From a virus, in IMG/VR virus record IMGVR_UViG_3300043548_000582, positions 25,235 to 89,234 of that record: a stretch of 64,000 bases of DNA. The stretch is one strand, 5' to 3'. The translations under genes and the position numbers were made by a program. Below, in pieces: positions 1 to 64,000 of the stretch (positions within the stretch are counted from its first letter, which is position 1; each line of letters opens with the position of its first letter). A model generated the notes under the pieces. The model was given only the letters and a program-made list of their open reading frames with translations, ran no database searches and was not told the origin of the DNA.

Positions 1-7
1 GTTTGCT

Positions 8-565
8 TTGAGCAACACCGAACATCTCGCTGTGGTCTATAATAGAGCGATAGACGCCGCTCTTAAAGAAGATTGGGATGCTTTGGCATTTGTTCACGAC
101 GACGTTATTCTGGAACACGATCCAAGACCCAAATTATCGAAACTTTTCGACGAATACGATATGATTGGTGTTGCTGGAACATCTTCAATCGAGCTAAAAT
201 CTCCAGCGTTGTGGCATTTGATGGGTGGTGGCTTCGGTTCTGGTAAACTACATGGCGCTGTTGCTCATGGAGACGAAAAACGGAAACACATGACATCATT
301 TGGAGTGTACCCTCATCGTGTTGTCATGATTGATGGTGTATTTATTGCTATGAATAGAACTCTGATGGAAAAACTAAGATTCGATGAAACCAATCCGTCC
401 AAGTACCATTTTTACGACCTTGACATATCCTCTGCTGCCCATAAGATGGGTTGCCGAGTAGGAGTCGGTGACATCCACATCACACACCAATCAGAGGGAT
501 TGCGTGAATTCACTGATGATTGGAAAGCTGGCGAAAGTTGGTTCCTTAAAAAATATGAATCTTGA
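8..565 (+). CDS. GT-A fold glycosyltransferase (Glyco_tranf_2_5-like), probably 5'-truncated by the window edge
   Basis: YNRAI, FVHDDV (DxD-like), IGVAG, VVMIDGVFIA, FDE..YHFYDLDIS motifs. Confidence 0.75.
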   Translation: MSNTEHLAVVYNRAIDAALKEDWDALAFVHDDVILEHDPRPKLSKLFDEYDMIGVAGTSSIELKSPALWHLMGGGFGSGKLHGAVAHGDEKRKHMTSFGVYPHRVVMIDGVFIAMNRTLMEKLRFDETNPSKYHFYDLDISSAAHKMGCRVGVGDIHITHQSEGLREFTDDWKAGESWFLKKYES

Positions 566-1871
566 TTTAGAATACTTTGAAAAAGTTATCGCCCGCCAAT
601 CGATGGTGGATTCGTCTTATTTGAACGCAATTGCTGATTATGTAAAGCCCGAATTCTTCGAAGACAAACGTATCGCCAAATATTTCGAAATTGTCAAGGA
701 TTTCCACGACAGGAGAAATGAACTTCCGACTATAACGGAAATAAAAACTTATCTAACTGATGATTCCTTGAAAGAAGGATTTAGACAGTTGGTGGCATCG
801 TTCAAAGAAATCGACAAAAATCTCAATAAGGATGAACTGTATGAAAATACAGAACGCTTTCTGAAAGAAAAGAGTGTGTATAATACTCTTCTGAAAGTTG
901 CATCTGAATTGTCCGAAGGAATTGTCGATACTTCGAAAATCCTAACACAATTTGAAAGCTCATGTAATATAAACTTGATATCCGACAAAGGTATGGAGTT
1001 GTTCTGCGATGCTTCGTTGTTAATCGATGACATCTTGAATGTTGAATCATGCATATCGTCTGGTTGGGAATGGTTGGATAATGCGTTGGGAGGCGGATAC
1101 AGGGAAAATGGTAAGGGGCTGTATGTATACGCTGGTCAGGCAAACATCGGCAAGAGTATTTTCTTGGGTAATACGGCTATCAACATAGCAAAGCAGAATA
1201 AGTCTGTTTTGGTCATTACTCTTGAGATGAGCGAAATGCTTTATGCCAAGAGAATGTCGTCGAATCTTACTTCAATTCCTTTGAATCAATTCGAAAGCTC
1301 AACTGATTCAATCAGAAGCATTCTAGCCAAACGAAAGAGGGAAATACCAGACGGTAAGATCTTCATCAAAGAATTTCCGCCAAGCACGATAACACCAAAG
1401 CAATTGGCGGCGTTTGTTAAGAAGTTTAAAGAGAGCGGCGAGCGTGTAGATGCGATAGTGATCGATTACATCAACCTATTGCATTCAACCATCGGATCTA
1501 ATTCATACGAGCGTGTGAAATACATATGCGAGCAAGTTAGAGCGATGAGTTATCAATTTGCTTGCCCTATAATTTCAGCAACTCAGCTCAATAGATCTGC
1601 CTACAATACAAACAATCCCGGAATGGAAGGATTGTCAGAATCGATTGGTCTTGCTGCTACAGCCGATGTTATTATATCCATCTTCCAAAACGAAGAAGAT
1701 CAGGATATGAATATCATCAGACTTGGTATGATGAAAAATCGATATGGTCCAAGAGGAATGGTTCAACTGATGAAAATCAATTATGATACTTTAACAATTG
1801 AACAAAGTGACGAAGACTGCACAATTCACGAAGATGAGAATATTTCATTACTTGAAAAATTTGCAAATTAG
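555..1871 (+). CDS. 41: DnaB-like replicative helicase (T4 gp41 family)
   Basis: Walker A GQANIGKS, ITLEMSE, Walker B IVIDYINL, ATQLNR, KNRYG; start moved to ATG 555 (MNLDLEY). Confidence 0.93.
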   Translation: MNLDLEYFEKVIARQSMVDSSYLNAIADYVKPEFFEDKRIAKYFEIVKDFHDRRNELPTITEIKTYLTDDSLKEGFRQLVASFKEIDKNLNKDELYENTERFLKEKSVYNTLLKVASELSEGIVDTSKILTQFESSCNINLISDKGMELFCDASLLIDDILNVESCISSGWEWLDNALGGGYRENGKGLYVYAGQANIGKSIFLGNTAINIAKQNKSVLVITLEMSEMLYAKRMSSNLTSIPLNQFESSTDSIRSILAKRKREIPDGKIFIKEFPPSTITPKQLAAFVKKFKESGERVDAIVIDYINLLHSTIGSNSYERVKYICEQVRAMSYQFACPIISATQLNRSAYNTNNPGMEGLSESIGLAATADVIISIFQNEEDQDMNIIRLGMMKNRYGPRGMVQLMKINYDTLTIEQSDEDCTIHEDENISLLEKFAN

Positions 1872-1886
1872 ATTAAATTGTGTTAG

Positions 1887-2738
1887 ATGAACGTTTTTGT
1901 ATGGGTAAATTCCGACTTGGATGGAGTGGGATCAACAGTATTACTTGGGAATATATTTAAAAATTTTGAATACAGACCTATATTCTTTGGCAATTTCGAA
2001 AAAGAATATCTGGAATGGTATGATGATAATTTCCAAAAATATGATAAGATATTCGTAGTTGGAATTCCATTATCTCAAGATATCGTCAACAAACTGGATG
2101 ATAAGAAAGTCGTATTTGTATCAGACAAACTTGAAACAGTGAAAGTCGGAGAATCGACATTGATACAAGAAGACACATCATCGTGTTCTAAATTGCTATA
2201 CAAAAAGTTCAGTAAAAAATTCGAATTTCCGAAACCTTTGAAACTTTTGATAACGATTATAGATGATTATAATAGTTACAATTTAAAGCTTTCGGAAAGT
2301 AAAATAATGAATGCTTTGTATAGAAGAAGCGGATCTAGACGGTTTTACAATTTTGTCAACAATTTCTGGAATGGATTTGAGCAATTCTCAGATAGTGAAT
2401 TGAAAATATCCGAGTCATTTTATAAAGATCTCCAAACGGAATTGGAAAATTTAGACCTTTACAAAGGTACATATCGAGGACATTCAATCATAGCCACATT
2501 CTCATCTTTCAGCGCGTCGGAGGTCGCAGCATCTTTGTTGGACAACTACAATCCTGATGTAGCGATTGTTGTGAATCTAGATACCAAATTTGTTTCTTTT
2601 AGAAAGAAAGCAGGATCACCAGCCGATATTATATTCATGGCTCAAAATTTATGCAACGGTGGTGGTAGTGAGTATTCATCGGGTGGTCAGTTGACATCGA
2701 AATTTTTAGAACTAACAACCCAATTATCTCCACTATGA
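1887..2738 (+). CDS. DHH/DHHA1-family phosphoesterase-like protein with degenerate catalytic motifs
   Basis: SDLDGVGS motif I, SCSKLLY, IDDYNSY, VSFRK and C-terminal GGGS..SSGG; the DHH motif reads SDK. Confidence 0.7.
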   Translation: MNVFVWVNSDLDGVGSTVLLGNIFKNFEYRPIFFGNFEKEYLEWYDDNFQKYDKIFVVGIPLSQDIVNKLDDKKVVFVSDKLETVKVGESTLIQEDTSSCSKLLYKKFSKKFEFPKPLKLLITIIDDYNSYNLKLSESKIMNALYRRSGSRRFYNFVNNFWNGFEQFSDSELKISESFYKDLQTELENLDLYKGTYRGHSIIATFSSFSASEVAASLLDNYNPDVAIVVNLDTKFVSFRKKAGSPADIIFMAQNLCNGGGSEYSSGGQLTSKFLELTTQLSPL

Positions 2739-3034
2739 ACGCAGATCCATCCAACAGTATGATAGAAAATGAACAATGGCATTTGTTTTTATGCTATTGC
2801 ACATTTATAGTAAACATTCAAGGTAAGAAAATGTCTGTGCAGAATGTTTTCGTACATACGCTACAAAATGATAAAATGCGAAACTTATTGAAAAAATTAC
2901 TGTGCATGGACACTGACTTCGATGTTGTTAAAATGTTTTTGGATTTTGATCCCAGCCTTGTCAAGAGCAAGTATGTGACCAAATATCTAAATAATCGAAC
3001 TAAAACTTCGAAAAAAGTTGGGAAAACATCTTGA
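2735..3034 (+). CDS. hypothetical protein
   Basis: 99-aa ORF, ATGA overlap with upstream gene. Confidence 0.7.
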   Translation: MNADPSNSMIENEQWHLFLCYCTFIVNIQGKKMSVQNVFVHTLQNDKMRNLLKKLLCMDTDFDVVKMFLDFDPSLVKSKYVTKYLNNRTKTSKKVGKTS

Positions 3035-3058
3035 CTTATCGAGTTTTTGGATTAAATT
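3031..3058 (+). promoter_or_regulatory. sigma70-like promoter
   Basis: TTGACT-N16-TAAATT upstream of the small membrane ORF and gp32. Confidence 0.45.
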
Positions 3059-3083
3059 AAATGGGTAAGAAGAATCTGACCGA

Positions 3084-3263
3084 ATGAAAACTCTAATATA
3101 CTTTATTTTGATTTTGATACTACTGAAAGTGTTAAAATTGATTGAATTAAGTTGGTTTTGGATTTTGGCTCCGGTATTTTTACCAGTCTCCATCGTATCG
3201 GCACTTTGTCTAATTGCCGCTATTTGGACGACAATTCGCATATATAAACTAATAAAAGAATAA
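3084..3263 (+). CDS. small two-helix membrane protein (59 aa, missed by the ORF track)
   Basis: Manual translation MKTLIYFILILILLKVLKLIELSWFWILAPVFLPVSIVSALCLIAAIWTTIRIYKLIKE; LK..I..SW.W..P pattern of a common phage membrane protein; fills the gap before gp32. Confidence 0.75.
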   Translation: MKTLIYFILILILLKVLKLIELSWFWILAPVFLPVSIVSALCLIAAIWTTIRIYKLIKE

Positions 3264-3267
3264 AAAA

Positions 3268-4158
3268 ATGAGTACTAAAAATAAATTCAATGCTAGCATG
3301 TTTGAAAAGATTAAGGACGCCCTTAATAAAACCACTGAAACTTCCAATAGCGCATTTTCGAATGTGATGAAGTTTCCCGCTGGGAAGACATACACGCTTC
3401 GTATAGTTCCTAATCTGGAAGACCCTGAGAAGACATTCTTCCATCACTATACACACGGTTGGAAGAGCAAGACTACCGGTAGTTATATCTCAACGCTATC
3501 ACTGCAAACATTCGGTGAGCGCGATCCAATCACCGAAACATTCTGGTCACTCATCAAGAGTGATGACAAGAATGAGAAAGAACTTGGTAAAGTTATTCGC
3601 CGCAAGGAGAATTGGTTTGTCAATGTTTATGTAATCGATGATCCATCAAATCCTGACAACAATGGAACTGTCAAGATTTTGAAAATTGGACCACAGATCA
3701 AAAAGATCATCGATGATGCCCTTACCGGAGATGGCGCAGAAGAATTCGGTTATCGAATCTTCGATCTTGGTGAAGATGGTGCAAACCTCAAGATCAAAGC
3801 TGAAACCAGTGGAGATTTCGTAACATTTGCATCTTCTGGCTTCTACAACAAGCCTCAGATCAAGCTATCAGATGAACAAATCGATAAGATTTACGAATCT
3901 GCACATGATCTGGAAGCCATCTATCCCAAGAAGACAGTTGATGAGCTTCAAGAAATCTTGGATGTTCATTTTTACGGAAAGAGTGGTGGAAAGACTTCCA
4001 CACCCAAGACTACAAATGCAACACTGAAGCAACCACCAGTTCTAGATGATGACGATGTGAATGATGATATTCCATTCGATTTCCCATCCAAAACAAGTGG
4101 TTCAAGTGAACCAAGTGAAGATGATATCGATAAAATGCTAGCCGACCTAGAAGACTAA
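3268..4158 (+). CDS. 32: single-stranded DNA-binding protein (T4 gp32 family)
   Basis: LRIVP, NVYVIDDP.NP.NNG.VKI, IFD..GANLKIK, acidic C-tail DDIDKMLADLED. Confidence 0.9.
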   Translation: MSTKNKFNASMFEKIKDALNKTTETSNSAFSNVMKFPAGKTYTLRIVPNLEDPEKTFFHHYTHGWKSKTTGSYISTLSLQTFGERDPITETFWSLIKSDDKNEKELGKVIRRKENWFVNVYVIDDPSNPDNNGTVKILKIGPQIKKIIDDALTGDGAEEFGYRIFDLGEDGANLKIKAETSGDFVTFASSGFYNKPQIKLSDEQIDKIYESAHDLEAIYPKKTVDELQEILDVHFYGKSGGKTSTPKTTNATLKQPPVLDDDDVNDDIPFDFPSKTSGSSEPSEDDIDKMLADLED

Positions 4159-4161
4159 TAT

Positions 4162-4602
4162 ATGTTAACACCTGAAGATAAAAAAGTATTATTGGATTTT
4201 GCTGGCCCACTCTTTGCTCAAAGTAAAGAGATCGATTCGATGTATTACAACGACTCGAAGCCAAAAACTGATGGTATTGAAGATTCAGGTATCGCGTATG
4301 GAATTCAAAAGGCGCTTGAGAGAGATTTCGCAAACTCTCAAGCGCCTCGTCGCGTCGAAGCTGCTCATGTACCCATGCCTCAGTATATTCCAATTCCACA
4401 GCATATACCAGCTCCGATGCCTCAATACGCGCCTCCTGTTCCTCAACAAGATCCAGACCAGTTGGAGTTTAAGTTCAACGTAACCGAGCAAGAAAAAACA
4501 AACACGTTGTTGGAAGCTCAAAATAAACTCATCAAACAGTTGATAACCAAGATCGATAAGCTAATATCCATTTCAAATGAAAGCACAAAAGCTAAAACTT
4601 AA
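4162..4602 (+). CDS. hypothetical protein with Pro/Gln-rich linker and C-terminal coiled coil
   Basis: PMPQY repeated twice; tightly packed in the replication cluster. Confidence 0.65.
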   Translation: MLTPEDKKVLLDFAGPLFAQSKEIDSMYYNDSKPKTDGIEDSGIAYGIQKALERDFANSQAPRRVEAAHVPMPQYIPIPQHIPAPMPQYAPPVPQQDPDQLEFKFNVTEQEKTNTLLEAQNKLIKQLITKIDKLISISNESTKAKT

Positions 4603-5302
4603 CAAATCTGATTTCTTATTCTTTCTGGATTCACTATCCAAGCTCAGCGATTCCGCCATTCTAACTATTAAAGATGGCGGAATTTCCGCATTAAGTACTA
4701 ATATAGATGCGTCGTTGTTTTTGTGGAATTCAATGCCAGTCGAGTGTGACGATGATATAAGCACTCTCAATATACCTTCACTATCAAAGCTTAAATCAGC
4801 GTTGGATTTGTGTGAATCGTCCGAGTTTATTGAGTTGACCCTCAATAGAAACAACCTTGAGTATCGGGGATCTTCTGTGAAGTTTAAATATCACCTCCAC
4901 GAAGATGGGGTTCTCATGAAGAGCAAGACCAGTCTGGAAAAGCTCAAGAGTTTGAAGTATGATATATCCACAGTCTTTTCAAGAAGCTTTTTGAAATCTT
5001 TCTTGAAGGCAGCTACTTCTTTTTCAAAAATCACCAAATTACACTTGTATACTGATGATGATCATCTGATGTGGTCATTAAAGGATTCAACCATAGCAAA
5101 CAGCGATGTATTCACTATGAAAGGCAACGAAGTTGACTTTGAGTTGGATTCTTTAATTCTGAACATAGACAATATACGTCTAATGCAGTTCCCAACTGAT
5201 AATATCAATTTAAAAATAAACACATCACTTGGAATTGCTAAAATTGAGTTGAAATATGGGAGCGTCGATCTAAATTATACTATATCAAGTTTAATAAAAT
5301 GA
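4577..5302 (+). CDS. 45: DNA polymerase sliding clamp (gp45-like)
   Basis: 241 aa, two-domain alpha/beta pattern (LNIPSLSKL, LNIDNIRL), position beside gp32. Confidence 0.7.
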   Translation: MKAQKLKLNKSDFLFFLDSLSKLSDSAILTIKDGGISALSTNIDASLFLWNSMPVECDDDISTLNIPSLSKLKSALDLCESSEFIELTLNRNNLEYRGSSVKFKYHLHEDGVLMKSKTSLEKLKSLKYDISTVFSRSFLKSFLKAATSFSKITKLHLYTDDDHLMWSLKDSTIANSDVFTMKGNEVDFELDSLILNIDNIRLMQFPTDNINLKINTSLGIAKIELKYGSVDLNYTISSLIK

Positions 5303-5637
5303 TTAAAAACAAAGTATCAACACTGGGTTATTTTTTAAAGCGTCTGCGTGATTGTGGATTCATAGCTATAAAAGTATATGACAAGTATTCATTTCAAGAT
5401 TCACGAAAGTGGACTGTTATGGTCGATCCCGGTGGCAGAAGCGTTGGTATAACTTGCTACCAAAACAAAGATTACAAGGGTGATGTGTTTTTTGAAATAA
5501 ACGACGGCGGCACCCTCTTTCCAAAGAATTACAATTTGAAAACAAATTCCATGGAAATTGTGATTACTTCTCTTCTGGAAAAGGGAGTAAATCAAAAGAG
5601 CGAGGATAATGAATTTCTAAAAAAAGAAAAGGTTTAA
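5299..5637 (+). CDS. hypothetical protein
   Basis: 112-aa ORF in operon. Confidence 0.7.
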   Translation: MIKNKVSTLGYFLKRLRDCGFIAIKVYDKYSFQDSRKWTVMVDPGGRSVGITCYQNKDYKGDVFFEINDGGTLFPKNYNLKTNSMEIVITSLLEKGVNQKSEDNEFLKKEKV

Positions 5638-5650
5638 TTTAAATACTATT

Positions 5651-5935
5651 ATGAACGATGACGAATCGGATTATACGGAAGACGATATAAAGAAACTTTT
5701 AATTGATTCGTTAAAAATAAAATTAAAAGATGATAGGAAAAAACCTAGTCGGGTTAAAATGAATCAGGCTATAATTTCGTCTTTAAGTGAGTTCATGAGT
5801 TGCTTTGCCCTCATAGGTTATGATTTAGAAGGCAATTACGTCAATCTAAGGATAAGCAAAACACCTATGGATAAATCTGCTTTGGAGCATTCCTTTATAA
5901 AGGAGTTTAGTAAATTTATAAATGAGTCAATGTAA
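5651..5935 (+). CDS. hypothetical protein
   Basis: 94 aa, TAAATA at 5640-5645 5 nt upstream. Confidence 0.7.
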   Translation: MNDDESDYTEDDIKKLLIDSLKIKLKDDRKKPSRVKMNQAIISSLSEFMSCFALIGYDLEGNYVNLRISKTPMDKSALEHSFIKEFSKFINESM

Positions 5936-6216
5936 TGTTGAAGGGTTTATTCAAGAAAAAACTAAGATTTGGAGACGCATATGCGGTGCAAACTGGTGAT
6001 TATGCGGGTCAAATGTACATTTTCATAGAAAAAACAAAGGACAGCTATGAATTCTTGTCAAGTCCGCTGATGGAAAATCGATCAGTGCCTGTGGAAAAGT
6101 TTGACTTTGCGTTGCAGGAAGGTATAATTGAGTATGTCGAAAGGTTGCCTAGATATGTCCGCAATATTACGCGGGCTAAATTCAAAGAAAACGAATCATT
6201 TTATAAATCTGCCTGA
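5935..6216 (+). CDS. hypothetical protein
   Basis: 93 aa, TAATG stop/start overlap. Confidence 0.65.
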   Translation: MLKGLFKKKLRFGDAYAVQTGDYAGQMYIFIEKTKDSYEFLSSPLMENRSVPVEKFDFALQEGIIEYVERLPRYVRNITRAKFKENESFYKSA

Positions 6217-7222
6217 GAGTTATGTGGTTTCCAAGTTTTTTGAACTGGGACCATATCCAACGCAGAACGCATACAACAACACATATCAATGTTGCTGCCC
6301 TATATGTAAAGAAGGTAAAAGTTTTGGAAAAAAACAGAGATGTTTCTACATCCCATCAAACGATTTGATATTTTGCCACAATTGTGGATGGTCTAGCAAG
6401 CCTCTGAAGTGGATTACCACAGTCTCCGGGATGTCGGTATCTGAAGTTTATGCAGAAATACAACAGGGTGAGTTTGATATGATTAATATATCAGATGGCG
6501 AAGTTCCAACCTCTGTTGAAGTGCCATCATTACCTCAAGATTGCATCAATTTATACGACAAAACTCAAGTCTCGTTCTACATTAAAAATAATATAGTTGT
6601 AAATGCCTTCAAATATTTAAAATCTAGAAATCTGCTGAAGGCCATCAACAAACCAGACTCCATGTATATATCTTTGAAGGATTATGGACACAAAAACAGA
6701 TTGGTTCTACCATTCAAGGACGTTGATGGTAAAATTGTATTCTACCAAAGCCGTAAAATATTTGATTGGGACGAAAAATGCAGATACTTATCAAAGCGTG
6801 ATTCAGATAAATCGCTATTCAACATAGATAAGGTCGATTCATCGAATGGTGATGTCATTTACATGTTTGAAGGCCCGATTGATGCGTGTTTTATAAAAAA
6901 CGGAGTCGCGGTCGCTGGCATTAATGAAGGTAATGTGCTGTTTACAAATAAACAAGAAGAACAACTAAGGCAGTTTAAGTTTTTCAAAGTTGTTTGGTGT
7001 TTGGATAGCCAATATTTGGATTCAGCGAGTAGAGAAAAAACCAAAGTGTTGCTAGAATCTGGACAAACTGTATTTATTTGGCCTGAAAATTACGGCAAAA
7101 GATACAAAGACTTCAATGAAATGTGTATAGATAGAGATATTTTTGAAATAGATCAAGAATTTGTCAATAAAAATACATATTCTGGTAAATTGGGTCTTAC
7201 AAGATTAAGAATGATCAATTAA
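6128..7222 (+). CDS. 61: DNA primase (T4 gp61 family); exact start uncertain
   Basis: Zn finger CPIC...CHNC, RLVLPF, TOPRIM FEGPIDACF, KDFNEM. Confidence 0.92.
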   Translation: MSMSKGCLDMSAILRGLNSKKTNHFINLPESYVVSKFFELGPYPTQNAYNNTYQCCCPICKEGKSFGKKQRCFYIPSNDLIFCHNCGWSSKPLKWITTVSGMSVSEVYAEIQQGEFDMINISDGEVPTSVEVPSLPQDCINLYDKTQVSFYIKNNIVVNAFKYLKSRNLLKAINKPDSMYISLKDYGHKNRLVLPFKDVDGKIVFYQSRKIFDWDEKCRYLSKRDSDKSLFNIDKVDSSNGDVIYMFEGPIDACFIKNGVAVAGINEGNVLFTNKQEEQLRQFKFFKVVWCLDSQYLDSASREKTKVLLESGQTVFIWPENYGKRYKDFNEMCIDRDIFEIDQEFVNKNTYSGKLGLTRLRMIN

Positions 7223-7224
7223 AC

Positions 7225-7257
7225 AAAAAACCCATGGATAACCATGGGTTTTTTTTT
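7225..7257. terminator. bidirectional intrinsic terminator
   Basis: A6-CCCATGG-ataa-CCATGGG-T-run between convergent genes. Confidence 0.9.
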
Positions 7258-7278
7258 GATTTTTAGGGTTTTTAAAAT

Positions 7279-7722
7279 TCAGACATACTTGTATTTCGCA
7301 TTCTTGGTCTGCGCCATGAATCCGAGGAATCCTTGGTGCAACGCAGCCAAGTCAGAAGCAACACGGGATATCTTCGTTTGCTGTGATTGTTTCATCTTAT
7401 CAAACACTGTATCAGGCTCCGCATTAGCTAATCTGCTTTGAATGCTTGTTGGGTCTTCGCTATTCAAGACCTTTAAGAATTGATCGATTGAATCAATCCA
7501 TGTTTGCAGTTCACCTACGATTTGCTGGTTTCTTTTTGAGAGGATATCAGCTAATTCGCTTTGTGTAGTGTCCATATCAGTCGATGCGTCGAATGCAGTT
7601 GGGTCAGTTCCATCATCTAGAGAGTTTTCCATAGCATCTCTTTCGAGATCGTCATCCATCATATCAATATCATCGGCTTCTAATAAAACCTTCTTAAATC
7701 TAGCAGCGTATAGATTGGTCAT
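7279..7722 (-). CDS. hypothetical acidic protein, possible internal head protein
   Basis: Start moved to MTNLYAARFKKVLLE, 5 nt after TAAATA (7728-7733, minus strand). Confidence 0.7.
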   Translation of the reverse strand: MTNLYAARFKKVLLEADDIDMMDDDLERDAMENSLDDGTDPTAFDASTDMDTTQSELADILSKRNQQIVGELQTWIDSIDQFLKVLNSEDPTSIQSRLANAEPDTVFDKMKQSQQTKISRVASDLAALHQGFLGFMAQTKNAKYKYV

Positions 7723-7727
7723 AGCAG

Positions 7728-7752
7728 TATTTAGTGCTTTGATGAATAAATA
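7728..7752. promoter_or_regulatory. back-to-back T4-type late promoters (TAAATA)
   Basis: TATTTA 7728-7733 and TAAATA 7747-7752, each 5 nt from an ATG. Confidence 0.75.
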
Positions 7753-7757
7753 TACAC

Positions 7758-8120
7758 ATGGCAAGCAAAGATTCCCCATATTCTACAGGTTTCATGTCTT
7801 CAAATATTAATTTTGATACTGATACCGAACAAATGTTTAGACAGATCAAAAGAGAAGAAAACGAAACACACGAAGCTATTCCAACTTTGCCATATGAAAT
7901 GACAATGTTGCCACAATACTGCGCGAATATTGTCGATAATGCCATGAATGCATCAATTAACATAGAAAATGTACTAAAATCTAAGAATTTTAAAAATAAA
8001 GACGACCTTTTAAAGTTAAAGAACAATTTGGATAAAATGATAAAATATCTCATCAGAAATGTCGATCCAACTCTTGACAAATTCGCAATAAGGCGTAGTA
8101 TGGACTCAAATGACGAGTAA
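7758..8120 (+). CDS. hypothetical protein
   Basis: 120 aa after TAAATA. Confidence 0.7.
   Translation: MASKDSPYSTGFMSSNINFDTDTEQMFRQIKREENETHEAIPTLPYEMTMLPQYCANIVDNAMNASINIENVLKSKNFKNKDDLLKLKNNLDKMIKYLIRNVDPTLDKFAIRRSMDSNDE
8074..8101 (+). promoter_or_regulatory. sigma70-like promoter
   Basis: TTGACA-N16-TAGTAT, ATG 8 nt downstream. Confidence 0.55.
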
Positions 8121-8598
8121 AACAGTGTATAGTTCCATACTGGCATCGCTAGTATCCATCGTATTGTTATCATATGGACTCAGTACTTGGGTTCCTTTTA
8201 CAAACACATTATCCTTACTTGGATCGATTTTGATCATCGCTGGTTGCGTTGTATATGCCAAATATACGGGGGTTCTTTCAAAGAAAGAAGAAAAACCATC
8301 CAGTGATATGGATGATATTGCAAATATGATTTCTGAAATGGATGAAGTCATATCTGAATATGAAAACATGCTTTCAGAGCAACTGGTAAAACTTCCATGC
8401 AACTGCGGTCAGACTTTATTCGAGGGTATTTTGATACCAAATGCCGAGAATATGTGTAAATGTCCATCTTGCAAAGAGACATACAAGGTTATGGTAAGCT
8501 ATGATTCAATTCTGGTTACAGAACCTCTGGAACCAGCTACCATTTATGAAAATTTAACAAAAGCTGCTTCGACCGACATTAATAAAACGCTAGAGTAA
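8110..8598 (+). CDS. membrane protein with C-terminal Zn ribbon
   Basis: two N-terminal hydrophobic helices; CNC and CKCPSC. Confidence 0.7.
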   Translation: MTSKTVYSSILASLVSIVLLSYGLSTWVPFTNTLSLLGSILIIAGCVVYAKYTGVLSKKEEKPSSDMDDIANMISEMDEVISEYENMLSEQLVKLPCNCGQTLFEGILIPNAENMCKCPSCKETYKVMVSYDSILVTEPLEPATIYENLTKAASTDINKTLE

Positions 8599-8607
8599 AC
8601 TGGTCGC

Positions 8608-8847
8608 ATGCAAAACGTAAATATAAAACTGAAAAACGGCAAAGTCGAAATCATGGATGCAGTTTCATTCTCCAGATGGGTTTGTCTGGTCGAAGCTTTC
8701 GACATTATTTTTGAAAAAGCCGCTCAGCTCAATTTGGATATTGAGAGCTTTATAAAACCCGTCGCCATCGAACACTACATCAACGAAAGATTCGATTCTG
8801 TTCTGTGTGATGTGAAGTATGAATTGGAGAATGGTTTATTGAACTGA
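8608..8847 (+). CDS. hypothetical protein
   Basis: 79-aa ORF. Confidence 0.65.
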   Translation: MQNVNIKLKNGKVEIMDAVSFSRWVCLVEAFDIIFEKAAQLNLDIESFIKPVAIEHYINERFDSVLCDVKYELENGLLN

Positions 8848-9663
8848 TAACTCTCGCTCAATTCGTTCAATTGTCTCTTTACCAAGAGAAGGTTCGAAGT
8901 GTGCTTTTAGTTCAGTTGTATCCAAATCTAGTTCTTTGAATCCGATGAGATAATTTTTGAATCTTTGGTCTAGCTGATTTGGGTACGACACACCTTCTGG
9001 TCTATAAAATCGATGGCACCACCTTAAAAACGGCAGGCATAGTGTTCGCTTGCCGTTTTTTCTGTATTTTTCGTGGATGTATCCTTCTTCACCACCAAAT
9101 CCCCTGAACTTTGTATTGAATCCTAACCATGAATCTTTTCTACATGAAAATAATCCAAGACCCTGCGCGGGTATCTCAAAAGGAACTCCGTTAGGATCTT
9201 CGCCTCGCTCATCATTACCCCACACCCCCCACATATTTGACCTCCAAACGAGATCAAAATGGGTAGAAGTTCCTTTAAGATTGTCATAAACCAATGGTCC
9301 TTGTAATAAATTGCCGTCATCTTCATTGTTATCATAAAAGTCTATTAATTTTTTAAGAGATCCCGGTTCTAGAAGAACATGACTGTCTATACTTAGCACA
9401 TAAGGTGTCTCAGCAAGATCAAAAATTTTATTTCTGACAATAGTCGATTTATAATTTGTGAAAGGAAAGTATTGCACTGGTTCATCAACCCAATCTAAAA
9501 ATTCCCGTATGCATTTGGAATGTGTTCCAGATGGATTATTGTCAATCACGACAAATTCGACATTATCCATCACTTCTTTGTGAAATAATCTGATTGATTG
9601 TATTGTGAAATACAAACCGTCCAGATCATCATGAACTGCCATCCCAATTGTAAGTTTCCTCAT
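8836..9663 (-). CDS. GT-A glycosyltransferase with polypeptide-GalNAc-transferase-like motifs
   Basis: GT2-type N-terminus (TIGMAVHD, VVIDNN, RNKIF), SIDSHV (DxH), GLGLFS...GFGGEEG, WCHRFYRP..YP. Confidence 0.85.
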   Translation of the reverse strand: MRKLTIGMAVHDDLDGLYFTIQSIRLFHKEVMDNVEFVVIDNNPSGTHSKCIREFLDWVDEPVQYFPFTNYKSTIVRNKIFDLAETPYVLSIDSHVLLEPGSLKKLIDFYDNNEDDGNLLQGPLVYDNLKGTSTHFDLVWRSNMWGVWGNDERGEDPNGVPFEIPAQGLGLFSCRKDSWLGFNTKFRGFGGEEGYIHEKYRKNGKRTLCLPFLRWCHRFYRPEGVSYPNQLDQRFKNYLIGFKELDLDTTELKAHFEPSLGKETIERIERELSVQ

Positions 9664-9674
9664 ATTTTAATTTA

Positions 9675-9989
9675 TTAAAAATTGAGTTTTTTGCAAGTAT
9701 TTTCAACACATTCAGATGTTGTCGATGTGTTTAATGGAATTATCGTGGTGGTTGTAGTTGTGGTAGTAGTTGCTGGGAGGGTTGTGTTTATAGTCGATGG
9801 ATCTGTTAATGAAGGAGACGGGGGGATTCTTACTTTCATTATCGGAGGTAGTGGAAACGGTGATTTTGTTGTATTTTCGACCGGAGGAGGGAATATATAC
9901 TTTATTTTAGGAGGACAGCACGGTATTTTTGGAGTTGCCGTTGTTGTCGAAGTAGTGGTCGGTTCTGGTGTTGTACCTGTCGTTTCCAT
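9675..9989 (-). CDS. mucin-like Thr/Pro-rich protein B
   Basis: Thr runs, PCCPP, C-terminal CVENTCKKLNF; paralogue of 9992..10465. Confidence 0.75.
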   Translation of the reverse strand: METTGTTPEPTTTSTTTATPKIPCCPPKIKYIFPPPVENTTKSPFPLPPIMKVRIPPSPSLTDPSTINTTLPATTTTTTTTTIIPLNTSTTSECVENTCKKLNF

Positions 9990-9991
9990 AA

Positions 9992-10465
9992 TTAATATCC
10001 TAATTTATTAACACATGGTTTGCAAATTATACTGACTGTTGTGGATGTTGATGTCGATGTTGTAGTTATCGGCTGTATCGTAGTTGGAGTGATAGTTGTA
10101 GTTGATATAATCGAAGATGGGTCCGTCAATGGATAGCTCGGAGGAACTTTGACGGTTATGGCTTCAGGAAGAGGCGTCGGGGTTTTCGTAGTTACTATTA
10201 CCGGTTCAGGAGGATGCTCTATAATCAACTCAGGGCAACTTAAACATGGGTAGCATGTCGTAGATCCCGGAATTGGGGGTGGTGTCGTGGCTGTAGTTCC
10301 AGTGGTAGTACTTGTTGTTGTACTTGTGAGTGGGGGGGTAGTTGTAGTGGTAGTAGTTGTAGTGGTAGTAGTTGTGGTACTACCTGAAGGTGGCGGGGTA
10401 GTTGTAGACGAACCCTCTGGTGGAGGTGTAGTTTCGTCTGGTGGAGGTGTAGTTTCGTCTGGCAT
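9992..10465 (-). CDS. mucin-like Thr/Pro-rich protein A
   Basis: PDETTPP x2, long poly-Thr run, CYPCLSCP, C-terminal CKPCVNKLGY; 2-nt gaps to both neighbours. Confidence 0.75.
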   Translation of the reverse strand: MPDETTPPPDETTPPPEGSSTTTPPPSGSTTTTTTTTTTTTTTPPLTSTTTSTTTGTTATTPPPIPGSTTCYPCLSCPELIIEHPPEPVIVTTKTPTPLPEAITVKVPPSYPLTDPSSIISTTTITPTTIQPITTTSTSTSTTVSIICKPCVNKLGY

Positions 10466-10467
10466 AC

Positions 10468-11232
10468 TTACATCCTGTTAAATTCGACTGTTTCTACAGT
10501 TGTTGCATTTTCGGTTCCTTGTGTGTGAAAATTTTTCAAAAACAAAACACTTGGAGCACTTAATGACGAGATAGGAGATGAATATGAAAAACCGGGTCTA
10601 AATATGTCAGCGGAATCAGGATTGAAATTTATATTAATCGAAGTTAATTCTATGAATTCAGTTGATCCGTCTGGTTTAAAATCTATAGTGATCTTATCAG
10701 TGTTTGTATATTTAAATCGCATGGTTTTGTACGACTTGCCACTTGATAATATCTTAAATTCTGGATTTATATTTGAAAGTTCATTATAGTATGTAACATT
10801 ATCATTAAAATCTCTTATAATTAAACTATTTCGTTTTATACTACCTAAACCAACACCGCTTCGAGTATTTGATGATAAAGCAAACAATCCAGTGGTGTCA
10901 AATGCTATACAAATCCCTAGAATTGAATCACTTTCCCCATTACCTTCGAGTATTATGCGTTCATAATTTTCAGTTAATATGTAATTTCCATCTTCATCTA
11001 GTAAAAAACCAGATAAGGGAACAGTTCCGCTATATCCCAAATAATGACCCGGAATTGAAGACAGAGATGGTTTTGTTGATGTTAAGAAAGTTGCAAATGC
11101 AGCTTCATTACCAGATATAGCATACTGAAAACTCCAAATTATGTCATAATTTGGGTTGTAGTTCTTTTTTTCATCTACAAATGCTATATATTTTGCATTT
11201 GCTGGTAATTTAACATCAGATGGAAAGCTCAT
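10468..11232 (-). CDS. putative L-type (ConA-like) lectin-fold virion protein
   Basis: beta-rich; GHYLGY, ICIAFDT (cf. legume lectin AVEFDT), PGFS. Confidence 0.5.
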   Translation of the reverse strand: MSFPSDVKLPANAKYIAFVDEKKNYNPNYDIIWSFQYAISGNEAAFATFLTSTKPSLSSIPGHYLGYSGTVPLSGFLLDEDGNYILTENYERIILEGNGESDSILGICIAFDTTGLFALSSNTRSGVGLGSIKRNSLIIRDFNDNVTYYNELSNINPEFKILSSGKSYKTMRFKYTNTDKITIDFKPDGSTEFIELTSININFNPDSADIFRPGFSYSSPISSLSAPSVLFLKNFHTQGTENATTVETVEFNRM

Positions 11233-11233
11233 A

Positions 11234-12778
11234 TTATAAAGTATAACCGATTAGTCGCACGCTACCATTCTCGTCAGAGTTTCCTATCGACACTCGAAGT
11301 GCAAAAGATGAAGAATTTCCGTTTGAACTCAGGGGAATCATGCATTGAGTGGTTGAAGTGGAACCTCCGTAAAATTTTGTGCTTGATTTATTTATCAAAT
11401 ATTCATTTACACCAACAACGTAGAGATTTGTTGGTGTATTTAAAAGTGATGTATTTAAAGCAGCACATATTATGCCTTGCTGACCATTATTCGTTAAATT
11501 CAACGTACTTTCCAGCAAGACCGTTTTCGCATTCGCTGGTAATGTTTGCGGCAATGCTAATATGGTAGGATAAACTGTAATAGTTGACGTTTCAGACATA
11601 TTACTAGTTACAGTTTTTACAGTGATTGGAGTTTTCAAGAATTTCACATATCCTGAAGAATTTACTATCTCTGTACCTGAAAGCGTGGTTACAACACCAG
11701 CTGATACAAATGGAACTGAGCTTACTCTTCCATAATCATCAACAATAAATGGAGTTTCCACAGTTGTTGATGGTATAATTGGCGGTAAACCAATTTGTAT
11801 ATTGCCACTCAACGTGCTGACAGGAGTTCCAGTTACAGTAACTCCATTCAATGTTCCAGATAGTGTATTTCTAACAGTGAGGGTCGATGTTACTAAATTA
11901 TCAGCGATAGCTTTGATAATGAAATTGGTCCCGACTGCACTCAAGGATACATTAGTTCCACTGTTCAAGCTAAACGTTGTCGAAGATGCTGGGTCTCCAG
12001 TTACCCCATACAATGTTTTATTTGTTAAATTAGGAACATTGAAGTTTCCACCAGAGCCTCCGTAAGTGGTGCCTATGGCGGCGGATAGATCTGGGTATAC
12101 TGATCCTGAAACACTCTGACCATTGCATAGAAGCCATCCATAAGGAACAGTTCCTCCAGAAACAAACGGTGTTATCATACCTACAGGTATTCTGGATGCA
12201 GAATTACTTACATAAAATGTATTAAGAGAAAGCGGAGTCGCCCAAGATAGATTTCCATAGATATCTGTTGATAAAAAGAAATCATTTTGTAATCCACCAG
12301 ATGGCCATTTATAATTGACAGATTCTATCGATAGTTTGGACGGCAATGATAGATATTCAGAGTTATATGGTGAAATTCTGTTTGTTGAGATCCCACCACC
12401 GCTCAAGTTTAAAGTATTCGTGGATGCGTCGATGTCAATACTGTTACCTGCTGTGTAAACAGATCCTACAACTCTCCAATTATTGATATCTGTATATAAA
12501 TTCCCATTGAATTTACATAAAGTTTTGTTCACAGTATTGAATACCAAGTCTCCTACCTGTGCATATGAGAAAGTAATGGGATTACCTTCGCCCAAATATT
12601 TATTACCAGCGACTAGACCACCGAGAGTTGAGCCATCTCCGATAAACAATCTATCAATGTCGGTTGCATATCCAAGTTCACCGCTATCTAGAAGTATAAG
12701 TTTTCTGTCTGAATCCTGTCCTTGACGAACGATGAGTTTCAGAAGAGTATTTTGGAGGATTTCAATTGAATTTGACAT
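11234..12778 (-). CDS. tail fibre with Mtd-N-like head and tail-collar domain
   Basis: VRQG..R...L.SGELGYATD..RLFIGDG; collar IPVGMI..GWLLCNGQ..YPDL..IGTTYG..FNVPNL. Confidence 0.85.
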   Translation of the reverse strand: MSNSIEILQNTLLKLIVRQGQDSDRKLILLDSGELGYATDIDRLFIGDGSTLGGLVAGNKYLGEGNPITFSYAQVGDLVFNTVNKTLCKFNGNLYTDINNWRVVGSVYTAGNSIDIDASTNTLNLSGGGISTNRISPYNSEYLSLPSKLSIESVNYKWPSGGLQNDFFLSTDIYGNLSWATPLSLNTFYVSNSASRIPVGMITPFVSGGTVPYGWLLCNGQSVSGSVYPDLSAAIGTTYGGSGGNFNVPNLTNKTLYGVTGDPASSTTFSLNSGTNVSLSAVGTNFIIKAIADNLVTSTLTVRNTLSGTLNGVTVTGTPVSTLSGNIQIGLPPIIPSTTVETPFIVDDYGRVSSVPFVSAGVVTTLSGTEIVNSSGYVKFLKTPITVKTVTSNMSETSTITVYPTILALPQTLPANAKTVLLESTLNLTNNGQQGIICAALNTSLLNTPTNLYVVGVNEYLINKSSTKFYGGSTSTTQCMIPLSSNGNSSSFALRVSIGNSDENGSVRLIGYTL

Positions 12779-12789
12779 ATTTTATATAT

Positions 12790-13872
12790 TTAAAACTTGA
12801 ATACTGGTATCGCATATGAACCAGTCCCATATGAGGTTTCTATAACTATAAATCCAGCGGATGATAATAAGATATTATTACTAGTCAACCCGTTTGATGA
12901 GATTGCACTTATAAGGGTTTGATTTGTGTATGTTGTCTGTAAAGGATTCCCGTTGAATACAGATAACATGGAAGTGTTTGTCTCATTTCCAGTAAACGAT
13001 TGTGTTATAGTCGAAGACAGTGATGTAATTTGACCCTTTGAATTGTATGTGAAGTTGGAAAAACTAGCATTTCCTCCACTACCCAATATGTCTTTCAATG
13101 AAATTACATTGGAGTTATTTTGAATAGTTGCGCCATCAACACTTGCGATGATGGAGACTAACTTCCCAGCACTTAAACTTAATCCATTTCCAATAGCGTC
13201 AGGGCCGATGGAACTCAAACCAACAGAACCCAAAGGCACGCTCGTCAAGGACAGAACACCACTATTGAACGAGAAACCAGATCCCACATTTAATCTTATG
13301 GTATTGCCGCTTCCACCTGTCAATCCGTCGCCAAATGAGCTTGATGCTATGTGGTTTTGATTGATTTGAAGGACGGATAATTGATTTGTTGTGGAAATCG
13401 TGAGGGTAACTCTATCTACATTGGCAGATAATCCATTGGAAGCGGTTGCAACCAACCCACCTTGGTTATAGGCAGCGCTTTGATCAAAATTAGCGCCACT
13501 TATCGCGTTATTTTTGATGCTTAATTGTCTCGATGTGTTATAGTATAGACTTGTGTTATCAGGATTGGTTCCAATAAATACCCAAGAAGACAATTGACTA
13601 TAATCCGATCCAGATAATTGATACAAGAACCCGTTTTCATTTACAATATCCCCTCGAACTGCATTTTGGAGAGTGTTTCTTGTATTTGAAACAGTCAAAG
13701 GATCGTGATTTAAGTTGCCAGCAACCACACCTCCAGATAGAATACCATTCCCTATGAATAAACGTTTAGTATCAACTGTAAATCCAAGCTCTCCTTGCTC
13801 AAGTATGATTCTCTGACGTTGTGAATCCGTTCCTCTTCTTACTTTAAGTTTGATTATTGAAATATCTGCCAT
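12790..13872 (-). CDS. tail fibre-like protein with Mtd-N-like N-terminus
   Basis: KVRRGTD.QR..L.QGELGFTVDTKRLFIGNG; Gly/Ser-rich repeats. Confidence 0.8.
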   Translation of the reverse strand: MADISIIKLKVRRGTDSQRQRIILEQGELGFTVDTKRLFIGNGILSGGVVAGNLNHDPLTVSNTRNTLQNAVRGDIVNENGFLYQLSGSDYSQLSSWVFIGTNPDNTSLYYNTSRQLSIKNNAISGANFDQSAAYNQGGLVATASNGLSANVDRVTLTISTTNQLSVLQINQNHIASSSFGDGLTGGSGNTIRLNVGSGFSFNSGVLSLTSVPLGSVGLSSIGPDAIGNGLSLSAGKLVSIIASVDGATIQNNSNVISLKDILGSGGNASFSNFTYNSKGQITSLSSTITQSFTGNETNTSMLSVFNGNPLQTTYTNQTLISAISSNGLTSNNILLSSAGFIVIETSYGTGSYAIPVFKF

Positions 13873-13874
13873 AA

Positions 13875-14558
13875 TTATGAAATTCTATTCCAAACATACA
13901 CACCGTATGATGGATTTGTTAGTGTTATAGGGGTTATTTGTGAAGCTCCAACCACTCCAGAAGTTCTTCCAACAGAAGGTACCACTGCGTTTCCCTCTAA
14001 TCTATAAGAAACTGGGTTGGTTTGTAACCTTCCACCTCTCGCTAAGTAATTTGTAGAAATCAAAGAATCTTTATCTGCGGAAAAGTCTTCAATTTCGTTT
14101 GCTATGAAGTGAAAGTGATCCGGTATATTAGAAGAAGATAATGTTTGTTGATAAAAACCCCCAGTATTAGCACCTACGGTCACAGTTTTGGAAACACCCC
14201 CAGCATCAGTTCCGGTGCCGACTCCTGTTATCACCATTCCCTGTGATACTTGAACCCACGACGTTCCTATAAAGCGGGTAGCGGGGTTTGTGGAATCCAA
14301 TGTTAATAAGCACGACCCTACTGGATAAATGTAATCAATTAATTTGATTAGATTTGGCTGAGATGGGAAAATTATGTTTCCTGCGCTCAAGGAACCCGTT
14401 ACGACAGCCCCATTGTTCTCCATACCCAGAGAAAGAGATGATTTGTTGCCTAAACCGTCATAAACATCGGTTATATTTGCAGATGAAAGCGATTCTGCTT
14501 CCACATGCAACAAAGATCCGTATAAATCAGATATGAACTGATCGGTGAGTGATTTCAT
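13875..14558 (-). CDS. baseplate protein with gp10 C-terminal-like domain
   Basis: IYPVGS...NPATRF.GT.W..VSQG...GVG, PSYGVYVWNR. Confidence 0.75.
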   Translation of the reverse strand: MKSLTDQFISDLYGSLLHVEAESLSSANITDVYDGLGNKSSLSLGMENNGAVVTGSLSAGNIIFPSQPNLIKLIDYIYPVGSCLLTLDSTNPATRFIGTSWVQVSQGMVITGVGTGTDAGGVSKTVTVGANTGGFYQQTLSSSNIPDHFHFIANEIEDFSADKDSLISTNYLARGGRLQTNPVSYRLEGNAVVPSVGRTSGVVGASQITPITLTNPSYGVYVWNRIS

Positions 14559-14587
14559 TAGTTATATTTATGCTTAAAAATTGCTTT

Positions 14588-16297
14588 TCAAGATAAATCC
14601 ACTAGTTTCTTTTGCAGATCATTTATCAATGTGAATATTCGCTGCAAAGATACAACATTTACATTCTCGTTACCGTTTAATATCAAGTTAGTCAACTCAT
14701 AAGTTAATTCAGGCGTTGGAATTACAGATAATGTTGGATTTGCCAAATCTCCAGTGCTTGATTTCACCTTTTCAACGATGGTTGCGATGTTGATGGTATC
14801 AATTAGGAGATTTGTGATGATTGAATTGAAAGAAATACCAACGCTGCTCGTATTACATTTTATCCCCGTGAATGCTTTTGATACATTTAATGGCACATAG
14901 GTTTCATACAACGAAGATCTGGTTTTAGATATGTATATACGCCCGATGTTATGCATTATGTAATACAGATATCCATTTTTTTGGATTGTATTGTACGTCA
15001 AGTTGTTGTAACTGTTTGACAACATCTTGTTTGAATTGAACTTTATTTGGATATCGTTTATGTTTTCTTCGGTTTTGTTTATGATATAATCATTTAAATA
15101 GAAGAAATTTGAAGATCTAGCTTTAGCCAATCTGTTATTTATGTTTAAAAGCGGGCGAATTTCGGTTTCCGCTCTAGGTTGATCCGATTGTTCTATCTGG
15201 GTGATGGTCTTTTTCAGATAAAAGAAGTCAGAGTCCTCTGTTGAAAACTCAATTCCTGTAGCTTCGTCGGCATATAACAATTCTTCACGACGAAATGTGT
15301 TTGTGTAATCATCGCTATCGAAAAATATGAAATAATAGAGTCCATTCTTCTGACCGACTGCTATTACATTGTCGTCTTCTTTTCTTATGTCAATTGCTAT
15401 GAGATTATCTAGATCCAAATCACTCAATGATAGTTGTAATAGGATTTCATTTGAATATTTGTTTTTCAAATACAGAACATTCCCACTGTATTCTGTTCGC
15501 TTGTTGAATCCTATCGTATATAATCCTATATTTTCAGAGTTGGCCGAAATTGAAATGCTATCTTTTAAAAATAGATTGCTACAATCTTCGTATTTTGATA
15601 AATTATATATTAAAAGTTCAGAATTTGTATAAAAATACAATTCATCAGAATCATAATCCTGTTCAATTTTTAAATTTACTGAGTTTTCAGCCTGACTGAC
15701 TATTGTTAATTTCTTAGATGGATCGTTGAAAGTCCCGCTTAGAGCGTATGTGATATTATCAGACACACAATAGTATATGAAATTGTCATTGGCGTCTATT
15801 ATGAAAGAACCAGACTCCACTCTATCCAAGAATGCCCATTCTTTAGAATAACTAAATGGATCGCTGTGTGTATACACGTTTTTCCCATACATTTCATCAT
15901 CCGGTGTTCTAGAATCAGCCTCTGTTGAAGTTAATGTATAAAAGTAGGTGTTTTTGTAGTCGTAAGGAACATTGTTTGGATTTATGAAAATTGAATTTTT
16001 ATAAATTTTCAAATTATTCTCATCAATGCGTCCGAATAACTCATTCAAGGTGTTGTCGTTTAGTATATCCAACGCATTTGGAACTGCTAAATCGATAGTT
16101 GGTGTGATTCCATCGAAAACAGCATAATTTAAATACAAATCACTTAAAAAGTTTGATTTTGGAGTCAATTCTCTGGATTCATAGCTTGGTTTTTTACCAG
16201 AATATGCAACGCCGCTCAACACATGGAAATAGCCACTGTAAGGAGCTGAATCCAGTGTGAATGCATTGCCATCATCATATTTGAAATAAGAAATCAT
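14588..16297 (-). CDS. putative baseplate/virion structural protein
   Basis: 569 aa, beta-rich, within baseplate operon. Confidence 0.6.
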   Translation of the reverse strand: MISYFKYDDGNAFTLDSAPYSGYFHVLSGVAYSGKKPSYESRELTPKSNFLSDLYLNYAVFDGITPTIDLAVPNALDILNDNTLNELFGRIDENNLKIYKNSIFINPNNVPYDYKNTYFYTLTSTEADSRTPDDEMYGKNVYTHSDPFSYSKEWAFLDRVESGSFIIDANDNFIYYCVSDNITYALSGTFNDPSKKLTIVSQAENSVNLKIEQDYDSDELYFYTNSELLIYNLSKYEDCSNLFLKDSISISANSENIGLYTIGFNKRTEYSGNVLYLKNKYSNEILLQLSLSDLDLDNLIAIDIRKEDDNVIAVGQKNGLYYFIFFDSDDYTNTFRREELLYADEATGIEFSTEDSDFFYLKKTITQIEQSDQPRAETEIRPLLNINNRLAKARSSNFFYLNDYIINKTEENINDIQIKFNSNKMLSNSYNNLTYNTIQKNGYLYYIMHNIGRIYISKTRSSLYETYVPLNVSKAFTGIKCNTSSVGISFNSIITNLLIDTINIATIVEKVKSSTGDLANPTLSVIPTPELTYELTNLILNGNENVNVVSLQRIFTLINDLQKKLVDLS

Positions 16298-18507
16298 ATG
16301 TAATTTGTGAATTTTATGTTATTTATAATTGAAGTTGCTGGAATGTTTTGTTGGATCTTGTCCAACATGACGTTTTTCAGATATTCCAGAGTATCAGAGT
16401 TACTGATTCCTAAATTATCAATCGATACATTGATATAATTACTCTTATTTGAATTCCCATTGCAAATTGTCTGGATATGTTTGATATCATCGAGAGAATT
16501 TCTCATTCCACATGGTAGAGTGATAACAATATCATCAACCGCTTGCCTGTTTTGTATAAATGGAATTATAAATGCTAAATTCTCATCAATTTTTTGATCT
16601 GCTATTATTATATCGGTTGTTATACCATTCGGCTCTAAAAGATCTTGATCGTTGTAATAAAATTTACCATATATGATCGATTTGTTGGAAAATTGAGCGA
16701 TTTCAGTTGATATATCCAACACTTTGGCGTTATTTAAAAAGAAGAATCCTTTTCCAGTCAGGGCATCATAACTGAAACAAACGAAATTATCTTTGTACTT
16801 CTTATAAAGTGTCGTTGCGTCGAATATCAAGGTTTGATTATTTGAATTATTGAATAATTTCAATTCAAATGTTATATCATCCGCTGTTTTTGTAATTTTT
16901 ACCCCAGCATCTATATTATTTCGAAGACTTTGGATAGTCCACTCTGGATCAGATCCATTAAAGTAAAACGATAGCGTTATCTTGCCAGCATCATTGATCA
17001 AATTTTGATAATTTAATGGGATTTGATTTGCTCCACCACAATCGACAGTGTTTGTTGCTGTAATAATATCGAATAATTCATTGTTATTGAATCTGTGGTA
17101 TTCGTATTTTCTATTAGGTTGAAAGCTCAGATCACTACGCTTGTCAAAAATCACATATTTCGAAACATTTGAACTCAATGTTGCGTTTGTTGTGATTAAA
17201 TTTTCAATTGCCTGATCATATGTGATATCAAACACGCCTTTTTCAGACAATGCATTCTTCTTGGATATCAAATCCGGGTAGAAGTATCGATCAACCCATG
17301 TTTTAGTTTCACCTACACCTGATAACCATGTGCATAGATAAACCTTTCCATCTTCTGAATAGTTGTTTGTGTCTATTTGATAGATTTTATCAGCATATTG
17401 TGGAGTGTCGTATCCATATGATCCACAATCCACGAATCTGGTGTCATTTATATTCAGATTGCTGAATGGATACATACTTGAAGGAGCCTGAAATTCAGTG
17501 ATACCTCGTCTTATTAAATAAGGTTTGTTGTAAAATACGTAATTTAAAGAAAGTTCAGATGAATTTTCAGAATCAATTGTGTTTGTTATATTTGTATAAT
17601 TTCTGAAATCATCAACCGCTATGTCATATCCAGATGATAGAAGATTCTGACCGTTTGTGAATACATCACTTACAGTTAGTTGATTTTTTAAAACGATAAT
17701 GTCTTTATATTCAGATGAGTATGGAGAATGAATTAAAAAGTTGTTGCTTAAATCAAACTCACTTTTAGAAGAATCGATTATATTCGAAGCATTCTGATAT
17801 GTCACGAATGATGTGTTTGGAGATACTTCAAGTTTATATTCTTTAGGTCTAGCGACTTTGAAATTGCTTGTTAGGATTGTATTTTTGTTTTCATCATTCA
17901 ATTCAATCAATACAAGCCCATCGCCTTCTTTCTTTACCAGTTTATTACTGGAAAGAGCCTTTATAAGAAATAGTTCTTTCTTGTCGTTGTATATGTATTT
18001 GAAAAATTGAGGATTTTGCTCATCCTCTTCATCGGGAAGTAGAACATCCCATTTAAATAACAGATCGCCACTATCTTCACTTAGTAGATAAGTTTTTCCA
18101 GATTCTATAAATGATATTGTGCATAAATTATTTTGATAAAAGTCCAAATCAAAATATGTTCGTTCGCTTAATTCATCATCGAATGTTATGGAATAAGTAT
18201 TTGCATTTGCAATCGGTGTTGATCTTGACAAATAAACAGATCCAGATTGCAAATAAGTCAGAAGTTTTTCTGATTTTAAAGTATTTGTGTTGAATTTTAA
18301 AAAAGTATCTGCTCTTGTATTATTCGTCAGATAAAAGTTTGAATATTCTTTGGTTTTGAAATCATTAAAACCGGAAAGCGCCAAAGGGAAATTGAAAGAA
18401 AATCCGTTTTGATATGTTCGTCTTACTTGTTTATAAGAAGTATTATCCATCGTTGACTTCCATGATTTAGAAGTCAACGATGATAGAGATTTTATGATCG
18501 TTTCCAT
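16294..18507 (-). CDS. putative baseplate protein, possible C-terminal LamG/ConA-like domain
   Basis: 737 aa; ITLSFYF..FVCFSYD..G...FFLNN pattern; TAAATA at 18513-18518. Confidence 0.6.
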   Translation of the reverse strand: METIIKSLSSLTSKSWKSTMDNTSYKQVRRTYQNGFSFNFPLALSGFNDFKTKEYSNFYLTNNTRADTFLKFNTNTLKSEKLLTYLQSGSVYLSRSTPIANANTYSITFDDELSERTYFDLDFYQNNLCTISFIESGKTYLLSEDSGDLLFKWDVLLPDEEDEQNPQFFKYIYNDKKELFLIKALSSNKLVKKEGDGLVLIELNDENKNTILTSNFKVARPKEYKLEVSPNTSFVTYQNASNIIDSSKSEFDLSNNFLIHSPYSSEYKDIIVLKNQLTVSDVFTNGQNLLSSGYDIAVDDFRNYTNITNTIDSENSSELSLNYVFYNKPYLIRRGITEFQAPSSMYPFSNLNINDTRFVDCGSYGYDTPQYADKIYQIDTNNYSEDGKVYLCTWLSGVGETKTWVDRYFYPDLISKKNALSEKGVFDITYDQAIENLITTNATLSSNVSKYVIFDKRSDLSFQPNRKYEYHRFNNNELFDIITATNTVDCGGANQIPLNYQNLINDAGKITLSFYFNGSDPEWTIQSLRNNIDAGVKITKTADDITFELKLFNNSNNQTLIFDATTLYKKYKDNFVCFSYDALTGKGFFFLNNAKVLDISTEIAQFSNKSIIYGKFYYNDQDLLEPNGITTDIIIADQKIDENLAFIIPFIQNRQAVDDIVITLPCGMRNSLDDIKHIQTICNGNSNKSNYINVSIDNLGISNSDTLEYLKNVMLDKIQQNIPATSIINNIKFTNYI

Positions 18508-18515
18508 TTAAATAT

Positions 18516-19157
18516 TTAAGGCGGTAGCGTAGTTGTTGTCGTAACCGGACCCGGTGTGGTTGTTGATGTTGGACCCGGTGTGGTTGTTGGGGACGGTGTG
18601 GTTGTGGATGCTGGTATCGGGGGTGTTGGTGGTGGGGTTGTCGTATTTAAGCTTTCAGCTTCTACTAAGAACCCTCCTTTATCCACAGAAAATATAAACT
18701 GTTTGTTGTTATCAGATACTTGCATAATATTTGCATATATATGCTTCATATCCCCGATACTTTCAAAATAATCGGATGTTATTATTTTGAAAGGTTGCAC
18801 TATTGAACATTTGTCACCATTTATATATTCTATATTGACTTCGGCAGATAATAATTTATATCTGGATGTTTCTGATGGATAATAGAGGTGGGATACTTCA
18901 TTTGAAAGTATTGAACTTATTTTATTATAAAGTATTTCTGGAATTATACTGTCAACTCTGTAGTCTTTACTGAATGAATTTTCAAAAATAGCAGACTCTC
19001 CATCACCCCAATTGATTCTTAGATACATGGGAATTTCAGACTCTGATATCCCACTCAATACAAAGGTCACAGAAGTCAAATCATACAGTTTGACTTCTGG
19101 TAATGTTGAAGATAGTGCGGTTGCTGAACTAGCAAATCCAATTGTGTAAGTATTCAT
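18516..19157 (-). CDS. PKD-like virion protein with mucin-like C-terminal tail
   Basis: INWGDG, SHLY; tail TTTPPPTPP..TTTPGPTSTTTPGPVTTTTTLPP. Confidence 0.7.
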   Translation of the reverse strand: MNTYTIGFASSATALSSTLPEVKLYDLTSVTFVLSGISESEIPMYLRINWGDGESAIFENSFSKDYRVDSIIPEILYNKISSILSNEVSHLYYPSETSRYKLLSAEVNIEYINGDKCSIVQPFKIITSDYFESIGDMKHIYANIMQVSDNNKQFIFSVDKGGFLVEAESLNTTTPPPTPPIPASTTTPSPTTTPGPTSTTTPGPVTTTTTLPP

Positions 19158-21862
19158 AGAGTTAATTCTTCGTTTATCAATGATACTGGTCCTGATGATA
19201 GATAAACATTCAGTATAGTGCTATAATTAGTTGTGAATAGGTTTGAGTAACTCTCAAACGATCCAAAATACACATCGTGTTTCAAGAATGACACATTCGG
19301 ATTAATGATGAAATCATATTCATTCAATGCGATCATTTCATTTTGATCTTTTATCAAAAACGAGATGTTGTATATATTATTGGTGCTATTATACACCAGA
19401 ACTGGTTTATCTACAATATCAAACCGAACATTGCCACCAGAAACACTGAAAAATTGAGTGTTTGAAGTGTAATCTGTGTCATTTATTGGGAATATTTTCA
19501 AGTTTTTACTTGTCAACGTATCATACTTATAAATCTCTGGATATATGATGTAATTATTTGTTGAGATTGTCGGAGTTGTACTGTTGAGAACACAATAATA
19601 TACATCGGTTCCCACTTTAAATCTATTCGACAGTTGATTTACATCATTTGTTGAGTGTTCGATCACATAAGCTGTCGTATTTGGATTTACGAAACTTGAA
19701 TTTTCATATTTTATCTTTTCGAAAATGAGATAATTGTCGGTTTCGATGGATAGTGTATCATATGCAATCTCAAATTTATTAACGCTTGATAATTGAGCGA
19801 ATACAGCGGAATTGTACTTGGAACTGAGATAAGAAAATTCACTCAGAAGAGCTGATACTCTATTGGTAGAGCCGTTTCTCACAAAAATCTTACCATTCAA
19901 GTCAATTCTGTCGTTGTAAGTGTTTCTATCAAAAGAATCCACTTCAAATGAGGTAGCATTATCGGTTTGATTGATATATGTGTAATTTACTTTATCAAAT
20001 TGATAATCATAGACAAATTCTGTTGTAAATTTACCTCCATCCACATTCAAGACTGAATTTCCAGAAAGTGGTCGTAGTGTTTGTGTAAAATCGGCTGTTA
20101 ATGTTGGATAAGCGGCATCTAAAAGAGCGCGTTGGAGCGGTGATTTCGTATTTAACGCAGCTTCAAACAGAGTATTGTAGTAATACACTCCAGAACCCGG
20201 AAAACTGTTTAAATCGGAGTTTATAGGATCACTTAGAAACTCCGTATCATTTTTCATGAAGAGTCCGCCATCTCTTATTTTAAATGAAGGTTTTAAATTG
20301 GACTCCGTTGGCGCTTTTAATTCTTGATAAGGTGAGAAAAACCTGAAGAAGAGGGTCCAAGCACCTGAAGTTGAAGAAAATGAATTGGTGTATGATGATA
20401 ACCCAGATCTTATTGTTTCGGTATATGATGTATCATCATATGTGAAATAATTAAAAGCATATTCTTCACCATATAAATCATCGTAGAACTGATAACCATT
20501 TAATATCAGACTTTTGATGTATGATGGTGTCCTTACTTGGATGTTTGATTTGAAATTGTCGTCTATTTTAAATAGACCAAACTTATTTCCATACACATCT
20601 CCTTTTTGATCTGCAATATATCCAGATTCGAATATTGATTCGAATGATTGATCAAACGAATCGGATTTCTCAGCAACATATCCGTAGTATTTTGTATCTG
20701 ATTTATTAGATATCGCTTGATTGACAGCGTTTCCAGATGATGTGTTTCGTTTTAGATATTCACCATCTACGAAAAATGTCAAAACCTCATCATTACTTCC
20801 AAATATGTTTGGATCAGGGAAAAAGTATAACGAATTTGGTTGTAAATTGGCGGTATTTATTAAAAACGATTCGTTTTTACCATCTACAAAGACAATACTT
20901 GTTTTACTTGGCTTGAAGAACCCCAAGTCTTCTTTAGTTATTAAAGATCCTTTGTGTGTGGATGCTGTCGTCGGGTAGTTTCGGTTTAATACATTGCCGC
21001 TTTTAGCAGAAGCTTTGAAAAGCTGACCTGATACAAAATCGGTTGATGTCGAACCAGTTGAAATGTAATAAAAATCACTACTGACGCTCTTTTCAGTTAG
21101 TTTTCTTTTATTATCAAAGAGCTGATCAACTTCTTTCAGAGCTTTAATTTCATCCGATACACCTACAAATACTTCAGAAATCAATTCTTCATTTGATTTA
21201 AGGAAAATGTTTTGATTATAATCCAAGTCCTTGTAATCATATACATATTGATCAGGGGTTTGATCGAAATATGTGCCATATACATTGTATAGCTCTTCAA
21301 TATCAATTTTCAGCTTTGTTTTTATCGCTTCGATATCATATTCTATTGGTCCAAGCTCTTGATTTTCTAAGAATTCGAGGGTTTTTTCAAAAATTACCTT
21401 TTCAACTCCAAGTACGCTACCCTTTAGCTTTTTTCTAGTTATTTCGTATTTTACATCACTTCTTTTAGAATTGTAATATTTGCAAATATCTACAAGTTTT
21501 CTACTGTAAAACCCTAAAACTGTATCAAGATCGTACTCATCATTGAAATCAATCTTGGAAATGAATTCTTTTTCTTCCAGAGTTGTATATTTCAGATTTA
21601 TATCCTTTATAAACTCTCTGTATTTCTCAACTATCAGGTTGTTTTCCGTGGAATTTGAGTTTTTCTTTTTGGTATTCCAACGCTTCAAGTATTCATTGTA
21701 ATACGTTTGTAATACATCGGGTTCAAAGCTTATCGAAACGGTTTTGATAAACAATAAAAACGACATTGGAGTACTAACATCCAATGCATTAATTTCTAAA
21801 ACGTTTGGGTTTGTTATACTCTTTGGTACTTCGGGATACCCGTACTGTAGCGTCGATGACAT
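19154..21862 (-). CDS. large putative baseplate structural protein
   Basis: 902 aa; TAAATA at 21869-21874. Confidence 0.6.
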   Translation of the reverse strand: MSSTLQYGYPEVPKSITNPNVLEINALDVSTPMSFLLFIKTVSISFEPDVLQTYYNEYLKRWNTKKKNSNSTENNLIVEKYREFIKDINLKYTTLEEKEFISKIDFNDEYDLDTVLGFYSRKLVDICKYYNSKRSDVKYEITRKKLKGSVLGVEKVIFEKTLEFLENQELGPIEYDIEAIKTKLKIDIEELYNVYGTYFDQTPDQYVYDYKDLDYNQNIFLKSNEELISEVFVGVSDEIKALKEVDQLFDNKRKLTEKSVSSDFYYISTGSTSTDFVSGQLFKASAKSGNVLNRNYPTTASTHKGSLITKEDLGFFKPSKTSIVFVDGKNESFLINTANLQPNSLYFFPDPNIFGSNDEVLTFFVDGEYLKRNTSSGNAVNQAISNKSDTKYYGYVAEKSDSFDQSFESIFESGYIADQKGDVYGNKFGLFKIDDNFKSNIQVRTPSYIKSLILNGYQFYDDLYGEEYAFNYFTYDDTSYTETIRSGLSSYTNSFSSTSGAWTLFFRFFSPYQELKAPTESNLKPSFKIRDGGLFMKNDTEFLSDPINSDLNSFPGSGVYYYNTLFEAALNTKSPLQRALLDAAYPTLTADFTQTLRPLSGNSVLNVDGGKFTTEFVYDYQFDKVNYTYINQTDNATSFEVDSFDRNTYNDRIDLNGKIFVRNGSTNRVSALLSEFSYLSSKYNSAVFAQLSSVNKFEIAYDTLSIETDNYLIFEKIKYENSSFVNPNTTAYVIEHSTNDVNQLSNRFKVGTDVYYCVLNSTTPTISTNNYIIYPEIYKYDTLTSKNLKIFPINDTDYTSNTQFFSVSGGNVRFDIVDKPVLVYNSTNNIYNISFLIKDQNEMIALNEYDFIINPNVSFLKHDVYFGSFESYSNLFTTNYSTILNVYLSSGPVSLINEELTL

Positions 21863-21895
21863 TGATAATATTTACTTGTCAGATGCCGACTTTGA

Positions 21896-24022
21896 TCATA
21901 TTGACAAAGATTGATAAAGAGAATCCAAGAACATATTATTAAACACGCCATCCGAAGCAAATAAATAAGAATTATCAACTGTCGGACCAAGTATTGTTGT
22001 TTTTGAATTTTCGAAATTTATGATGTTATCAGTCACGGTGCCATCATAACCATCAACATATTCAAAAAACACATAATATTTTTCGAAATCTTGTGGGCTG
22101 AATGATGATGGCAGAACGAGCGGCCAACCCCAGTCTGATGTATATTGAGACAAGTTGTATGTTTGTCCTGATCCAGCACACAGCGGTTGATATGTATTCA
22201 GCAATGTGTAAGAATTGCTGAATTTCTCCAGAGCAACGATTGGAGTTCCAGCGGTTATGGTATAAGTCAGTGTATCTATCTGATCACCAATGTTCGTTCC
22301 ATATTTGTCTTTTTGAGTGTATCCTCTGGTATCGAAATTTTGATTGAATTTATTCGTTGTTCCGATTAGTTTGTTTAGACTGACAGATGCCAGATTCGCA
22401 ATTCGATCTATGTCTTCAGGATAATTCGTGGATGCTCTGTTGAATACAAGCTCTTCATTATCAACAAGCCTCATATCTGAAATAAGAGCCTGAATGTTTT
22501 TAGTGTCGATATCTGTATTGTTTGCTATGAAGTTTGCTATCTTTTCATAAGTCTTGACACCTATTGAATTGTGATCATAGTTATCAGATCCAAATATACT
22601 TCCTAAGAAATCATTAAACAGTATAGGATTGTTTTTGATTTTTTCTTGGAAAGCTAAATCGGTGAACGTTTGAGCAGCATTGAAATCCTCATTGACTTTG
22701 TATATGTCGTAATAATTATGTGAGTATATATCAAAGTAACTTGAACTTGCACTCAGTGTGAATGCTGATAGATTATCATTTGTGAGCGTTGCGACACAAG
22801 ATAACTGTACTGCTGTTGTTATCGAGCTAAGATATGGGAATTGGATATATCCTCTGAAAGATCCACCGTGATCCAGTTGATCTATAGTATAGTTTAAAGA
22901 AGATATTGTATAATACGTTGATGGTATCAATGCTGTATTCGCTACAAGTCTCTCGTTGGCTTGGGTTAATATATAGAATCCGTTATTATCGATTAGATAA
23001 TCTCCAGATAATACACTTATAGAAAGAGCCGATAATTGAATATTATTGAAGTTTTTGAGAGAATATTGAGCTGAATCTTTAACCTTTACAACAAATGGTA
23101 TCTTGCTATTGATAAATTTTGTATGATATATATCGAATGAGCTTATGGGGGTGCTTTCCCCATCGATACCATTGGATGTTATGCTGAGTCTGAACGCATC
23201 ATTGTTGGGGGTTATATTTGCACTCAGCAAGACTCCCAGATTGTTTAGGTAATCGGTTGTTTTTTCTGCAACTATTGTGTTTGTATTGCTAAACTTGAAT
23301 AATATCGATGTATTACCAACCGTATCATCTTTGTAATACACGTATTTCGTAGCTGAAGTTCCAACAAAGAATGAACCAGCATCTGTTTTAGAGCATGGAA
23401 CTATTGATCCGTTGTCAATCTTGGCGTACAATGCATCTCCTGATGTTATTTTGATATCTGGAACCTCGTAATATTGCACATTTTGTATTGCAATATTTGA
23501 TGTGGAATCAAATATGGAATATGTTGGACGTAAATGTACGAATTTATCAGATTGAATTTCGAAGAAGTTCGTACTTCCCGAATTATTCACTGAATATACA
23601 ACATTCGTTATGGGCTGATACCACGGATATGTGACATTCAAGGTCCAAGGACCGTGAATAACACTCTGTGTCAATTCCAAGTAGCCTTTATTGGATGATA
23701 GATTGGTAAATTCGAGAGTGTATGGTATGTAATCTTTAACTTCTACGTTTTGAGAATAAGACGATATCAATGCATTGTTTTGGCAGTCGAATACCAATAG
23801 ATTTACTGTGTAAACCCCCGGAAAATTGTAATATTTGATTGCTGTGAGCGCTTTTGATGTTGTACCATCACCAAAAGACCAAACAACATCTTTGTTTGGA
23901 AACAAATCCAAATCAGGTATGAACTTGAATGGTGTTGACGATAAGCTATAAGAACTCAATACATTCTCATTCTTGAAATCGTATACATCAAAAGTCGTAT
24001 ATGTTGTTTTTAAATCAGGCAT
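21896..24022 (-). CDS. PKD-domain baseplate protein
   Basis: VWSFGDGTTS..YNFPGVYTVNL; overlaps end of gp6. Confidence 0.7.
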   Translation of the reverse strand: MPDLKTTYTTFDVYDFKNENVLSSYSLSSTPFKFIPDLDLFPNKDVVWSFGDGTTSKALTAIKYYNFPGVYTVNLLVFDCQNNALISSYSQNVEVKDYIPYTLEFTNLSSNKGYLELTQSVIHGPWTLNVTYPWYQPITNVVYSVNNSGSTNFFEIQSDKFVHLRPTYSIFDSTSNIAIQNVQYYEVPDIKITSGDALYAKIDNGSIVPCSKTDAGSFFVGTSATKYVYYKDDTVGNTSILFKFSNTNTIVAEKTTDYLNNLGVLLSANITPNNDAFRLSITSNGIDGESTPISSFDIYHTKFINSKIPFVVKVKDSAQYSLKNFNNIQLSALSISVLSGDYLIDNNGFYILTQANERLVANTALIPSTYYTISSLNYTIDQLDHGGSFRGYIQFPYLSSITTAVQLSCVATLTNDNLSAFTLSASSSYFDIYSHNYYDIYKVNEDFNAAQTFTDLAFQEKIKNNPILFNDFLGSIFGSDNYDHNSIGVKTYEKIANFIANNTDIDTKNIQALISDMRLVDNEELVFNRASTNYPEDIDRIANLASVSLNKLIGTTNKFNQNFDTRGYTQKDKYGTNIGDQIDTLTYTITAGTPIVALEKFSNSYTLLNTYQPLCAGSGQTYNLSQYTSDWGWPLVLPSSFSPQDFEKYYVFFEYVDGYDGTVTDNIINFENSKTTILGPTVDNSYLFASDGVFNNMFLDSLYQSLSI

Positions 24023-25829
24023 CGATTACTTCTATTTTATTTATTAGCGATTGAGGAGAATAGAAATATGGGAATTTATAAAACGGAAGCGTTGTCGTTT
24101 GATTTACGATATCATTGTCACTATCGACATATATCGGATTCCATGATAAGAAAGATACTCCGTTGAAGAATGTATTTTCCTTTGTATTTTCCGTTCTTAT
24201 TGAAGATACACCCTCAATTCCCAATATCGATGCTGTCAAGTCTGTTAAGTTTAATGTCTGCCCCAATACGTTATTGGATGGCTTGAAAAAATTCAAGATT
24301 GTATCATTTATCTTGGATTTCAACACCCCTTTGTTGATTTTATTCGTTTTACTTCTAACAACAACGAGTTTTGATTCATCAACAACACTTCGAAGTGAAT
24401 TTATTGTACTGAATCCAATATCAAATGCCACGTAGATAGGATCTCTAGGTACAATTTCATTGGATATCATCTTTTTGTCTCTGGTGATGTCAATTATGAG
24501 ATTTTTAAATGATTCACTGAGATAATTCGGATATGTACCATCTTGCGTTACTTCAAATTTCGGCACACAGAATATGTTGACGTTGTTGAAATCACAACTA
24601 TCTGCAAAGTTGACCTGATTTATTAAAACACGGTTGACTTTATTCGGATCTACACATATGCGGTAGTAATAGTCGATGTATTCGTTTATAAATCTGTCAT
24701 TATCAACAACCTTGACAGTATTCAAGATGTTTGGTATGCTCTTGCTCAAGAATTTCTCATAGTCGGCTTCAGTTACAAGTCTGTTTTGTGCAGCGATCAG
24801 GAACGGTGCATTGTTTTTGATAGACTCAACAGTTTCAGCTTCACTTATGGTTGTTGAATTCAGAGGATTGTTGAATGTCAATGAAGGACTCAGAACAGTT
24901 GTTATGATTTGAGAGTTTGAAGATGTTGTATCCTCATAGATTTCGCTGAATGTATTTGAAGCGTATGTAAAGAGCTTATTTCCATTGATTGCGTTTTTGC
25001 TTATGATACCTTTATCACCATCGCTCAAGATATACATTATCTTAACCTCATCACCGGATTCCAGTCGTTTTCCGAATGTGTTGTTTCCGAATTTTACTTC
25101 GTAATGTCCATTTTCATTCAATCTAAGCTCATATGCTCTCTCGGTTGCATTTGAAAGATACAAGCTGTCGCTTTCTTTGTATTCATACCAAGTATCGGTA
25201 TTCACTTCCTTGACATACACGCTTATTGTACCATCTGCTATGAATCTACTGTCATTTGTGTTGACCAAGTTATCAACAACAATCGGAAGAGTTTCAAAAT
25301 CCAGACCTTCTGATGTATAAGTCGGATATTCTTGAACTGTACCTTGATATAAGATCAGATTGTTGTTGATCGAATCTATAGTTTCATTCGATGTTGTGGT
25401 TTTTTCAAAAAGTGTATCTTCCAAAACGGTGTATTGGATATTATCCACTAGAAAGTAGCTGTACTTTCTAATCATATAGCTACCAACAGCCAGATTGGAT
25501 GATGCGGTGCAGTTGATTGGAACAATTGATGTTTGTCTGCCTGTAGGCTTGTATCCTATCAGTTTAACAATACGATTCATGTTCTCATAAATCGAAGCCT
25601 GATCAAAAAGCGATTCTGAGCTATTTTGATTCAAATAAAACATCAATACATGTGTGTAATATGCCAATATCTCGATGAGAAACGACATGTTACTACCTTC
25701 ATAATTTTGATCTGTGAATGTTGAGTTCTCATTCAGTCTCTGGATTATGAAATTCTTTAAAGAAACAGCATCGAAATTGATGTATGCGTTTTGTGGAAGA
25801 TTATATTCCAATGTATCTTTATCGCTCAT
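24015..25829 (-). CDS. 6: baseplate wedge subunit gp6
   Basis: FTD.NYEGSN...LAY, IVKLIGYKP, YEVKFGN..FGK, ETVESIK.NAP...AQNRLVT..DY. Confidence 0.92.
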   Translation of the reverse strand: MSDKDTLEYNLPQNAYINFDAVSLKNFIIQRLNENSTFTDQNYEGSNMSFLIEILAYYTHVLMFYLNQNSSESLFDQASIYENMNRIVKLIGYKPTGRQTSIVPINCTASSNLAVGSYMIRKYSYFLVDNIQYTVLEDTLFEKTTTSNETIDSINNNLILYQGTVQEYPTYTSEGLDFETLPIVVDNLVNTNDSRFIADGTISVYVKEVNTDTWYEYKESDSLYLSNATERAYELRLNENGHYEVKFGNNTFGKRLESGDEVKIMYILSDGDKGIISKNAINGNKLFTYASNTFSEIYEDTTSSNSQIITTVLSPSLTFNNPLNSTTISEAETVESIKNNAPFLIAAQNRLVTEADYEKFLSKSIPNILNTVKVVDNDRFINEYIDYYYRICVDPNKVNRVLINQVNFADSCDFNNVNIFCVPKFEVTQDGTYPNYLSESFKNLIIDITRDKKMISNEIVPRDPIYVAFDIGFSTINSLRSVVDESKLVVVRSKTNKINKGVLKSKINDTILNFFKPSNNVLGQTLNLTDLTASILGIEGVSSIRTENTKENTFFNGVSFLSWNPIYVDSDNDIVNQTTTLPFYKFPYFYSPQSLINKIEVIDA

Positions 25830-25843
25830 TAAGAAATATTTAA

Positions 25844-26329
25844 TCAGGAGATCGTGTAACCCGTTGCGGCGAGTTCTGATTTTATACTCAATCCGTAAAC
25901 ATCCAACGAAGGCACATCAATTTTAAGTTCGATGTTGTATTGATTATTATCTTCATCTGCAACAACCACAACATCTTGCAGTGTTATTCTGGGTTCCATC
26001 AAAGGAAGCTTCGTTTCAATGTCATCTTGTATCAATTCCGTTGTGAAATCGTCGATTGGCTCGAAGAGATATTGTCTTAAATCGACACCGTAAGTCGGAT
26101 TGAGTAGTTTTTCTCCGGGTGAAGTGAGTAATGCATTTACAATGCTATTTTTAACAGCTTCTATGTCAAAAAGAGCTTGTACATCTTTCAATACTTCATT
26201 TCGATTGAGTTGACTGTTGTAACTATAGGATGGAGATAAATCCAATGCTATATCTTTGTATAAAAACCCGCTTTCAAGCGCTTTTTTAGATACTGCTGGT
26301 GCTTCTAGTGATTTTATCTTAATAGCCAT
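25844..26329 (-). CDS. 25: baseplate wedge subunit gp25
   Basis: YKDI, AVKNSIVN.LLT.PGEK..NP.YG..L..YLFEP, EPRI. Confidence 0.92.
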   Translation of the reverse strand: MAIKIKSLEAPAVSKKALESGFLYKDIALDLSPSYSYNSQLNRNEVLKDVQALFDIEAVKNSIVNALLTSPGEKLLNPTYGVDLRQYLFEPIDDFTTELIQDDIETKLPLMEPRITLQDVVVVADEDNNQYNIELKIDVPSLDVYGLSIKSELAATGYTIS

Positions 26330-26351
26330 CGTTAATATTTAACAGATGGAC

Positions 26352-28160
26352 TCAATCAGATTTCTTTTTGCGTTTTTCCCAGCTAACTCTTTTAGAGCTT
26401 TTCTTTTTATACATTCGGCCTTTGATTTTATTGCATTCAGCTTTTGTTGCCCTACAAGCTGGATAACTTCCTTTTGAAGTGTCATTTCTTCCACAAGGAC
26501 CGCCTGTTTTGCAATTAATCCAACCTCTGAATTTGCGACCTTTTTTATCTGTTTGAGGAGCGAACCAATCACGAAGATTTTCAAGTAGTTCCAATTGAGT
26601 AAATTTGCGGTTTTCTTTTAGCATGGATTTGGCCTTTTTGATACGGCTTTCTTCCATAGCTTCTTCTATATCTTCGCTAGAAAATTCAACCCCGTTTTTT
26701 TGTGGAGAGCAATCGAAAGTTCCTTCTACGCTACTTGGAGCACCTTCTAAACTAGTTAAATTGTTGCCGCTGCAATCGAAATATCCTCCAACACTACTTG
26801 GAGCACCTTTTAAACTAGTTAAATTGTTGTAGCTGCAATCGAAAATTCCTTCTACACTATCTGGAGCACCTTTTAAACTAGTTAAATTGTTTTTTTTGCA
26901 ATAGAAACCCTCTCCAACACTACTTGGAGCACCTTCTAAACTAGTTAAATTGTTGTCGTCGCAATAGAAACCCTCTCCAACACTACTTGGAGCACCTTCT
27001 AAACTAGTTAAATTGTTGCCACCACAATCGAAAATTCCTTCTACACTATCTGGAGTACCTTCCAAACTAGTTAAATTGTTGTTGTTGCAATGGAAATTTC
27101 CTTCTACGCTACTTGGTATATTCTCAGGCAACTTAATAATAAACAATTTGCTAAGATTAAAATAACCCTCAGCGACACGATCATATGCTTCTTTTTGACC
27201 TTCATTAATACGATCTTTGATTTTTTGAACATTTATATCATGTTTATTAAATTTATAGTACTGGGTGGTATCCAACTGATCATAAGATATTTCTCTTGTT
27301 TTAACATATCTCTGAACTTGATTCGGTTTTAAAGAATCTGCCTGATGTGGAGTTAAATTAGGACCAATTGATAAAAATTCATTTATTAAGTATGAATCTA
27401 ACACATCAAAAATATCATCAGGCAAATTAATAGTCGATTTCAGAAGTTTTGATTGTGTTTGATAATCAACCGATTTAAACTTTTCAAGGGTTGGTTCTCT
27501 AGTAAAATCTTCAATAGTTTCGATTTCTTTTTTTTCAGAATCGTCCAGTTTTTTATTTACAAGTAATTTTTCATACGGTTTTAATTCAGGATATTTTGAA
27601 ACAATTTCATCCCAACCACCTTCAACATGTTTTGTATTATTATTTTTAAATGTCCACATGTATCCATTTTTTGTATGATCCAATACCATTATATGGTCAT
27701 TTTCAGTTACTGGTTTTTTCTTAAAGTAAATAAAGTAAAATGTTGACTCTTGGCCAAGTCTATAGTTGGAATACATATTACCACCAGCGGATCGAGATAT
27801 ACAAAAAGTGTATCCTCTCCCGTATAATATACACTTATCTTGTGAATCACCTCTATAAATAACTACATTTTCGTCTTCGGCTACGATATCATCTTGTTGA
27901 ACATCAATTTCGACTTTTTTCTGATCTCCCTTCTTAACATTTCTTTTACCTTCAGCAGCATCAACTGCTTGCTCAAGCTCTTGGAATGTTTTGTATTGAA
28001 ATGGATCTTTCTTTTCAAGTGCGTTTTTAAATATTTCAAATTTATCCAAATAAAAGCGAACGGTTTGTTCTTCAGTATCAGAAAATTTCGCTATTAATTT
28101 TTTAATAGCTCCTTCGCTGAATTCTAATAAAAGATTAGTATACAATTCGTTGAAATTCAT
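26352..28160 (-). CDS. multidomain protein: CTS-like N-terminus, unknown domain, 21-aa LRRs, basic Cys-rich C-terminal domain
   Basis: MNFNELY..LLE; G..FCISR; six NNLTSL.GAP..V.G.F.C repeats; LRDWF..GWINCKTGGPCGR..YPAC. Confidence 0.8.
   Translation of the reverse strand: MNFNELYTNLLLEFSEGAIKKLIAKFSDTEEQTVRFYLDKFEIFKNALEKKDPFQYKTFQELEQAVDAAEGKRNVKKGDQKKVEIDVQQDDIVAEDENVVIYRGDSQDKCILYGRGYTFCISRSAGGNMYSNYRLGQESTFYFIYFKKKPVTENDHIMVLDHTKNGYMWTFKNNNTKHVEGGWDEIVSKYPELKPYEKLLVNKKLDDSEKKEIETIEDFTREPTLEKFKSVDYQTQSKLLKSTINLPDDIFDVLDSYLINEFLSIGPNLTPHQADSLKPNQVQRYVKTREISYDQLDTTQYYKFNKHDINVQKIKDRINEGQKEAYDRVAEGYFNLSKLFIIKLPENIPSSVEGNFHCNNNNLTSLEGTPDSVEGIFDCGGNNLTSLEGAPSSVGEGFYCDDNNLTSLEGAPSSVGEGFYCKKNNLTSLKGAPDSVEGIFDCSYNNLTSLKGAPSSVGGYFDCSGNNLTSLEGAPSSVEGTFDCSPQKNGVEFSSEDIEEAMEESRIKKAKSMLKENRKFTQLELLENLRDWFAPQTDKKGRKFRGWINCKTGGPCGRNDTSKGSYPACRATKAECNKIKGRMYKKKSSKRVSWEKRKKKSD
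26710..27113 (-). repeat. 63-bp tandem repeat (about 6.4 copies) encoding leucine-rich repeats
   Basis: ACTAGTTAAATTG recurs at 26751, 26814 and onward at 63-nt spacing. Confidence 0.95.
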
Positions 28161-28161
28161 A

Positions 28162-28347
28162 TTAATTCATTTTTCCTTTTCTTTTAACGCACTTCTGAAC
28201 GTAACCACTGGCATAAGCACTAGGCCAGACATCGTACTTAGCTTTCGCTTTTGCTTGACACTTAGATCTTAAAGGAGATACCTTTTTCTTCTTTTTCTTT
28301 GAAAATTTTTCAAGAAGAATATTGTAAAGTTCGTTAAATTCGTTCAT
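28162..28347 (-). CDS. small basic protein (WPSAYASG family)
   Basis: MNEFNELYNILLE + Lys-rich C..KAKAKYDVWPSAYASG. Confidence 0.75.
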   Translation of the reverse strand: MNEFNELYNILLEKFSKKKKKKVSPLRSKCQAKAKAKYDVWPSAYASGYVQKCVKRKGKMN

Positions 28348-28460
28348 AATTTGGTTATAGTATTACAACTATTCCTATTTAACACAATTGAAGTCTGCAT
28401 TATAAAAAATAATATAGCAAAAGTTTATTTAATACCAATCTTCACATGCTAAATAATGGT

Positions 28461-29258
28461 ATGGATAATAAATATTATGTCTATGGTTTATATGAAGAAG
28501 GAAACGAATTTCCATTTTATATCGGTAAGGGTAGTGGTAGACGAGTTGAACGATATGCTCTAGATGATACTAGACATGGGTATATGCTAATATGCAAATT
28601 TAAAAATTTAAAAAATAAAAATATTAAATTGGAGCGCAAAATATTACATGATGGGTTATCTGAAAGTGAATCATTGAAAATTGAAATGGATTTAATAAAG
28701 CACTACGGTAAACGATGTGATAATACTGGGATATTGTTTAATTTTACAGATGGTGGAAATCAACCACCATCTGTTGAGGTAGTTCGAAAATTATACGGAG
28801 AAGAAAAATATATTCAAATGCAAATGAGACGTAATAAAACATTTTATGAAAATCATTTTGTTAAAAATTTTGAAAATATTGCAAGGGTTCAAGAATTATT
28901 AAATCAAAATTTTTTAATTAAAGAAGTCGCAGAAATTTTAGGGTTTGATAGAAATACCATTTCTCGCTGGATTAAATTGTATGATTTGAATTACGACGAC
29001 ACCAAAAAGAAGGTTTTGGAAATTGAAAGATTGGTGTCTTTTCGCGAATCTAATAGTAAAAAAGTTCAAAAAACAGCAAAAAAATATTTAGTATTATGTC
29101 CTGATGGAGATGAAGTTTGGGTATCGAAATTGGTCAATTTCTGCAAAGATAATCAATTAGATTATAGAGGATTGAGGAATACATTCAATAAACGTAAAAA
29201 GAACGGAACCCGATGTGCGTATAAGGGGTATTCTATAATAAATGTTATAGACCCCTGA
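28461..29258 (+). mobile_element. free-standing GIY-YIG homing endonuclease with HTH, inserted antisense
   Basis: YYVYGL..PFYIGKG..R, LFNFTDGG, IKEVAEILGFDRNTISRW; very AT-rich; TAAATA at 28450-28455. Confidence 0.8.
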
Positions 29259-29265
29259 TTGGATA

Positions 29266-29598
29266 TCACCAATCGCGACAACTTTCGTAATTTGCAGTTC
29301 CAGCCTTGGCACTTGAACATTTATGCCTTGCACGGAATGATTTTTTTCTCTTGGTATTGCCACTCTTACCAGTCACACGAACACCTGCTTGTCCCCAGTG
29401 TATTCTCTTATAAGAACCATCGGGTTGACGAGCACACTTGGTCCACTTTTTACCTTTTCTGTCACTACTGGCCTTTTTGGTTGGCCCTGTGCATTTGTTG
29501 GATTTCTTTTCCATGATCTCAATTAGATCAATATCAAATTCGTCTTGATCAAATTCCAGCGATTCCAAAATTGATGATGCTACTTTATCAAAATTCAT
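29266..29598 (-). CDS. small basic Cys-containing protein (SFRARHKC family)
   Basis: IHWGQ.G...RKKSFRARHKC..Y..C.DW; start MNFDKV 5 nt after TAAATA. Confidence 0.8.
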   Translation of the reverse strand: MNFDKVASSILESLEFDQDEFDIDLIEIMEKKSNKCTGPTKKASSDRKGKKWTKCARQPDGSYKRIHWGQAGVRVTGKSGNTKRKKSFRARHKCSSAKAGTANYESCRDW

Positions 29599-29631
29599 AA
29601 CTTTATTTACCATTTAGGCTAAATAATTTGC

Positions 29632-30192
29632 ATGGGAAAGCTATTTGATGAAATTTTTGAAAGCGTTGTGGGTCGTTATGAGGCGGGTGGTTATTTACCC
29701 GGTGATCTTGTAAAGTTCAGATCCAACTACAAGACATGCGCTGCTTATAAAGCAATGCCAACTGATATGCAACGAGAAGTTGATGATTTAGCCAACTGCA
29801 AGCTCAATATATCAGTTATCCAAGTTGGTGATAAGTTATCAGGCAACAGTGCTGGCAACCAATTCAAAACCGCTGACAATGCAGTTATCACAATCGCCGC
29901 TGATCAGGGTGGTGGTAGAACTTATGGCAGAGTTACAGTTTCTCCTGAAATGATTGACCGAATTCAGATGGATAATATCAATCATCCTCCGGTTCCAGAT
30001 GAATGGAAGCGCAAAGACAACATCAACATCAAGCCAAAACCAGTTGAAGATTTCAGCAACGCCGATAATCGCAAAACGGATAAAGGAAATGGTAAAAATA
30101 CCCCAACCGATCTTAAATTAGCAGGTGAAAGCACCGTCATAAGAAAAGATATGGATAACCTTGCTGCGATATATGAACAGACAGTTCAATAA
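29632..30192 (+). CDS. hypothetical late protein
   Basis: 186 aa; TAAATA at 29620. Confidence 0.75.
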   Translation: MGKLFDEIFESVVGRYEAGGYLPGDLVKFRSNYKTCAAYKAMPTDMQREVDDLANCKLNISVIQVGDKLSGNSAGNQFKTADNAVITIAADQGGGRTYGRVTVSPEMIDRIQMDNINHPPVPDEWKRKDNINIKPKPVEDFSNADNRKTDKGNGKNTPTDLKLAGESTVIRKDMDNLAAIYEQTVQ

Positions 30193-30196
30193 TATT

Positions 30197-30454
30197 ATGA
30201 AAACCGAAATTGAAGAATTATCAGACATATACGAGGAATCTGTGTTGGAAGAAGGATTACTCAGAAGAGTAGGGAATAAAATAGTCGGGAGTCTTTCCAG
30301 ATCCTCTCTCAAAGATACAAACAAAAAGCATGAATTTGCAAAATCTGTTGCATATGATGTTGGAAAAGATATATCCAAAGTGTTTGGGGGAGATTTAAAC
30401 ACTCATACTCAAAATATATACAGCATGATTTTAAATTATACAAAAACACTATAA
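30197..30454 (+). CDS. hypothetical protein
   Basis: start moved to MKTEIEELSDIYEE. Confidence 0.65.
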   Translation: MKTEIEELSDIYEESVLEEGLLRRVGNKIVGSLSRSSLKDTNKKHEFAKSVAYDVGKDISKVFGGDLNTHTQNIYSMILNYTKTL

Positions 30455-30472
30455 TAATAACTAAATAATCTC

Positions 30473-31138
30473 ATGAGTAAATTTACTAAACTTGACACCA
30501 TGCTTATTTCAGAAGCATATTCATCACAACTACTAATGGAATCTGCACCAAACATGACAATTGAAGAAATTCAAAGCAGATTACCAAACATGACAATTGC
30601 AGAAGCTCAAGTAATTGAAGAATTATTTGGAAAAATGGGTCAAAAACTTGGAAGAATTGGCTCAGGTATCGCCAATGTCGGTGGGGCTGCTGCAAAAGGA
30701 CTAAAAGCAGCAGGCCAATCCGCTGTGGGTGCTATTGATAAAGGTATTCAATCTGCTGTTGATGTAGGCAAGGGTGTTGCAGGAGCCGCTTCAAATGTTG
30801 CACAAAATGTTAGTAACATGTATAGAGCAGGAGCTAATGAAAAGGAAGCCGCGCAGGCAATCGAACAGGCTCAAGCTTCAGTTGAAGAACTCGTCAATCT
30901 GATCAATTCTGCAAAATCCAAATATGGTCCCGGAAGTGCTTTTAATAAGTATTTTTCAGACGATCCTATGAAGATGACTCTGAACACCATTGCAAATCAA
31001 TTGAACATGGCATCACAAACCGCGCAAGATGTGAATGCGGATGTCAAGGACAGAGGATTCTTCGGCGGAACAAAAGCAGCATACAGCGCTGGCAAGCAAG
31101 GTGCAGGTGCTCCACAAGGAGTTCCAGTCGTTCCTTAA
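30473..31138 (+). CDS. Ala/Gly-rich putative internal head or ejection protein
   Basis: amphipathic A/G-rich segments; TAAATA at 30462. Confidence 0.65.
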   Translation: MSKFTKLDTMLISEAYSSQLLMESAPNMTIEEIQSRLPNMTIAEAQVIEELFGKMGQKLGRIGSGIANVGGAAAKGLKAAGQSAVGAIDKGIQSAVDVGKGVAGAASNVAQNVSNMYRAGANEKEAAQAIEQAQASVEELVNLINSAKSKYGPGSAFNKYFSDDPMKMTLNTIANQLNMASQTAQDVNADVKDRGFFGGTKAAYSAGKQGAGAPQGVPVVP

Positions 31139-32049
31139 TCCACAACATTCTCAAGGGCGAGGAGACAGGCAAATGCATTGATCTCCTTGTCCATGACAAT
31201 CGAACTTTTAAACAGGCTATCTGCTATCTGCAAGATAGCCTGTTTCTTTTGAATCTCATCAAAATCTACATTGTAGATGTAGTTCAATAGACCACTAAGC
31301 AACTGCTCGTAATCATTATCAAACAGAGCATCATTTTCAATGAGATACTTTCTAGTTTGTAATGATGATTTGTTTTGTATGCCAGCCCAAATGTAAGAAT
31401 ATAGATCTTCTGAGCTTGTTTTTACACCAATGTTCAGGGTTCCTGACACTGAATGCTTTTGAAGCTCATTGATGCACTTTCTCAAGTCTGGAAAGAAACC
31501 CTTAACTAATCTTACAACCTCTTTATTCTGCTCTGGGGGAACAACAACACCTTCATTGTTCAGAATATACAGACATCTCTTTACAGCACCTTTAAGAGTC
31601 GGCTTGACATCGACGCTTTGACATCTGGATTGCAATGCATCCATGATTTTGTGTCGATAATTGGCTGTTAGAATGAATCTCGCAACCGCAGAGTATTCTT
31701 CGATCAAGTTTCGCAGGCATTTCTGTGATTCTTTCGAAAGACCATCCGCTTCATCGAGAACAACAACTTTAATTCCCCCGTTAAAGCTTTTGGTCCTTAT
31801 GAAACCCGTTACTTTAGTTCGAATGTTATCAATACCAGTCTCATCTGAAGCGTTTATATACAAATAATCACACTTCAAGATGTCTTGGACCAAGATTCTT
31901 GAAATTGTCGTTTTCCCTGTGCCTGCTGCCCCTGTAAAGAGGAAATGTGGTATTTCATCAGTGAATGACTCGAAGAATTCTCTGGTATTATCAGAGATGC
32001 ACATGTCATTCAATGTTTGCGGTCTGTATTTTTCAATCCATAAATTCAT
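31135..32049 (-). CDS. 44: clamp loader AAA+ subunit (gp44/RFC small)
   Basis: LWIEKYRP, GAAGTGKTT, NASDETGID, LDEAD, LQSRC, FPDLRK. Confidence 0.95.
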   Translation of the reverse strand: MNLWIEKYRPQTLNDMCISDNTREFFESFTDEIPHFLFTGAAGTGKTTISRILVQDILKCDYLYINASDETGIDNIRTKVTGFIRTKSFNGGIKVVVLDEADGLSKESQKCLRNLIEEYSAVARFILTANYRHKIMDALQSRCQSVDVKPTLKGAVKRCLYILNNEGVVVPPEQNKEVVRLVKGFFPDLRKCINELQKHSVSGTLNIGVKTSSEDLYSYIWAGIQNKSSLQTRKYLIENDALFDNDYEQLLSGLLNYIYNVDFDEIQKKQAILQIADSLFKSSIVMDKEINAFACLLALENVVD

Positions 32050-32795
32050 AGTTCTTGCAATCCTAGTTTTTTGTCGGATCTATTCTCGATAGTGCGCACC
32101 AGATTGGCACAATCTAACAAACTATCGAATGATCCTACGTCGAACCAGAGGATATCATGAAGACAGCATACGTCAACCCCTTCTTTCTCATTCAATGCCT
32201 TGATCAGATCAACGATTTCAAGCTCGCCTCTCTTAGAGGGTTTGAGATGCTTTGCAATCGAGACTGCTTCTTTTGTGAAGACATAAAGACCAACAACAGC
32301 ATCATTTCCAATGTATGTTTGGGGCTTTTCGATGATATCAATCAGTTCATTCTCTTCATTCAGTGTTGCAACGCCGTAATCATTTGGATTTTTAACTTTA
32401 TAAGTAAAAATGGTGTTGGCAGGCGCATCTAGATTTTGATCTCCGATGAAAATATTATCCCCCAATATCAATGCAAGACGATCAGCATCATTTGCCCAAT
32501 CCCCAGCTATCGTAAAGGCTTCAGGTAATCCATTTGGCTTATCTTGTATCTTGTATTGAAAGTTCATGCCATATTTGGCACCATTTCCAAGATAATTGTA
32601 ATACATCACCAGTTGTTCCTTGTCAGCACATATAATCAAAACATCGGTGTATCCCATCTTTTGCAACGTTCCCAAACTGTATGAAATTACAGGTTTGTTG
32701 TATACTGGCAGCAATTGTTTTGATATACCGAACTGTGTTAGTGGATAGAGTCTAGTTGCTCGTCCTCCCGCTAAACATATCGCCTTTTTAATCAT
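32046..32795 (-). CDS. rmlA: glucose-1-phosphate thymidylyltransferase
   Basis: LAGGRATRLYP, SKQLLPVYNKP, Q..PNGL.EAF, LILGDN, EKP, PSKRGELEI, WFDVG. Confidence 0.92.
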   Translation of the reverse strand: MIKKAICLAGGRATRLYPLTQFGISKQLLPVYNKPVISYSLGTLQKMGYTDVLIICADKEQLVMYYNYLGNGAKYGMNFQYKIQDKPNGLPEAFTIAGDWANDADRLALILGDNIFIGDQNLDAPANTIFTYKVKNPNDYGVATLNEENELIDIIEKPQTYIGNDAVVGLYVFTKEAVSIAKHLKPSKRGELEIVDLIKALNEKEGVDVCCLHDILWFDVGSFDSLLDCANLVRTIENRSDKKLGLQEL

Positions 32796-33687
32796 TTAAT
32801 ACCTCCTCTAAGATTTCTTGTTCGTCTCGCATTTTCATAATGGTGGATGCTTTTGTGTTATCCAAAACACAATTGCTTCGACCAGCGATTATTGGAATTT
32901 CCGTGATATTTACGAATTCCCATTCCGGGTTGTTCCTGCGGAACTTTTCCATTATGTTTACAACTTCCTTGGTTGTTAATGGATTTGGATTCACTACATT
33001 GTATATCCTATGTGGGCAACCCATATTATATGATTCATGTATAAACAAGTCATGTATAAGTGTGTTTGTGAATTCGCAAAGATCAGGAATGTAAGTCTTG
33101 CTGTTTTTATAATCGATCAAAGTATTATACTTTTTGATTTTTGATAGATAGCTGCGAGCATCATGCAATCCGCTGATTGGCATCCTAATTCGGAGGATGC
33201 TGATCGGCAAGTGTTTTGAAAGAACCTCAAATGCGTGTTTGGTTTTGCTGTAGAATGAACTTTCATCATTATACAATCCGAAGTTTGGAGCGTCGTCTTC
33301 GGTGAATTCTTTTTCGTAACCTGTGTATATACATCCGCTACCGATATGTATGTATCGTTTGCCCAAGTCTGTAGTCAATTTGGCACACATCAATGGAGAT
33401 GTCACATTCAGCCGCCAACACTCTTCTTTTTTGCTTTCAGCTTCGTCGATGTTTGGTCTACCGGTGAATCCACTGCAATTGACGACAACATCTGGTTCAA
33501 AATTGAAATTTAATTCATACCAGAATGTTTTCGGATCGTGGTAATTGAGGGTTTTAGAGTCTAGGACTTTGACAGTGTGACCCTCTGACATCAGATGGTT
33601 GCCAATATGATTTCCGATGTATCCGTTTCCTAGAATTAAAATCTTACGCTTGATCGTATTCTTCTTCAATAAATTCTTTGATGTCAT
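32788..33687 (-). CDS. NRS/ER (UER1)-type bifunctional 3,5-epimerase/4-keto-reductase (RmlD-like SDR)
   Basis: GNGYIG, G.TGRPNID..E, GCIY, F.E.D.PNF, SFYSKTK, LRIRMPIS, RSNCVLD.TK. Confidence 0.85.
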   Translation of the reverse strand: MTSKNLLKKNTIKRKILILGNGYIGNHIGNHLMSEGHTVKVLDSKTLNYHDPKTFWYELNFNFEPDVVVNCSGFTGRPNIDEAESKKEECWRLNVTSPLMCAKLTTDLGKRYIHIGSGCIYTGYEKEFTEDDAPNFGLYNDESSFYSKTKHAFEVLSKHLPISILRIRMPISGLHDARSYLSKIKKYNTLIDYKNSKTYIPDLCEFTNTLIHDLFIHESYNMGCPHRIYNVVNPNPLTTKEVVNIMEKFRRNNPEWEFVNITEIPIIAGRSNCVLDNTKASTIMKMRDEQEILEEVLND

Positions 33688-33865
33688 GTATGTTTACATT
33701 ATCATTCGTTTGGAGAAAGTCAACCATCGCAGATGCCAATTCATTGCCCATACTTGAAAGCTCCTCATCTTCAGTGCTGTCCAAGAATATTTGCAGTTCT
33801 TCAATAGCATCTAGGATCTTGTCCTCTTTTTGATTGATAGTTTTCAACAGTTTGATTTTATTCAT
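33644..33865 (-). CDS. hypothetical acidic protein
   Basis: 73 aa, TAAATA at 33875-33880. Confidence 0.6.
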   Translation of the reverse strand: MNKIKLLKTINQKEDKILDAIEELQIFLDSTEDEELSSMGNELASAMVDFLQTNDNVNIHDIKEFIEEEYDQA

Positions 33866-33905
33866 AATTTGCAGTATTTACTTTGAGGGGTCACTAAATA
33901 TAGTC

Positions 33906-35195
33906 ATGGGTTTAAAAATTTCAAGTCTGCCGGTAAATTCTCTGCCTTATTCAGGTTCAGAAAAACTACCTTTAGTTCAATCAGGTGTTACAAAAGCAGG
34001 CACTCTCAGTTCTTTTGTAAATTATTTGTCGGGAGCTTTACCTTCTGGAGGCAGCAATGTGTCGTCTTTAACTGGTAATTGGCAAAGTACATATACCACA
34101 TTTAGTTCAAACAGCGCTAATTATGCTGTTAAAAATGCTGATAATAATTTTAACACAAATCAAACATTTACTGACGATATCACTATAGGTACAGGCACAT
34201 ATTTGAAAGAAATACCTGCCCCGTCTACAATCGATGCATATTCACTTATATTAGGTTATAATGCAGGTGCTAATGACGGTTCATCTACTACATATGATGA
34301 TAATGTATTTATAGGGTATCAGAGTGGTAATGATAGCGGAAGTATTTTTGGAGCAACTTCTAAAAATATAGGCATTGGTTACGGATCTTTGGATTCTGCT
34401 GGCTCTGGTACTTACGGATCCGCATCTAATAATATTGCCTTGGGAGAAAGTTCTGGTATTAATATTGGTTCCAATAACGTGTCTACCCCTAACACAACTA
34501 ACAATATAATTTCTATTGGATCGAATGCTGGTAGTAATATAGGTTCTGGTAATGATAGTTCAAACGGAAATGCTGTAAATGTAATAGCGATAGGTAATAC
34601 TGCTGGAACAGGTGTAGGATCAGCTACAAGCTATTCGGGTGATGCAGTAGATGTAATAGCAATTGGTTCAGAAGCTGGTATCGATGCAGGTAGCGGCGGT
34701 GTTGATAATAGTGGTAACATAAATTATTCAGTTTTCTTAGGTGTACAAGCTGGTCATAGCGTAGGTAAAGGGGATATTCTCGCTGGTAATGCTAGTGATA
34801 TTATTGCTATAGGTAGACAATCTGGTTATGAAAGTAATATAGGCGCAACCACAAGTGATAATATCTATATCGGTAGAGAGTCTGGTTATCGGAACGGATA
34901 TAGTACTAATTCTCAGAATAACATTTTCATCGGATTATCTTCCGGCTATAATAAACAAGGCAGTAGAAATACATTCATCGGAGACCTAACTAATACAACA
35001 CCAACAGACTCTGTAAATCTCAGTGGTTGTATAGCTATCGGTTATGGCGCTCAGCCAACAGCGAGAAATACCATCGCTCTTGGTTCTGCTTCAACTCCTT
35101 TGAGCGTTGTTCCCGGTGCATCAACGTATCAACAATTATCTGGATTGAAAGTGATGATAAACGGTACTTATTACACGATACCGCTATTCTCTTGA
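33906..35195 (+). CDS. tail fibre with YadA/Hep-Hag-like (N.AIG) beta-roll repeats
   Basis: NVFIG, NIGIG, NIALG, VIAIG, NIFIG repeats; start MGLKISSLP 5 nt after TAAATA. Confidence 0.8.
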   Translation: MGLKISSLPVNSLPYSGSEKLPLVQSGVTKAGTLSSFVNYLSGALPSGGSNVSSLTGNWQSTYTTFSSNSANYAVKNADNNFNTNQTFTDDITIGTGTYLKEIPAPSTIDAYSLILGYNAGANDGSSTTYDDNVFIGYQSGNDSGSIFGATSKNIGIGYGSLDSAGSGTYGSASNNIALGESSGINIGSNNVSTPNTTNNIISIGSNAGSNIGSGNDSSNGNAVNVIAIGNTAGTGVGSATSYSGDAVDVIAIGSEAGIDAGSGGVDNSGNINYSVFLGVQAGHSVGKGDILAGNASDIIAIGRQSGYESNIGATTSDNIYIGRESGYRNGYSTNSQNNIFIGLSSGYNKQGSRNTFIGDLTNTTPTDSVNLSGCIAIGYGAQPTARNTIALGSASTPLSVVPGASTYQQLSGLKVMINGTYYTIPLFS

Positions 35196-35229
35196 TTTTT
35201 CATTTCTTTAAAATTTAATAAATACATAT

Positions 35230-35589
35230 ATGAGTATACTTAACAGCACCCCAACAGTCCAGACTGTATTAACAGATGAGCAAATTTTAAATAGCTTAGC
35301 AGCTGAAATTAAAAGATTTTCAAAAAGATCTTATGATTCTGTATTAGAAATACAAAACAAAGGTATAAATCTTGTATGGAAACGTGGTAGATTCACACCG
35401 CAGCAAATTATAGATGCTCTTGGTCCAGATGCCGTTAAAATATTTCAAATGCATGCTATTTTAACAGATGCAATCAAACAAATAGCTGCCATTGATGGTA
35501 TAGAAGCTCCAGTAGCATTACCAACAAATGCTTTTGAGATTGTAGATGGTGCTATTGTTGTATCTGAAGATCCATATATTACTCAATAA
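35230..35589 (+). CDS. hypothetical protein, possible fibre chaperone
   Basis: 119 aa between two fibre genes. Confidence 0.65.
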   Translation: MSILNSTPTVQTVLTDEQILNSLAAEIKRFSKRSYDSVLEIQNKGINLVWKRGRFTPQQIIDALGPDAVKIFQMHAILTDAIKQIAAIDGIEAPVALPTNAFEIVDGAIVVSEDPYITQ

Positions 35590-35601
35590 CTTATAAATTT
35601 T

Positions 35602-38052
35602 ATGACAGGTATCAAAATTATAGACTTACCAAGCAGCACACTGCCTTATACGGGAACAGAACGTATTCCTATAACACAAGATGGCGAAACACGAAATGGT
35701 ACATTAAATTCATTCGTTAATTATATATCAGCTTTTACACCACCTCAACCTCCACTAACACAAGATGGAATAGAGTCCGCAATCACTGATAACTCATCAT
35801 TTCTAACTAATTTAGGCGCTGTTAGTTCTAACGGATCTGGTATTGTAGATAGTTCCAATTTTCGTGAAACTCTGCTATTAAATGATACAGCAATACCGGA
35901 TTCACTTAATTGGCAACCGAATTGTTTTAATAAACTTGTATTATCAGGCGCACCTATACATGTATTGATTGCAGGTGACTCATTATCTACCCAACTAAGA
36001 ATGCCTCCAAACGCAGCTTCCGCAGGTATAATAGGCGCTTCAAGATTAGCAGGATCTGTTAATGTCAGTGATTATAACGGACAAGATGGTAGACCTAGAT
36101 TTGAGGATGTATGGTTAGCTCCTTATCATGTGATTTCAGCCGGTGGTAGTGCTGTTTATCATATAGGCGGTCAAGGAGCAGTTAGCCCTGTTGCTACAAG
36201 AGCTAACACAATATCCGTAATGTATATTGCTGAAAGTGGAGCTGCTACGTTTAATTTGATGTACTCTACAAACTTGGGTACCAATTGGACGATTGTATCG
36301 AGTATTAGTGCTAACAATGGTGGATCAAGAGAAGGTAAAGTATATATCAATTCTTCTTTACCTGCATCAAATTCACCGACGTTCGTTGCAGGCATTAGCG
36401 GTGTTACAGGTGGTAATGTTCGTATTATAGGTGTTGGACTTTACCACAATACAGGATTGGGTGTTGTAGAGCTTCGAGCATTGGCAAATCTTGGAGGTAT
36501 TGATATAACAAACTTTGGCGCTGTGCCTGATTCTATATTTACCCCGCTATGGTCTCACATGTCTCCTGATCTTGTAGTAAGTCATTTTGCTGATTCGCCA
36601 GAGGATTGGAAAGACGTTAAGTTAACACTTAATAATGTGGTTACAAATGGTACTAATACTATAACATTTGATGCATATCCACCTACAGAGTATGCAAATG
36701 GAAATGCATATAGACCTTATCCTTTGGTAGGTGACTATATAACAGGTACTAATATACCGCCTAATACTAGAATCACAGCACATACTAAAAACTCGCAAAC
36801 AGCGACAATAAGCAACTCAGCTACAGGAAGTGGCACAAACTCTGCTAATATTCGAGGAGCGTTTGTATCATTTTACGAACGCTGTAGTAGTATTAAGAGT
36901 AAAACGGATTGGATTCAGTTTTCAATGAATCCAACAATGTCACCAGCTCTCTCTCAACACCCTCGATGGGAAAGTGGTGTGTCTTACCCTGTAGGTACTC
37001 GCGTTACTACATATAATGCAGATGCTACTATTGCAGTAGGTAGACTTGAACGAGTTTATGTTTCTAAAGCTAACCATACATCAGATTCAACCACGCTACC
37101 TAATGTAGGGGCATCTTGGCAAACAGTATGGGATGAAGACCTGCTTGATGCAGCATCAATATCTGCGGGGACAGGAAGAGCGAGACAGCAAGCAAAAGCT
37201 CAAAGAGAGTGGGCAATTAGATCTGGCCATTCATTCATCAACGGTTTTGATATTTTTAGAGATTACAGATCAGCGTCTAGTGCAGGGTTAATGTCACCAC
37301 CTGACATGATTCATCCTAATGACGTAGGACATCCATTTAAAAATGTTATGTTTTGGTCTAAAATCCCACTTGCTCAAATGAATTTGGGCTTAATTGGGAA
37401 TGTCTACTCTAAAGATGGTAATGTACCTTTAATTTACACAACACCGGCAAGTAATATTTATGCTCCCGGAGATGCAGGTTTAGTTGAAATTAGCCGTCCG
37501 CTAAGAATGTCAGGACCGGGGGCTCAAATTAATTTAGGAGACCGTAATACCCCTGTTAGTTTCAACGCTGATGTGGCATTTTCAAACACCGGTGGAGTTT
37601 TAACTATAAGTAACTTTAATACTAGTATTGTCGCTATTGGCGGAACATCTTCTTTTCTTGGATGGCACCCCGGTTCTAATGGTGCTGTATTAGGCGGTCG
37701 TGGATCAAATTGGTGGAATCTTGGAGGAGCTGGAGTCAGACTTGAATATACACCTACGACAACAAATTATACTATCGCTGCTACCGACTATACTGTTAAT
37801 GTAACAAGTAATTCTGTAACCGTTCAATTACCACTAGCGGAAGCGCTAAATTCAAATACTAGTAATTTCACTAATACTAGAGCAGGTGTAGAAGGTAAAC
37901 TATATTGTATTAAAAATTCTGGAACAGGCACGACAGTTACATTATCAGCAAATGGTGCACAATTAATTAATTCAACAAATACATTGTCAATATCATCAGG
38001 TCAAATGTTTAAAGTTCAATCAACAGGAACTGGTTGGATAACTGTAATGTAA
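35602..38052 (+). CDS. tail fibre/spike with SGNH esterase domain and CBM5/12-like insert
   Basis: VLIAGDSL, D.IHPN..GH; W.SG.SY.VG.RV...Y.SK..HTS..P...W; fibre-type C-terminus. Confidence 0.8.
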   Translation: MTGIKIIDLPSSTLPYTGTERIPITQDGETRNGTLNSFVNYISAFTPPQPPLTQDGIESAITDNSSFLTNLGAVSSNGSGIVDSSNFRETLLLNDTAIPDSLNWQPNCFNKLVLSGAPIHVLIAGDSLSTQLRMPPNAASAGIIGASRLAGSVNVSDYNGQDGRPRFEDVWLAPYHVISAGGSAVYHIGGQGAVSPVATRANTISVMYIAESGAATFNLMYSTNLGTNWTIVSSISANNGGSREGKVYINSSLPASNSPTFVAGISGVTGGNVRIIGVGLYHNTGLGVVELRALANLGGIDITNFGAVPDSIFTPLWSHMSPDLVVSHFADSPEDWKDVKLTLNNVVTNGTNTITFDAYPPTEYANGNAYRPYPLVGDYITGTNIPPNTRITAHTKNSQTATISNSATGSGTNSANIRGAFVSFYERCSSIKSKTDWIQFSMNPTMSPALSQHPRWESGVSYPVGTRVTTYNADATIAVGRLERVYVSKANHTSDSTTLPNVGASWQTVWDEDLLDAASISAGTGRARQQAKAQREWAIRSGHSFINGFDIFRDYRSASSAGLMSPPDMIHPNDVGHPFKNVMFWSKIPLAQMNLGLIGNVYSKDGNVPLIYTTPASNIYAPGDAGLVEISRPLRMSGPGAQINLGDRNTPVSFNADVAFSNTGGVLTISNFNTSIVAIGGTSSFLGWHPGSNGAVLGGRGSNWWNLGGAGVRLEYTPTTTNYTIAATDYTVNVTSNSVTVQLPLAEALNSNTSNFTNTRAGVEGKLYCIKNSGTGTTVTLSANGAQLINSTNTLSISSGQMFKVQSTGTGWITVM

Positions 38053-38060
38053 TTGTGTGA

Positions 38061-38861
38061 TTAATAATAAGTGCCGTATATAGACGTGTCGTTGACGCTG
38101 TTGTCGAATATATTATCCTTAGAATATTCATCAACATCAAACGGATATGTTTTAGGATTGCTGCTCAATTGCACACTGGACAACTGATCAAGTAGAGTTA
38201 TGCTGCTGCTCAATACACCACTGAATGAGTTATCATACACCTGAACGTTGTTATCTTCATCAGGAAATCCAGCTTCAAAGCTGTAATCATATCTCTTCGC
38301 TGTAACTTTCCATATATAGTGGCCCATCAGTGGATTCAATGCCCCTCCATCTTCATCAATAACTTCAGTCACAACAAAAGTTTTCGGACCTCTACCACCC
38401 GGTCTATCACAACCAAAAGGTGTTAGAACAAAGCCATCATCAGCTTTCGGCTCCACCCTCTGACCATTATTCGAGTGTATGTTTATTTGATTGAAAGCTG
38501 TTGTGAATGAGTCTATGTGGAAATACAGGGTGACACTATCATCAGGCTCCCATCCGTATGTTTGTAGAGGAACTCCGTTGTGTTGATATTCCACGTAAGC
38601 TCTTATAGCAACAGGTCCATAGTATGGCGTGACTGTATGTTCCCCGTAAAAGTTATTAGCAGCTGATAAATTATACGTGTTGACGTAATAATTGATATCG
38701 ACTCCGAAATTATTTATAAGTTCAGAAAATCCGCTGTTGTATAAAGCGCGTTCAGCTTGAAATTTAGATGGATCTGCAAAACCACCACACGCTGGTTTAA
38801 ACACTCCCGCAAATATATTAGACGGAGTTAGACATGACAATGGAGTTACAGGACATCCCAT
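38061..38861 (-). CDS. 14: neck protein gp14
   Basis: ELINNFGVDINYY, FYGE, EPKADD, WKVTAKRYDYS resemble T4 gp14. Confidence 0.75.
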   Translation of the reverse strand: MGCPVTPLSCLTPSNIFAGVFKPACGGFADPSKFQAERALYNSGFSELINNFGVDINYYVNTYNLSAANNFYGEHTVTPYYGPVAIRAYVEYQHNGVPLQTYGWEPDDSVTLYFHIDSFTTAFNQINIHSNNGQRVEPKADDGFVLTPFGCDRPGGRGPKTFVVTEVIDEDGGALNPLMGHYIWKVTAKRYDYSFEAGFPDEDNNVQVYDNSFSGVLSSSITLLDQLSSVQLSSNPKTYPFDVDEYSKDNIFDNSVNDTSIYGTYY

Positions 38862-38865
38862 GGTA

Positions 38866-39207
38866 TTATTTAACCTTTACAACTCTTGCAACCGGTTTAT
38901 TTTCTGGAGTCAGATACATTTGCAAACCGAACGGGCTATTTTTAATTTTCGACACTTTGTTGTTTTTAAACTCCAGATTGTATGTGACCAATACATCGGT
39001 AAGTTCTGGTCCTTGAAACATATAACCCAATACATTTATTTTAGGGTTGAGTTGTTCGTATGGTCCTTTGGTTGTTATATTTTTACGTGTTATTGGTTTC
39101 ACAGCGTCTCGACTTCCTTTTTTATTACTAGCAAATGCTGTAATTTTTGGAGTACCATCTGCCATATTATGTGCATATTCCAGAAAGAATGTTTCAAAAG
39201 ATTTCAC
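38866..39207 (-). CDS. hypothetical protein with CTS-like N-terminus
   Basis: GTG start MKSFETFFLE; TAAATA at 39214-39219. Confidence 0.7.
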   Translation of the reverse strand: MKSFETFFLEYAHNMADGTPKITAFASNKKGSRDAVKPITRKNITTKGPYEQLNPKINVLGYMFQGPELTDVLVTYNLEFKNNKVSKIKNSPFGLQMYLTPENKPVARVVKVK

Positions 39208-39221
39208 TATATCTATTTAAC

Positions 39222-39253
39222 AAAAAAGGGGAGTCATTTAAGACTCCCCTTTT
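39222..39253 (-). terminator. intrinsic terminator
   Basis: AAAAAAGGGGAGTC-attta a-GACTCCCCTTTT hairpin with T6 tail on minus strand. Confidence 0.85.
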
Positions 39254-39278
39254 CGGTTTGATTTTTATTGTTGAAAAA

Positions 39279-40232
39279 TTACTTGATATACTCAGCACCC
39301 GCTTTGTAGTTTCCAACTTTGTTGTTGGAACCAGCACCGATGTTTGGTTGTTTAGCGTTGTAGAGAGCGTGGCCGTAATCTCCGTCATCACCGACTTTAT
39401 CAGTTACAGCGGATGTTGCTTTTCCACCCTTGGCTTTGACTTTACCAACTGTGTTTGGCTTGCCAGTGAGTTTGCCGATAGCTGGGGTTTCTTCGTCTTC
39501 TTCAAAGTCTCCACCCATTTCATCTTCACCTTCGTCGCCCATGTCAAAGTCAAGGTCTTCTCCTTCGGTATCGCCTTCTCCTTCGCCTTCACCACCGTCT
39601 AGGACAGCCATGAGAACATCGTGAAGTTTTTGAGCGGTTGCTCTATCGAGGGTGAAAGTAACTTCATCTTCTCCACCGAAATCGGAATCCATTTCGTCAT
39701 CGGTAGGTTCATCTTCAAGGCCAAATGCATTTACATCGTCCTCGGCATCTTCCATACCCATGTAATTCTCATTAACGACGGATCTAAACAATTTATCGAA
39801 ACTAAGTGTTTTTCTAGTCATAACTGTATTTAGTATTTGTTTTCCCATTTTTCTACTTTCCTGCAATTCTTTTTCTTCTTCAGATTCACCTGCTTCCATG
39901 GCATCCAGTTGATCTTGGATGTTTTTGCGTTGTTCATCTGAAAGATTTGGCTTTTTAAGAGCATCACGAAGTTTATCTTCTTTCTTTTGTGCTTTGGTAA
40001 GTTTTTCTTCGTTGTCTTCTTCCTTGCAACCACACTTGCAATCAGATGGGTGATCGTCATTCAAAGCTTTTGTAGCGCCTCCTTTTTCATCCAATCCACC
40101 ATCTTGTTTTGGAAAATTTCCATCAAAAGCGTTTGGTGGTAGGTTTTTGGATTCCTTTACAATTTCTCTCTTCAACGCATTTAGCATGTCACCATAAGCG
40201 TCCCCTATATTTTGAAGATCTCGTTTGATCAT
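39279..40232 (-). CDS. acidic putative prohead core/scaffold-like protein
   Basis: long D/E-rich tracts; late promoter; divergent from terminase. Confidence 0.55.
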   Translation of the reverse strand: MIKRDLQNIGDAYGDMLNALKREIVKESKNLPPNAFDGNFPKQDGGLDEKGGATKALNDDHPSDCKCGCKEEDNEEKLTKAQKKEDKLRDALKKPNLSDEQRKNIQDQLDAMEAGESEEEKELQESRKMGKQILNTVMTRKTLSFDKLFRSVVNENYMGMEDAEDDVNAFGLEDEPTDDEMDSDFGGEDEVTFTLDRATAQKLHDVLMAVLDGGEGEGEGDTEGEDLDFDMGDEGEDEMGGDFEEDEETPAIGKLTGKPNTVGKVKAKGGKATSAVTDKVGDDGDYGHALYNAKQPNIGAGSNNKVGNYKAGAEYIK

Positions 40233-40269
40233 ACCCTTATTTAACTACATTGTAATAAATATATTCAAT

Positions 40270-42042
40270 ATGGCGAAAAACCAAGAGAAGTTCTATATGG
40301 GAAATCAAAATCTCCCATCTAAAGGAACATTAATAGCATATACTCCAGAACAGGCCAAAGAAATGCAAAAGTGCGCCAAGAATATATTGCATTTCGCTGA
40401 AAAGTATTTTTATATCTTGAATGTTGACAAGGGCAAAATGCCGATTGAATTATACAAGGCTCAAAAACGAGTTTTGAAAAAAATGATGGAGAATAGATTC
40501 TTTTGTCTATTGGCAAGTCGTCAGGTGGGTAAAAGTACTCTTATGACAATTTATATATTGTGGATGGCCAATTTCTTTGAGAATCAAAGAATTCTACTTG
40601 TCGCCAACAAGGAATCAACAGCTATTGAAATTTTCAGTAGAGTTAGAATGGCTTATGAAATGCTTCCAAATTGGCTAAAATCCCCTGTGGTTGAATATGC
40701 GAAGACAAGCATGGAGCTTGAAAACAACAGCCGCATAGCTATTACAACAACAACCGGAACCGCCGCCCGTGGTCAGTCCGTTAGTGTTTTAATTATTGAC
40801 GAATGTGCTTTCATCGAACCTCATCTCATGGAACCTTTTTGGGCATCTGTATTTCCAATTGTATCGTCTTCCAAAAAAGCGAAAGTTTTCATGTGTTCCA
40901 CCCCAAATGGAACCGGGAATCTTTTTTACGACATATATACAGGGTCTGTTGAGGGTAAAAATGGATGGGCTAATGACAAAATTTTATGGAATGAGATACC
41001 CGGAAGAGATGAAAAGTGGGTTAAAGAAATCAAAGGTGGGCTAGCATCTGAAGAGAAATGGGAGCAAGAATTCAATTGCCATTTCTTGAATTCAGGAACT
41101 GGATCGATGGGCGAAGACGCATATAACCACATGAAGTCTTACGTATCGAAACCGGTTGAGATTTTGATGGATGGAAAATATAAAATATTTGAACACTATC
41201 AAGAAGGCAGGATATATGTCGCTGGTGTCGATACCGGCGAAGGTATTGGAGGTGACTTCAGTTGTATAAAGATACTAGATATAACCGATCTTAAAGAAAT
41301 CACTGAGGTTGCGGAGTATTATGATAATACAATACCTGTCGCTGAATTTGCCAACAAGGTGTATGAGATTTTATGCCACTGGGGTAAACCTCTGGCTTGT
41401 ATTGAGAGAAATAACCAAGGCGGTCAAGTTGTTGACAGGCTTGGACTTGATATGGGATACATGGATAAAATCGTTTGTTGGGGTAGTAAATTGGCAGGTA
41501 GAAAAAACACCCAATTGTTGGGTATGATTGCATCAAGAAACACCAAATACAACGCTGTTGCAAACGCTCGATATTTCTACAACGACAAAATGGTGGTTCA
41601 ATTCAGAAACGAAGATTCATTACTCGAAGTGTTTAAAGATTTCGTCAAACTTCCAAATGATAGCTGGGGAGCGATATCTGGAAAGCATGACGACCGAACA
41701 ATGGCATTGGTTTGGGCATTGATGGTTCTTCACGATGATATCGTCGAGCAATATTTCACGGTTGATGAGTATGATGATTGCGGTAAGCCTTCCAAAATAA
41801 CGCCGAACGAGAATTTATTCGGTTCATTTGAGCCAGCGACATCTATATACACAAATGAGTACATAGATGGTATTGAAAATAGCCAGATCGCACCTATACA
41901 TTTCGGAACTACTACGCAACAAGCATCGGAATTTGCAGAATTGCAAGCTGACGGATGGGTTCCACTAAATGGTGATCCTTTCTACACTATGGACGCTGGG
42001 TTATCTGATGCGCAATCCGATTTCATAGCCAAGTATTTTTAA
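40270..42042 (+). CDS. 17: terminase large subunit
   Basis: SRQVGKST, LVANK, ARGQS..LIIDECAF, STPNG, WEQEF, GVDTGEG.GGD, HDD. Confidence 0.97.
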   Translation: MAKNQEKFYMGNQNLPSKGTLIAYTPEQAKEMQKCAKNILHFAEKYFYILNVDKGKMPIELYKAQKRVLKKMMENRFFCLLASRQVGKSTLMTIYILWMANFFENQRILLVANKESTAIEIFSRVRMAYEMLPNWLKSPVVEYAKTSMELENNSRIAITTTTGTAARGQSVSVLIIDECAFIEPHLMEPFWASVFPIVSSSKKAKVFMCSTPNGTGNLFYDIYTGSVEGKNGWANDKILWNEIPGRDEKWVKEIKGGLASEEKWEQEFNCHFLNSGTGSMGEDAYNHMKSYVSKPVEILMDGKYKIFEHYQEGRIYVAGVDTGEGIGGDFSCIKILDITDLKEITEVAEYYDNTIPVAEFANKVYEILCHWGKPLACIERNNQGGQVVDRLGLDMGYMDKIVCWGSKLAGRKNTQLLGMIASRNTKYNAVANARYFYNDKMVVQFRNEDSLLEVFKDFVKLPNDSWGAISGKHDDRTMALVWALMVLHDDIVEQYFTVDEYDDCGKPSKITPNENLFGSFEPATSIYTNEYIDGIENSQIAPIHFGTTTQQASEFAELQADGWVPLNGDPFYTMDAGLSDAQSDFIAKYF

Positions 42043-43997
42043 ATAACAACTTCTCCCATATACCCTATTAAGTTTTTAGATATCCCGATAATTTTAATTA
42101 TCGCACCGTACATCTCTTTTATCGATTCTAGCGAATCTTTTGTTATGTTTTCAGTTCTTGATATTTCGCGGAAATTGTTGTAATTCCACTCGCTCGCCAT
42201 GTTGTTTTTATAATCCATCAAATCAACGCCAAATGCTGTTTTGAACCATTCATAGATAATATTTTGTTTCGCTTCTATGAATTTTGGATTTTTACTTATC
42301 ACAGTTGGCACTATTCTATCACTGAATGTATATATAGCGCCCTGTAATAGCATCATACTTCTCCAAATGTTGTGCAATTCTCTATAAGTTTGTTCGTTTT
42401 GATCATCATCGTATGTTAAAACCTGTTTCAATGGTATGAATTTTAAATTTTTAAGATTTGCAATATCCACTTTTTTAGGCATATCATTCAAACCTTCTTG
42501 GAATTTTGCCAAAAGTTTTTCTATTTCTTGGTTGGTTTGAGTTTCTTCTGAATCCCAATCATAAGATTTTAAAATACCATATAGTTTGTTTTTAAGGTTG
42601 GTATAGTTGAAATGTTTGAAATCATCCAATTTATATTCCAGTGTGCTCCACAGATATTCATTATCGATGCCTTTGTCATCTTCTTGATATAGTCTGATTG
42701 TGAAATTTATAGTTGCATTTAAACTATCCGAAGTGTTTGTTATTGTTATTTTAGGATCTAGGCTTTCATATGTGTATCCACCGGGACGTAAGCTAGACAC
42801 AACAGCGGCTGCTACATCCTTTTCGATAGGCGAGTGAATAGATGGCAATTCCCGCTTTCTGAAGTAATCCAATTCTTCGAACTCTTTTTTGATAATGTCT
42901 TCTTTGAACTCGAATTCCATTATCATTTCAAAATCTACAATTTCTGTTCCACTTGTTTTGAATGATAATAAATTACCCAATTCTTTTTCATTGTTTCTGC
43001 TTAGTTTTTCTTTTAAAACTTCATCAGCTATTGCATTTCCCGGATTGAATTCGAAATTTACACCTTTATCCTCACCAGAGTCATCGTAGAGTTTTCTGTT
43101 TCTATATATAACCTCATCTCCAGTCAATTTATCGTTTAGAGTTTTTGAAATCCACTCTCTTACCATATCTGAGAATTCTGGGTATTTATTGCCATACATT
43201 GGCCCGATTGAATATGCATTTCCCTTATCCGAAGAATGAGGCTTTATTGTAATTCTAGATAATGGTTTTGCCAATCTCGCTTTTGTTTCTCCGTTTGCTC
43301 CTTTGTATAGCTCATTTTTTGGTATGACATAAGCAATTAAAGACCCCTCTTCTATATCTCCAGCGACGTATTTTTTATGCACCCCGACGTTTGGTTCTTT
43401 ATTTGGATAATTTATCTTTTCGAATCCAAGATCCATGCACGATGTCCAGCTTCTATCGGTGGAAGCTCCCGCCAAATCATAAGGGTGTCTGGATATTACA
43501 ACAGCGAATTCTCCATTTGCCGCTCTAATAGGATCGGTTTTGAATTCATGTAACAGTGGCTTTCCCTGAACCTTTTTTGTTGTTTTTTTACCGTTGGCTC
43601 TTTTTGTAACTTCAATTTCACCATCCGGTTCGTATTTTTGAAGCAGTTTTCCGATTTTAACCGGGTTCTTTGTATCAACTACATAAGATCCATCATTTGC
43701 ATGTTTGTATTTGTATGCAACTCCATCGATATACGATTTCATATTGCGAATGGTGTAGTTTTCTTTTTGTAAGACTTCACGGATCTTTCGCATCAATTCA
43801 TGTTCAATATTGCTATTATCAATAGTAAGATCGAAAAATAAGCGGTCTTTATTTCCGAAAATTTCATCCAATGCTTCGGTATATGCTCCTGAATATTTTC
43901 TGGAAAGTCTCGTCTTTTTTGCATTTTTCAATGAAATCGCTTCTTGCAGGCAATATTCATTGAAAAAAACGTCAAATGTCACTAGATTCAAATTCAC
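42039..43997 (-). CDS. large hypothetical protein with CTS-like N-terminus
   Basis: TFDVFFNEYCLQEA; ISRHPYDLAG.ST.R.WTSCM; TAAATA at 44003-44008. Confidence 0.75.
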   Translation of the reverse strand: MNLNLVTFDVFFNEYCLQEAISLKNAKKTRLSRKYSGAYTEALDEIFGNKDRLFFDLTIDNSNIEHELMRKIREVLQKENYTIRNMKSYIDGVAYKYKHANDGSYVVDTKNPVKIGKLLQKYEPDGEIEVTKRANGKKTTKKVQGKPLLHEFKTDPIRAANGEFAVVISRHPYDLAGASTDRSWTSCMDLGFEKINYPNKEPNVGVHKKYVAGDIEEGSLIAYVIPKNELYKGANGETKARLAKPLSRITIKPHSSDKGNAYSIGPMYGNKYPEFSDMVREWISKTLNDKLTGDEVIYRNRKLYDDSGEDKGVNFEFNPGNAIADEVLKEKLSRNNEKELGNLLSFKTSGTEIVDFEMIMEFEFKEDIIKKEFEELDYFRKRELPSIHSPIEKDVAAAVVSSLRPGGYTYESLDPKITITNTSDSLNATINFTIRLYQEDDKGIDNEYLWSTLEYKLDDFKHFNYTNLKNKLYGILKSYDWDSEETQTNQEIEKLLAKFQEGLNDMPKKVDIANLKNLKFIPLKQVLTYDDDQNEQTYRELHNIWRSMMLLQGAIYTFSDRIVPTVISKNPKFIEAKQNIIYEWFKTAFGVDLMDYKNNMASEWNYNNFREISRTENITKDSLESIKEMYGAIIKIIGISKNLIGYMGEVVI

Positions 43998-44054
43998 TAA
44001 ACTATTTATCTGTCCTCGTAGCTATATATAGTCTTTTCACGCTTAAATATCTCC

Positions 44055-44633
44055 ATGGACGAAATAAGACAAAGCCCATTGAACCAAGCAGCGAAGGACA
44101 AGTTCCTTTTGGTGTTTGACGTCCCTCCGATTCTTAAAAACTTTTCATCGAAATCAGTAAGAACAAACGACACTGTTATACCAGATACCGTGCAGTTTAC
44201 AATATGGGGAACAGCAGTTCCCGATATAACAGTTCCGGGAACCGAAGTTCGTTATGCTGGGTCTACATTGTATGTATCATCCCACAACAAAGCAAGTTAT
44301 CCACCAGTCGAAGTCAATTTCGCTGTGGATAGCATGTATAATAACTATTGGACGATATACCAATGGTTGAATTTGCTACATGACGAAAAAACAGGAGAAT
44401 ACAATGCAAGAAGAGAATTTGTCGATGCTAATTTCAATGATTACCAAACAGATCTGACGATTTATGGTTTGGATGAATATGGCAAAAAACGTGTCAAGTT
44501 TACCTACAAAAAAGCATTTCCCACAACTCTGAAAGGTTTGACTTACGATTATCAACAATCCGGTGACATGCGACTGGTTTCAGGATTTGTATTTATATAC
44601 AGTCAAATGCACATCGAGCTTTTAAATTCATGA
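44055..44633 (+). CDS. 3: tail completion / tube terminator protein (gp3-like)
   Basis: VPDITVP, VNFAVD..Y.NY..IYQWL, FTYKKAFPT.L. Confidence 0.7.
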   Translation: MDEIRQSPLNQAAKDKFLLVFDVPPILKNFSSKSVRTNDTVIPDTVQFTIWGTAVPDITVPGTEVRYAGSTLYVSSHNKASYPPVEVNFAVDSMYNNYWTIYQWLNLLHDEKTGEYNARREFVDANFNDYQTDLTIYGLDEYGKKRVKFTYKKAFPTTLKGLTYDYQQSGDMRLVSGFVFIYSQMHIELLNS

Positions 44634-44693
44634 TAATGGGATTTAAAACATATCAAAATTAAATTTTCTTGTTGAGAAAGATTAAATAGAAAT

Positions 44694-47009
44694 ATGGCAA
44701 CAAGAACAATTAACAGCCCCGGCGTGGAAATTTTTGAAAGAGATTTATCTCTTAGAATTCCACAAAATATCGGGACAAACGTTTTCGTAACAGGGTTTGC
44801 AAATCAAGGACCAACAGACGAAGTTTTAAAAGTGACAACCCGTGATGAACTGGAGCAAATTTATGGTGTTCCTACCAACAGTTCAGAGCGTTACTTTTAT
44901 TACACAATCAGAGAGCTTTTAAACTCCCCAGCAAACATTTATACTTTCAGACTTCCTTATGGTGAAGGAACAGGTAATGGATTCGGCAGTCAATATTCCG
45001 CCCTTGTTTATCCAGTTAGAAACTATACAAATAACGCACTTTCAACAAATTTAGACACAGTTTCCGGTTCTTATTTCTTAGGAGAACCAGTTCACTTCAA
45101 TTTAACCGAAACAGAATATAGACAAGCTCTTGAAGGAAGCTTGTTCGACTGGTCTACAACAAGTGCTGATCCATCCGATTTAAGTACATTGAGTACAATG
45201 GGGAGCGCTGGTGTGATTATTCTCAACAAGGCTCAAACAACAATCAATGGACAATTTGAAGGTTATTATGTCGGTATAGCTGATAATACTAACATCAATC
45301 CAGCTACCAACTATGATGCCATCTTGAGCCTGAAGACTGTATCAACAAGTGCGAACAGAGTTGTTGGCACCTCATATACAAACATTCCAAATGGAACCCT
45401 CCAGTTCAACTTATCTTCCACACCATCAGATGGTGCTAACAGCATCTCTGAAATCATGGAGAATCTCACCGATTACAACATCGATGATCCTGAAGATGAT
45501 GATCTTCTTAACATCGGCGTGTTTAAGATTCGTAAGAGTCTGTATGCCAACGAAGCATTCAAGCTCGACTTCGTTCTTGATGATGCAATCGTTGGATCAA
45601 TCGACACTTTCAGAACACAACTCAATCCAAGAGGTGGTCCTGCAATTCCATTCTTCTTAGAATCCGTTGATAACAATAGCAGAAACGTTGAAATCTTGGT
45701 CAACCCATTCATTTCAAATAAATTCCGCGAAAGCAGCCTGAATACAGCAGGTATTCCACAGAAGAAGATCAGAGTTCTTACTAATGGAGCAATCAGTAAC
45801 TACAGCAACATCTCAGCGAGTGTTGGAATTCCACTAAGTAGCTTACAATCTCTATCAAGTATTATCGGTTATGCAGATAACCTTTACCCACTTGGTGCAT
45901 TCAGCGACACTGTTATCAAACAGAAGACTATTGGTAATATTCCAACCAAGATAAACCGCGCTCTTGAAACAATCAAGAATGATGAAGTGTATGACATCGA
46001 TGTGGTTGTCGAAGGTGGTCTCGGCACTATCTTTGCAATGGCATGTGCAGCAGGTACAACATACTACGATGATACGTTGTACTCCAGCACATTAAACAGC
46101 AAGCTGTCAACTCTCAGAACATCAAACGATATCTCAAACAACAGTGTAGCAACTGATATCAGAGGTAACTACAGCTCGATATTCAACCAGTTTGAAAACT
46201 TCTGTAACCTGCCAAGCAACACAGGCGGTCGTGGAGATTGCATCTTCATTGCAGATATTCTTCGCCACATCGTTGTAACTGGTAGAAACACCAAGATTCT
46301 GTCAGATAAGACCAAGAACTTCCAAACCGATGTTTACTGGCCTATTAGACACCAATTTGGACTTGAAAACACCTCATATGCAGCTGTATATGGAAACTGG
46401 GTTCAAGTTTACGAAGAGTTCTCTGGTGAGAAGATCTGGGTTCCATTCTCTGGATATGCGGCTGCAACTTATGCAAGAACCGACGCCAATGATTTCCCTT
46501 GGATCGCTCCAGCGGGATTCAATCGTGGGTTGCTGACAACATCAGCCCTTGATATCGCGGTTAATCCTAACCAGAAGCAACGTGATGAATTCTACAAAAC
46601 CAACATCAACCCAGTATCATTCAGCGCAAGCGATGGTATGGTTATCATTGGTCAGAAGACACTTAGCCGTAAACCAAGCGCATTCGACAGAATCAATGTT
46701 CGTAGATTGTTCTTAGCTCTGGAAAGACCGACCAAGAAAGTATCCAAGTACTTCTTATTCGAGCCTAATACAGAGTTCACAAGAACCAGATACATCAATA
46801 CTCTAACTCCTCTGTTTGAATTTGCTAAACAGAACGAAGGATTGTACGATTATCTGATCGTGTGCGATGAAAGAAACAACACTCCTGAAGTCATCGACAA
46901 TAACGAACTCAGAGCGGATATCTTCATCAAACCAGTCAGAGCAGCAGAATTCATTCTTGTTCAGTTCACAGCAACAAGAACAGATGCAAGCTTCCAAGAA
47001 CTTATCTAA
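44694..47009 (+). CDS. 18: tail sheath protein
   Basis: SPGVEIFERDLS, PWIAPAGFNRG, INPV, FDRINVRRLF, LFEPN, CDERNNTP, IKPVRAAEFI. Confidence 0.97.
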   Translation: MATRTINSPGVEIFERDLSLRIPQNIGTNVFVTGFANQGPTDEVLKVTTRDELEQIYGVPTNSSERYFYYTIRELLNSPANIYTFRLPYGEGTGNGFGSQYSALVYPVRNYTNNALSTNLDTVSGSYFLGEPVHFNLTETEYRQALEGSLFDWSTTSADPSDLSTLSTMGSAGVIILNKAQTTINGQFEGYYVGIADNTNINPATNYDAILSLKTVSTSANRVVGTSYTNIPNGTLQFNLSSTPSDGANSISEIMENLTDYNIDDPEDDDLLNIGVFKIRKSLYANEAFKLDFVLDDAIVGSIDTFRTQLNPRGGPAIPFFLESVDNNSRNVEILVNPFISNKFRESSLNTAGIPQKKIRVLTNGAISNYSNISASVGIPLSSLQSLSSIIGYADNLYPLGAFSDTVIKQKTIGNIPTKINRALETIKNDEVYDIDVVVEGGLGTIFAMACAAGTTYYDDTLYSSTLNSKLSTLRTSNDISNNSVATDIRGNYSSIFNQFENFCNLPSNTGGRGDCIFIADILRHIVVTGRNTKILSDKTKNFQTDVYWPIRHQFGLENTSYAAVYGNWVQVYEEFSGEKIWVPFSGYAAATYARTDANDFPWIAPAGFNRGLLTTSALDIAVNPNQKQRDEFYKTNINPVSFSASDGMVIIGQKTLSRKPSAFDRINVRRLFLALERPTKKVSKYFLFEPNTEFTRTRYINTLTPLFEFAKQNEGLYDYLIVCDERNNTPEVIDNNELRADIFIKPVRAAEFILVQFTATRTDASFQELI

Positions 47010-47015
47010 AAATTA

Positions 47016-47045
47016 AAACCGGGGTAGTGAATGCTACCCCGGTTT
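47016..47045 (+). terminator. stable stem-loop after gp18 (terminator or stability hairpin)
   Basis: AAACCGGGGTAG-tgaatg-CTACCCCGGTTT; only a short U tail. Confidence 0.65.
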
Positions 47046-47059
47046 AACTAAATAAATAT

Positions 47060-47632
47060 ATGCCAGCAAACATCCAAACATTCTTCACACAAGCTGCTCA
47101 AAAGCAATTCGCTAGAGATTTCTTGTTCAGAGTTAAGCAAATTTCATTCCCCGGCTTGAACTTGAACGGTGAAACCGACCTTGTTTATGCCAAAACTGGT
47201 AGCTTGCCAACAAGAACAATCGAAGACAAAACTGTTAATTATGCAGGACAGACTTTCCACTTGGGTGGTAAAGCTAATTATGGAGGCTCTGATGGTTATG
47301 CCATAACATTCTATTGCGATCAAAATCTTGATCTGAGAACAAAGCTTGAAAAAGCATCCAGAGTTGCTTTCAACAACGAAGACACCACGGCCAATATGTG
47401 TATGCCGGGACCAGAAAGCACTATCACTCTCGATCTTCTTGCAATTCCATGCACCAGAGACATTAATGCAACCAGTGGTAATCCTTTAGAAATTATCAAG
47501 ACTGTTAAATTGATTGGTGTTGGTATAAGAGATATCGGGAACATAGATTATGCAATTGCTGACGGTACTGGTGATATTCTCACCTTTACATCTACATTCT
47601 CATATCACTTCTACGAAGACTTTTCTAAGTGA
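47060..47632 (+). CDS. 19: tail tube protein
   Basis: FARDFLFRV, SLP.R......YAG, ITFYCD, FTSTFSY; follows sheath. Confidence 0.85.
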   Translation: MPANIQTFFTQAAQKQFARDFLFRVKQISFPGLNLNGETDLVYAKTGSLPTRTIEDKTVNYAGQTFHLGGKANYGGSDGYAITFYCDQNLDLRTKLEKASRVAFNNEDTTANMCMPGPESTITLDLLAIPCTRDINATSGNPLEIIKTVKLIGVGIRDIGNIDYAIADGTGDILTFTSTFSYHFYEDFSK

Positions 47633-47662
47633 TATAATTGAATGCCTTGTTAAATATTTGAT

Positions 47663-48262
47663 ATGGGCATTCAGATTAACGATTTCTTAAACGCATTCAG
47701 CAAGGAGGCTAAGTTTTGTCTTAGCCTCCCTGTCTTTTGGTCGGTGAGCATAGATGGTGTTAGCACAGGCTCTATAAATTCTGTATTGGAGTCCGCTCAA
47801 GAAAAGTGGAGAGCAACCACAAGTCCCGAAGAAATGACACGAAGTGGTAACATATTAGTAGCGCAAAACGTAACATTGCCGGGGGAAGGGTATACAAACG
47901 GTGTCGCTTCTTTCGGAGAAGGATCTGGGGGTTTTTTACCTGCTAATATTATGGATGCGAGAGATCACTTCGGGAGTCGTGATGTAGCTGTCAGCTTTTT
48001 AGAAACCAATGTTGACTTGGAGCATACTTTCTTCAGACCATGGGCAATAGCTGTTGGTATCAACGGATTTGTGGAATCCGGCCCTCCTCTAAAGGCTACC
48101 ATGGTAGTTAAACAGTATGATAATAAAGGAACTCTAAGAAAAGGGTTTAAATTCATGAAAGTTACGCCGATCAGAATGGAAGCGTTGAATTTGGATTACA
48201 CTGATACTACACATAAAGTGAAATCAGTAACATTCAGATGTCAAAACTACGAACAACTATGA
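47663..48262 (+). CDS. tail tube-like baseplate initiator (gp54-like)
   Basis: VTLPGE, SFLET, FFRPW, P......LDY tube-fold pattern. Confidence 0.6.
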   Translation: MGIQINDFLNAFSKEAKFCLSLPVFWSVSIDGVSTGSINSVLESAQEKWRATTSPEEMTRSGNILVAQNVTLPGEGYTNGVASFGEGSGGFLPANIMDARDHFGSRDVAVSFLETNVDLEHTFFRPWAIAVGINGFVESGPPLKATMVVKQYDNKGTLRKGFKFMKVTPIRMEALNLDYTDTTHKVKSVTFRCQNYEQL

Positions 48263-49059
48263 AATTCACAGTTCACAATCCATTAAATTCAGAAGTTGTG
48301 AGTGTTTCTGAATTTACCATGGAAGATATGAGAAGTATATCATTCATGGTAGAAAATAATTCAGATGACTTATTATTTCAGTTCCTAGAATCCAAATTAT
48401 CAGGGACCGCAAATTGTGTCACTAAATTCATAGCTTTATTCAAAGCCCGTGAACAATTCATAGCAGATACTATATCACTAAACAATGGGAATAGTAATGT
48501 TGATATACAATTATCATATTGGTTCGATGAATTTGTAAAAGGATTGAAAGACATATCAGGAGTTGTAAAGATCGATGATTTTGAAATAAAAATCGATTAT
48601 CCAGAATCTTTAATGTATAATACTTATGATGATCTTTTGGCAGGTATGATTCAAAATATTTCTATAAAATCACATTATGTTGATTTTAAGGATATTACAC
48701 ATTCTGAAAAATTAGAATTAATTCAAAACTTGCCATATAATGTGATTAAGGAAGTTCACAATTATATAGATCAAATAAATTATAACATTTTAATTTTTAA
48801 AGAACGTCTAGGAATACCCAACATATCGGTTTCTTTTTTTGATAATTCTGCATTTAATTTTATAAAGATGTTTTTCAATTACTACAGGTATGATGAAATC
48901 ATGGAAACTGTTTTTGGAATAAGCAGCAGAATATCAGATATTGGATTTTTAATGTCTAGAACCCCCAAAGATATCAACTTGCTTATAAAATTATACAGTG
49001 AAGAGGTTGAAAAAATGAACAACGAAGATAAATCATCAAATGAACAATACACCAGTTAA
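48259..49059 (+). CDS. baseplate hub assembly protein (gp26-like)
   Basis: IKIDYP, LELIQNLP; position in hub cluster. Confidence 0.45.
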   Translation: MKFTVHNPLNSEVVSVSEFTMEDMRSISFMVENNSDDLLFQFLESKLSGTANCVTKFIALFKAREQFIADTISLNNGNSNVDIQLSYWFDEFVKGLKDISGVVKIDDFEIKIDYPESLMYNTYDDLLAGMIQNISIKSHYVDFKDITHSEKLELIQNLPYNVIKEVHNYIDQINYNILIFKERLGIPNISVSFFDNSAFNFIKMFFNYYRYDEIMETVFGISSRISDIGFLMSRTPKDINLLIKLYSEEVEKMNNEDKSSNEQYTS

Positions 49060-49759
49060 AAGCTTTCTTTCTATTTTAGAAACCCAAAATCAAAAGTACA
49101 ACAAGGTCGATTTATTCGACACTGAAGTTGAACTCAAATCATTGTCTTTCAAACAGCAAAAGCAACTAATAACATCTGGATTGAATGGTGTGGTTGGCGT
49201 CCTATCATTTTTGAAAATATTAAATGATATTTTGATTGAAAATACAGGCGATGAAAATCTGAAAGTTTATCATAAAGTTCCTCTCGTCTTACATCTAAAG
49301 AAAGCCATAGGGGGCGCTGATTTAGTTAGAAATGACGTAACTGTAAAAATCGATGAAATCATCAAAAATGTAAAACCATTCAATCATAAAGATACAGCCA
49401 CCGTTGATGGTGTTGGGTTTTCCATCAATTTAAAAATACCAACACTCAAAGAGGAAAATAAAATCATATCTGCTTGTATTGAAGAAATTAAAAAATTATC
49501 AGCAGACGATATTAGCAAAAACGTATCCTTAATCATGTCGTATGAGTTGCCTAAATTCATTGATAGTATAACGTTTGGAGCGGAGACCATCATATTTAAA
49601 GATCTGTCTATGTCTGAAAGATCCAAGATAATAGATAATCTACCAGCAGACATAACAGCCAGTATTTCAAATTTCATAGCTATTGTAAGACAATATGAAG
49701 AAGATATCATGACTGTCGATGGCATCACACTAGATATCGATTCATCATTCTTTGAATGA
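49040..49759 (+). CDS. baseplate hub assembly protein (gp26-like)
   Basis: LSFKQQKQLI, LKIPTL, IIDNLP, SSFFE C-terminus. Confidence 0.55.
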   Translation: MNNTPVKSFLSILETQNQKYNKVDLFDTEVELKSLSFKQQKQLITSGLNGVVGVLSFLKILNDILIENTGDENLKVYHKVPLVLHLKKAIGGADLVRNDVTVKIDEIIKNVKPFNHKDTATVDGVGFSINLKIPTLKEENKIISACIEEIKKLSADDISKNVSLIMSYELPKFIDSITFGAETIIFKDLSMSERSKIIDNLPADITASISNFIAIVRQYEEDIMTVDGITLDIDSSFFE

Positions 49760-49780
49760 TCCATCTATTAAATATATGTA

Positions 49781-51544
49781 ATGGATGATATTGTATCAGA
49801 TTTGATTATTTTAATGAAGAAAAGCACGGATCTTTTAGAGGATATGGCATCCAAAAAAGATCCAGCTAATGCTTTGGCAAATAAAAATATATCAAACGCT
49901 AGTCAAAGCGCAACCTTTGGAAACAAGGAAACTGGTGATTTAAATCAGAACGAAACAAAAAAGGTTAATAAAATAGCCTCTATTTTTATAACTAAATTTT
50001 TCGAACAGCAGGATCTTAGAAAAAAAGATACATTCGAAAAGACAACTCTAGCTCAAAAATCATCTGGTTCAGATAAAACAGGAACCGCAGCTAAAATCCA
50101 ACAGCAAATCACTCCTGATAAACCTTCCGGTGGATTGTTGGACACCTTATTAGGAATGCTTGGTTTATCTGGCTTGTTTAAAAAACTGAAAATCGACACC
50201 ATTCTAAAGTCTATCAAAAAAGTGATAGGCAAAGTCACAAATGCTATAAAAACTGTAGCTAGTAAGGTTTGGGGAGCATTGAAAAAGGTTGTATCATCGA
50301 TTGGAAACTTTTTCAAAAATGCATTTTCAAAATTGAAAAATTCCAAGATATGGAATTCATTCAAAAACGCTCTGAGTAAAGGCAAGGATATAGTTAAAAA
50401 GCTTTTAACATCCGCCAAAAACATGATTTTGAAAACCTTGGAATCTGTTGGTAAATTTTTCAAAAATATACTATCCAAAATTCCCGGTATATCAAAGCTT
50501 TTCCCTGCTCTAGCAACTCCAAAAACAGTGCCTAAAGTCGCTGCACCGACAACTCCAAAATCTGCACCACCTAAATCCGGTGGATTTTTCAATTTCATAA
50601 AATCCACAGCATCAAAGGTAGCTTCTGGAGTAAAAAGCACAGCTAATGTAGTTGCAACAGGCGCTACAAAGTTAGGAAAAGCTACAGTTTCTGGATTGAC
50701 AAGTGCTGGAAAAGCGGTTGCATCAGGCGCTAAAGCAGTTGCCTCATTTGCAGTTGGACCAGCTAAAAAAGCAATATCAAGCGCAGTATCAGGAGCCGTG
50801 AAATCCGCTGGTGGCGTTGCTAAATTTTTGAAGGTTTTGAAGGGCGTCCCATTGCTCGGCGGTATAATAGAAAGTGTTCTGTCGTATAATGATATTCAGA
50901 ATTTAAAAGCTGATTATGAAGCTGGTAAAATATCAATCGATGATCTCCAACAAAAAGCTGGAAAACGAGGTATACAGGGCGTGACAGCCCTTATAGGAAC
51001 AACTGCTGGGGGAGCATTGGGAGCCGCACTTGGATCAGTTGTACCTGTCGCTGGTAATTTGATAGGTGGTCTTCTTGGTTCTGTTGTTGGAGATAAAGCG
51101 GGTAGAATTTTGGGTGAGATTATTGTAGATAATGTAATTCCTGAAAAGTATACAAAATCGGTTGGTGCATTCTTCACGAATACAACACCTCCAAAAGAGG
51201 AAATGCAGGACTTTATTATAAGAGGCAGAAATGTGTACCCATTCAGCAGTAGAGATGATGTCATGGGAATGAAGAGTGATGGCGCTATTGCGAAGTTTTT
51301 AGGATCATCTGGTAGCAATAAAGGAACATTTATGTTAGCTCAAATAATGAAAATGTCTAACAGATATCTAAGAGCTATTGAAATAAACACCAGAAATCTT
51401 TCAAATCCATCATCATCTCCGTCACAGCAAGTCGTATCCAATAACAATGTTAGTGTAATGTCTCCCGTGAAAGATCAAGGATCTCAAACAGCAGCATTCG
51501 GTAATAATAGAATGGGATATGCCGACAGTGTATACACGTTCTGA
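49781..51544 (+). CDS. tape measure / gp29-like hub protein
   Basis: amphipathic K/A/G repeats, GALGAALGSVVPVAG, MQDFI. Confidence 0.7.
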   Translation: MDDIVSDLIILMKKSTDLLEDMASKKDPANALANKNISNASQSATFGNKETGDLNQNETKKVNKIASIFITKFFEQQDLRKKDTFEKTTLAQKSSGSDKTGTAAKIQQQITPDKPSGGLLDTLLGMLGLSGLFKKLKIDTILKSIKKVIGKVTNAIKTVASKVWGALKKVVSSIGNFFKNAFSKLKNSKIWNSFKNALSKGKDIVKKLLTSAKNMILKTLESVGKFFKNILSKIPGISKLFPALATPKTVPKVAAPTTPKSAPPKSGGFFNFIKSTASKVASGVKSTANVVATGATKLGKATVSGLTSAGKAVASGAKAVASFAVGPAKKAISSAVSGAVKSAGGVAKFLKVLKGVPLLGGIIESVLSYNDIQNLKADYEAGKISIDDLQQKAGKRGIQGVTALIGTTAGGALGAALGSVVPVAGNLIGGLLGSVVGDKAGRILGEIIVDNVIPEKYTKSVGAFFTNTTPPKEEMQDFIIRGRNVYPFSSRDDVMGMKSDGAIAKFLGSSGSNKGTFMLAQIMKMSNRYLRAIEINTRNLSNPSSSPSQQVVSNNNVSVMSPVKDQGSQTAAFGNNRMGYADSVYTF

Positions 51545-51558
51545 CGTTAAATAATAGT

Positions 51559-52431
51559 GTGGCTAAGTACAATATAATAAAAGACTATGATTGGACTACA
51601 ATACCTAGAGGCGCTCCCTTACGTAGCAAGGCTCCTAGAGTATTGGTCAAATCGTATAAGTTGAAATCAAACGCTCTTTTAAACAGATTAAAAAATTACA
51701 TACAGGTAGGTACGGCAGCATCATCGAAAGAATTCTACGAAAAAATGTATGGTGAAGCCACAGAACAAGAAGATTCATTTAACTTTCCATATTTTGACAG
51801 TGCATTGAGAACCGTAGGAAACTCGTTTGATGATACATTCAGAGGTAGTGATAGATTAAATGGGGTTATGCAAGAGTTGGAGGGAATTGCTGATAAGGCT
51901 GCTGGAGCCTTTAGATTTGGTAGAGATGTCTATAATGAATCTTCTACAGCTAATTTAGCAAAGCAAGCGTTTAGTTTTAGTGCAAGTTTTAACAACCGTG
52001 ATGCTAAAGGAATGGGTTCTGCTATCAATGCTGCAATAGGTGATGCTGGAGGTGCTGCTGGATCATATATAGAAAAACCAAAGTTCTATGATTATTCAAG
52101 CGCTACTGAAGGACCATTAACAGTTAATTTTAAACTGGCAAACACAATCAATTCTGATTTTATGAAAAATTATGAATTGGTTAAAAAACTGGTTGAGATA
52201 AACAAACCAAAGAGAAATGATGCCATTTCCTTAGATCCTCCTAGAATATACAGAGTTAAAATGTTTGGGTATAGATATATGCCATGGGCGTATGTTGATA
52301 ATTTGGCAATTTCCATGGAAGGAACCAAACGCATGATAGATGGTGTTATCATACCGGAAGCTTATAATGTAAGCTTATCATTCAAACCATTAACAATCGA
52401 AGTTTCAAACTTCTTAGACGAGGTAAAATAA
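51559..52431 (+). CDS. baseplate tail-tube cap (gp48-like)
   Basis: YIEKPKFY, V.F.L.NT, PPRIYRV, IPEAY.V.LSF. Confidence 0.5.
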   Translation: MAKYNIIKDYDWTTIPRGAPLRSKAPRVLVKSYKLKSNALLNRLKNYIQVGTAASSKEFYEKMYGEATEQEDSFNFPYFDSALRTVGNSFDDTFRGSDRLNGVMQELEGIADKAAGAFRFGRDVYNESSTANLAKQAFSFSASFNNRDAKGMGSAINAAIGDAGGAAGSYIEKPKFYDYSSATEGPLTVNFKLANTINSDFMKNYELVKKLVEINKPKRNDAISLDPPRIYRVKMFGYRYMPWAYVDNLAISMEGTKRMIDGVIIPEAYNVSLSFKPLTIEVSNFLDEVK

Positions 52432-52434
52432 TAT

Positions 52435-52833
52435 ATGATTGATGTAGGCGAATATAGAAACCAAATACCATCTTTGAGTGCTCTCGATATCACGGATTAC
52501 GAGCGTATATTCAAAGTGTTTAAACTGTCTTTGGATGATAAGGAGTTTTATACATATAATACCCTCAAGAAAATAGAGTTCCCAACCCTAGACAGTCAAT
52601 ACATAGAATACTACGAGGTCTCATCAAGAACAGCGCTGACAACAATTTCATATAAAATATACGAAGATATTAAAAGTTGGTGGATATTATACTTATTAAA
52701 CAAGGATAAATTTAGCGGAGCACCATTTTACGTTGAAGGCGGTACACAGTTAGCATACATAAAGCCATCCATTCGCGGATTGCTTTATATAGACATAACA
52801 AACGCGACAATATTCGGAGGAAGACATTTTTAA
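52435..52833 (+). CDS. 53: baseplate wedge gp53-like (LysM-like)
   Basis: TTISYKIY....WWILYLLN. Confidence 0.75.
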   Translation: MIDVGEYRNQIPSLSALDITDYERIFKVFKLSLDDKEFYTYNTLKKIEFPTLDSQYIEYYEVSSRTALTTISYKIYEDIKSWWILYLLNKDKFSGAPFYVEGGTQLAYIKPSIRGLLYIDITNATIFGGRHF

Positions 52834-54149
52834 TGGCTCAGGTATATAAAATAAATGATGTAGAGTATGAATGTGAATTCAAGCTTACCAATGCGGATAA
52901 GCAGGAGATTGAATTCACAAAGTCTGCTATTCGTGGAATGACAATCATTTGCAATATATTCGAACCGTTTGAAAGCGGAACCATATCAATCGCAAACCCA
53001 TACGATTTCATAGAAAACGAATTCCTTCTTCGTGGAGACGGTAGAGATGAAATCAAAATAATGTTTCGTGCCAAAGATCAACCAGAGATTAAAAAATACG
53101 AAAACACGTTTATTATAACTGAAGACCAGAATGCTGGTGATCCAAATACAAGAGCTGAAAATATCAAAATCTATAACTTGGTAGATAAAAAAATATTACC
53201 ATTTCTAGAAGAAATTCCATATGGAAAGGTATTTTCTGGAAAGATTGGAGACATCATAAAAGATATTTTCAAAGAATTATTGGGAGAAGATCTGGTAAAC
53301 GAAGATGAGTGGGAATCCGGTGATTTTGATATAGTTTACTCCCCAAATGTTTCTTGGAGATACATAGATTTTATAAACGAAATGTTGCATTATTTTTATG
53401 CAAAAGACGGGGATTTGCATGTCAAGGCATTCTTGAACTACAATCCTGAAATTGGTAAATTTGAATTTCCCCTTGTTTCAAACATATTCAAGGACAACAA
53501 AAAACACCTGTTGGAAGCTTTCGCTCTTGGGGATTTAACAAATAAATTTGAAACTGAAAACGAAAACAACCCACCGCCAGATGCAGAAACTGGAGAATAC
53601 ATAAGCGGTAATAGAAATTTCGCATGCTCTACACCAGCGCATGATGTCAACAATAACTTCTTTATAAGCAGACTCGTTCATGGATATGATAGCATATTGG
53701 GTGAGATGCTCATCAAAAAGATCGATATCAAGGACATCAAAGATAAGTGGACTAAGAAGTTTGTCGATGTATTCAGTTCAATAGGGGGCAAACCGAAACC
53801 TTTCATTGTTTTAAACAATACAGCCCCTAAAAAATTCAAACACTTCAAATTACCATATCCACTTGAAAACAACATCGGAATAGTCGAATCTGAATTAAAT
53901 ATGAGTTTGATATTCTATAACCTACAGGTGTATTTTTCAAATATCGGAGATACCTTTAGAAAAGCGGGTAAGTTTATAGATATATACAAAACCAAAAAGC
54001 AAAAACTGAAAAGCGATGAAAAACTTTTGGGTAGATGGCTCATAACTGAAGTCAGACATATATTCGTTGTTGATACATATTTCAACGAATTGTACTGCAC
54101 GAAGACTTATGTTGGAACAACAAGCAAAATTGACGATAACGTAGACTAA
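52833..54149 (+). CDS. baseplate hub gp27-like
   Basis: IFEPF.SG.I, GDT.RKAGKFI, LGRWLITEVRHIF. Confidence 0.7.
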   Translation: MAQVYKINDVEYECEFKLTNADKQEIEFTKSAIRGMTIICNIFEPFESGTISIANPYDFIENEFLLRGDGRDEIKIMFRAKDQPEIKKYENTFIITEDQNAGDPNTRAENIKIYNLVDKKILPFLEEIPYGKVFSGKIGDIIKDIFKELLGEDLVNEDEWESGDFDIVYSPNVSWRYIDFINEMLHYFYAKDGDLHVKAFLNYNPEIGKFEFPLVSNIFKDNKKHLLEAFALGDLTNKFETENENNPPPDAETGEYISGNRNFACSTPAHDVNNNFFISRLVHGYDSILGEMLIKKIDIKDIKDKWTKKFVDVFSSIGGKPKPFIVLNNTAPKKFKHFKLPYPLENNIGIVESELNMSLIFYNLQVYFSNIGDTFRKAGKFIDIYKTKKQKLKSDEKLLGRWLITEVRHIFVVDTYFNELYCTKTYVGTTSKIDDNVD

Positions 54150-54152
54150 TAT

Positions 54153-55001
54153 ATGAAATTCACACAACAACAAATAGATGAAGGAGTAAAAGATTTGGTG
54201 GCTGCATTACTTGGAATGGCTGCTAGTGGTGCTGGTATAAAGTATAGCATAGATCAGTTCAAGGCTAGTCAAGAGCCAATCGAAGTAAAAGTTCAAGCAG
54301 CGGAACAAGCTAAGAAAATATCGAAAAGTCCTGAGTTTGATAGAGCGATGACCGCCATTTTAAAACAATACAAGCCAGAGTACAAACCGAAGGAGGAAGC
54401 CCCTAAAAGGGAACCTGCGATATTGGTAAAGCCGAACAAAACATACGATTTATCAAACGAACCAAGCGTTGATGAATATTCTGCATATATTATTCCAAGT
54501 GAGATATACGGCGATGATTTGAGCGATCCTTCAAATAAAAAATTCCTAAGTCCATACAAAGACGATGTTGGTTTGTGGACAATAGGAATCGGCCATTTGA
54601 TCGGTAAAGGTTCGTATAATGATATGATCAAGTTCGTAGAGCAAAACGGACGTACCATCACAATACGCCAGCTTTTAAACATGTTTAATAAAGATGTGGA
54701 AAAACACATCAAGATAGCGAAAAATAAATTCGGAAAGCAATGGGATGATTTCAGTCCTGATTTAAAAAAGGCTCTTGTTGATATAAGTTTTAGAGGGGAC
54801 TTATTAAAGCCCAACAGCAGAGATGATTTTAATTTCGTTAAACAGATTAAACTGGGAGATTTCAAAAAAGCAGCCATCTCATATTTGGACCATACTGAAT
54901 ACAAAGCCCGGAAATCCAAAGGTGGGGCTGATGGAGTCGTGAAGAGAATGAATAGAAATGCTAGATACATAGCTGATGAAAAGCCGAATACGTTCGATTG
55001 A
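54153..55001 (+). CDS. GH24 (T4-type) lysozyme with N-terminal extension
   Basis: PYKDDVGLWTIGIGHLI, ALVDISF, V.KRM.RN; N-terminal MKFTQQQIDEG plus hydrophobic segment. Confidence 0.8.
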   Translation: MKFTQQQIDEGVKDLVAALLGMAASGAGIKYSIDQFKASQEPIEVKVQAAEQAKKISKSPEFDRAMTAILKQYKPEYKPKEEAPKREPAILVKPNKTYDLSNEPSVDEYSAYIIPSEIYGDDLSDPSNKKFLSPYKDDVGLWTIGIGHLIGKGSYNDMIKFVEQNGRTITIRQLLNMFNKDVEKHIKIAKNKFGKQWDDFSPDLKKALVDISFRGDLLKPNSRDDFNFVKQIKLGDFKKAAISYLDHTEYKARKSKGGADGVVKRMNRNARYIADEKPNTFD

Positions 55002-55007
55002 TGCAAA

Positions 55008-55940
55008 ATGAGAAATAAAGTTGAAATATTAAGATCTATTGAATTTACAAAAGATGATTTGGATAAAATCATCAATTTGGACGATATTGTCCAATTTTCG
55101 GATAAAGAAAAAGAATTCATGGAAGAATTCAAAAAGGTGTATGAGCTGGGTCTTAACCAACTTGAACTTTTCATAAATAAACTGGATGAAGAAGGTGATG
55201 AACTTGATGAGTACAGCATACAGTATTATGTGTCTCAGTTATTGACAGGGCCATTTGGACAGTATGCAAGGAAATTAGGAGAAGGTAAAAAATATTTCAA
55301 AAAGAGTCCTATTATGATGGGTCTCAACGGAAACATTGAAACCACAACAGCAAATACAGCCATCATTCAAAACACAAAAGCTCCAACTGGAGTTAAAAAT
55401 GATGTTTACAATAAACTTCCATTATTCTTACAAAAACAAATAGCTGATTGTGTGTCGAAATCTGAAGAGATTTTCAGAAGTGGCATGGTGTCCACAGTTT
55501 TTATGGATAATACCTTGACAATTATTGATAAAAATCCACAACTGAGATATGATACAGAACCCAGTGGAGAATGGCAGAAAAAAGCCCACGGATCTTATTG
55601 TGTTCGTGATGTGGACTTCAGAAATGTTGCAACTGAAGTCAATCCAAAAATATTTGAAAAGGTTAAAGAATATCTGGAGGAGGAAGACTTCAGATTATAC
55701 GTTGACAAAAAGACATACAATCCTTTCGATCCTGAGAAAAATACATCGACAAGCGCGAATTATCAATTCAAGAGAATCCTTAATGAAGGTGACGAAGTTG
55801 AGGAAGAAGTTGACGTTGACATACTTGGTTCTATTAATGACACATTTGATCGCAGAGAAAGCGTGTTGAAGGTTGACAACGGTGATAAGAATGTTGAATA
55901 CAAACTCAACACAAACCAAGGACAACTTGGCATAAAGTGA
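55008..55940 (+). CDS. hypothetical protein
   Basis: 310-aa acidic ORF ending the tail operon. Confidence 0.7.
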   Translation: MRNKVEILRSIEFTKDDLDKIINLDDIVQFSDKEKEFMEEFKKVYELGLNQLELFINKLDEEGDELDEYSIQYYVSQLLTGPFGQYARKLGEGKKYFKKSPIMMGLNGNIETTTANTAIIQNTKAPTGVKNDVYNKLPLFLQKQIADCVSKSEEIFRSGMVSTVFMDNTLTIIDKNPQLRYDTEPSGEWQKKAHGSYCVRDVDFRNVATEVNPKIFEKVKEYLEEEDFRLYVDKKTYNPFDPEKNTSTSANYQFKRILNEGDEVEEEVDVDILGSINDTFDRRESVLKVDNGDKNVEYKLNTNQGQLGIK

Positions 55941-56429
55941 TCAGATGTCAATAACCGGAGTTTCCTTTTTGGATTTCTTAGGCTCTTCTTTTTGTTGAGT
56001 TATAAGCAGTTTGAATAATTCCTCGCGGCTCATTATAAGTTTTGTATTGTCACCGGCCTCTTGGATTTCCTTCTTACTTTGGATATCCATGGTTTTTATC
56101 TTGACGGCTGTTTCATTTTTCTTGTCTGCTATGCTTCTTTTTTGCAGGACTTCCAAATTGCCTTGGAACGATCTGGCAAGTTCTGAAAGAGCCAATACTT
56201 GGTCGGCGTCTCCTGTTTGACGAACCACTTCAGCTTGCTCCTTCAAAGCCTCTGAGAGGTCAATAACAGCCATTGAACCGTATTTCAGAACAAACGCATC
56301 CACATCATCCGCTGATAATTCAGGGTAATCTTTTTCAATGCTCTTCAAACTTTTCCCTTGATTTTTTATTTGGTCGATGATAGAATCAGCCACCTTGTCA
56401 AGGGAATTATCATCATAGTAATCATCCAT
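55941..56429 (-). CDS. 16: terminase small subunit (gp16-like)
   Basis: helical hairpin ..VVRQTGDADQVLALSEL.., LIMSREEL; start MDDYY 5 nt after TAAATA. Confidence 0.6.
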   Translation of the reverse strand: MDDYYDDNSLDKVADSIIDQIKNQGKSLKSIEKDYPELSADDVDAFVLKYGSMAVIDLSEALKEQAEVVRQTGDADQVLALSELARSFQGNLEVLQKRSIADKKNETAVKIKTMDIQSKKEIQEAGDNTKLIMSREELFKLLITQQKEEPKKSKKETPVIDI

Positions 56430-56455
56430 TACTATATTTAATGGAATAAATCCAA

Positions 56456-56483
56456 TTGACAATCCACAAGACCACTATATAAT
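56456..56483 (+). promoter_or_regulatory. consensus sigma70 early promoter
   Basis: TTGACA-N16-TATAAT, ATG 7 nt downstream. Confidence 0.85.
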
Positions 56484-56490
56484 ACAATAT

Positions 56491-57516
56491 ATGCTTAATT
56501 TAAATGATAAAACAATCCTAGTAACAGGAGGTAGAGGATTTATTGGTAGTAATTTTATAGAATATATTATAGAAAATTATGATAATGTATCTATAATAAA
56601 TGTTGATAAACTAGGGACTGGTTCTAGACAAATATATCCAGATGAGGACTCATATAATTATGAGTTCTTAAATATTAATAATTGTAAATATCAATTTATT
56701 AAAATTGATTTAGTTGATAAAAAAGAACTGGATTATGTTACAAATAAATACAAGTTTGATTACATATTCCATTTTGCTGCTGAATCTCATGTTGATAGAA
56801 GTATTGCTGATCCAACATATTTCATTAAAAATAATGTAGTTACAACTGCAAATCTGATGCAATCTATTTTGGAAAATCAAACACATAATCCAAGGATTGT
56901 TAATATCTCAACAGATGAAGTTTATGGTGATTTGGACTATGATGATGATCCATTCGATGAGGATTCACCCTTGAATCCAAGAAGCCCATATTCTTCATCC
57001 AAAGCGGCCAGTGATCTTGTATCCCTTTCATACTACCATACATTTGGCATGGATGTTGTTGTTACCAGATGCTGTAATAATTACGGAGAGCATCAATATG
57101 ATGAGAAGTTTATTCCCACAATCTTGAGAAAATTACTGAACAAAGAGAAAATTCCGGTTTATGGCAAGGGAAATAATGTCAGAGAATGGATTCATGTCAG
57201 GGATCATAATAAGTGTCTCTTGGAAGTTGCCGAAAGAGGAATGTCAGGAGAGGTTTACAACATCGGCAGCGGTTTCGAACTCTCGAATTTACAATTGATC
57301 GAAAAAATCCTTGACGAACTCTATGGGCGTGGTAAAGTCCCCCTGTCGAGTGTGATCGAACATGTCACAGACCGTAAGGGTCATGATCTCAGGTACGCCA
57401 TACACTCGAAAAAAATGAAATACAAAACCAAACTGGTGGATTTTGAAACTGGTTTGAAAGGAACAATTATACACTATAAAGAAAAATACTATCATGGGAC
57501 TCTTCGATTACATTAA
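56491..57516 (+). CDS. rmlB: dTDP-glucose 4,6-dehydratase
   Basis: VTGG.GFIGSNF, HFAAESHVDRSI, STDEVYG, PYSSSKA, RCCNNYG, REWIHV.DH, DRKGHDLRY. Confidence 0.95.
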   Translation: MLNLNDKTILVTGGRGFIGSNFIEYIIENYDNVSIINVDKLGTGSRQIYPDEDSYNYEFLNINNCKYQFIKIDLVDKKELDYVTNKYKFDYIFHFAAESHVDRSIADPTYFIKNNVVTTANLMQSILENQTHNPRIVNISTDEVYGDLDYDDDPFDEDSPLNPRSPYSSSKAASDLVSLSYYHTFGMDVVVTRCCNNYGEHQYDEKFIPTILRKLLNKEKIPVYGKGNNVREWIHVRDHNKCLLEVAERGMSGEVYNIGSGFELSNLQLIEKILDELYGRGKVPLSSVIEHVTDRKGHDLRYAIHSKKMKYKTKLVDFETGLKGTIIHYKEKYYHGTLRLH

Positions 57517-58144
57517 ATGTGAAATGCCTCTACCTGAATGGCCAGAGGATATGTCTGTGGGAACGTTTCAGACAAAAAGCCTACCAGCAATGTGTATGGC
57601 TACATACAAGATTGCCGCTGATGGTTATCTATATCTGAAGATGGAAGAATCAGAGTGGATTAATGATCCCAATGACATCCTTGGGGGTTATTTCAAATAT
57701 GGTAAAGCGGAATGGTGTCGGTGTGATGAATTCACAGGTGTGATTACATTCTATGAATATTTTCAACATCGTAATTATACAACGGATAGATCTAATTATT
57801 TTGAAATTGGGCATATCGACTACCAAGCTAAAATTGTAAACGGTAAAGTTGAGGCTATTGTTTGCTCCGAGAATGTTGAACCAAAAGAGCTTTCAGAAGA
57901 AGAGCTAGCAAAGAAGCTAGCTGAGAGTGCTGAACGTGTGAAAGAGTATCGGCAACGTAATATTAAATACCGTAAAGAAAATCCATCACCAACTCAAAAG
58001 TTGATAGATGACATTGACAATCTGATCAAGAATAAACCAGCTATTGCCGATCAGTCGGATTACATTCAAATTATTAACAATATTCAAAAGCTCGTCGCTG
58101 GTTGGCGGGAAACAAATGATCCATGGTATGAAAAAGAAGTATAA
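57494..58144 (+). CDS. hypothetical protein (MGLFDYI family)
   Basis: MGLFDYIKC..FQTKSL..Y.I..DG.L. Confidence 0.75.
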   Translation: MGLFDYIKCEMPLPEWPEDMSVGTFQTKSLPAMCMATYKIAADGYLYLKMEESEWINDPNDILGGYFKYGKAEWCRCDEFTGVITFYEYFQHRNYTTDRSNYFEIGHIDYQAKIVNGKVEAIVCSENVEPKELSEEELAKKLAESAERVKEYRQRNIKYRKENPSPTQKLIDDIDNLIKNKPAIADQSDYIQIINNIQKLVAGWRETNDPWYEKEV

Positions 58145-58244
58145 ATTTAGAGGTAAGGTTTTTGTTTGTGATGAGCATACAATCAGATATTTAAACTATG
58201 CACTAGCACTGAATTCTTCAAAAGAAAGGTATATAGAGGTTTAA
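58128..58244 (+). CDS. small hypothetical protein
   Basis: MKKKYKFRG..; fills gap between neighbours. Confidence 0.4.
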   Translation: MKKKYKFRGKVFVCDEHTIRYLNYALALNSSKERYIEV

Positions 58245-58245
58245 T

Positions 58246-58542
58246 ATGGCAACGAGAAACGATATAACGGGCGATGAAATAAAGTCCAAAGCACTGTCTG
58301 AAAAAGGTAGAGCAAATTGGGATAATATTTTCAAAAAGCAATCAGCATGGGATTGGCTCAAAGAACTTGATTATGGTAAGTATACCATTCTCGATCCTGA
58401 TGGATGGCGACAAAATGATGGCGTGACAATGGATACACCAATTACCAAGAGTGATTTTCATAATAGATTCAGTCAATCTACTGTAATGTGTCATTTTATT
58501 CCTGAAGAAGACTTATCTATTTTAAAAAATGAAAACGAATAA
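58246..58542 (+). CDS. hypothetical protein
   Basis: RNDITGD.I.SK + ILDPDGW modules. Confidence 0.7.
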   Translation: MATRNDITGDEIKSKALSEKGRANWDNIFKKQSAWDWLKELDYGKYTILDPDGWRQNDGVTMDTPITKSDFHNRFSQSTVMCHFIPEEDLSILKNENE

Positions 58543-58942
58543 CTTTAAACTCTTCTTGGATGATATCCGATTTCCTAAAGATGCATGGATTTATTCTGAA
58601 AGAGTGAAACTTTTGGATAAGAGCAACACCCACAATTGTGAGTGGGAGGTCGTGAGAAATTATAATGATTTCTGTGAATTCATCAACAAGTATGGTATTC
58701 CAGAAGTTGTCAGTTTTGATCACGATTTGTGTCAGGAACACATGGAGCATTATTTCAATGTCACTTCAAAAATCGGTGTGATTGAATATGGAAATCTGAA
58801 AACTCCGACTGGCAAGCACTGTGCTGAATTCTTTGTTGACAAATGGAAAGAAGCTGGTAAACCAAAGGTATACGTTTTCGTTCACAGCGCCAATCGCTGG
58901 GGACAGACAGAAATTAAGAGTGTATTAAAGGAACTACTTTAA
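58529..58942 (+). CDS. cyclic-phosphate-processing receiver (cREC) domain protein
   Basis: LFLDD.R, VSFDHDL, TG..CA, VHSAN..G. Confidence 0.8.
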   Translation: MKTNNFKLFLDDIRFPKDAWIYSERVKLLDKSNTHNCEWEVVRNYNDFCEFINKYGIPEVVSFDHDLCQEHMEHYFNVTSKIGVIEYGNLKTPTGKHCAEFFVDKWKEAGKPKVYVFVHSANRWGQTEIKSVLKELL

Positions 58943-58951
58943 AATAAATTT

Positions 58952-59485
58952 ATGATAAACCGAATATTTTTTGACATCGACGAGACTCTCATTCATACAA
59001 CCTTGAGAGATCCGAATCAAGAGCATATTGTTCTTGCTTTGGATGATTGTATGTATTACACTATTGTCAGACCGTGTGCTAAGGCTCTTATCGATTTTGC
59101 CAGAGATCTCGTAGGAGCAGATCGTGTTCATATTCTAACTACAGCAACAAAAGATTATTCACAAGAAGTGAATCGTTTAGCTGGTTGGGGATTCAAGAAT
59201 GAAGATATCTTCGCCAGAGAAGATATGGCCAGCCATTTCCGATCATTCCCTTCTGCATATGGTGGCTACCACACAGAGTGTGATCCTCATATCTATGCTC
59301 ATAAGGATAATGTTATTATTGATAATCTTCGTCCAAGAGATAACGAACGGAAGATCGCTTTCATTGGAATCAATAGTACTTATGAAACAAACTATCTGAA
59401 AATCGATGACTATTATGGTGTGGAATTCAAGGATTCCACCTTCGAACAAGACGTAAAGAATTTCCTACTAGAAAGAAACAAATAA
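58952..59485 (+). CDS. HAD-superfamily (FCP1/NIF-like) phosphatase
   Basis: FFDIDETLIH, RP, ILTTA..DY, IIDN. Confidence 0.8.
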   Translation: MINRIFFDIDETLIHTTLRDPNQEHIVLALDDCMYYTIVRPCAKALIDFARDLVGADRVHILTTATKDYSQEVNRLAGWGFKNEDIFAREDMASHFRSFPSAYGGYHTECDPHIYAHKDNVIIDNLRPRDNERKIAFIGINSTYETNYLKIDDYYGVEFKDSTFEQDVKNFLLERNK

Positions 59486-59486
59486 T

Positions 59487-59846
59487 ATGACACTTAATTT
59501 AACCGTATTTTTCACAGTTCTAAACACTTTAAAAATCGATCACTGGCAAACCACAAGCCATGCCGAGCATGCTGCATTGGGAACAGCATATGAAAAATTG
59601 GATGAGTTGTTTGATACATTTATTGAATATTTTTATGGATCGAGAGGACTCCCAACGAATCCAACTGCATATAAAGTCTCATTATCATCCTATTCAGGGG
59701 ATTTGATTTCATCTTACTCGAAATTGAAATTTGAAGTGGTTAGCTACTTGCAGTCGATTTCAGAAAATTATGGAGATTTGAAAAACTTATGTGATGAAAT
59801 CGAGGGCGAATTTAGTCATTTGCTCTATAAACTAAATCAGAAGTGA
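59487..59846 (+). CDS. ferritin/Dps-like four-helix protein
   Basis: HWQT.S.AEH.ALG..YE.L..L.D.FIE...G, LYKL. Confidence 0.7.
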   Translation: MTLNLTVFFTVLNTLKIDHWQTTSHAEHAALGTAYEKLDELFDTFIEYFYGSRGLPTNPTAYKVSLSSYSGDLISSYSKLKFEVVSYLQSISENYGDLKNLCDEIEGEFSHLLYKLNQK

Positions 59847-60055
59847 TTCTTCAGCTAAACCCCCCGCTTCCTCTTGAAACACCCAGAGGAAGCGGGTTTG
59901 CTCATTTCTTAATAGATTATTCCCAAGAGCATAATCTTCTTTGGGTTGTTTTTTTAAACGAAAGCGGAGAATGTTGGACTTTTCAAAATTCAGAAGTGAG
60001 ACTTGAAAAAAATCTCTCATTAGGACGAAGCGCAACATCATTAATTAAACGCTAG
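59843..60055 (+). CDS. hypothetical protein
   Basis: QLNPPLPL.TPRG.G.AHFLIDY..EH, GECWT. Confidence 0.7.
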   Translation: MILQLNPPLPLETPRGSGFAHFLIDYSQEHNLLWVVFLNESGECWTFQNSEVRLEKNLSLGRSATSLIKR

Positions 60056-60069
60056 GATAAGATCGGGGC

Positions 60070-60111
60070 ATGCAAACAAAGCAAGTAATCGTAGTCCGTA
60101 AGGATAAATAA
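60070..60111 (+). pseudogene. orphaned original 5' end of pth2 (MQTKQVIVVRKDK*)
   Basis: manual translation matches the Pth2 N-terminal motif KQVIVVR.D. Confidence 0.7.
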
Positions 60112-60115
60112 TTAT

Positions 60116-61000
60116 ATGATTGTTTACTTATGCACTAATATAATTACAAAAAAACATTACGTTGGAATAACATCTCAAACTCTTCAAAAAAGAAAAAGAG
60201 TCCATAAGCACAACGCTCTTACAAAAAATCTTCCAAATTATTTTTACAGATCTATTAGAAAATATGGATGGGATAATTTTATATGGAACATTATAGAAGA
60301 TGATGTGTATGACTTTGCAATTTTGAATTCTAAAGAGATAGAGTATATTGAAAAATACAATGCCTTCACTAATGGTTATAATATGACGATTGGAGGTGAT
60401 GGTACAGTTGGTTACAAGCATACAGAAGAGGCTAAAAATAAAATATCCAACGCAACCAAAGGAATTGCAAAAGGTCCAATGTCAGAAGATCATTACAATA
60501 AAATTTCTAAAATTAATAAATCTAGATGTGGAAAAACATATGAAGAATTGTATGGCGTGGAAAAAGCAACAGAATTAAAGGCGGGTTTATCTAGATATGC
60601 TAAAGAATTACATGATAATCAGAATCATAAAGAATGGCTGAAAATGTCATACGATGAGAAATATAATGAAAAAGCAGAACAAATTAAATCTAAAATGTCC
60701 ACAACGCATAAAAATAAATTAGTAAACGGAAAACGTGCGAACATTAGTGAAGCTGGCCTACAAAGAATGAGAGATTCTAAACTTGGATCAAAAAATAATA
60801 ATTATGTTGAGGTTGATATCGAATCACAGGAATTAATAATTCGTTTATATAAAACATATGGAAAAATAGTTCCAGAAATTTTACACGAATCTGGATATAG
60901 TAAACATGTAATTAAAAGATTTTTAAAGGATATAAAAATATATGCAGGAAGAAAAAAATACAAAGATGGTAATTGTAGTAAGAAAATTCCCAAATCTTAG
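60116..61000 (+). mobile_element. GIY-YIG homing endonuclease (Seg-like, NUMOD3)
   Basis: IVY..TN...K.YVG.T, H, FYRSIRKYG, GYNMT.GG.G..GYKHTEE.K.KIS. Confidence 0.9.
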
Positions 61001-61373
61001 GACTGGAAAATATTGTAGTCAAGTCGCCCACGCCTCAATGGCCTTCCTTACAAAAGGTGGTGGCGTTTACTGCAATCTTGGAACTGGTATCCCACAAGTC
61101 AATTACTTTATGTCTTCAGTTGAAGACTATCATGAGATGGAGATCAACCACTGGCTTCGTAACTCCTTCCGTAAGATCTGTGTCTATGTCAACAGCGAAG
61201 AGGAACTTGAAGCAGTTCATCAGAAAGCTCTTGACTCTGGATTGGTTTCACATATGATTGAGGACAACGGAGCAACTGAATTCAACGGTGTGAAGACCAA
61301 GACCTGTTGTGCAATTGGTCCACATGTTTGCTCTAAATTCGCTGATATTACCGACCATCTGCCATTACTATGA
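60942..61373 (+). CDS. pth2: peptidyl-tRNA hydrolase, Pth2 type
   Basis: KMVIVVRK, GK..SQVAHAS, W....FRKIC, I.D.G.TEF, T.TC.AIGP, T.HLPLL. Confidence 0.9.
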   Translation: MQEEKNTKMVIVVRKFPNLRTGKYCSQVAHASMAFLTKGGGVYCNLGTGIPQVNYFMSSVEDYHEMEINHWLRNSFRKICVYVNSEEELEAVHQKALDSGLVSHMIEDNGATEFNGVKTKTCCAIGPHVCSKFADITDHLPLL

Positions 61374-61558
61374 AAGAAAAAACACTATACTATCTTGTGG
61401 CATGGAGCGATGACCGATCCACATCATATTCATATGTATCGGTCGAGGATATTCAGAAAGATTTTGATAAGTACTCACACAATCGTTGCACAATCTACAA
61501 AAAAGTGGATAAAGAAGAACTACTAAATTTTGATCGTGAAGAACTGCCATTACTATGA
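61370..61558 (+). CDS. hypothetical protein
   Basis: 62 aa, flanked by a 16-bp direct repeat. Confidence 0.6.
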   Translation: MKEKTLYYLVAWSDDRSTSYSYVSVEDIQKDFDKYSHNRCTIYKKVDKEELLNFDREELPLL

Positions 61559-61791
61559 ATAATCCACATATCAGCAAAGAAGCTTTCCAAAAAATCTGGA
61601 ACGAAACATTAGGTCAAGTTGAAGATTTGGAATTTGAATGCTCTCCTGAAGTTAAAGAACATCTTATAAAAATTTCAAATGGTGAATACACCGATGAAGA
61701 AATTATAGAACATCTACAATTAGACATTTATATTAAACTGCCAATGCCTCAGAAATTTATTACGGTTGATTTCGATGTTAAGGAACTCTAA
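61555..61791 (+). CDS. hypothetical protein
   Basis: 78 aa, ATGA overlap. Confidence 0.6.
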   Translation: MNNPHISKEAFQKIWNETLGQVEDLEFECSPEVKEHLIKISNGEYTDEEIIEHLQLDIYIKLPMPQKFITVDFDVKEL

Positions 61792-61802
61792 TAAAATAAA
61801 TT

Positions 61803-62015
61803 ATGAAACCAGTAAAAGGACAGAAATACGAAATCTCTTACAAGGGACCATTCTTTTATAATGATTATTTCGGGGAAGCTGTTTGTAATGGCAAAACCGA
61901 ACAGAATGTGAACCCTGATGGCAGCACTGAAACTTGGTATGGTTTTGATCTCCCCACGGAAGATGAAACCACATGGTTTGCTGAACAGGATATTGTTGGA
62001 ATGGTAATTGAATAA
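61803..62015 (+). CDS. hypothetical protein
   Basis: 70 aa. Confidence 0.6.
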   Translation: MKPVKGQKYEISYKGPFFYNDYFGEAVCNGKTEQNVNPDGSTETWYGFDLPTEDETTWFAEQDIVGMVIE

Positions 62016-62019
62016 AATT

Positions 62020-62349
62020 ATGAGCGAAATTAACTACAAAACACACAAACGAGTAAGACTAGAAGATCTCCCAGATGTCGAATACTTTGATTGGGGTAAT
62101 GGAGAAACTCTCGAAGAGTTCATCGAATACTTCGTAAAACTCAATGAAGCTGCTAAGAAAGCAGGAGTAGTAAAAACCTTGGTTGATATTAGTACTGGTG
62201 ATGGATATCGTGATATCGATGGTTGGATTCCAAAAACTCCAGAAGAACTTGAACAAGATCGTCTTGTTCAAGAAAGATATGATGCTACTCTCCGAGAACG
62301 AGAACTGAAGGAGTTGAAACGTCTGAAAGAAAAGTATGAAGGAGCGTAA
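62020..62349 (+). CDS. hypothetical protein (..LKEKYE C-terminus)
   Basis: start MSEINY; similar to 62614..63009. Confidence 0.65.
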   Translation: MSEINYKTHKRVRLEDLPDVEYFDWGNGETLEEFIEYFVKLNEAAKKAGVVKTLVDISTGDGYRDIDGWIPKTPEELEQDRLVQERYDATLRERELKELKRLKEKYEGA

Positions 62350-62614
62350 ACCTACTGACTATGGTGACTTCACCGAATATCAAGTTCGATGCTTGATTGC
62401 TGAATATTGTAAGAGTGTGACTCTTGGAACTACAGGGTGGGGAGTATCATTCAAAGATTGGGTGGAACTCCGAGGCATTGCTAAACACGATGGTATGTTT
62501 CGATTGATTGCTCTAAGTCATGAAGAGAAGTGTGAAATAGTCGAACCAGCAATTGAAAACAGCGACGAAAAAAAGACCATATTCTCCCCTTTTGGATTTG
62601 AAATTAAAGAGTAA
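62336..62614 (+). CDS. hypothetical protein
   Basis: 92 aa. Confidence 0.6.
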   Translation: MKERKPTDYGDFTEYQVRCLIAEYCKSVTLGTTGWGVSFKDWVELRGIAKHDGMFRLIALSHEEKCEIVEPAIENSDEKKTIFSPFGFEIKE

Positions 62615-63009
62615 TGAAAAAAAAGACTAAACCAGCCGATGCTACAGAACGACAGCTAATTGTCGAAGAGTTACTTCATATCGGAACATGTTTTGATGCT
62701 ACTAAACTTTCGGAAATCATTTCTTTCCTACAAGAGCAACAAGATAAATTCACCAAAGAAGGATTTAACAACATTCAGCTAAAGTTTGATTGGGCTGGTT
62801 ATGATTCTCCATATGAACTTTGTATTTATGGAGAACGGTTAGAAACTGATAGTGTTTACTATGAACGATTAGCTCGACATCAAGAAAAACTTGAGAAGGA
62901 AATCCTCAAAAAACAAAAACAAGAAGAACAGAAACGTAAAAAGGCTGAAAAAGAAAAAGAATCTGAACTTGCTCTTCTAGCAAAACTGAAGGAAAAGTAT
63001 GAAAAGTGA
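62614..63009 (+). CDS. hypothetical protein (..LKEKYE C-terminus)
   Basis: 131 aa, coiled-coil C-terminus. Confidence 0.65.
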   Translation: MKKKTKPADATERQLIVEELLHIGTCFDATKLSEIISFLQEQQDKFTKEGFNNIQLKFDWAGYDSPYELCIYGERLETDSVYYERLARHQEKLEKEILKKQKQEEQKRKKAEKEKESELALLAKLKEKYEK

Positions 63010-63181
63010 TATCATCTGGCCCCCAGATGGAAGTCTCATTTCTTATAGGAATGAGATATACTTTATTAGTAGAGGACTGGATGGCAGAATTGTAACAAAT
63101 AAAGATGGAAATTGGTATTTTATTAAACGGTTAAAATGGAAAACTTTTAAAATTTTATATTTAAATGAAAAAACCTCGTAA
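62999..63181 (+). CDS. hypothetical protein
   Basis: 60 aa, overlaps both neighbours. Confidence 0.5.
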   Translation: MKSDIIWPPDGSLISYRNEIYFISRGLDGRIVTNKDGNWYFIKRLKWKTFKILYLNEKTS

Positions 63182-63698
63182 ATTAACACCACCTCCAGTA
63201 GATACTCGTAAAGAACTTTATTTTGAAATTAAAGAAAGCGTTCAACGAGATTATCATAGCAATGAACAATTTGGAGAATGGGAAACCATCAAGAATTGTC
63301 GATTGACTAAAATTTCTCGTAATAAAGATCTATTGAGCAAATATGACTTCTCAGCATATAAGGTAAATGATGAAGTATATAATGCTCAGAATCTTTATGT
63401 TGTAGTTGTAACATACAGTAGCGGTGATTCATTTGGTCGTTCGGAGGGTAATTTAGCAGTTGCTTTTGTCACTGAAAATTCTCAGGAAGCAATTGAATGC
63501 CGAGATGCTATCCTCGAACAGGAAGAGTATGAGTATGAAAATCGATATTCTTTCATAGATAAAACTGGAAAGAAACCAAAGTGGGATGATGTGTTTAGTG
63601 ATCATCCGAAGAGTGTGTGTGATGGATACTCTCCTTGGAGCGGTCATTTTGAGCATGTGACTTCTGTTGACATTGAATTTTTACCTGTGATGGGGTAA
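63165..63698 (+). CDS. hypothetical protein
   Basis: LYVVVVTYSSGDSFG..G, PW.GHFE motifs of a common phage family. Confidence 0.7.
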   Translation: MKKPRKLTPPPVDTRKELYFEIKESVQRDYHSNEQFGEWETIKNCRLTKISRNKDLLSKYDFSAYKVNDEVYNAQNLYVVVVTYSSGDSFGRSEGNLAVAFVTENSQEAIECRDAILEQEEYEYENRYSFIDKTGKKPKWDDVFSDHPKSVCDGYSPWSGHFEHVTSVDIEFLPVMG

Positions 63699-63702
63699 CT
63701 CT

Positions 63703-64000
63703 ATGAGCACTGAAATCTACTACACCTACGCTTCCAAAAAAGAACTCCTTGACATTGGGGTGAAAGAGGATACAATCTTCGAAAACATCAGCGAACTCTC
63801 CGAGCTTGATAATTCATCAACTGGCTTGAATCAAGCAGAACTCACAAATGAACAATGCATTGCTTTAATTCCTGTTGGTGAATATTGCTATACTAGAGTC
63901 GCTGACGAACATAGTAAATATGACGGATTCTTAAGAACTAAAATTTGTCCTTTCTGGGATAAGATTATTGACTTCCCCAAACAAAACAATGGATACTGTC
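63703..64000 (+). CDS. hypothetical Cys-containing protein, 3'-truncated
   Basis: manual translation MSTEIYY..IPVGEYCY..CPFW..NGYC, open to window end. Confidence 0.6.
   Translation, partial: MSTEIYYTYASKKELLDIGVKEDTIFENISELSELDNSSTGLNQAELTNEQCIALIPVGEYCYTRVADEHSKYDGFLRTKICPFWDKIIDFPKQNNGYC

Follow-up and report, generated by a model that had tools for sequence, protein, structure and literature searches.

The last four genes of a long minus-strand run of baseplate and fibre genes probably make up a phage-encoded system for mucin-type protein O-glycosylation, in which a small glycosyltransferase (GT) would modify the poly-Thr tracts of appendage proteins. The genes lie in a 64,000-nt stretch of DNA (the window) from an uncultured, T4-like freshwater phage, part of a contig of 89 kb, and besides the GT they specify two Thr/Pro-rich proteins (TP1 and TP2) and a protein with a lectin fold (Table 1). 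Counted from the GT onward, they are separated by 11, 2 and 2 nt, and they form the 3' end of an unbroken run that reaches back to position 28160 and encodes gp25-like, gp6-like, gp10-C-like, collar-domain and Mtd_N fibre proteins. Genes below 8836 are on the plus strand. The original prediction, made from the sequence alone, described four tightly packed genes ending the baseplate/fibre run, and the ORF list gives identical coordinates and gaps. So far, glycosylation of phage virions has been demonstrated chiefly in mycobacteriophages, on major structural proteins; the present phage seems to code for a mucin-type initiating enzyme together with dedicated, mucin-like acceptors.

Table 1. Features of the proposed glycosylation cassette, its surroundings and possible sugar-supply genes in the window.
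Feature	Position	Strand	Basis
GT, soluble GT-A glycosyltransferase, 275 aa, proposed initiating polypeptide O-glycosyltransferase	8836..9663	-	PF00535, structure model, fold search
TP1, Thr/Pro-rich, 104 aa, proposed acceptor	9675..9989	-	Composition, orthologues, tail motif by regex
TP2, Thr/Pro-rich paralogue of TP1, 157 aa, proposed acceptor	9992..10465	-	Composition, orthologues
L-type lectin-fold (legume-lectin/ConA-like beta-sandwich) protein, 254 aa	10468..11232	-	Structure model, Foldseek, VIA
Three fibre/baseplate-periphery genes directly upstream of the cassette	11234..14558	-	Pfam, PHROG tail fibre families
Thr/Pro tail, ~42 aa, at the C-terminus of the 213-aa ORF 18516-19157, possible third acceptor	18516..18650	-	Translation
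RmlA-like glucose-1-phosphate thymidylyltransferase	32046-32795	-	NCBIfam TIGR01207, E 4e-65, 219.6 bits, below the equivalog cut-off
Weak RmlD-like reductase	32788-33687	-	NCBIfam TIGR01214, E 1e-17; Pfam Epimerase match within 32046..33687
RmlB-like dTDP-glucose 4,6-dehydratase	56491..57516	+	TIGR01181, E 5.5e-101, 337.8 bits against a cut-off of 365; Pfam Epimerase, E 1.4e-62

The three genes adjoining the cassette code for a collar-domain fibre protein (514 aa; Pfam Collar, E = 4e-17), an Mtd_N fibre protein (360 aa; Mtd_N, E = 2.5e-9) and a gp10-C-like protein (227 aa; Gp10_C, E = 7.5e-13), and related phage loci keep their gene order. The GT gene is co-oriented and tightly packed with these late structural genes, so the enzyme is probably made together with them. 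Five copies of the T4 late-promoter box (TATAAATA) occur in the window, which is the chance level, and none precedes a cassette gene; scans for sigma-70 promoters and terminators gave background levels only. Full-length matches among sequencing runs came from freshwater metagenomes, which may be the source sample, and no RNA run was among the matches listed. A marine origin, suggested by sheath matches to cyanophages and pelagiphages, was set aside because of the freshwater labels of these full-length matches.

Pfam places the GT in PF00535 (Glycos_transf_2; 39.6 bits against a cut-off of 23.3, E = 6.7e-10), a domain matched by all 56 members of the GT family. Weak matches to Glyco_transf_7C, the Pfam counterpart of the Gal/GalNAc-T motif, are found in five of the 56 (best E = 0.056), the window GT giving none, and PF02709 is present in 20–91% of the members of related Atlas clusters. 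A phmmer search of PDB sequences with the GT retrieved no match. The family profile recovered TarP, K4CP, TarS and DPMS from the PDB, the first three of these aligned over the N-terminal half only, and no GT27 chain at E-values up to 1. Pfam shows no second domain, and the enzyme lacks a ricin-type lectin domain, a membrane anchor and a peptide-docking domain. PHROGs have no family for any of the four cassette proteins, and NCBIfam has none for three of them (the GT, TP2 and the lectin-fold protein). In BFVD, the single close viral structure neighbour of the GT is an uncharacterised protein of an uncultured phage (31% identity).

The predicted structure of the GT (pLDDT 96) is a GT-A fold that forms a single globular domain from residue 1. 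All of the top-ranked PDB matches listed by Foldseek for this model were polypeptide GalNAc-transferases (ppGalNAc-T) of family GT27, with E-values of about 1e-13. A Foldseek-independent structure comparison (VIA) of the model against all 48,161 chains was headed by GalNAc-T1 (Z 23.1) and TgGalNAc-T3 (Z 21.9), aligned over 250–257 residues at 2.6–3.0 Å. Ordinary GT2 enzymes scored 18.9 (K4CP), 18.2 (RmlT) and 17.0 (TarS), and GT7 reached 13.0, so that the fold comparison proposed in the original prediction favours GT27; the lead of GT27 over GT2 structures is 3–4 Z units within a GT-A fold that is itself very common. The VIA alignment spans the whole model, mapping residues 1-275 to residues 115-397 of the GalNAc-T1 chain, including the H217 region, and identity in the structural alignments with GT27 is about 16%. 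The motifs SIDSHV, GLGLFS...GFGGEEG and CHRFYRP...YP, which had been picked out beforehand, are all found in the translation. Among the 56 aligned family members, down to 46% identity, residues D41, D93, H95, E193, H197 and H217 are invariant, and this includes the metal motif of D93-S-H95 (D-x-H) and H217, the latter within W-C-H-R-F (W-x-H-R-F). The metal triad of GT27 enzymes consists of DxH and a His, and the invariance of D93-x-H95 and H217 is compatible with it. The GT is most likely a polypeptide O-glycosyltransferase that would work like a ppGalNAc-T, and it is GT2-like by sequence. Membership of GT27 itself was rejected, since no significant sequence similarity to that family was found. 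For the ppGalNAc-T-like enzyme first proposed, this means that the fold and motifs stand, while the sequence is GT2-like and gives no profile match to GT27.

An enzyme of this kind might instead modify something other than protein, for example glycopolymers of the host envelope or the DNA of the phage, in which case the poly-Thr proteins would be unglycosylated flexible linkers or fibres that share the end of the operon. The best PDB matches of the sequence profile (TarP, K4CP and TarS) are GT2 enzymes of polysaccharides and teichoic acids, the prophage GT2 TarP acts on wall teichoic acid, and the contig has other GTs and dTDP-sugar genes such as serve to build glycans on surfaces or on DNA. 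Compared over its full length, on the other hand, the GT is closest among solved folds to peptide-acting GT27 enzymes, and it has no membrane segment such as is usual in GT2s of lipid-linked glycans. Taken with the gene linkage described below, which argues the same way, a non-protein target is unlikely.

The candidate acceptors TP1 and TP2 have T+P contents of 47% and 54%, and their best 20-aa windows hold 14 and 18 T/P residues; both carry long Thr/Pro/Ser tracts that qualify as mucin-like (PTS), in keeping with their initial description as Thr/Pro-rich neighbours. In TP1, a short T-rich N-terminus is followed by CC-PP, a Pro-rich core, poly-Thr and C-x4-C-KKLNF-stop, and in TP2 a long poly-Thr/Pro N-terminus is followed by CxPC-x2-C, a Pro-rich core, a T/S-rich tract and CKPC-VNKLGY-stop. 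The two are paralogous over the Cys-flanked, Pro-rich core (BLASTP E = 1e-5). Orthologues of TP1 in three related loci (L002-L004) share 58–62% identity, and those of TP2 in related phages 51–60%. Since both are kept as proteins at 51–62% identity, they are real genes and not low-complexity noise. Dense T/P tracts occur in three ORFs of the whole 89-kb contig, namely TP1, TP2 and the 213-aa ORF of the baseplate run. This last protein carries an INWGDG-type (PKD-like) motif, has no Pfam match, and its T/P tail is without the Cys motif. Homologues in four complete relatives of ~200 kb are 167–187 aa long, match residues 1-169 only and are without the T/P tail, which is possibly a lineage-specific third acceptor.

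The candidate acceptor family shares a C-terminal module of ~100 aa, consisting of poly-Thr, a Cys pair (CxPC or CC), a Pro-rich core of ~45 aa, a further poly-Thr tract and an end of the form C-x(2-10)-C-x(1-3)-L-x-[F/Y]-COOH. Across phages, proteins that end in this module vary in length between about 100 and about 1,900 aa, and in ten of the long or mid-size ones Pfam detected one domain only, a right-handed, tailspike-type beta-helix (in L055). As the same module caps N-terminal parts of up to ~1,900 aa, one of them with a beta-helix, it probably serves peripheral appendages as a glycosylated stalk with an anchoring or recognition end; TP1 and TP2 may be proteins cut down to little beyond the stalk. 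Neither TP1 nor TP2 has a hydrophobic N-terminus or signal peptide, which fits modification in the cytoplasm. From their position in the operon, we infer that they are virion parts. It is quite improbable that they are non-virion proteins, glycosylated to serve within the cell or after release as decoys or shields against host defences or the surroundings of lysed cells. TP1 and TP2 are indeed very small and have no recognisable fibre or baseplate domain, and their bacterial counterparts (below) resemble exported peptides rather than structural proteins, but they sit inside a late structural operon with 2-nt gaps, are without a signal peptide, and share their module with the large proteins just described.

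Gene neighbourhoods of GT relatives were taken from IMG/VR (phage) and GTDB (bacterial) loci. Of the 279 IMG/VR stretches that matched, 277 carry a gene for a GT relative, and protein clusters at 90% identity number >2,200. A whole-ORF filter of T+P of at least 35% overlooked most partners, since in long proteins the tract is confined to the C-terminus, and it was dropped in favour of a test for the tail motif. This motif is specific: with the first regex, 72 of 11,093 stop-to-stop frames matched, two of the 72 falsely. Co-occurrence across related phages, which the original prediction had named as a check, was found in 53 of 80 related IMG/VR loci, where the ORF ending 11–18 nt upstream of the GT start carries poly-Thr and the Cys/L-x-[FY] tail and is directly followed by the GT. 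After dereplication at 90% identity, such an ORF adjoins the GT in 31 of 50 clusters, at odds with a non-protein target. Many phage loci have two or three candidate acceptors in tandem, as in the window. Fourteen of the 27 loci without an adjacent tailed ORF have a poly-Thr ORF in the flank; about 13 of the 80 show none within the fetched flanks, in line with a non-protein target, and some of these have the GT inverted or placed after the lectin-fold gene.

Such exceptions also bear on the idea that the GT glycosylates phage structural proteins, mainly fibres or the lectin-fold protein, and that TP1 and TP2 are chaperones, spacers or adaptors. In L070, L078, L080 and the L056-58/L064-67 group, the GT adjoins a lectin-fold gene with no poly-Thr ORF between them, T/S-rich ends are frequent in lectin-fold proteins, and the GTs of mycobacteriophages modify major structural proteins, as summarised in PMC12619734. 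The conserved tail is, however, borne by the poly-Thr proteins and not by the fibres, and the poly-Thr tract is the feature common to phage and bacterial partners of the GT family, which leaves little probability for fibres or lectin-fold proteins as the main acceptors.

In the GTDB genome collection, 464 stretches encode a relative of the phage GT, and 80 loci were kept, with GTs 45–70% identical to it (mostly 50–56%). The bacterial GT domain occurs fused to PqqD, HprK-like kinase, sulfotransferase, methyltransferase, GT25 and GT10 domains. At 45 of the 80 loci it is flanked by small ORFs, 68 in total, with a W-x-x-P-[VIL]...P-A-H-A leader, and WxxPx[VIL] is a leader motif that binds the RRE (PMC13381572). 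Many of these leaders run straight into a poly-Thr/Ser/Pro tract; in others a domain comes first and the T-rich tract later. NCBIfam gave only a sub-threshold TAT-signal match for the precursors. The leader had no match in 80 phage loci, and a PqqD domain is missing from the phage GT; conversely, the Cys/L-x-[FY] tail is absent from the bacterial loci. These homologues, with their independent link to poly-Thr proteins and their fusion to PqqD, a domain that binds peptides, weigh further against a non-protein target. The pairing of GT and poly-Thr protein recurs across many phages and bacteria, so the phage probably sugar-coats its own appendage proteins.

Under protein O-glycosylation as favoured here, the GT would be a soluble, metal-dependent GT-A enzyme, made in the cytoplasm of the infected cell alongside the late structural proteins. 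It would transfer a sugar from a nucleotide-sugar donor to Thr hydroxyls in the poly-Thr tracts of TP1 and TP2, and perhaps also modify the T/P tail of the 213-aa baseplate-run protein. RmlA/B/D-like enzymes (Table 1) could, speculatively, supply a dTDP-6-deoxyhexose donor, and the other GTs of the contig (GT10-like, GT2/7C-like and GT2-like) could extend the glycan. More tentatively, the GT and the poly-Thr/Cys-capped module may be a portable 'glyco-stalk' system of a large clade of aquatic T4-like phages of ~200 kb, displaying varied N-terminal domains or bare mucin-like brushes. The GT might then have come from a widespread, previously undescribed bacterial pathway, or have passed into it; in that pathway, an RRE would direct the same GT to poly-Thr peptides with Tat-type leaders. 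The whole would be a prokaryotic and viral counterpart of mucin-type O-glycosylation, with substrates recognised by an N-terminal leader in the bacteria and by a C-terminal Cys tail in the phages.

The lectin-like protein noted at the outset has no Pfam or PHROG match, and its model (pLDDT 84) shows an L-type lectin fold. Its best Foldseek matches are legume lectins, and VIA gave Z-scores of 12.5–13.8 to seven L-type lectin entries over 161–179 residues at 7–16% identity, among them the M. jannaschii lectin domain (7exo), ERGIC-53, Emp47p, VIP36, the L-lectin module of SraP and peanut lectin. Homologues at 30–71% identity occur in most related loci with enough flank, and the gene is conserved between the fibre and T/P genes. 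Speculatively, the protein could serve to bind glycans of the host or to hold the glycosylated stalks.

If correct, these proposals would mean that aquatic phages carry a coat or brush of glycans at the periphery of the baseplate, which could alter adsorption, protection from proteases or grazers, and particle stickiness. They could also change the annotation of 'hypothetical' genes in tail-fibre regions. The GT/poly-Thr pairing is common in IMG/VR and absent from cultured-phage records, a tblastn search of 50,697 GenBank phage records with the GT giving no match at E = 1e-3. The bacterial cassettes suggest that glycosylated poly-Thr peptides and proteins form a family not recognised before, and the small, soluble GT could be developed into a means of producing mucin-like glycopeptides in bacterial cells.

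No account of a GT27-like phage enzyme in partnership with poly-Thr proteins came up in a literature search. Several known systems resemble parts of the cassette. Over the whole phage GT, the closest solved folds are those of GT27 ppGalNAc-Ts (mouse GalNAc-T1, 8v9q; human GalNAc-T2, 2ffu/4d0z; Toxoplasma GalNAc-T3, 8uhv), and it shares with them D-x-H and linked candidate acceptors rich in Thr and Pro; a later invariant His in an H-x-F-like context and a GLF...GGE segment may correspond to theirs as well. It differs in being ~16% identical, soluble and 275 aa long, without the ricin-type lectin domain, the anchor or the secretory-pathway setting. TarP (6h1j), TarS (5tze), K4CP (2z86) and RmlT (8bz4) have the GT-A fold in common with it (Z 16–19) and provide the best profile matches, over the nucleotide-binding half, but they have DxD in place of DxH, act on teichoic-acid or polysaccharide acceptors and score lower than GT27 in structure comparison. 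L-type lectins share a beta-sandwich with the 254-aa protein, which shows the low identity to them given above.

In mycobacteriophages, phage GTs O-glycosylate the phages' own structural proteins at C-terminal regions, with shielding as the proposed role (Freeman et al. 2023, Cell Host Microbe, as cited in PMC12619734 and PMC12801897). The acceptors there are major capsid and tail-tube subunits, whereas the proposed partners in the window phage are dedicated poly-Thr proteins with a Cys-capped tail at a T4-like baseplate/fibre periphery. The bacterial GT homologues recall RRE-guided RiPP systems such as those of lasso peptides (PMC13381572), in that they are fused to PqqD or HprK-like domains and stand beside multi-copy small precursors with a WxxPx[VIL] leader. 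Popov et al. (2026; PMC13381572) described linear polyphosphorylated peptides made by leader-guided RiPP tailoring with a PqqD-type RRE; the systems reported there phosphorylate Ser and do not glycosylate poly-Thr. The phage version differs from such systems in having neither RRE nor leader, its conserved element being the C-terminal Cys/L-x-[FY] tail.

The window belongs to a viral contig of 89 kb from IMG/VR (estimated completeness 43%) and encodes a T4-type contractile-tail module, with sheath, gp25-like, gp6-like and gp10-C-like proteins, a collar-domain fibre and an Mtd_N fibre. Relatives with complete genomes are about 200 kb long and have terminal repeats. The full stretch was found only in sequencing runs labelled as freshwater metagenome, which may be the source sample. 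Listing of the ORFs confirmed the tight array described originally: four minus-strand ORFs, separated by gaps of 11, 2 and 2 nt, close, on its 3' side, a run of minus-strand genes beginning near 28160. They specify a glycosyltransferase (GT), two Thr/Pro-rich proteins (TP1 and TP2) and a lectin-fold protein. Among the plus-strand genes is one of homing-endonuclease type, which scores above cut-off for the group I intron endonuclease family (TIGR01453).

Coordinates of the features discussed (window positions if unprefixed; L026, L055 to L059, L064, L065 and L067 are related phage loci from IMG/VR; G000:C1, L163 and L164 lie on the same contig outside the window)
Feature	Position	Strand	Length (aa)
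ORF whose homologue precedes the inverted GT	8608-8847	+	79
GT	8836-9663	-	275
TP1	9675-9989	-	104
TP2	9992-10465	-	157
Lectin-fold protein	10468-11232	-	254
Baseplate-run ORF with T/P tail	18516-19157		213
RmlA-like thymidylyltransferase and weak RmlD-like reductase	32046-33687	-	
RmlB-like dTDP-glucose 4,6-dehydratase	56491-57516	+	
ORF after RmlB	57494-58144		216
Intron endonuclease family ORF	60116-61000	+	294
Three glycosyltransferase genes in a row	G000:C1 ~3706-6040	-	
Members: GT10 fucosyltransferase-like; GT2 + Glyco_transf_7C; weak GT2	L163:455-1261; L164:317-979; L164:976-1788		
Beta-helix protein with Cys tail	L055:1876-5985		1,370
Radical-SAM-like ORFs	L026:4949-6004; L059:4917-5999		
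T/P-rich ORFs near radical-SAM-like ORF	L026:1519-4650, 6855-8372, 8376-9605		
Inverted GT	~6001-6825 in L056-L058, L064, L065, L067		

By sequence, GT is a Pfam GT2 protein (E 6.7e-10) that matches no PHROG or NCBIfam family and has no homologue in GenBank phage records. Its family is very large: grouping at 90% identity gives more than 2,200 clusters, and there are 277 matches in IMG/VR. All of the motifs originally quoted for the enzyme are present, and D41, D93-x-H95, E193, H197 and H217 are invariant in an alignment of 56 family members reaching down to 46% identity. The AlphaFold model is very confident (pLDDT 96, pTM 0.92), and when GT27 was compared with GT2 and GT7 folds, as the original prediction had proposed, GT27 came out ahead. 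All of the top-ranked matches listed by Foldseek against the PDB were GT27 polypeptide GalNAc-transferases (E ~1e-13, TM 0.65-0.75), and a Foldseek-independent structure search ranked mouse GalNAc-T1 first (Z 23.1 over 257 residues, 3.0 Å) and Toxoplasma GalNAc-T3 second (Z 21.9), with lower scores for K4CP (18.9), RmlT (18.2), TarS (17.0), SpsA (16.3), GT7 (13.0) and the glycocin enzyme SunS (12.7). Neighbours in the ESM Atlas include a chordate GT2+7C+ricin cluster (TM 0.82) and bacterial GT2+7C clusters. Judged by its model, GT looks like a ppGalNAc-T, and it probably works in a similar mode. It is nevertheless a separate GT-A lineage and not a member of GT27, since a profile of the family matched only TarP, K4CP, TarS and DPMS in the PDB, via the nucleotide-binding half, Pfam 7C was only faintly detected, and GT has neither a ricin domain nor a membrane anchor.

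TP1 and TP2 are paralogues that are conserved as proteins among close relatives, and what they have in common goes beyond composition. Both contain a module of about 100 aa in which poly-Thr is followed by paired cysteines (CxPC or CC), a core of about 45 aa rich in Pro, a second poly-Thr tract and a C-terminal Cys tail, C-x(2-10)-C-x(1-3)-L-x-[F/Y]-stop. The ORF directly before GT was inspected in the best 80 of the 277 IMG/VR matches (GT identity 56-82%), and the link between GT and T/P-rich genes held: at 53 loci an ORF carrying the Cys tail stops 11-18 nt short of the start of GT, and after dereplication this was so in 31 of 50 GT clusters (90% identity). The first regular expression used for the tail picked out just 72 of the 11,093 open frames at these loci, two of them falsely. 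Tail-bearing proteins vary in length between about 100 and about 1,900 aa, occur two or three in tandem at many loci, as in the window, and have unrelated N-terminal parts, one of which is a right-handed beta-helix (Pfam Beta_helix, E 1e-12) of the type seen in tailspikes and depolymerases. At the remaining 27 loci, a poly-Thr ORF lies elsewhere in the flank in 14 cases and is absent within 6 kb of GT in 13. A baseplate-run ORF in the window also ends in a T/P tail, of 42 aa, which is missing in relatives.

Some loci are arranged differently. In L026 and L059 the ORF preceding GT looks radical-SAM-like (CNAGCWxCP motif), and the T/P-rich proteins end with a single Cys (...SCP, ...TAC or ...IEC) in place of the Cys tail; judged from sequence, these are putative acceptors of a different design. 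In one phage lineage of six loci, GT is inverted relative to the fibre and lectin genes and lies after a homologue of the 79-aa ORF, indicating that the module boundary has been rearranged; no poly-Thr ORF was seen near it.

The label 'lectin-like' given to the fourth ORF is borne out by its model (pLDDT 84), a predicted L-type lectin beta-sandwich that aligns with archaeal, ER-cargo-receptor, staphylococcal and legume lectin domains (Z 12.5-13.8); a family search gave no match. Homologues (30-71% identity) lie between the fibre and poly-Thr genes at most loci, and the gene remains beside GT even where poly-Thr genes are lacking.

Relatives of GT are also encoded on 464 stretches of the GTDB genome collection, 80 of which were kept (45-70% identity to the phage enzyme, mostly 50-56%). 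In the representative search, the domain occurs at about 50% identity within proteins of 400-1,350 aa, fused to PqqD, HprK-like kinase, sulfotransferase, methyltransferase, GT25, GT10 or TPR-repeat partners. Small ORFs, 68 in total, occur at 45 of the 80 loci, in most cases immediately upstream in the same orientation, and tandem copies are common. Their leader combines RRxxLK and a hydrophobic segment with W-x-x-P-[VIL]-[VIL] and P-A-H-A. Many have a poly-Thr/Ser/Pro tract directly after the leader; in others a domain intervenes before the T-rich tract. PqqD-type RREs bind a leader motif that is matched by WxxPx[VIL] (PMC13381572). Four bacterial loci (L115, L117, L119 and L128, at about 2-4 kb; Alphaproteobacteria and other phyla) show a RiPP-like layout, with two to four tandem precursors of 70-115 aa, each a Tat-like RRxxLK leader, WxxPVV...PAHA and nearly pure poly-Thr, adjoining multidomain GT proteins. 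The leader is absent from the phage loci and the Cys tail from the bacterial loci, so substrate recognition must differ. The GT family is thus associated with poly-Thr polypeptides twice, across kingdoms and in genetic settings unrelated to each other, a linkage not easily accounted for if poly-Thr were not the acceptor. One 3.6-kb contig in a Flavobacterium MAG bin (L082) encodes a GT 70% identical to that of the window, against 45-56% for other bacterial matches; it is probably misbinned phage DNA and was not taken as host evidence.

Other sugar genes are present on the contig. With its RmlA-, RmlB- and RmlD-like genes, the phage may produce its own dTDP-6-deoxyhexose; no RmlC was seen, and the ORF after RmlB has no family match. 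The three glycosyltransferases encoded outside the window, beside an AAA_28/dNK-like kinase and an HNH endonuclease, could serve in O-glycan extension, or in modification of DNA or of host glycans.

We consider it fairly likely that the phage enzyme O-glycosylates the phage's own poly-Thr proteins in a mucin-type manner. GT and its acceptors would be co-expressed late, Thr residues would be glycosylated in the cytoplasm, and the products would form stalk-like appendages at the baseplate periphery. More speculatively, the Rml-like genes might supply the donor and the GT10-like, GT2/7C-like and GT2-like enzymes extend the glycan, while the Cys tail might be a docking or anchoring signal and the lectin-fold protein, a putative sugar binder, the holder of the glycosylated stalks. 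A literature search found no publication on the cassette of GT and poly-Thr genes. Phage-encoded glycosylation of a phage's own proteins is known in kind, and the nearest published parallels are the glycosylation of mycobacteriophage virions and RRE-guided peptide tailoring.

What the first reader, a model, noticed from the sequence alone, without database searches (positions are those of the whole stretch)
9675..10465. Two paralogous mini-mucins with a conserved core and Cys caps
Seen: both proteins have the layout Thr-run, Cys cluster (PCCPP / CYPCLSCP), conserved core (TTKSPFPLPPIMKVRIPPSPSLTDPSTI vs TTKTPTPLPEAITVKVPPSYPLTDPSSI), Thr-run, then a C-terminal two-Cys cap (CVENTCKKLNF / CKPCVNKLGY). 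Protein A starts with a 21-bp tandem duplication (PDETTPP x2). Neither has a signal peptide. Inference: Cys-flanked PTS domains recall gel-forming mucins; the core or Cys residues may anchor them to the virion or cross-link after lysis, while the Thr tracts vary in length by slippage.
Basis: partly seen in the sequence, partly recalled or inferred. Interest (0 to 1): 0.75.

Follow-up and report, generated by a model that had tools for sequence, protein, structure and literature searches.

The report
Minimal phage mucin-like glycosylation-tag proteins
Two tiny threonine/proline-rich genes at the end of a large aquatic phage's tail-fibre operon are real, conserved genes: they are the stripped-down form of a C-terminal module that related phages attach to proteins of up to about 1,400 residues, always just upstream of an enzyme shaped like the animal enzymes that start mucin sugar coats, so they are most likely that enzyme's substrates, though no sugar has been measured.

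Summary
A profile built only from A-type orthologues finds all B-types at 17-38 bits, against 3.1 bits or less for 1,400 shuffles. The C-terminal 95 codons are under purifying selection (dN/dS 0.06-0.24). The Thr tracts vary in frame through tandem duplications.

The proteins are not a stand-alone family. They are minimal members of a roughly 100-aa C-terminal module: Cys cluster, Pro-rich core, poly-Thr, then C-x3-5-C-[NK]-x-L-x-[FY]-COOH. In 56 of 80 related loci this module ends proteins of 85-1370 aa with unrelated N-terminal domains. These genes always lie between a possibly lectin-like 254-aa gene and a GT2 gene.

The GT2 model (pLDDT 94) is closest to polypeptide GalNAc-transferases (Z 23 and 22, next family 18). 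AlphaFold gives the module no globular fold.

Best reading (0.55): these are extended mucin-like acceptors of the adjacent cytoplasmic O-glycosyltransferase, mounted at the fibre or baseplate periphery. Glycosylation and virion location are both inferred.

The resemblance to gel-forming mucins is compositional only. This scan has already met the transferase/poly-Thr pairing on other phage DNA. The module, its invariant terminus and the cargo-less forms are what this report adds.

The parts
9992..10465 (-). Mini-mucin A, 157 aa (64% Pro+Thr+Ser). It is an A-type member of the module family and ends in ...CKPCVNKLGY.
   Evidence: ORF. Orthologues. dN/dS 0.06-0.24.
10416..10462 (-). 21-bp tandem duplication (PDETTPP x2) at the N-terminus of A. 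Relatives start MADETTFPPD... with a single copy, so the duplication is specific to this phage.
   Evidence: Tandem repeat search. Relatives.
10256..10415 (-). N-terminal Thr/Pro tract of A. It contains a 15-bp x2.5 repeat (10338-10375) and a 60-bp x2.2 repeat (10275-10407). This is the hypervariable part of the protein.
   Evidence: In one search the contig of a roughly 92% identical strain breaks here and continues with unlike sequence.
10232..10255 (-). Cys cluster of A (CYPCLSCP, residues 71-78).
10106..10231 (-). Pro-rich conserved core of A (residues 79-120: ELIIEHPPEPVIVTTKTPTPLPEAITVKVPPSYPLTDPSSII).
10025..10105 (-). Thr/Ser tract of A (residues 121-147) between the core and the cap.
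9995..10024 (-). C-terminal cap of A (CKPCVNKLGY-COOH).
9675..9989 (-). Mini-mucin B, 104 aa (54% Pro+Thr+Ser). It is a B-type member and ends in ...CVENTCKKLNF.
9915..9920 (-). Cys pair of B (C24-C25 in KIPCCPP).
9789..9914 (-). Pro-rich conserved core of B (residues 26-67). This is the stretch with the highest pLDDT (85-90) in the AlphaFold model, but it has no secondary structure.
9714..9788 (-). Poly-Thr tract of B (residues 68-92, including T74-T82). A Thr run at this position occurs across the whole module family.
9678..9710 (-). C-terminal cap of B (C94-x4-C99-K-K-L102-N-F104). C94 and L102 are invariant and C99 is at least 90% conserved across 45 diverse modules.
8836..9663 (-). Soluble 275-aa GT-A glycosyltransferase (Pfam Glycos_transf_2). 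Its predicted fold is closest to polypeptide GalNAc-transferases. D93-S-H95 is invariant. It is the probable modifying enzyme.
10468..11232 (-). 254-aa protein conserved upstream of the module gene(s) in 46 of the 80 loci. It may be L-type-lectin-like, which is a weak lead only.
   Evidence: No PDB or Pfam match for the window's own copy.
18516..18650 (-). The third and only other dense Pro/Thr/Ser tract in the window. It is a 45-aa C-terminal tail on a 213-aa protein in the baseplate gene run, has no Cys cap, and may be a further acceptor.

Best explanation
The two ORFs are genuine genes in the tail-fibre operon. Each encodes an extended, non-globular, mucin-like polypeptide.

They are cargo-less, minimal members of a family defined by a C-terminal module of about 100 aa: (Cys cluster) - Pro-rich hydrophobic core - poly-Thr run - C-x3-5-C-[N/K]-x-L-x-[F/Y]-COOH. 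In related phages the same module ends proteins of 85 to about 1,370 aa that carry unrelated N-terminal domains. All of this is shown.

The inferred steps are these:
- The soluble GalNAc-T-like glycosyltransferase encoded directly downstream O-glycosylates the Thr tracts in the host cytoplasm.
- The invariant C-terminus and/or the core serves as the docking or anchoring element.
- The glycosylated module sits at the fibre or baseplate periphery, possibly held by the lectin-like 254-aa neighbour. It forms a sugar-coated stalk or brush.
- In this phage the stalk displays nothing but itself.

The N-terminal Thr tracts act as length-variable spacers that grow and shrink by tandem duplication.
For: Real genes:
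- Intergenic gaps are 2 nt in a same-strand run that also holds gp10-like, Mtd_N and Collar fibre genes.
- Synteny is conserved in relatives.
- dN/dS is 0.06-0.24 over the last 95 codons, with synonymous sites near saturation.

Family:
- The cap pattern matches 69 of 4,869 six-frame ORFs in 80 transferase-centred loci. All 69 lie on the transferase strand, upstream of it, in 56 of the 80 loci.
- The module aligns across 45 diverse members.
- In four complete genomes of about 200 kb it occurs only in this slot.
- A transferase-independent DNA scan for ...CNKLGY-TAA in IMG/VR found 22 real module ends. Those that directly precede the transferase, or whose locus reaches about 4.6 kb downstream, have the transferase on the same strand. 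The others have too little flank to tell.
- Cap presence follows the transferase tree: 4 changes against 15.9 expected from shuffled labels.

Enzyme:
- The AlphaFold model has pLDDT 93.9.
- All the listed rows of Foldseek's top 50 PDB hits are polypeptide GalNAc-transferases, best E=2.4e-14, TM 0.74.
- VIA-align gives Z 23.1 and 22.0 for GalNAc-T1 and Toxoplasma GalNAc-T3, against 18.4 for the next family.
- D93-x-H95 is invariant in 30 homologues.
- There is no N-terminal hydrophobic segment, so the enzyme should be cytoplasmic, which fits substrates that lack a signal peptide.

Substrate-like character:
- The proteins are 54-64% Pro+Thr+Ser with Thr far exceeding Ser.
- A poly-Thr run lies just before the cap in most aligned members.
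- AlphaFold predicts an extended chain with no secondary structure, pTM 0.19.

Anchor logic:
- The N-termini are unrelated between clades. They range from nothing, to a roughly 90-aa domain in L009/L010, to a Beta_helix domain in the 1,370-aa L066 protein.
- The C-terminal module stays conserved throughout.

Precedent: phage-encoded glycosylation of the C-termini of capsid and tail-tube subunits in mycobacteriophages (Freeman et al. 2023, as cited in PMC12619734).
Against: - No glycan, transcript or virion proteome was examined, so glycosylation and virion location both rest on gene context and fold.
- The transferase family is far wider than the module. There are 2,261 clusters at 90% identity. 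It also occurs without any cap gene: next to DNA polymerase, inside transferase clusters, or beside other Pro/Thr/Ser-rich proteins. It cannot therefore depend on the cap.
- Co-inheritance along the tree is expected for linked genes and does not prove coupling.
- The mini-proteins have no recognisable virion-attachment domain.
- The lectin-like call for the 254-aa protein is weak.
- Fold similarity to GT27 does not fix the acceptor or the sugar.
Confidence: 0.55

Rival explanations
1. The proteins are unglycosylated structural adaptors. The Pro-rich core and Cys cap bind a virion partner, close a disulfide loop or hold a metal, and the Thr/Pro tracts are only stiff spacers. The neighbouring transferase acts on other targets, such as other virion proteins or host surface polymers.
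For: - The transferase occurs in many loci without a cap gene.
- The only sequence-level PDB hit of the transferase profile is TarP, a wall-teichoic-acid GlcNAc-transferase, E=9e-4, N-terminal half only.
- The core has the highest pLDDT of the model and stays extended, as a partner-binding peptide would.
- The variable-cargo, conserved-C-terminus architecture needs an anchor but does not need sugar.
Against: - Where the locus reaches far enough, no cap gene was found away from the transferase, and in most loci it directly precedes it.
- The poly-Thr run next to the cap is conserved as Thr rather than as any flexible residue.
- The transferase's whole-chain fold is closest to protein O-GalNAc transferases by 4-5 Z units over polysaccharide and teichoic-acid enzymes.
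Confidence: 0.2
2. The proteins are glycosylated but not virion-bound. They are small soluble mucin-like glycopeptides released at lysis, or acting inside the infected cell. They might serve as decoys that mask receptors or debris, or as lubricating or protective material for progeny.
For: - A and B have no N-terminal domain and no recognisable attachment domain.
- They have no predicted fold.
- They are the last structural-operon genes before the enzyme.
Against: - The same module ends large fibre- or spike-like proteins, for example a 1,370-aa protein with a Beta_helix domain, which are typical virion parts.
- The genes lie inside a tightly packed fibre/baseplate gene run.
- A conserved extreme C-terminus is more typical of a docking element than of a free peptide.
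Confidence: 0.12
3. The proteins are precursors of glycocin-like ribosomal glycopeptides: small Cys-containing peptides that a GT2-family enzyme S- or O-glycosylates into an antimicrobial product.
For: The proteins are small, carry two Cys groups and sit next to a Pfam Glycos_transf_2 enzyme.
Against: - The glycocin S-glycosyltransferase SunS ranks far below the GalNAc-transferases (Z 12.6 against 23.1).
- There is no double-glycine leader, transporter or thiol-disulfide oxidoreductase gene in the slot.
- The same module sits on proteins of more than 1,000 aa.
- Only the two cap Cys are universal.
Confidence: 0.03
4. The ORFs are not real genes but chance open frames in low-complexity DNA.
For: The composition is low-complexity, and the opposite strand also has long Val/Gly-rich open frames.
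Against: - Purifying selection: dN/dS 0.06-0.24.
- Conserved synteny, and indels only in multiples of three.
- Thr and Pro codon usage resembles the neighbouring structural genes.
- The specific C-terminus is conserved across transferase lineages down to about 58% identity.
Confidence: 0.01

Closest known systems
Mucin-type O-glycosylation by polypeptide GalNAc-transferases (CAZy GT27; e.g. GalNAc-T1/T2, Toxoplasma GalNAc-T3) acting on Pro/Thr/Ser mucin domains
   Same: - The acceptor-like proteins are 54-64% Pro/Thr/Ser, repeat-bearing and unstructured.
- The adjacent enzyme's predicted fold is closest to GT27 catalytic domains (Z 22-23, 248-256 of 275 residues aligned).
- The enzyme has an invariant D-x-H.
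   Different: - The enzyme has only 275 aa. It lacks the ricin-type lectin domain and the membrane anchor, so it should be cytoplasmic rather than Golgi-located.
- Identity is 14-18%, and no sequence-level PDB hit to GT27 was found.
- Donor sugar and linkage are unknown.
- The acceptors are phage proteins with a conserved Cys-capped C-terminus that has no counterpart in animal mucins.
Mycobacteriophage virion glycosylation (Freeman et al. 2023, Cell Host Microbe 31:1216; as described in PMC12619734)
   Same: Phage-encoded glycosyltransferases modify the C-terminal regions of the phage's own structural proteins.
   Different: - There the targets are the capsid and tail-tube subunits themselves, in actinobacteriophages.
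- Here the candidate targets are dedicated module proteins at the end of the fibre operon of a T4-like aquatic phage.
- Here the enzyme is GalNAc-T-like, and nothing has been shown experimentally.
Gel-forming mucins (MUC2/MUC5AC type)
   Same: Pro/Thr/Ser tracts are flanked by Cys-containing segments, and tract length varies through repeats.
   Different: - There are no VWD, C8, TIL or cystine-knot domains (Pfam found nothing).
- Each protein has 4-5 Cys, and only 2 are conserved family-wide.
- The proteins are 104-157 aa rather than thousands of residues, and have no secretion signal.
- The resemblance is compositional and is not homology.
Phage T4 Hoc-type decoration proteins (N-terminal displayed domains, C-terminal virion-binding part; comparison from general knowledge)
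   Same: The architectural logic across the family matches: variable N-terminal displayed domains, a linker, and a conserved C-terminal part.
   Different: - No sequence or Pfam relation was found.
- The gene location is the fibre/baseplate operon, not the capsid genes.
- The window's two members have no displayed domain at all.

Membership tests
Cap-module family defined here (phage C-terminal Pro/Thr/Ser module ending C-x3-5-C-[NK]-x-L-x-[FY]) | C-terminus C-x(2-5)-C-x(1-2)-L-x-[FY]-stop, preceded by a Thr-rich run | tested here: met
   A ends CKPCVNKLGY and B ends CVENTCKKLNF. Both align with 43 other modules, with C94 and L102 invariant.
Cap-module family defined here (phage C-terminal Pro/Thr/Ser module ending C-x3-5-C-[NK]-x-L-x-[FY]) | Gene lies upstream of the GalNAc-T-like GT2, on the same strand, at the end of the fibre operon and after the 254-aa gene | tested here: met
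   Window gene order. The same order holds in relatives.
Gel-forming mucins | VWD/C8/TIL assemblies and a C-terminal cystine-knot domain | tested here: not met
   Pfam finds no family in A or B at E<=0.01. The proteins are too short to hold such domains.
Gel-forming mucins | Central Pro/Thr/Ser tandem-repeat domain | tested here: met
   54-64% Pro+Thr+Ser. Tandem repeats of 15, 21 and 60 bp.
Gel-forming mucins | Dense O-glycosylation of the Pro/Thr/Ser domain | not testable with these tools
   This needs mass spectrometry or glycan staining of expressed or virion protein.
GT27 polypeptide GalNAc-transferases (for the neighbouring enzyme 8836-9663) | GT-A catalytic fold of the GT27 type | tested here: met
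   Every listed row of Foldseek's top 50 PDB hits is a GalNAc-transferase. VIA-align gives Z 23.1 and 22.0 against 18.4 for the next family.
GT27 polypeptide GalNAc-transferases (for the neighbouring enzyme 8836-9663) | D-x-H metal-binding motif | tested here: met
   D93-S-H95 is invariant in 30 homologues. That it is equivalent to the GT27 motif is inferred from position; no residue-level superposition was made.
GT27 polypeptide GalNAc-transferases (for the neighbouring enzyme 8836-9663) | C-terminal ricin-type lectin domain and N-terminal membrane anchor | tested here: not met
   The protein has 275 aa, all aligned to the catalytic domain only. Pfam finds only Glycos_transf_2.
GT27 polypeptide GalNAc-transferases (for the neighbouring enzyme 8836-9663) | Transfers GalNAc from UDP-GalNAc to Ser/Thr of a polypeptide | not testable with these tools
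   This needs an enzyme assay.
Glycocins (sublancin/glycocin F type) | Short precursor with a leader peptide, two nested disulfides, a SunS-like S-glycosyltransferase, and a transporter or oxidoreductase nearby | tested here: not met
   SunS scores Z 12.6 against 23.1 for GalNAc-T1. The neighbours are fibre genes and three small conserved unknown genes. The module also occurs on proteins of more than 1,000 aa.
L-type (legume-like) lectins (for the neighbouring 254-aa protein) | Legume-lectin beta-sandwich domain | tested here: inconclusive
   ESM-feature neighbours carry Lectin_leg-like or Lectin_legB at scores of 0.90 or less. One of 28 homologues hits Lectin_legB at E=0.0026. The window's own copy has no Pfam or PDB sequence hit.

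The most novel reading that the evidence does not exclude
The module is a portable 'glyco-anchor tag'. The GalNAc-T-like enzyme docks on the invariant C-terminal cap and glycosylates the adjacent poly-Thr. The lectin-like 254-aa protein on the fibre or baseplate then captures the glycosylated tag. In this way any N-terminal cargo domain (beta-helix enzyme, small beta-sandwich, or nothing) is mounted on the virion through a sugar-lectin bond that the phage itself encodes. The cargo-less mini-mucins of this phage would then fill or tune those sites and form a bare glycan brush.
Probability: 0.12. Interest if true: 0.9.

Novelty: new variant of a known kind. Interest (0 to 1): 0.62.

Why it matters
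If the reading holds, a widespread clade of large aquatic T4-like phages carries its own mucin-type glycosylation cassette. The transferase family alone has more than 2,200 clusters at 90% identity. The cassette would consist of a dedicated, modular acceptor tag and a GalNAc-T-like enzyme.

That would have three consequences:
- It would extend phage virion glycosylation, so far shown in mycobacteriophages, to a new enzyme type and a new phage group.
- It would place the GT27-like fold in a cytoplasmic, lectin-domain-free viral context.
- It would supply a compact natural tag of about 100 aa for testing how such an enzyme finds its substrate.

The 104-aa and 88-aa members are ideal minimal substrates for a co-expression experiment in E. 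coli.

The variable-cargo slot also looks like a hotspot for exchanging surface-exposed domains, which bears on host range and particle behaviour in water.

My full-text searches found no published description. This scan, however, has already noted the transferase/poly-Thr pairing in at least eight other phage genomes. The pairing itself is therefore not new to the scan. The conserved cap module and its minimal forms are what is added here.

Tried and rejected
Searches that found nothing:
- Pfam, PHROGs and NCBIfam give nothing for A, B or the window's 254-aa protein.
- An exhaustive profile search with the close-family alignment found only 5 representatives among 1.84 billion proteins. That profile was too narrow. 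The wider family was found only through synteny with the transferase.
- The GenBank phage collection has no DNA match to the region and no tblastn match to the 254-aa protein or the transferase. No cultured relative is therefore available. The sheath protein only reaches about 37-47% identity to pelagiphage and cyanophage sheaths.
- PDB sequence searches gave nothing for the 254-aa protein. For the transferase they gave only a weak hit to TarP.

Tools and papers not available:
- The Freeman 2023 paper is not held. It is cited through PMC12619734.
It was corrected.

Tests that were uninformative:
- AlphaFold on B with 45 module sequences gave an extended chain with no fold.
- The T4-type late promoter motif TATAAATA is not enriched: 5 found against 7.35 expected. 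One copy lies 23 nt upstream of the ORF start at 16297. Sigma-70 and terminator scans were at chance level.
- No RNA holder was listed among public runs, so expression could not be examined.
- The laid runs were contigs only. Within-population Thr-tract length variation could not be measured beyond one strain's 3-nt insertion and a contig break.

Readings rejected:
- Homology to gel-forming mucins, a glycocin reading and a spurious-ORF reading were all considered and rejected. The reasons are given under the rival explanations and the membership test.
Full report
**1. What is there**

The window is part of an 89-kb IMG/VR contig, estimated 43% complete. It comes from a T4-like myovirus:
- It carries sheath, gp6-like and gp10-like baseplate genes, and Mtd_N and Collar fibre genes.
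- The sheath is 37-47% identical over its C-terminal part to sheaths of pelagiphage Mosig, cyanophages and some Pseudomonas phages.
- No GenBank phage matches the region.
- The public runs that hold the stretch whole are labelled freshwater metagenome and may be its source. An earlier scan note calls the phage marine.

On the minus strand, in a tightly packed run, the genes are:

| Coordinates | Gene |
|---|---|
| 11234-12778 | Collar-domain fibre |
| 10468-11232 | 254-aa unknown protein |
| 9992-10465 | ORF A, 157 aa |
| 9675-9989 | ORF B, 104 aa |
| 8836-9663 | Pfam Glycos_transf_2 enzyme |

The gaps between them are 2, 2 and 11 nt.

**2.

- A is 64% Pro+Thr+Ser and B is 54%.
- The PDETTPP duplication is a perfect 21-bp x2.2 tandem repeat. 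A's Thr tract also holds perfect 15-bp and imperfect 60-bp repeats.
- A and B match at 51% over 39 aa, E=1e-5.
- In a non-circular test, an HMM built from eight A-type orthologues only scored all six B-type proteins at 17-38 bits. The best of 1,400 composition-matched shuffles scored 3.1 bits.
- They are real genes. Close relatives keep both in the same order. Over the last 95 codons pN is 0.07-0.35 while pS is 0.3-0.85, giving dN/dS of 0.06-0.24 where it can be measured. All length differences are in frame.
- Only these two ORFs and the 45-aa tail of a baseplate-region protein (18516-18650) carry dense Pro/Thr/Ser tracts in the 64 kb.

**3. Variable and constant parts**

The N-terminal Thr/Pro tract is the variable part:
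- It is nearly absent in an 88-aa B-type relative.
- It is short in the window.
- It is long and built of 75-84-bp repeats in L003.
- It is a long TTVTTVPP array in L004 and L005.
- A roughly 92% identical strain in an independent run has one extra codon in B's tract. Its contig breaks in A's tract and continues with unlike sequence (contigs only).

The part from the Cys cluster to the C-terminus is the constant part.

**4. The proteins belong to a much larger family**

Direct profile searching found almost nothing: 4 clusters among 5.8 billion proteins and 5 representatives among 1.84 billion.

The neighbouring transferase is abundant and conserved. It has 2,261 clusters at 90% identity, and its top hits are 65-82% identical. 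IMG/VR holds 277 loci.

In the best 80 of those loci:
- The gene or genes directly upstream of the transferase end in C-x(2-5)-C-x(1-2)-L-x-[FY]-stop in 56 loci.
- The pattern matches 69 of 4,869 six-frame ORFs of 30 aa or more. All 69 are on the transferase strand and upstream of it.
- These proteins range from 85 to 1,370 aa, with one to three per locus.
- Most share the C-terminal layout: Pro/Thr/Ser tract, Cys cluster (C-x-P-C or CC, common but not universal), Pro-rich hydrophobic core, poly-Thr run, cap.
- Across 45 diverse modules, two cap positions are invariant (the first Cys and the Leu), and the second Cys is at least 90% conserved.

Their N-terminal regions are unrelated between clades. 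The window's proteins have none. L009 and L010 B-types have a roughly 90-aa domain followed by a (TS)n linker. The 1,370-aa L066 protein has a right-handed Beta_helix (E=1e-12). Others are different again.

Further checks on the linkage:
- In four complete genomes of about 200 kb the module occurs only in this slot.
- A transferase-independent scan of IMG/VR for ...CNKLGY-TAA gave 38 matches in 35 stretches. Twenty-two are real module ends. Those directly preceding the transferase, or in loci that extend about 4.6 kb downstream, have it on the same strand. For the rest the flank is too short to tell. The other 16 matches are short chance frames with no Pro/Thr/Ser tail.
- Gene order is conserved: gp10-like, Mtd_N fibre, collar fibre, 254-aa protein, module gene(s), transferase, then three small convergent genes.
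- On a maximum-likelihood tree of the transferase, cap presence needs 4 changes against 15.9 for shuffled labels. It fills one 33-row clade and most of another. This shows old co-inheritance. It does not by itself show functional coupling.

**5. The enzyme**

- The AlphaFold model is confident: pLDDT 93.9, pTM 0.91.
- Every listed row of Foldseek's top 50 PDB hits is a polypeptide GalNAc-transferase: T1, T2, T4, T7, T10, T12, PGANT9 and Toxoplasma T3. E-values are 2e-14 to 2e-11 and query TM is 0.64-0.74.
- The Foldseek-independent VIA-align search gives the ranking below.

| Structure | Z |
|---|---|
| GalNAc-T1 (256 of 275 residues aligned, rmsd 3.0) | 23.1 |
| Toxoplasma GalNAc-T3 | 22.0 |
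| Chondroitin polymerase K4CP | 18.4 |
| RmlT | 18.2 |
| TarS | 16.8 |
| TarP | 15.8 |
| Glycocin enzyme SunS | 12.6 |

- D93-S-H95 is invariant in 30 homologues.
- At the sequence level only TarP is hit, weakly.
- The enzyme has no lectin domain and no hydrophobic N-terminus. It should act in the cytoplasm, which fits acceptors without signal peptides.

**6. The module itself and the upstream neighbour**

AlphaFold run on B with the 45-sequence alignment gives pLDDT 75.6 but pTM 0.19 and no secondary structure. The chain is extended, and local confidence is highest in the Pro-rich core. That is what one expects of a mucin-like stalk or of a peptide that orders only on a partner.

The 254-aa neighbour resembles L-type lectins only weakly. 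Its protein-language-model neighbours score 0.90 or less. One of 28 homologues hits Lectin_legB at E=0.0026. There are no PDB sequence hits. I treat this as a lead, not a result.

**7. Interpretation**

Shown:
- A and B are real, paralogous genes under purifying selection.
- They are minimal members of a module family.
- The family is strictly linked to a GalNAc-T-like transferase at the end of the fibre operon.
- The Thr tracts are hypervariable.
- The proteins have no globular fold.

Inferred:
- The transferase O-glycosylates the Thr runs.
- The invariant terminus and/or the core is what the enzyme or a virion partner recognises.
- The product sits on the particle periphery.

The main weaknesses are these. 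Nothing biochemical is known. The transferase family also lives without cap genes: next to DNA polymerase, in transferase clusters, or beside other Pro/Thr/Ser-rich proteins ending in ...GSC or ...GSCGC. The mini-proteins have no evident attachment domain.

I put the full reading at 0.55. The rivals are an unglycosylated adaptor (0.20), a glycosylated but non-virion product (0.12), a glycocin-like peptide (0.03) and spurious ORFs (0.01).

**8. Comparison with known systems**

- The system works like mucin-type O-glycosylation, but it is not a GT27 member in the strict sense. It has no lectin domain and no membrane anchor, and identity is 14-18%.
- The proteins are not gel-forming mucins. They have no VWD or cystine-knot domain.
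- The nearest phage precedent is mycobacteriophage virion glycosylation at the C-termini of capsid and tail-tube subunits (Freeman et al. 2023, as described in PMC12619734).
- Full-text searches found no description of a phage GalNAc-T-like enzyme with poly-Thr partners.
- This scan has already reported that pairing in at least eight other phage genomes and on this same stretch. This report adds the conserved cap module, its strict placement, its variable cargo and the cargo-less minimal forms.

Noticed in passing
L009:407-1030 and L010:358-993: The B-type orthologues in two relatives carry an extra N-terminal domain of about 90 aa, then a (TS)n linker, then the conserved module. Pfam finds no family in the extra domain. 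The module can evidently gain or lose N-terminal cargo between close relatives.
   Followed up: partly
L066:876-4988: A 1,370-aa cap-bearing protein directly upstream of the transferase has a right-handed Beta_helix domain (residues 692-852, E=1e-12), as tailspikes and depolymerases do.
   Followed up: partly
L037:5939-7375, L065:3286-4719, L070:1476-3227, L083:3634-4962: In the transferase clade that lacks cap genes, the neighbouring Pro/Thr/Ser-rich proteins end in other Cys-containing termini (...TATTAC, ...STGSC, ...PGSCGC, ...VPGCL). This may be a second kind of C-terminal Cys tag.
   Followed up: no
L073, L080, L085, L088: In some more distant phages the same transferase family (56-62% identity) lies right after an 858-aa ORF that looks like a DNA polymerase (unchecked), and not in the fibre operon.
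   Followed up: no
L067:5827-6957, L075:5824-6969, L081:4107-4970, L089:4107-4970: Where the cap gene is missing, the homologue of the 254-aa protein is longer (287-381 aa) and abuts the transferase. In some loci the two genes are convergent.
   Followed up: no
window 18516-18650 (-): A 213-aa protein in the baseplate gene run ends in a 45-aa Thr/Pro tail (TTTPPPTPPIPASTTTPSPTTTPGPTSTTTPGPVTTTTTLPP) with no Cys cap. It is the only other dense Pro/Thr/Ser tract in the window.
   Followed up: partly
window 16320-16327 (-): A T4-type late-promoter-like TATAAATA lies 23 nt upstream of the ORF that starts at 16297, which heads the minus-strand run ending with A, B and the transferase. The motif is not enriched in the window (5 found against 7.35 expected).
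   Followed up: partly
window 9945 and 10325-10436: A roughly 92% identical strain in an independent freshwater run has one extra codon (GTC) in B's N-terminal tract. Its contig breaks in A's Thr tract and continues with unlike sequence. This rests on contigs only.
   Followed up: partly
window 8800-11300: All four runs that hold the stretch whole are labelled freshwater metagenome, and they may be its source. An earlier scan note calls this phage marine.
   Followed up: no
L022:1-468, 479-1171, 2867-4987; L033:3-377, 382-1182, 1187-2002: Some relatives carry three cap-module genes in a row. Paralogues within one locus tend to have similar caps, for example L035 PICDDGDSCKQLKF and PICDDKDPCKKLKF. 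This suggests repeated local duplication or concerted evolution in the slot.
   Followed up: no

Follow-up and report, generated by a model that had tools for sequence, protein, structure and literature searches.

The locus described here lies in a 64,000-nt window, the whole stretch of DNA that was analysed, which belongs to an 89-kb viral contig with a CheckV completeness estimate of 43%. Myovirus tail genes (tail sheath, tape measure, fibres) are found in the window, and the host of the cassette considered below is a T4-like freshwater myovirus. Downstream of orf70, and on the same strand, lie a stranded pth2 start, a free-standing homing endonuclease gene and an intact, chimeric pth2 gene (Table 1). 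The product of orf70 shares 75–80% amino acid identity with that of the gene immediately before pth2 in L035, L036 and L041–L043, and the nucleotide alignment with relatives continues from orf70 via the spacer into the relic.

Table 1. Features of the pth2 locus, and a second endonuclease gene in the same window.
Feature	Position	Strand	Basis or remark
Upstream neighbour gene (orf70), 70 aa, no family	59843..60055	+	Anchors the gene order common with endonuclease-free relatives
Relic: native pth2 codons 1–12 (MQTKQVIVVRKD)	60070..60105	+	Base-for-base alignment to the pth2 start of relatives
TAAATA motif	60104..60109	+	6 nt (60110–60115) before the endonuclease ATG by window coordinates; 5 nt in the spacing count
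Putative mobile unit, ~925 nt: TAAATA, endonuclease gene, 29 donor pth2 codons	60104..61028	+	X2 and X5–X7 contigs, protein mosaic
Free-standing GIY-YIG + NUMOD3 homing endonuclease, 294 aa	60116..61000	+	Pfam and PHROG matches
Chimeric intact pth2, 143 aa, donor-type N-terminus and native body	60942..61373	+	PF01981
Donor-derived pth2 5′ end, 29 codons (MQEEKNTKMVIVVRKFPNLRTGKYCSQVA)	60942..61028	+	Identity to L005 and L003
Native pth2 part, from His30	61029..61373	+	Endonuclease-free X2 contig rejoins the window at 61029
Second GIY-YIG endonuclease	28446–29258	antisense	Follows a 115-aa gene ending ...NYESCRDW and stop

Positions 60070..60111 read ATG CAA ACA AAG CAA GTA ATC GTA GTC CGT AAG GAT AAA TAA, a 13-codon mini-ORF (MQTKQVIVVRKDK and a stop) that an earlier, sequence-only reading had described, correctly, as a Pth2-type start. 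The stop of this frame, at 60109–60111, comes from the cassette. A metagenome scan yielded endonuclease-free relatives (L035, L036, L041 and L043) that share the gene order orf137–NIF phosphatase–DUF5856–orf70–pth2, and the same reading had anticipated that pth2 would begin at the relic in such genomes. In all four, pth2 does so: right after orf70 it begins MNTKQVIV(I/M)RKDLNMR(K/R)GK, and its start falls at the exact position of the relic (M-N-T-K-Q-V-I-V-(I/M)-R-K-D). The Pth2 of L035 is 73% identical to that of the window. A manual count on the alignment gave four mismatches between the relic and L041 over the first 24 nt, and nucleotide homology to the relatives with the same gene order stops directly after the window's GAT at 60105. 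The relic is also of the same type as the starts of P0130–P0137 (MQTKQILVVRKDLNMRKGK), 80–82% identical relatives that carry the window's pth2 body.

Between the relic and the new start of pth2, 8 of 12 residues and 21 of 36 bases are identical. No other 12-mer in the six frames of the 64-kb window exceeds 6 of 12 residues, so the resemblance of the relic to a pth2 start is not due to chance. Related loci totalling 686 kb each hold a single copy of the motif TK[QML]VIV, located at the start of pth2; only those with the endonuclease (the window, L005 and L006) hold two. The relics in runs X5–X7 carry five silent changes, spread over four codons, and one V>M replacement, and M is the commonest residue at that position in working alleles; these relics have therefore been shaped as working gene starts. 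The native pth2 start is not preceded by a TAAATA motif.

The endonuclease consists of an N-terminal GIY-YIG catalytic domain and, downstream of it, NUMOD3 as a separate DNA-binding module. NUMOD3 scored 23.4 bits against a Pfam cut-off of 20.4, and GIY-YIG (PF01541) scored 22.0 bits, just below its cut-off of 22.6 (E = 2.1e-4). PHROG homing-endonuclease families matched with E-values of 3e-21, 3e-17 and 6e-15. Residues Y4, Y15, G17, R26, H30, E74 and N89 are invariant when nine full-length relatives are included (10 sequences), so that the Tyr, Tyr, Arg, His, Glu and Asn of the catalytic domain are all conserved. From these invariant catalytic residues across nine members, the endonuclease looks active. 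The C-terminal 40 residues form the best-conserved stretch of the family; they matched no named HTH family, and a PDB sequence search with the endonuclease gave no significant match to solved structures.

The tails of eight of the nine family members are IYAGRKKYK-like and, shifted by one base, read MQE(E/D)..NTK, the start of pth2. A search of the phage collection with the DNA of 59400–61800 gave no match, and protein searches of that collection returned just distant Pth2 proteins (up to 43%) and relatives of the endonuclease catalytic domain. When viral contigs were scanned, the endonuclease as sole query found no match; with the family alignment, L005 and L006 were the only full-length relatives. 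Three other loci (L082, L086 and L028) have a GIY-YIG gene of an unrelated type in the intergenic DNA before a distant pth2.

The sequence-only reading placed a TAAATA promoter at the end of the relic. The motif is real, and its reading as a gene-start signal is supported by its distribution: TAAATA followed by 5–9 nt and an ATG precedes 23 of the 78 ORFs in the window, mostly structural genes such as those for the tail sheath and tape measure, and 24 of 69 ORFs have TAAATA somewhere within 45 nt upstream, where random windows would give 1.8. It is the recurrent gene-start signal of this phage, probably a late promoter. The endonuclease homologue in L005 has TAAATA at the same spacing. Given the motif before 23 of 78 ORFs and before both endonuclease homologues, the endonuclease thus carries the phage's own, probably late, start signal. 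The complete T4 octamer TATAAATA shows no enrichment (5 occurrences against 7.35 expected), and scans for sigma-70 promoters and terminators gave background levels. AAGGA lies 11 nt before the endonuclease ATG, within the relic, and also before the new pth2 ATG, within the endonuclease; it may function at both starts. In the window and in the L005 homologue, a hairpin pairs the TAAATA region with endonuclease codons 3–6. Neither hairpin is significant against shuffled sequences (z = −1.1 and −1.8), and the arrangement gives a hint of I-TevI regulation.

Downstream, the pth2 ORF matches PF01981 with an E-value of 2.3e-24 over profile positions 2–115 of 115. Its product begins MQEEKNTKMVIVVRK, also given as MQEEKNTKMVIVVRKFPNLRTGKY, and matches the archaeal structures 2zv3, 1rlk and 1xty, with the GK motif and the D of D-N-G-x-T-E aligned. 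The alignment to 2zv3 covers both the segment with the Lys of the GK motif and that with the Asp of D-x-G-x-T, and the Pth2 domain is full-length. We take these two residues to have the catalytic roles given for the published archaeal enzymes. The pth2 and endonuclease ORFs overlap by exactly 59 nt in different frames: the first 59 nt of the donor pth2 5′ end also encode the C-terminal tail of the endonuclease. The native part (GGGVYCNLGTGIPQV...) matches L034 and P0121–P0137, and the window's Pth2 body is 87–90% identical to those of L034, P0121 and P0130. Natural N-terminal extensions of Pth2 include MK-, MSEK- and MQDER-.

The ORFs bear out the earlier claim that the last 59 nt of the endonuclease gene encode a new pth2 start in another frame, and the claim that pth2 was kept by means of a replacement N-terminus agrees with the full start supplied and the intact reading frame. 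The accompanying description of pth2 as 'split' by the endonuclease does not hold, as there are no two working parts, just a stranded 12-codon stub. As for the term 'recoded N-terminus', a full replacement start is indeed present, but it shows no special recoding and is merely the 5′ end of a diverged donor allele.

The extent of the foreign DNA was read from sequence mosaicism and from independent contigs. Positions 60840–61012 of the window are ~94% identical to L005 at the nucleotide level, whereas the endonuclease genes of the two are otherwise ~55% identical in DNA and 47% in protein. Positions 60969–61058 are ~90% identical to L003, and from ~61060 onward the window's pth2 resembles L034-type bodies; the boundary of the protein mosaic lies after about residue 38. 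Contigs from three other metagenome studies (X5, X6 and X7) match the unit at 99.4% identity or more, whereas the flanks differ by 7–8%. Differences from the window in the upstream flank amount to 11 of 149, 21 of 248 and 14 of 189 bases in X5, X6 and X7, respectively; they fall to 1–3 per 330–590 nt in the endonuclease region and restart at 61043. The junction after GAT is identical in strains that are 7–8% apart.

Run X2, from a further study, contains an endonuclease-bearing contig that covers 60054–61070 with zero differences from the window (depth 15.8). A second contig from the same run, of which only the two sides were read, joins 60093 to 61029 without the unit (depth 10.1), and carrier and non-carrier forms thus occur side by side. 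As the sequence mosaic, the X5–X7 contigs and the X2 contigs agree on the right boundary, the unit is delimited at ~60104–61028. Its near-identity in strains with diverged flanks suggests that the cassette has spread recently. The endonuclease is accordingly present or absent at one site among related genomes and has mosaic flanks; together, the relatives with the same gene order and the homology break at 60105 support the earlier proposal of an insertion inside the 5′ end of pth2.

The same module is found on other pth2 alleles. In L005 and L006, which have another gene neighbourhood, a 47%-identical endonuclease has the same 3′ overlap and is followed by the same MQEEKNTKM start; both loci keep a relic of their own, MNTKQVIV, followed by TATAAATA. 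An exact-pattern scan for the junction sequence matched L005, L006 and L008 only. Among the best 120 Pth2 relatives, MQEEKNTKM with VIVVRKFP(S/N)LRTGKYCSQVAHAS occurs on at least three distinct bodies besides that of L005. The window, P0144 and P0148 agree at 95% over their N-terminal 38 residues, whereas their bodies are 64–68% identical, and each of these bodies has an 87–94% identical partner with a standard native-type start (P0130/L034, L041 and L036). Such incongruence between N-terminus and body is expected under co-conversion by a homing element. Judged by the shared start, an endonuclease would also be expected beside P0144 and P0148; a genome-contig scan with P0148 returned only distant bacterial Pth2 genes.

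Some alleles combine the two types of start. The FPNLRTGKY segment occurs with a standard start in 36 of the best 120 Pth2 relatives, and it is nearly invariant across very different bodies. P0122, P0128 and P0129 read MNTKM-VIVVRKFPSL, a hybrid of relic-type and cassette-type starts, as might be left if the endonuclease was removed when the two degenerate start copies recombined. L008 has the MQEEKNTKM start followed by a native-type segment. The sequence-only reading had stated that endonuclease-free relatives with both this start and the upstream mini-ORF would speak against it; L008 has the start without the endonuclease and so provides one half of that combination, but it has no mini-ORF or relic. 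It is read as a product of loss or reshuffling rather than as a refutation. Alternatively, L008 indicates that the MQEEKNTKM extension could be an ordinary ancestral allele before which the endonuclease first settled.

It had further been suggested that the replacement start makes the carrier allele immune to cutting. P0002, an endonuclease 88% identical to that of the window, overlaps a pth2 start that is followed by a native-type 'RKDLNMRKGK' segment. In a constraint check, the extended tail of P0002 was compatible with MQEEKNTKMVIVIRKDLNMRKGKMIAQGSHASMAFI at 36 of 36 positions, but from position 12 onward it conflicted with the FPNLRTGKY type. As an endonuclease thus sits beside a native-type segment, immunity cannot depend on FPNLRTGKY alone, and this segment was rejected as the determinant. 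The evidence on immunity is mixed, and the simple version of the idea appears weakened. As for the site of cleavage, the left boundary is the insertion point, which suggests that cutting takes place near the insertion, as with intron-encoded enzymes. The known cut sites of the T4 Seg and Mob enzymes are reported to lie far from the endonuclease gene, by hundreds to thousands of bp (PMC2988022).

The architecture of the locus, the native relic, the cassette boundaries, the presence or absence of the unit among close strains and its occurrence on several pth2 bodies are all directly visible. They are very probably explained by the arrival of a free-standing, I-TevI/Seg-like GIY-YIG gene after codon 12 of pth2, as a ~925-nt cassette with a foreign pth2 start. 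On this reading, the endonuclease gene holds in its 3′ end the translation start of the donor allele, start codon and ribosome-binding region included. It is proposed that the enzyme cuts endonuclease-free pth2 alleles close to their 5′ end. Repair of the break would copy the cassette from a carrier genome. On the right side, recombination would resolve where homology resumes, at ~61029, and on the left side within the first codons of the recipient or right where they end. The first event would have to be one-sided or illegitimate and would have created the start duplication; in later events, the relic together with the DNA upstream of it could serve as the left homology arm. In this mechanism, pth2 would stay functional because the cassette supplies a complete start. 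Removal of the endonuclease that spares pth2 would then need recombination between the two degenerate start copies, and the hybrid starts of P0122, P0128 and P0129 look like products of such loss.

An unlikely alternative is that the endonuclease is a bystander, with MQEEKNTKM as an ordinary allelic start, the endonuclease merely occupying the spacer before it, as is usual for T4 seg and mob genes, and the relic left by unrelated recombination that exchanged the entire 5′ region, with no homing into the coding sequence. L008, with this start and neither endonuclease nor relic, is in keeping with such a history, as are the natural extensions of other Pth2 proteins and the unrelated GIY-YIG genes in plain intergenic DNA before distant pth2 genes. 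Moreover, variation in the endonuclease tail is unconstrained although the pth2 sequence encoded by the same bases is conserved, so that the tail looks like read-through into pth2. Against a bystander, two unrelated gene neighbourhoods (that of the window and that of L005 and L006) both have a relic beside the endonuclease, and no endonuclease-free locus has a second copy of the start motif. The limits of the low-divergence stretch also fall at the end of the relic and at His30, and the module occurs on several pth2 bodies. The bystander and homing models differ mainly on the first event and little on present behaviour.

Two further explanations are far less probable. Phage GIY-YIG endonucleases are often intron-encoded, and several database sources call relatives of this endonuclease 'group I intron endonuclease', which might suggest that the relic is a first exon joined to the downstream part by splicing, an intein or ribosome bypass. 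Repair of this kind at the RNA or protein level is very hard to reconcile with the locus. No Rfam family, ribozyme cores included, matched 59400–61800 on either strand at E ≤ 1, and the room outside the endonuclease ORF amounts to 10 nt between the GAT of the relic and the ORF, and 0 nt after it. Because the downstream copy repeats relic codons 3–11, the start codons occur in duplicate, one set on each side, and the flanks do not line up with an uninterrupted allele. An intein is excluded, as the frame of the endonuclease differs from those of both start copies and a stop ends the relic. The endonuclease thus lies inside neither an intron nor an intein, as had been concluded from the sequence. 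The remaining explanation, that the locus is a chimaera assembled from endonuclease-bearing and endonuclease-free strains, draws on the presence of both forms in at least one sample, which can confuse assemblers. It is most improbable, given that independent contigs from four studies (X2, X5, X6 and X7) span the relic–endonuclease junction without gaps and that the same design recurs in L005 and L006 from other metagenomes.

The preferred reading, a homing cassette that replaces a gene terminus, has precedents in two settings. Intronless homing with co-conversion of flanks is known from T-even phages (PMC2988022), and the locus resembles it in that a T4-like myovirus carries a free-standing GIY-YIG gene whose presence varies among close relatives and whose flanks are co-converted. 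Further likenesses are a late-type start signal directly before the ORF, a weak start-codon hairpin, and signals of the downstream host gene embedded in the endonuclease ORF, an arrangement that favours retention. Unlike the seg and mob genes of T4, which are intergenic, the element sits 12 codons inside a coding sequence and duplicates the gene start; to judge by its boundaries, cleavage takes place near the site of insertion. It also differs from the phage gene insertions at Aeh1 nrdA/mobE, T4 39-60/mobA and phage 25 gene 43, where two polypeptides must reassemble; here one single gene has been rebuilt.

The other setting is the mitochondrial mORF gene hybrids, which are described for atp6 of Allomyces macrogynus and for atp6, atp9, cox2 and nad3 of Glomus (PMC3630166); partial C-terminal duplications of cob and atp6 are also reported from fungal mitochondria (PMC6279837). 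As in fungal mORFs, an endonuclease ORF has entered a terminal coding region together with a foreign, in-phase copy of the displaced terminus: the cassette follows codon 12, and its 29 donor codons join the native body in phase. The native terminus is likewise stranded beyond the ORF and lies nearer to the native sequence of relatives, with which the relic aligns, than does the inserted copy, which matches the relic at 21 of 36 nt. Fungal mORFs replace the C-terminus, often by in-frame fusion, and many encode LAGLIDADG enzymes, whereas in this phage it is the N-terminus that is replaced; the cassette must therefore also supply a start codon and ribosome-binding region. The in-frame fusion of some mORFs is absent here: the endonuclease ORF begins with a separate ATG (60116) downstream of the relic stop, and its 59-nt overlap with pth2 is out of frame.

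The enzyme itself resembles I-TevI of the T4 td intron, with an N-terminal GIY-YIG domain, a NUMOD3-containing linker, a conserved C-terminal end and a late promoter and hairpin before the ORF, but it is not located in an intron. Its invariant residues presumably correspond to R27, E75 and N90 of I-TevI, which lie at nearly the same positions. No description of a cassette of this kind, whether from phages or from pth2, was found in the literature searched. The terminus-replacing homing cassette is nevertheless real and well supported, and it represents a variant of intronless homing and of mORFs, mirrored at the N-terminus.

The second GIY-YIG endonuclease of the window shows a repeat of the cassette design, mirrored at the 3′ end of a gene. 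The 115-aa gene that it follows ends ...NYESCRDW, and beyond the endonuclease the same strand reads YLACEDWY and a stop. L192 and L207, which have a homologous second endonuclease, also have YLAC(R/K)DW there, and in relatives without it the gene ends about 14–24 nt before the next gene. The window has two endonucleases of this design, at the 5′ end of one gene and at the 3′ end of another. Rather than chance products of a single repair event, they may belong to a dedicated class of phage mobile elements, namely endonuclease cassettes that lie a few codons inside gene ends, carry a ready-made replacement terminus and expression signals, home precisely and use the stub as a homology arm; this proposal is tentative, with a chance that we would put slightly below even.

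To our knowledge, homing endonucleases have been thought to survive within genes only by means of introns or inteins, and otherwise to sit between genes. If the class is real, it would provide a third way for a homing endonuclease to reside inside an intact coding sequence. At pth2, the spare start that came with a free-standing endonuclease within the coding sequence leaves the gene whole. For a natural system, the record of gain, spread and probable loss at this locus is unusually full. With a unit of ~925 nt, both forms in one sample and several pth2 bodies, it therefore offers a compact system for questions about natural populations: how such cassettes originate (one-sided repair), how they spread and are lost (recombination between copies), and how mosaicism arises at phage gene ends. 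For annotation, the 13-codon stub and the 59-nt overlap may mislead gene callers as to the true start of pth2.

A second GIY-YIG endonuclease in the window, within a locus spanning positions 28426-29613, shows a mirror image of the pth2 case, at the 3′ end of a gene. It lies antisense to a neighbouring gene, part of whose 3′ end seems to recur as a relic on that gene's own strand, past the endonuclease. The motif YLAC(R/K)DW is kept at the relic position in two relatives, L192 and L207, both of which carry a homologous endonuclease (60-64% identity). In relatives without the second endonuclease, the next gene begins 14-24 nt past the stop codon of the 115-aa gene homologue.

Features of the second endonuclease locus and example TAAATA gene starts (window positions)
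Feature	Position	Strand	Remarks
Second GIY-YIG endonuclease	28446-29258	+	Antisense to neighbour gene
Neighbour gene, 115 aa	29266-29613	-	C-terminus NYESCRDW, then stop
Relic	28429-28455	-	Reads YLACEDWY, then stop; past endonuclease
Starts with upstream TAAATA	44694, 49781, 47060, 33906, 60116		

Starts of pth2 seem to attract endonucleases repeatedly, because a GIY-YIG gene of unrelated type also precedes pth2 in three other contigs (L082:2326-3426, and likewise L086 and L028). Its catalytic domain has 33% identity to that of the first endonuclease and its C-terminal part is unlike. Its site is ordinary intergenic sequence, flanked by a DNA polymerase III alpha-like gene on one side and a distant pth2 (40% identity) on the other, with neither an endonuclease-pth2 overlap nor a relic. 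In P0002, a protein 88% identical to the first endonuclease (60116-61000), the stop codon is lost and the ORF extends 19 codons through the overlapping pth2 start; the residues of this tail seem to be a side effect of the pth2 frame.

Phage Pth2 contains an insert of ~22-30 aa relative to archaeal Pth2 (residues ~37-66; window 61050-61140), hypervariable in length and sequence across relatives, with conserved sequence on either side. In two metagenome contigs (L100:2992-3357 and L101:952-1317), only the first ~52 residues of pth2 remain, joined in frame to the homologue of window ORF 62336-62614. With the catalytic half lost through this deletion, some relatives seem able to do without pth2.

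T4 intron endonucleases are silenced on early transcripts by a hairpin of the same arrangement as one found here, in which the TAAATA region pairs with endonuclease codons 3-6. It occurs in both homologues, the first endonuclease (window 60092-60137) and that of relative L005 (4300-4335), with weak, non-significant z-scores against shuffles of only -1.1 and -1.8, respectively.

Of the 78 window ORFs of at least 60 aa, 23, for the most part structural genes, have a TAAATA upstream that is separated from the ATG by 5-9 nt. If TAAATA is the -10 element of the late promoter, this spacing would yield nearly leaderless messages.
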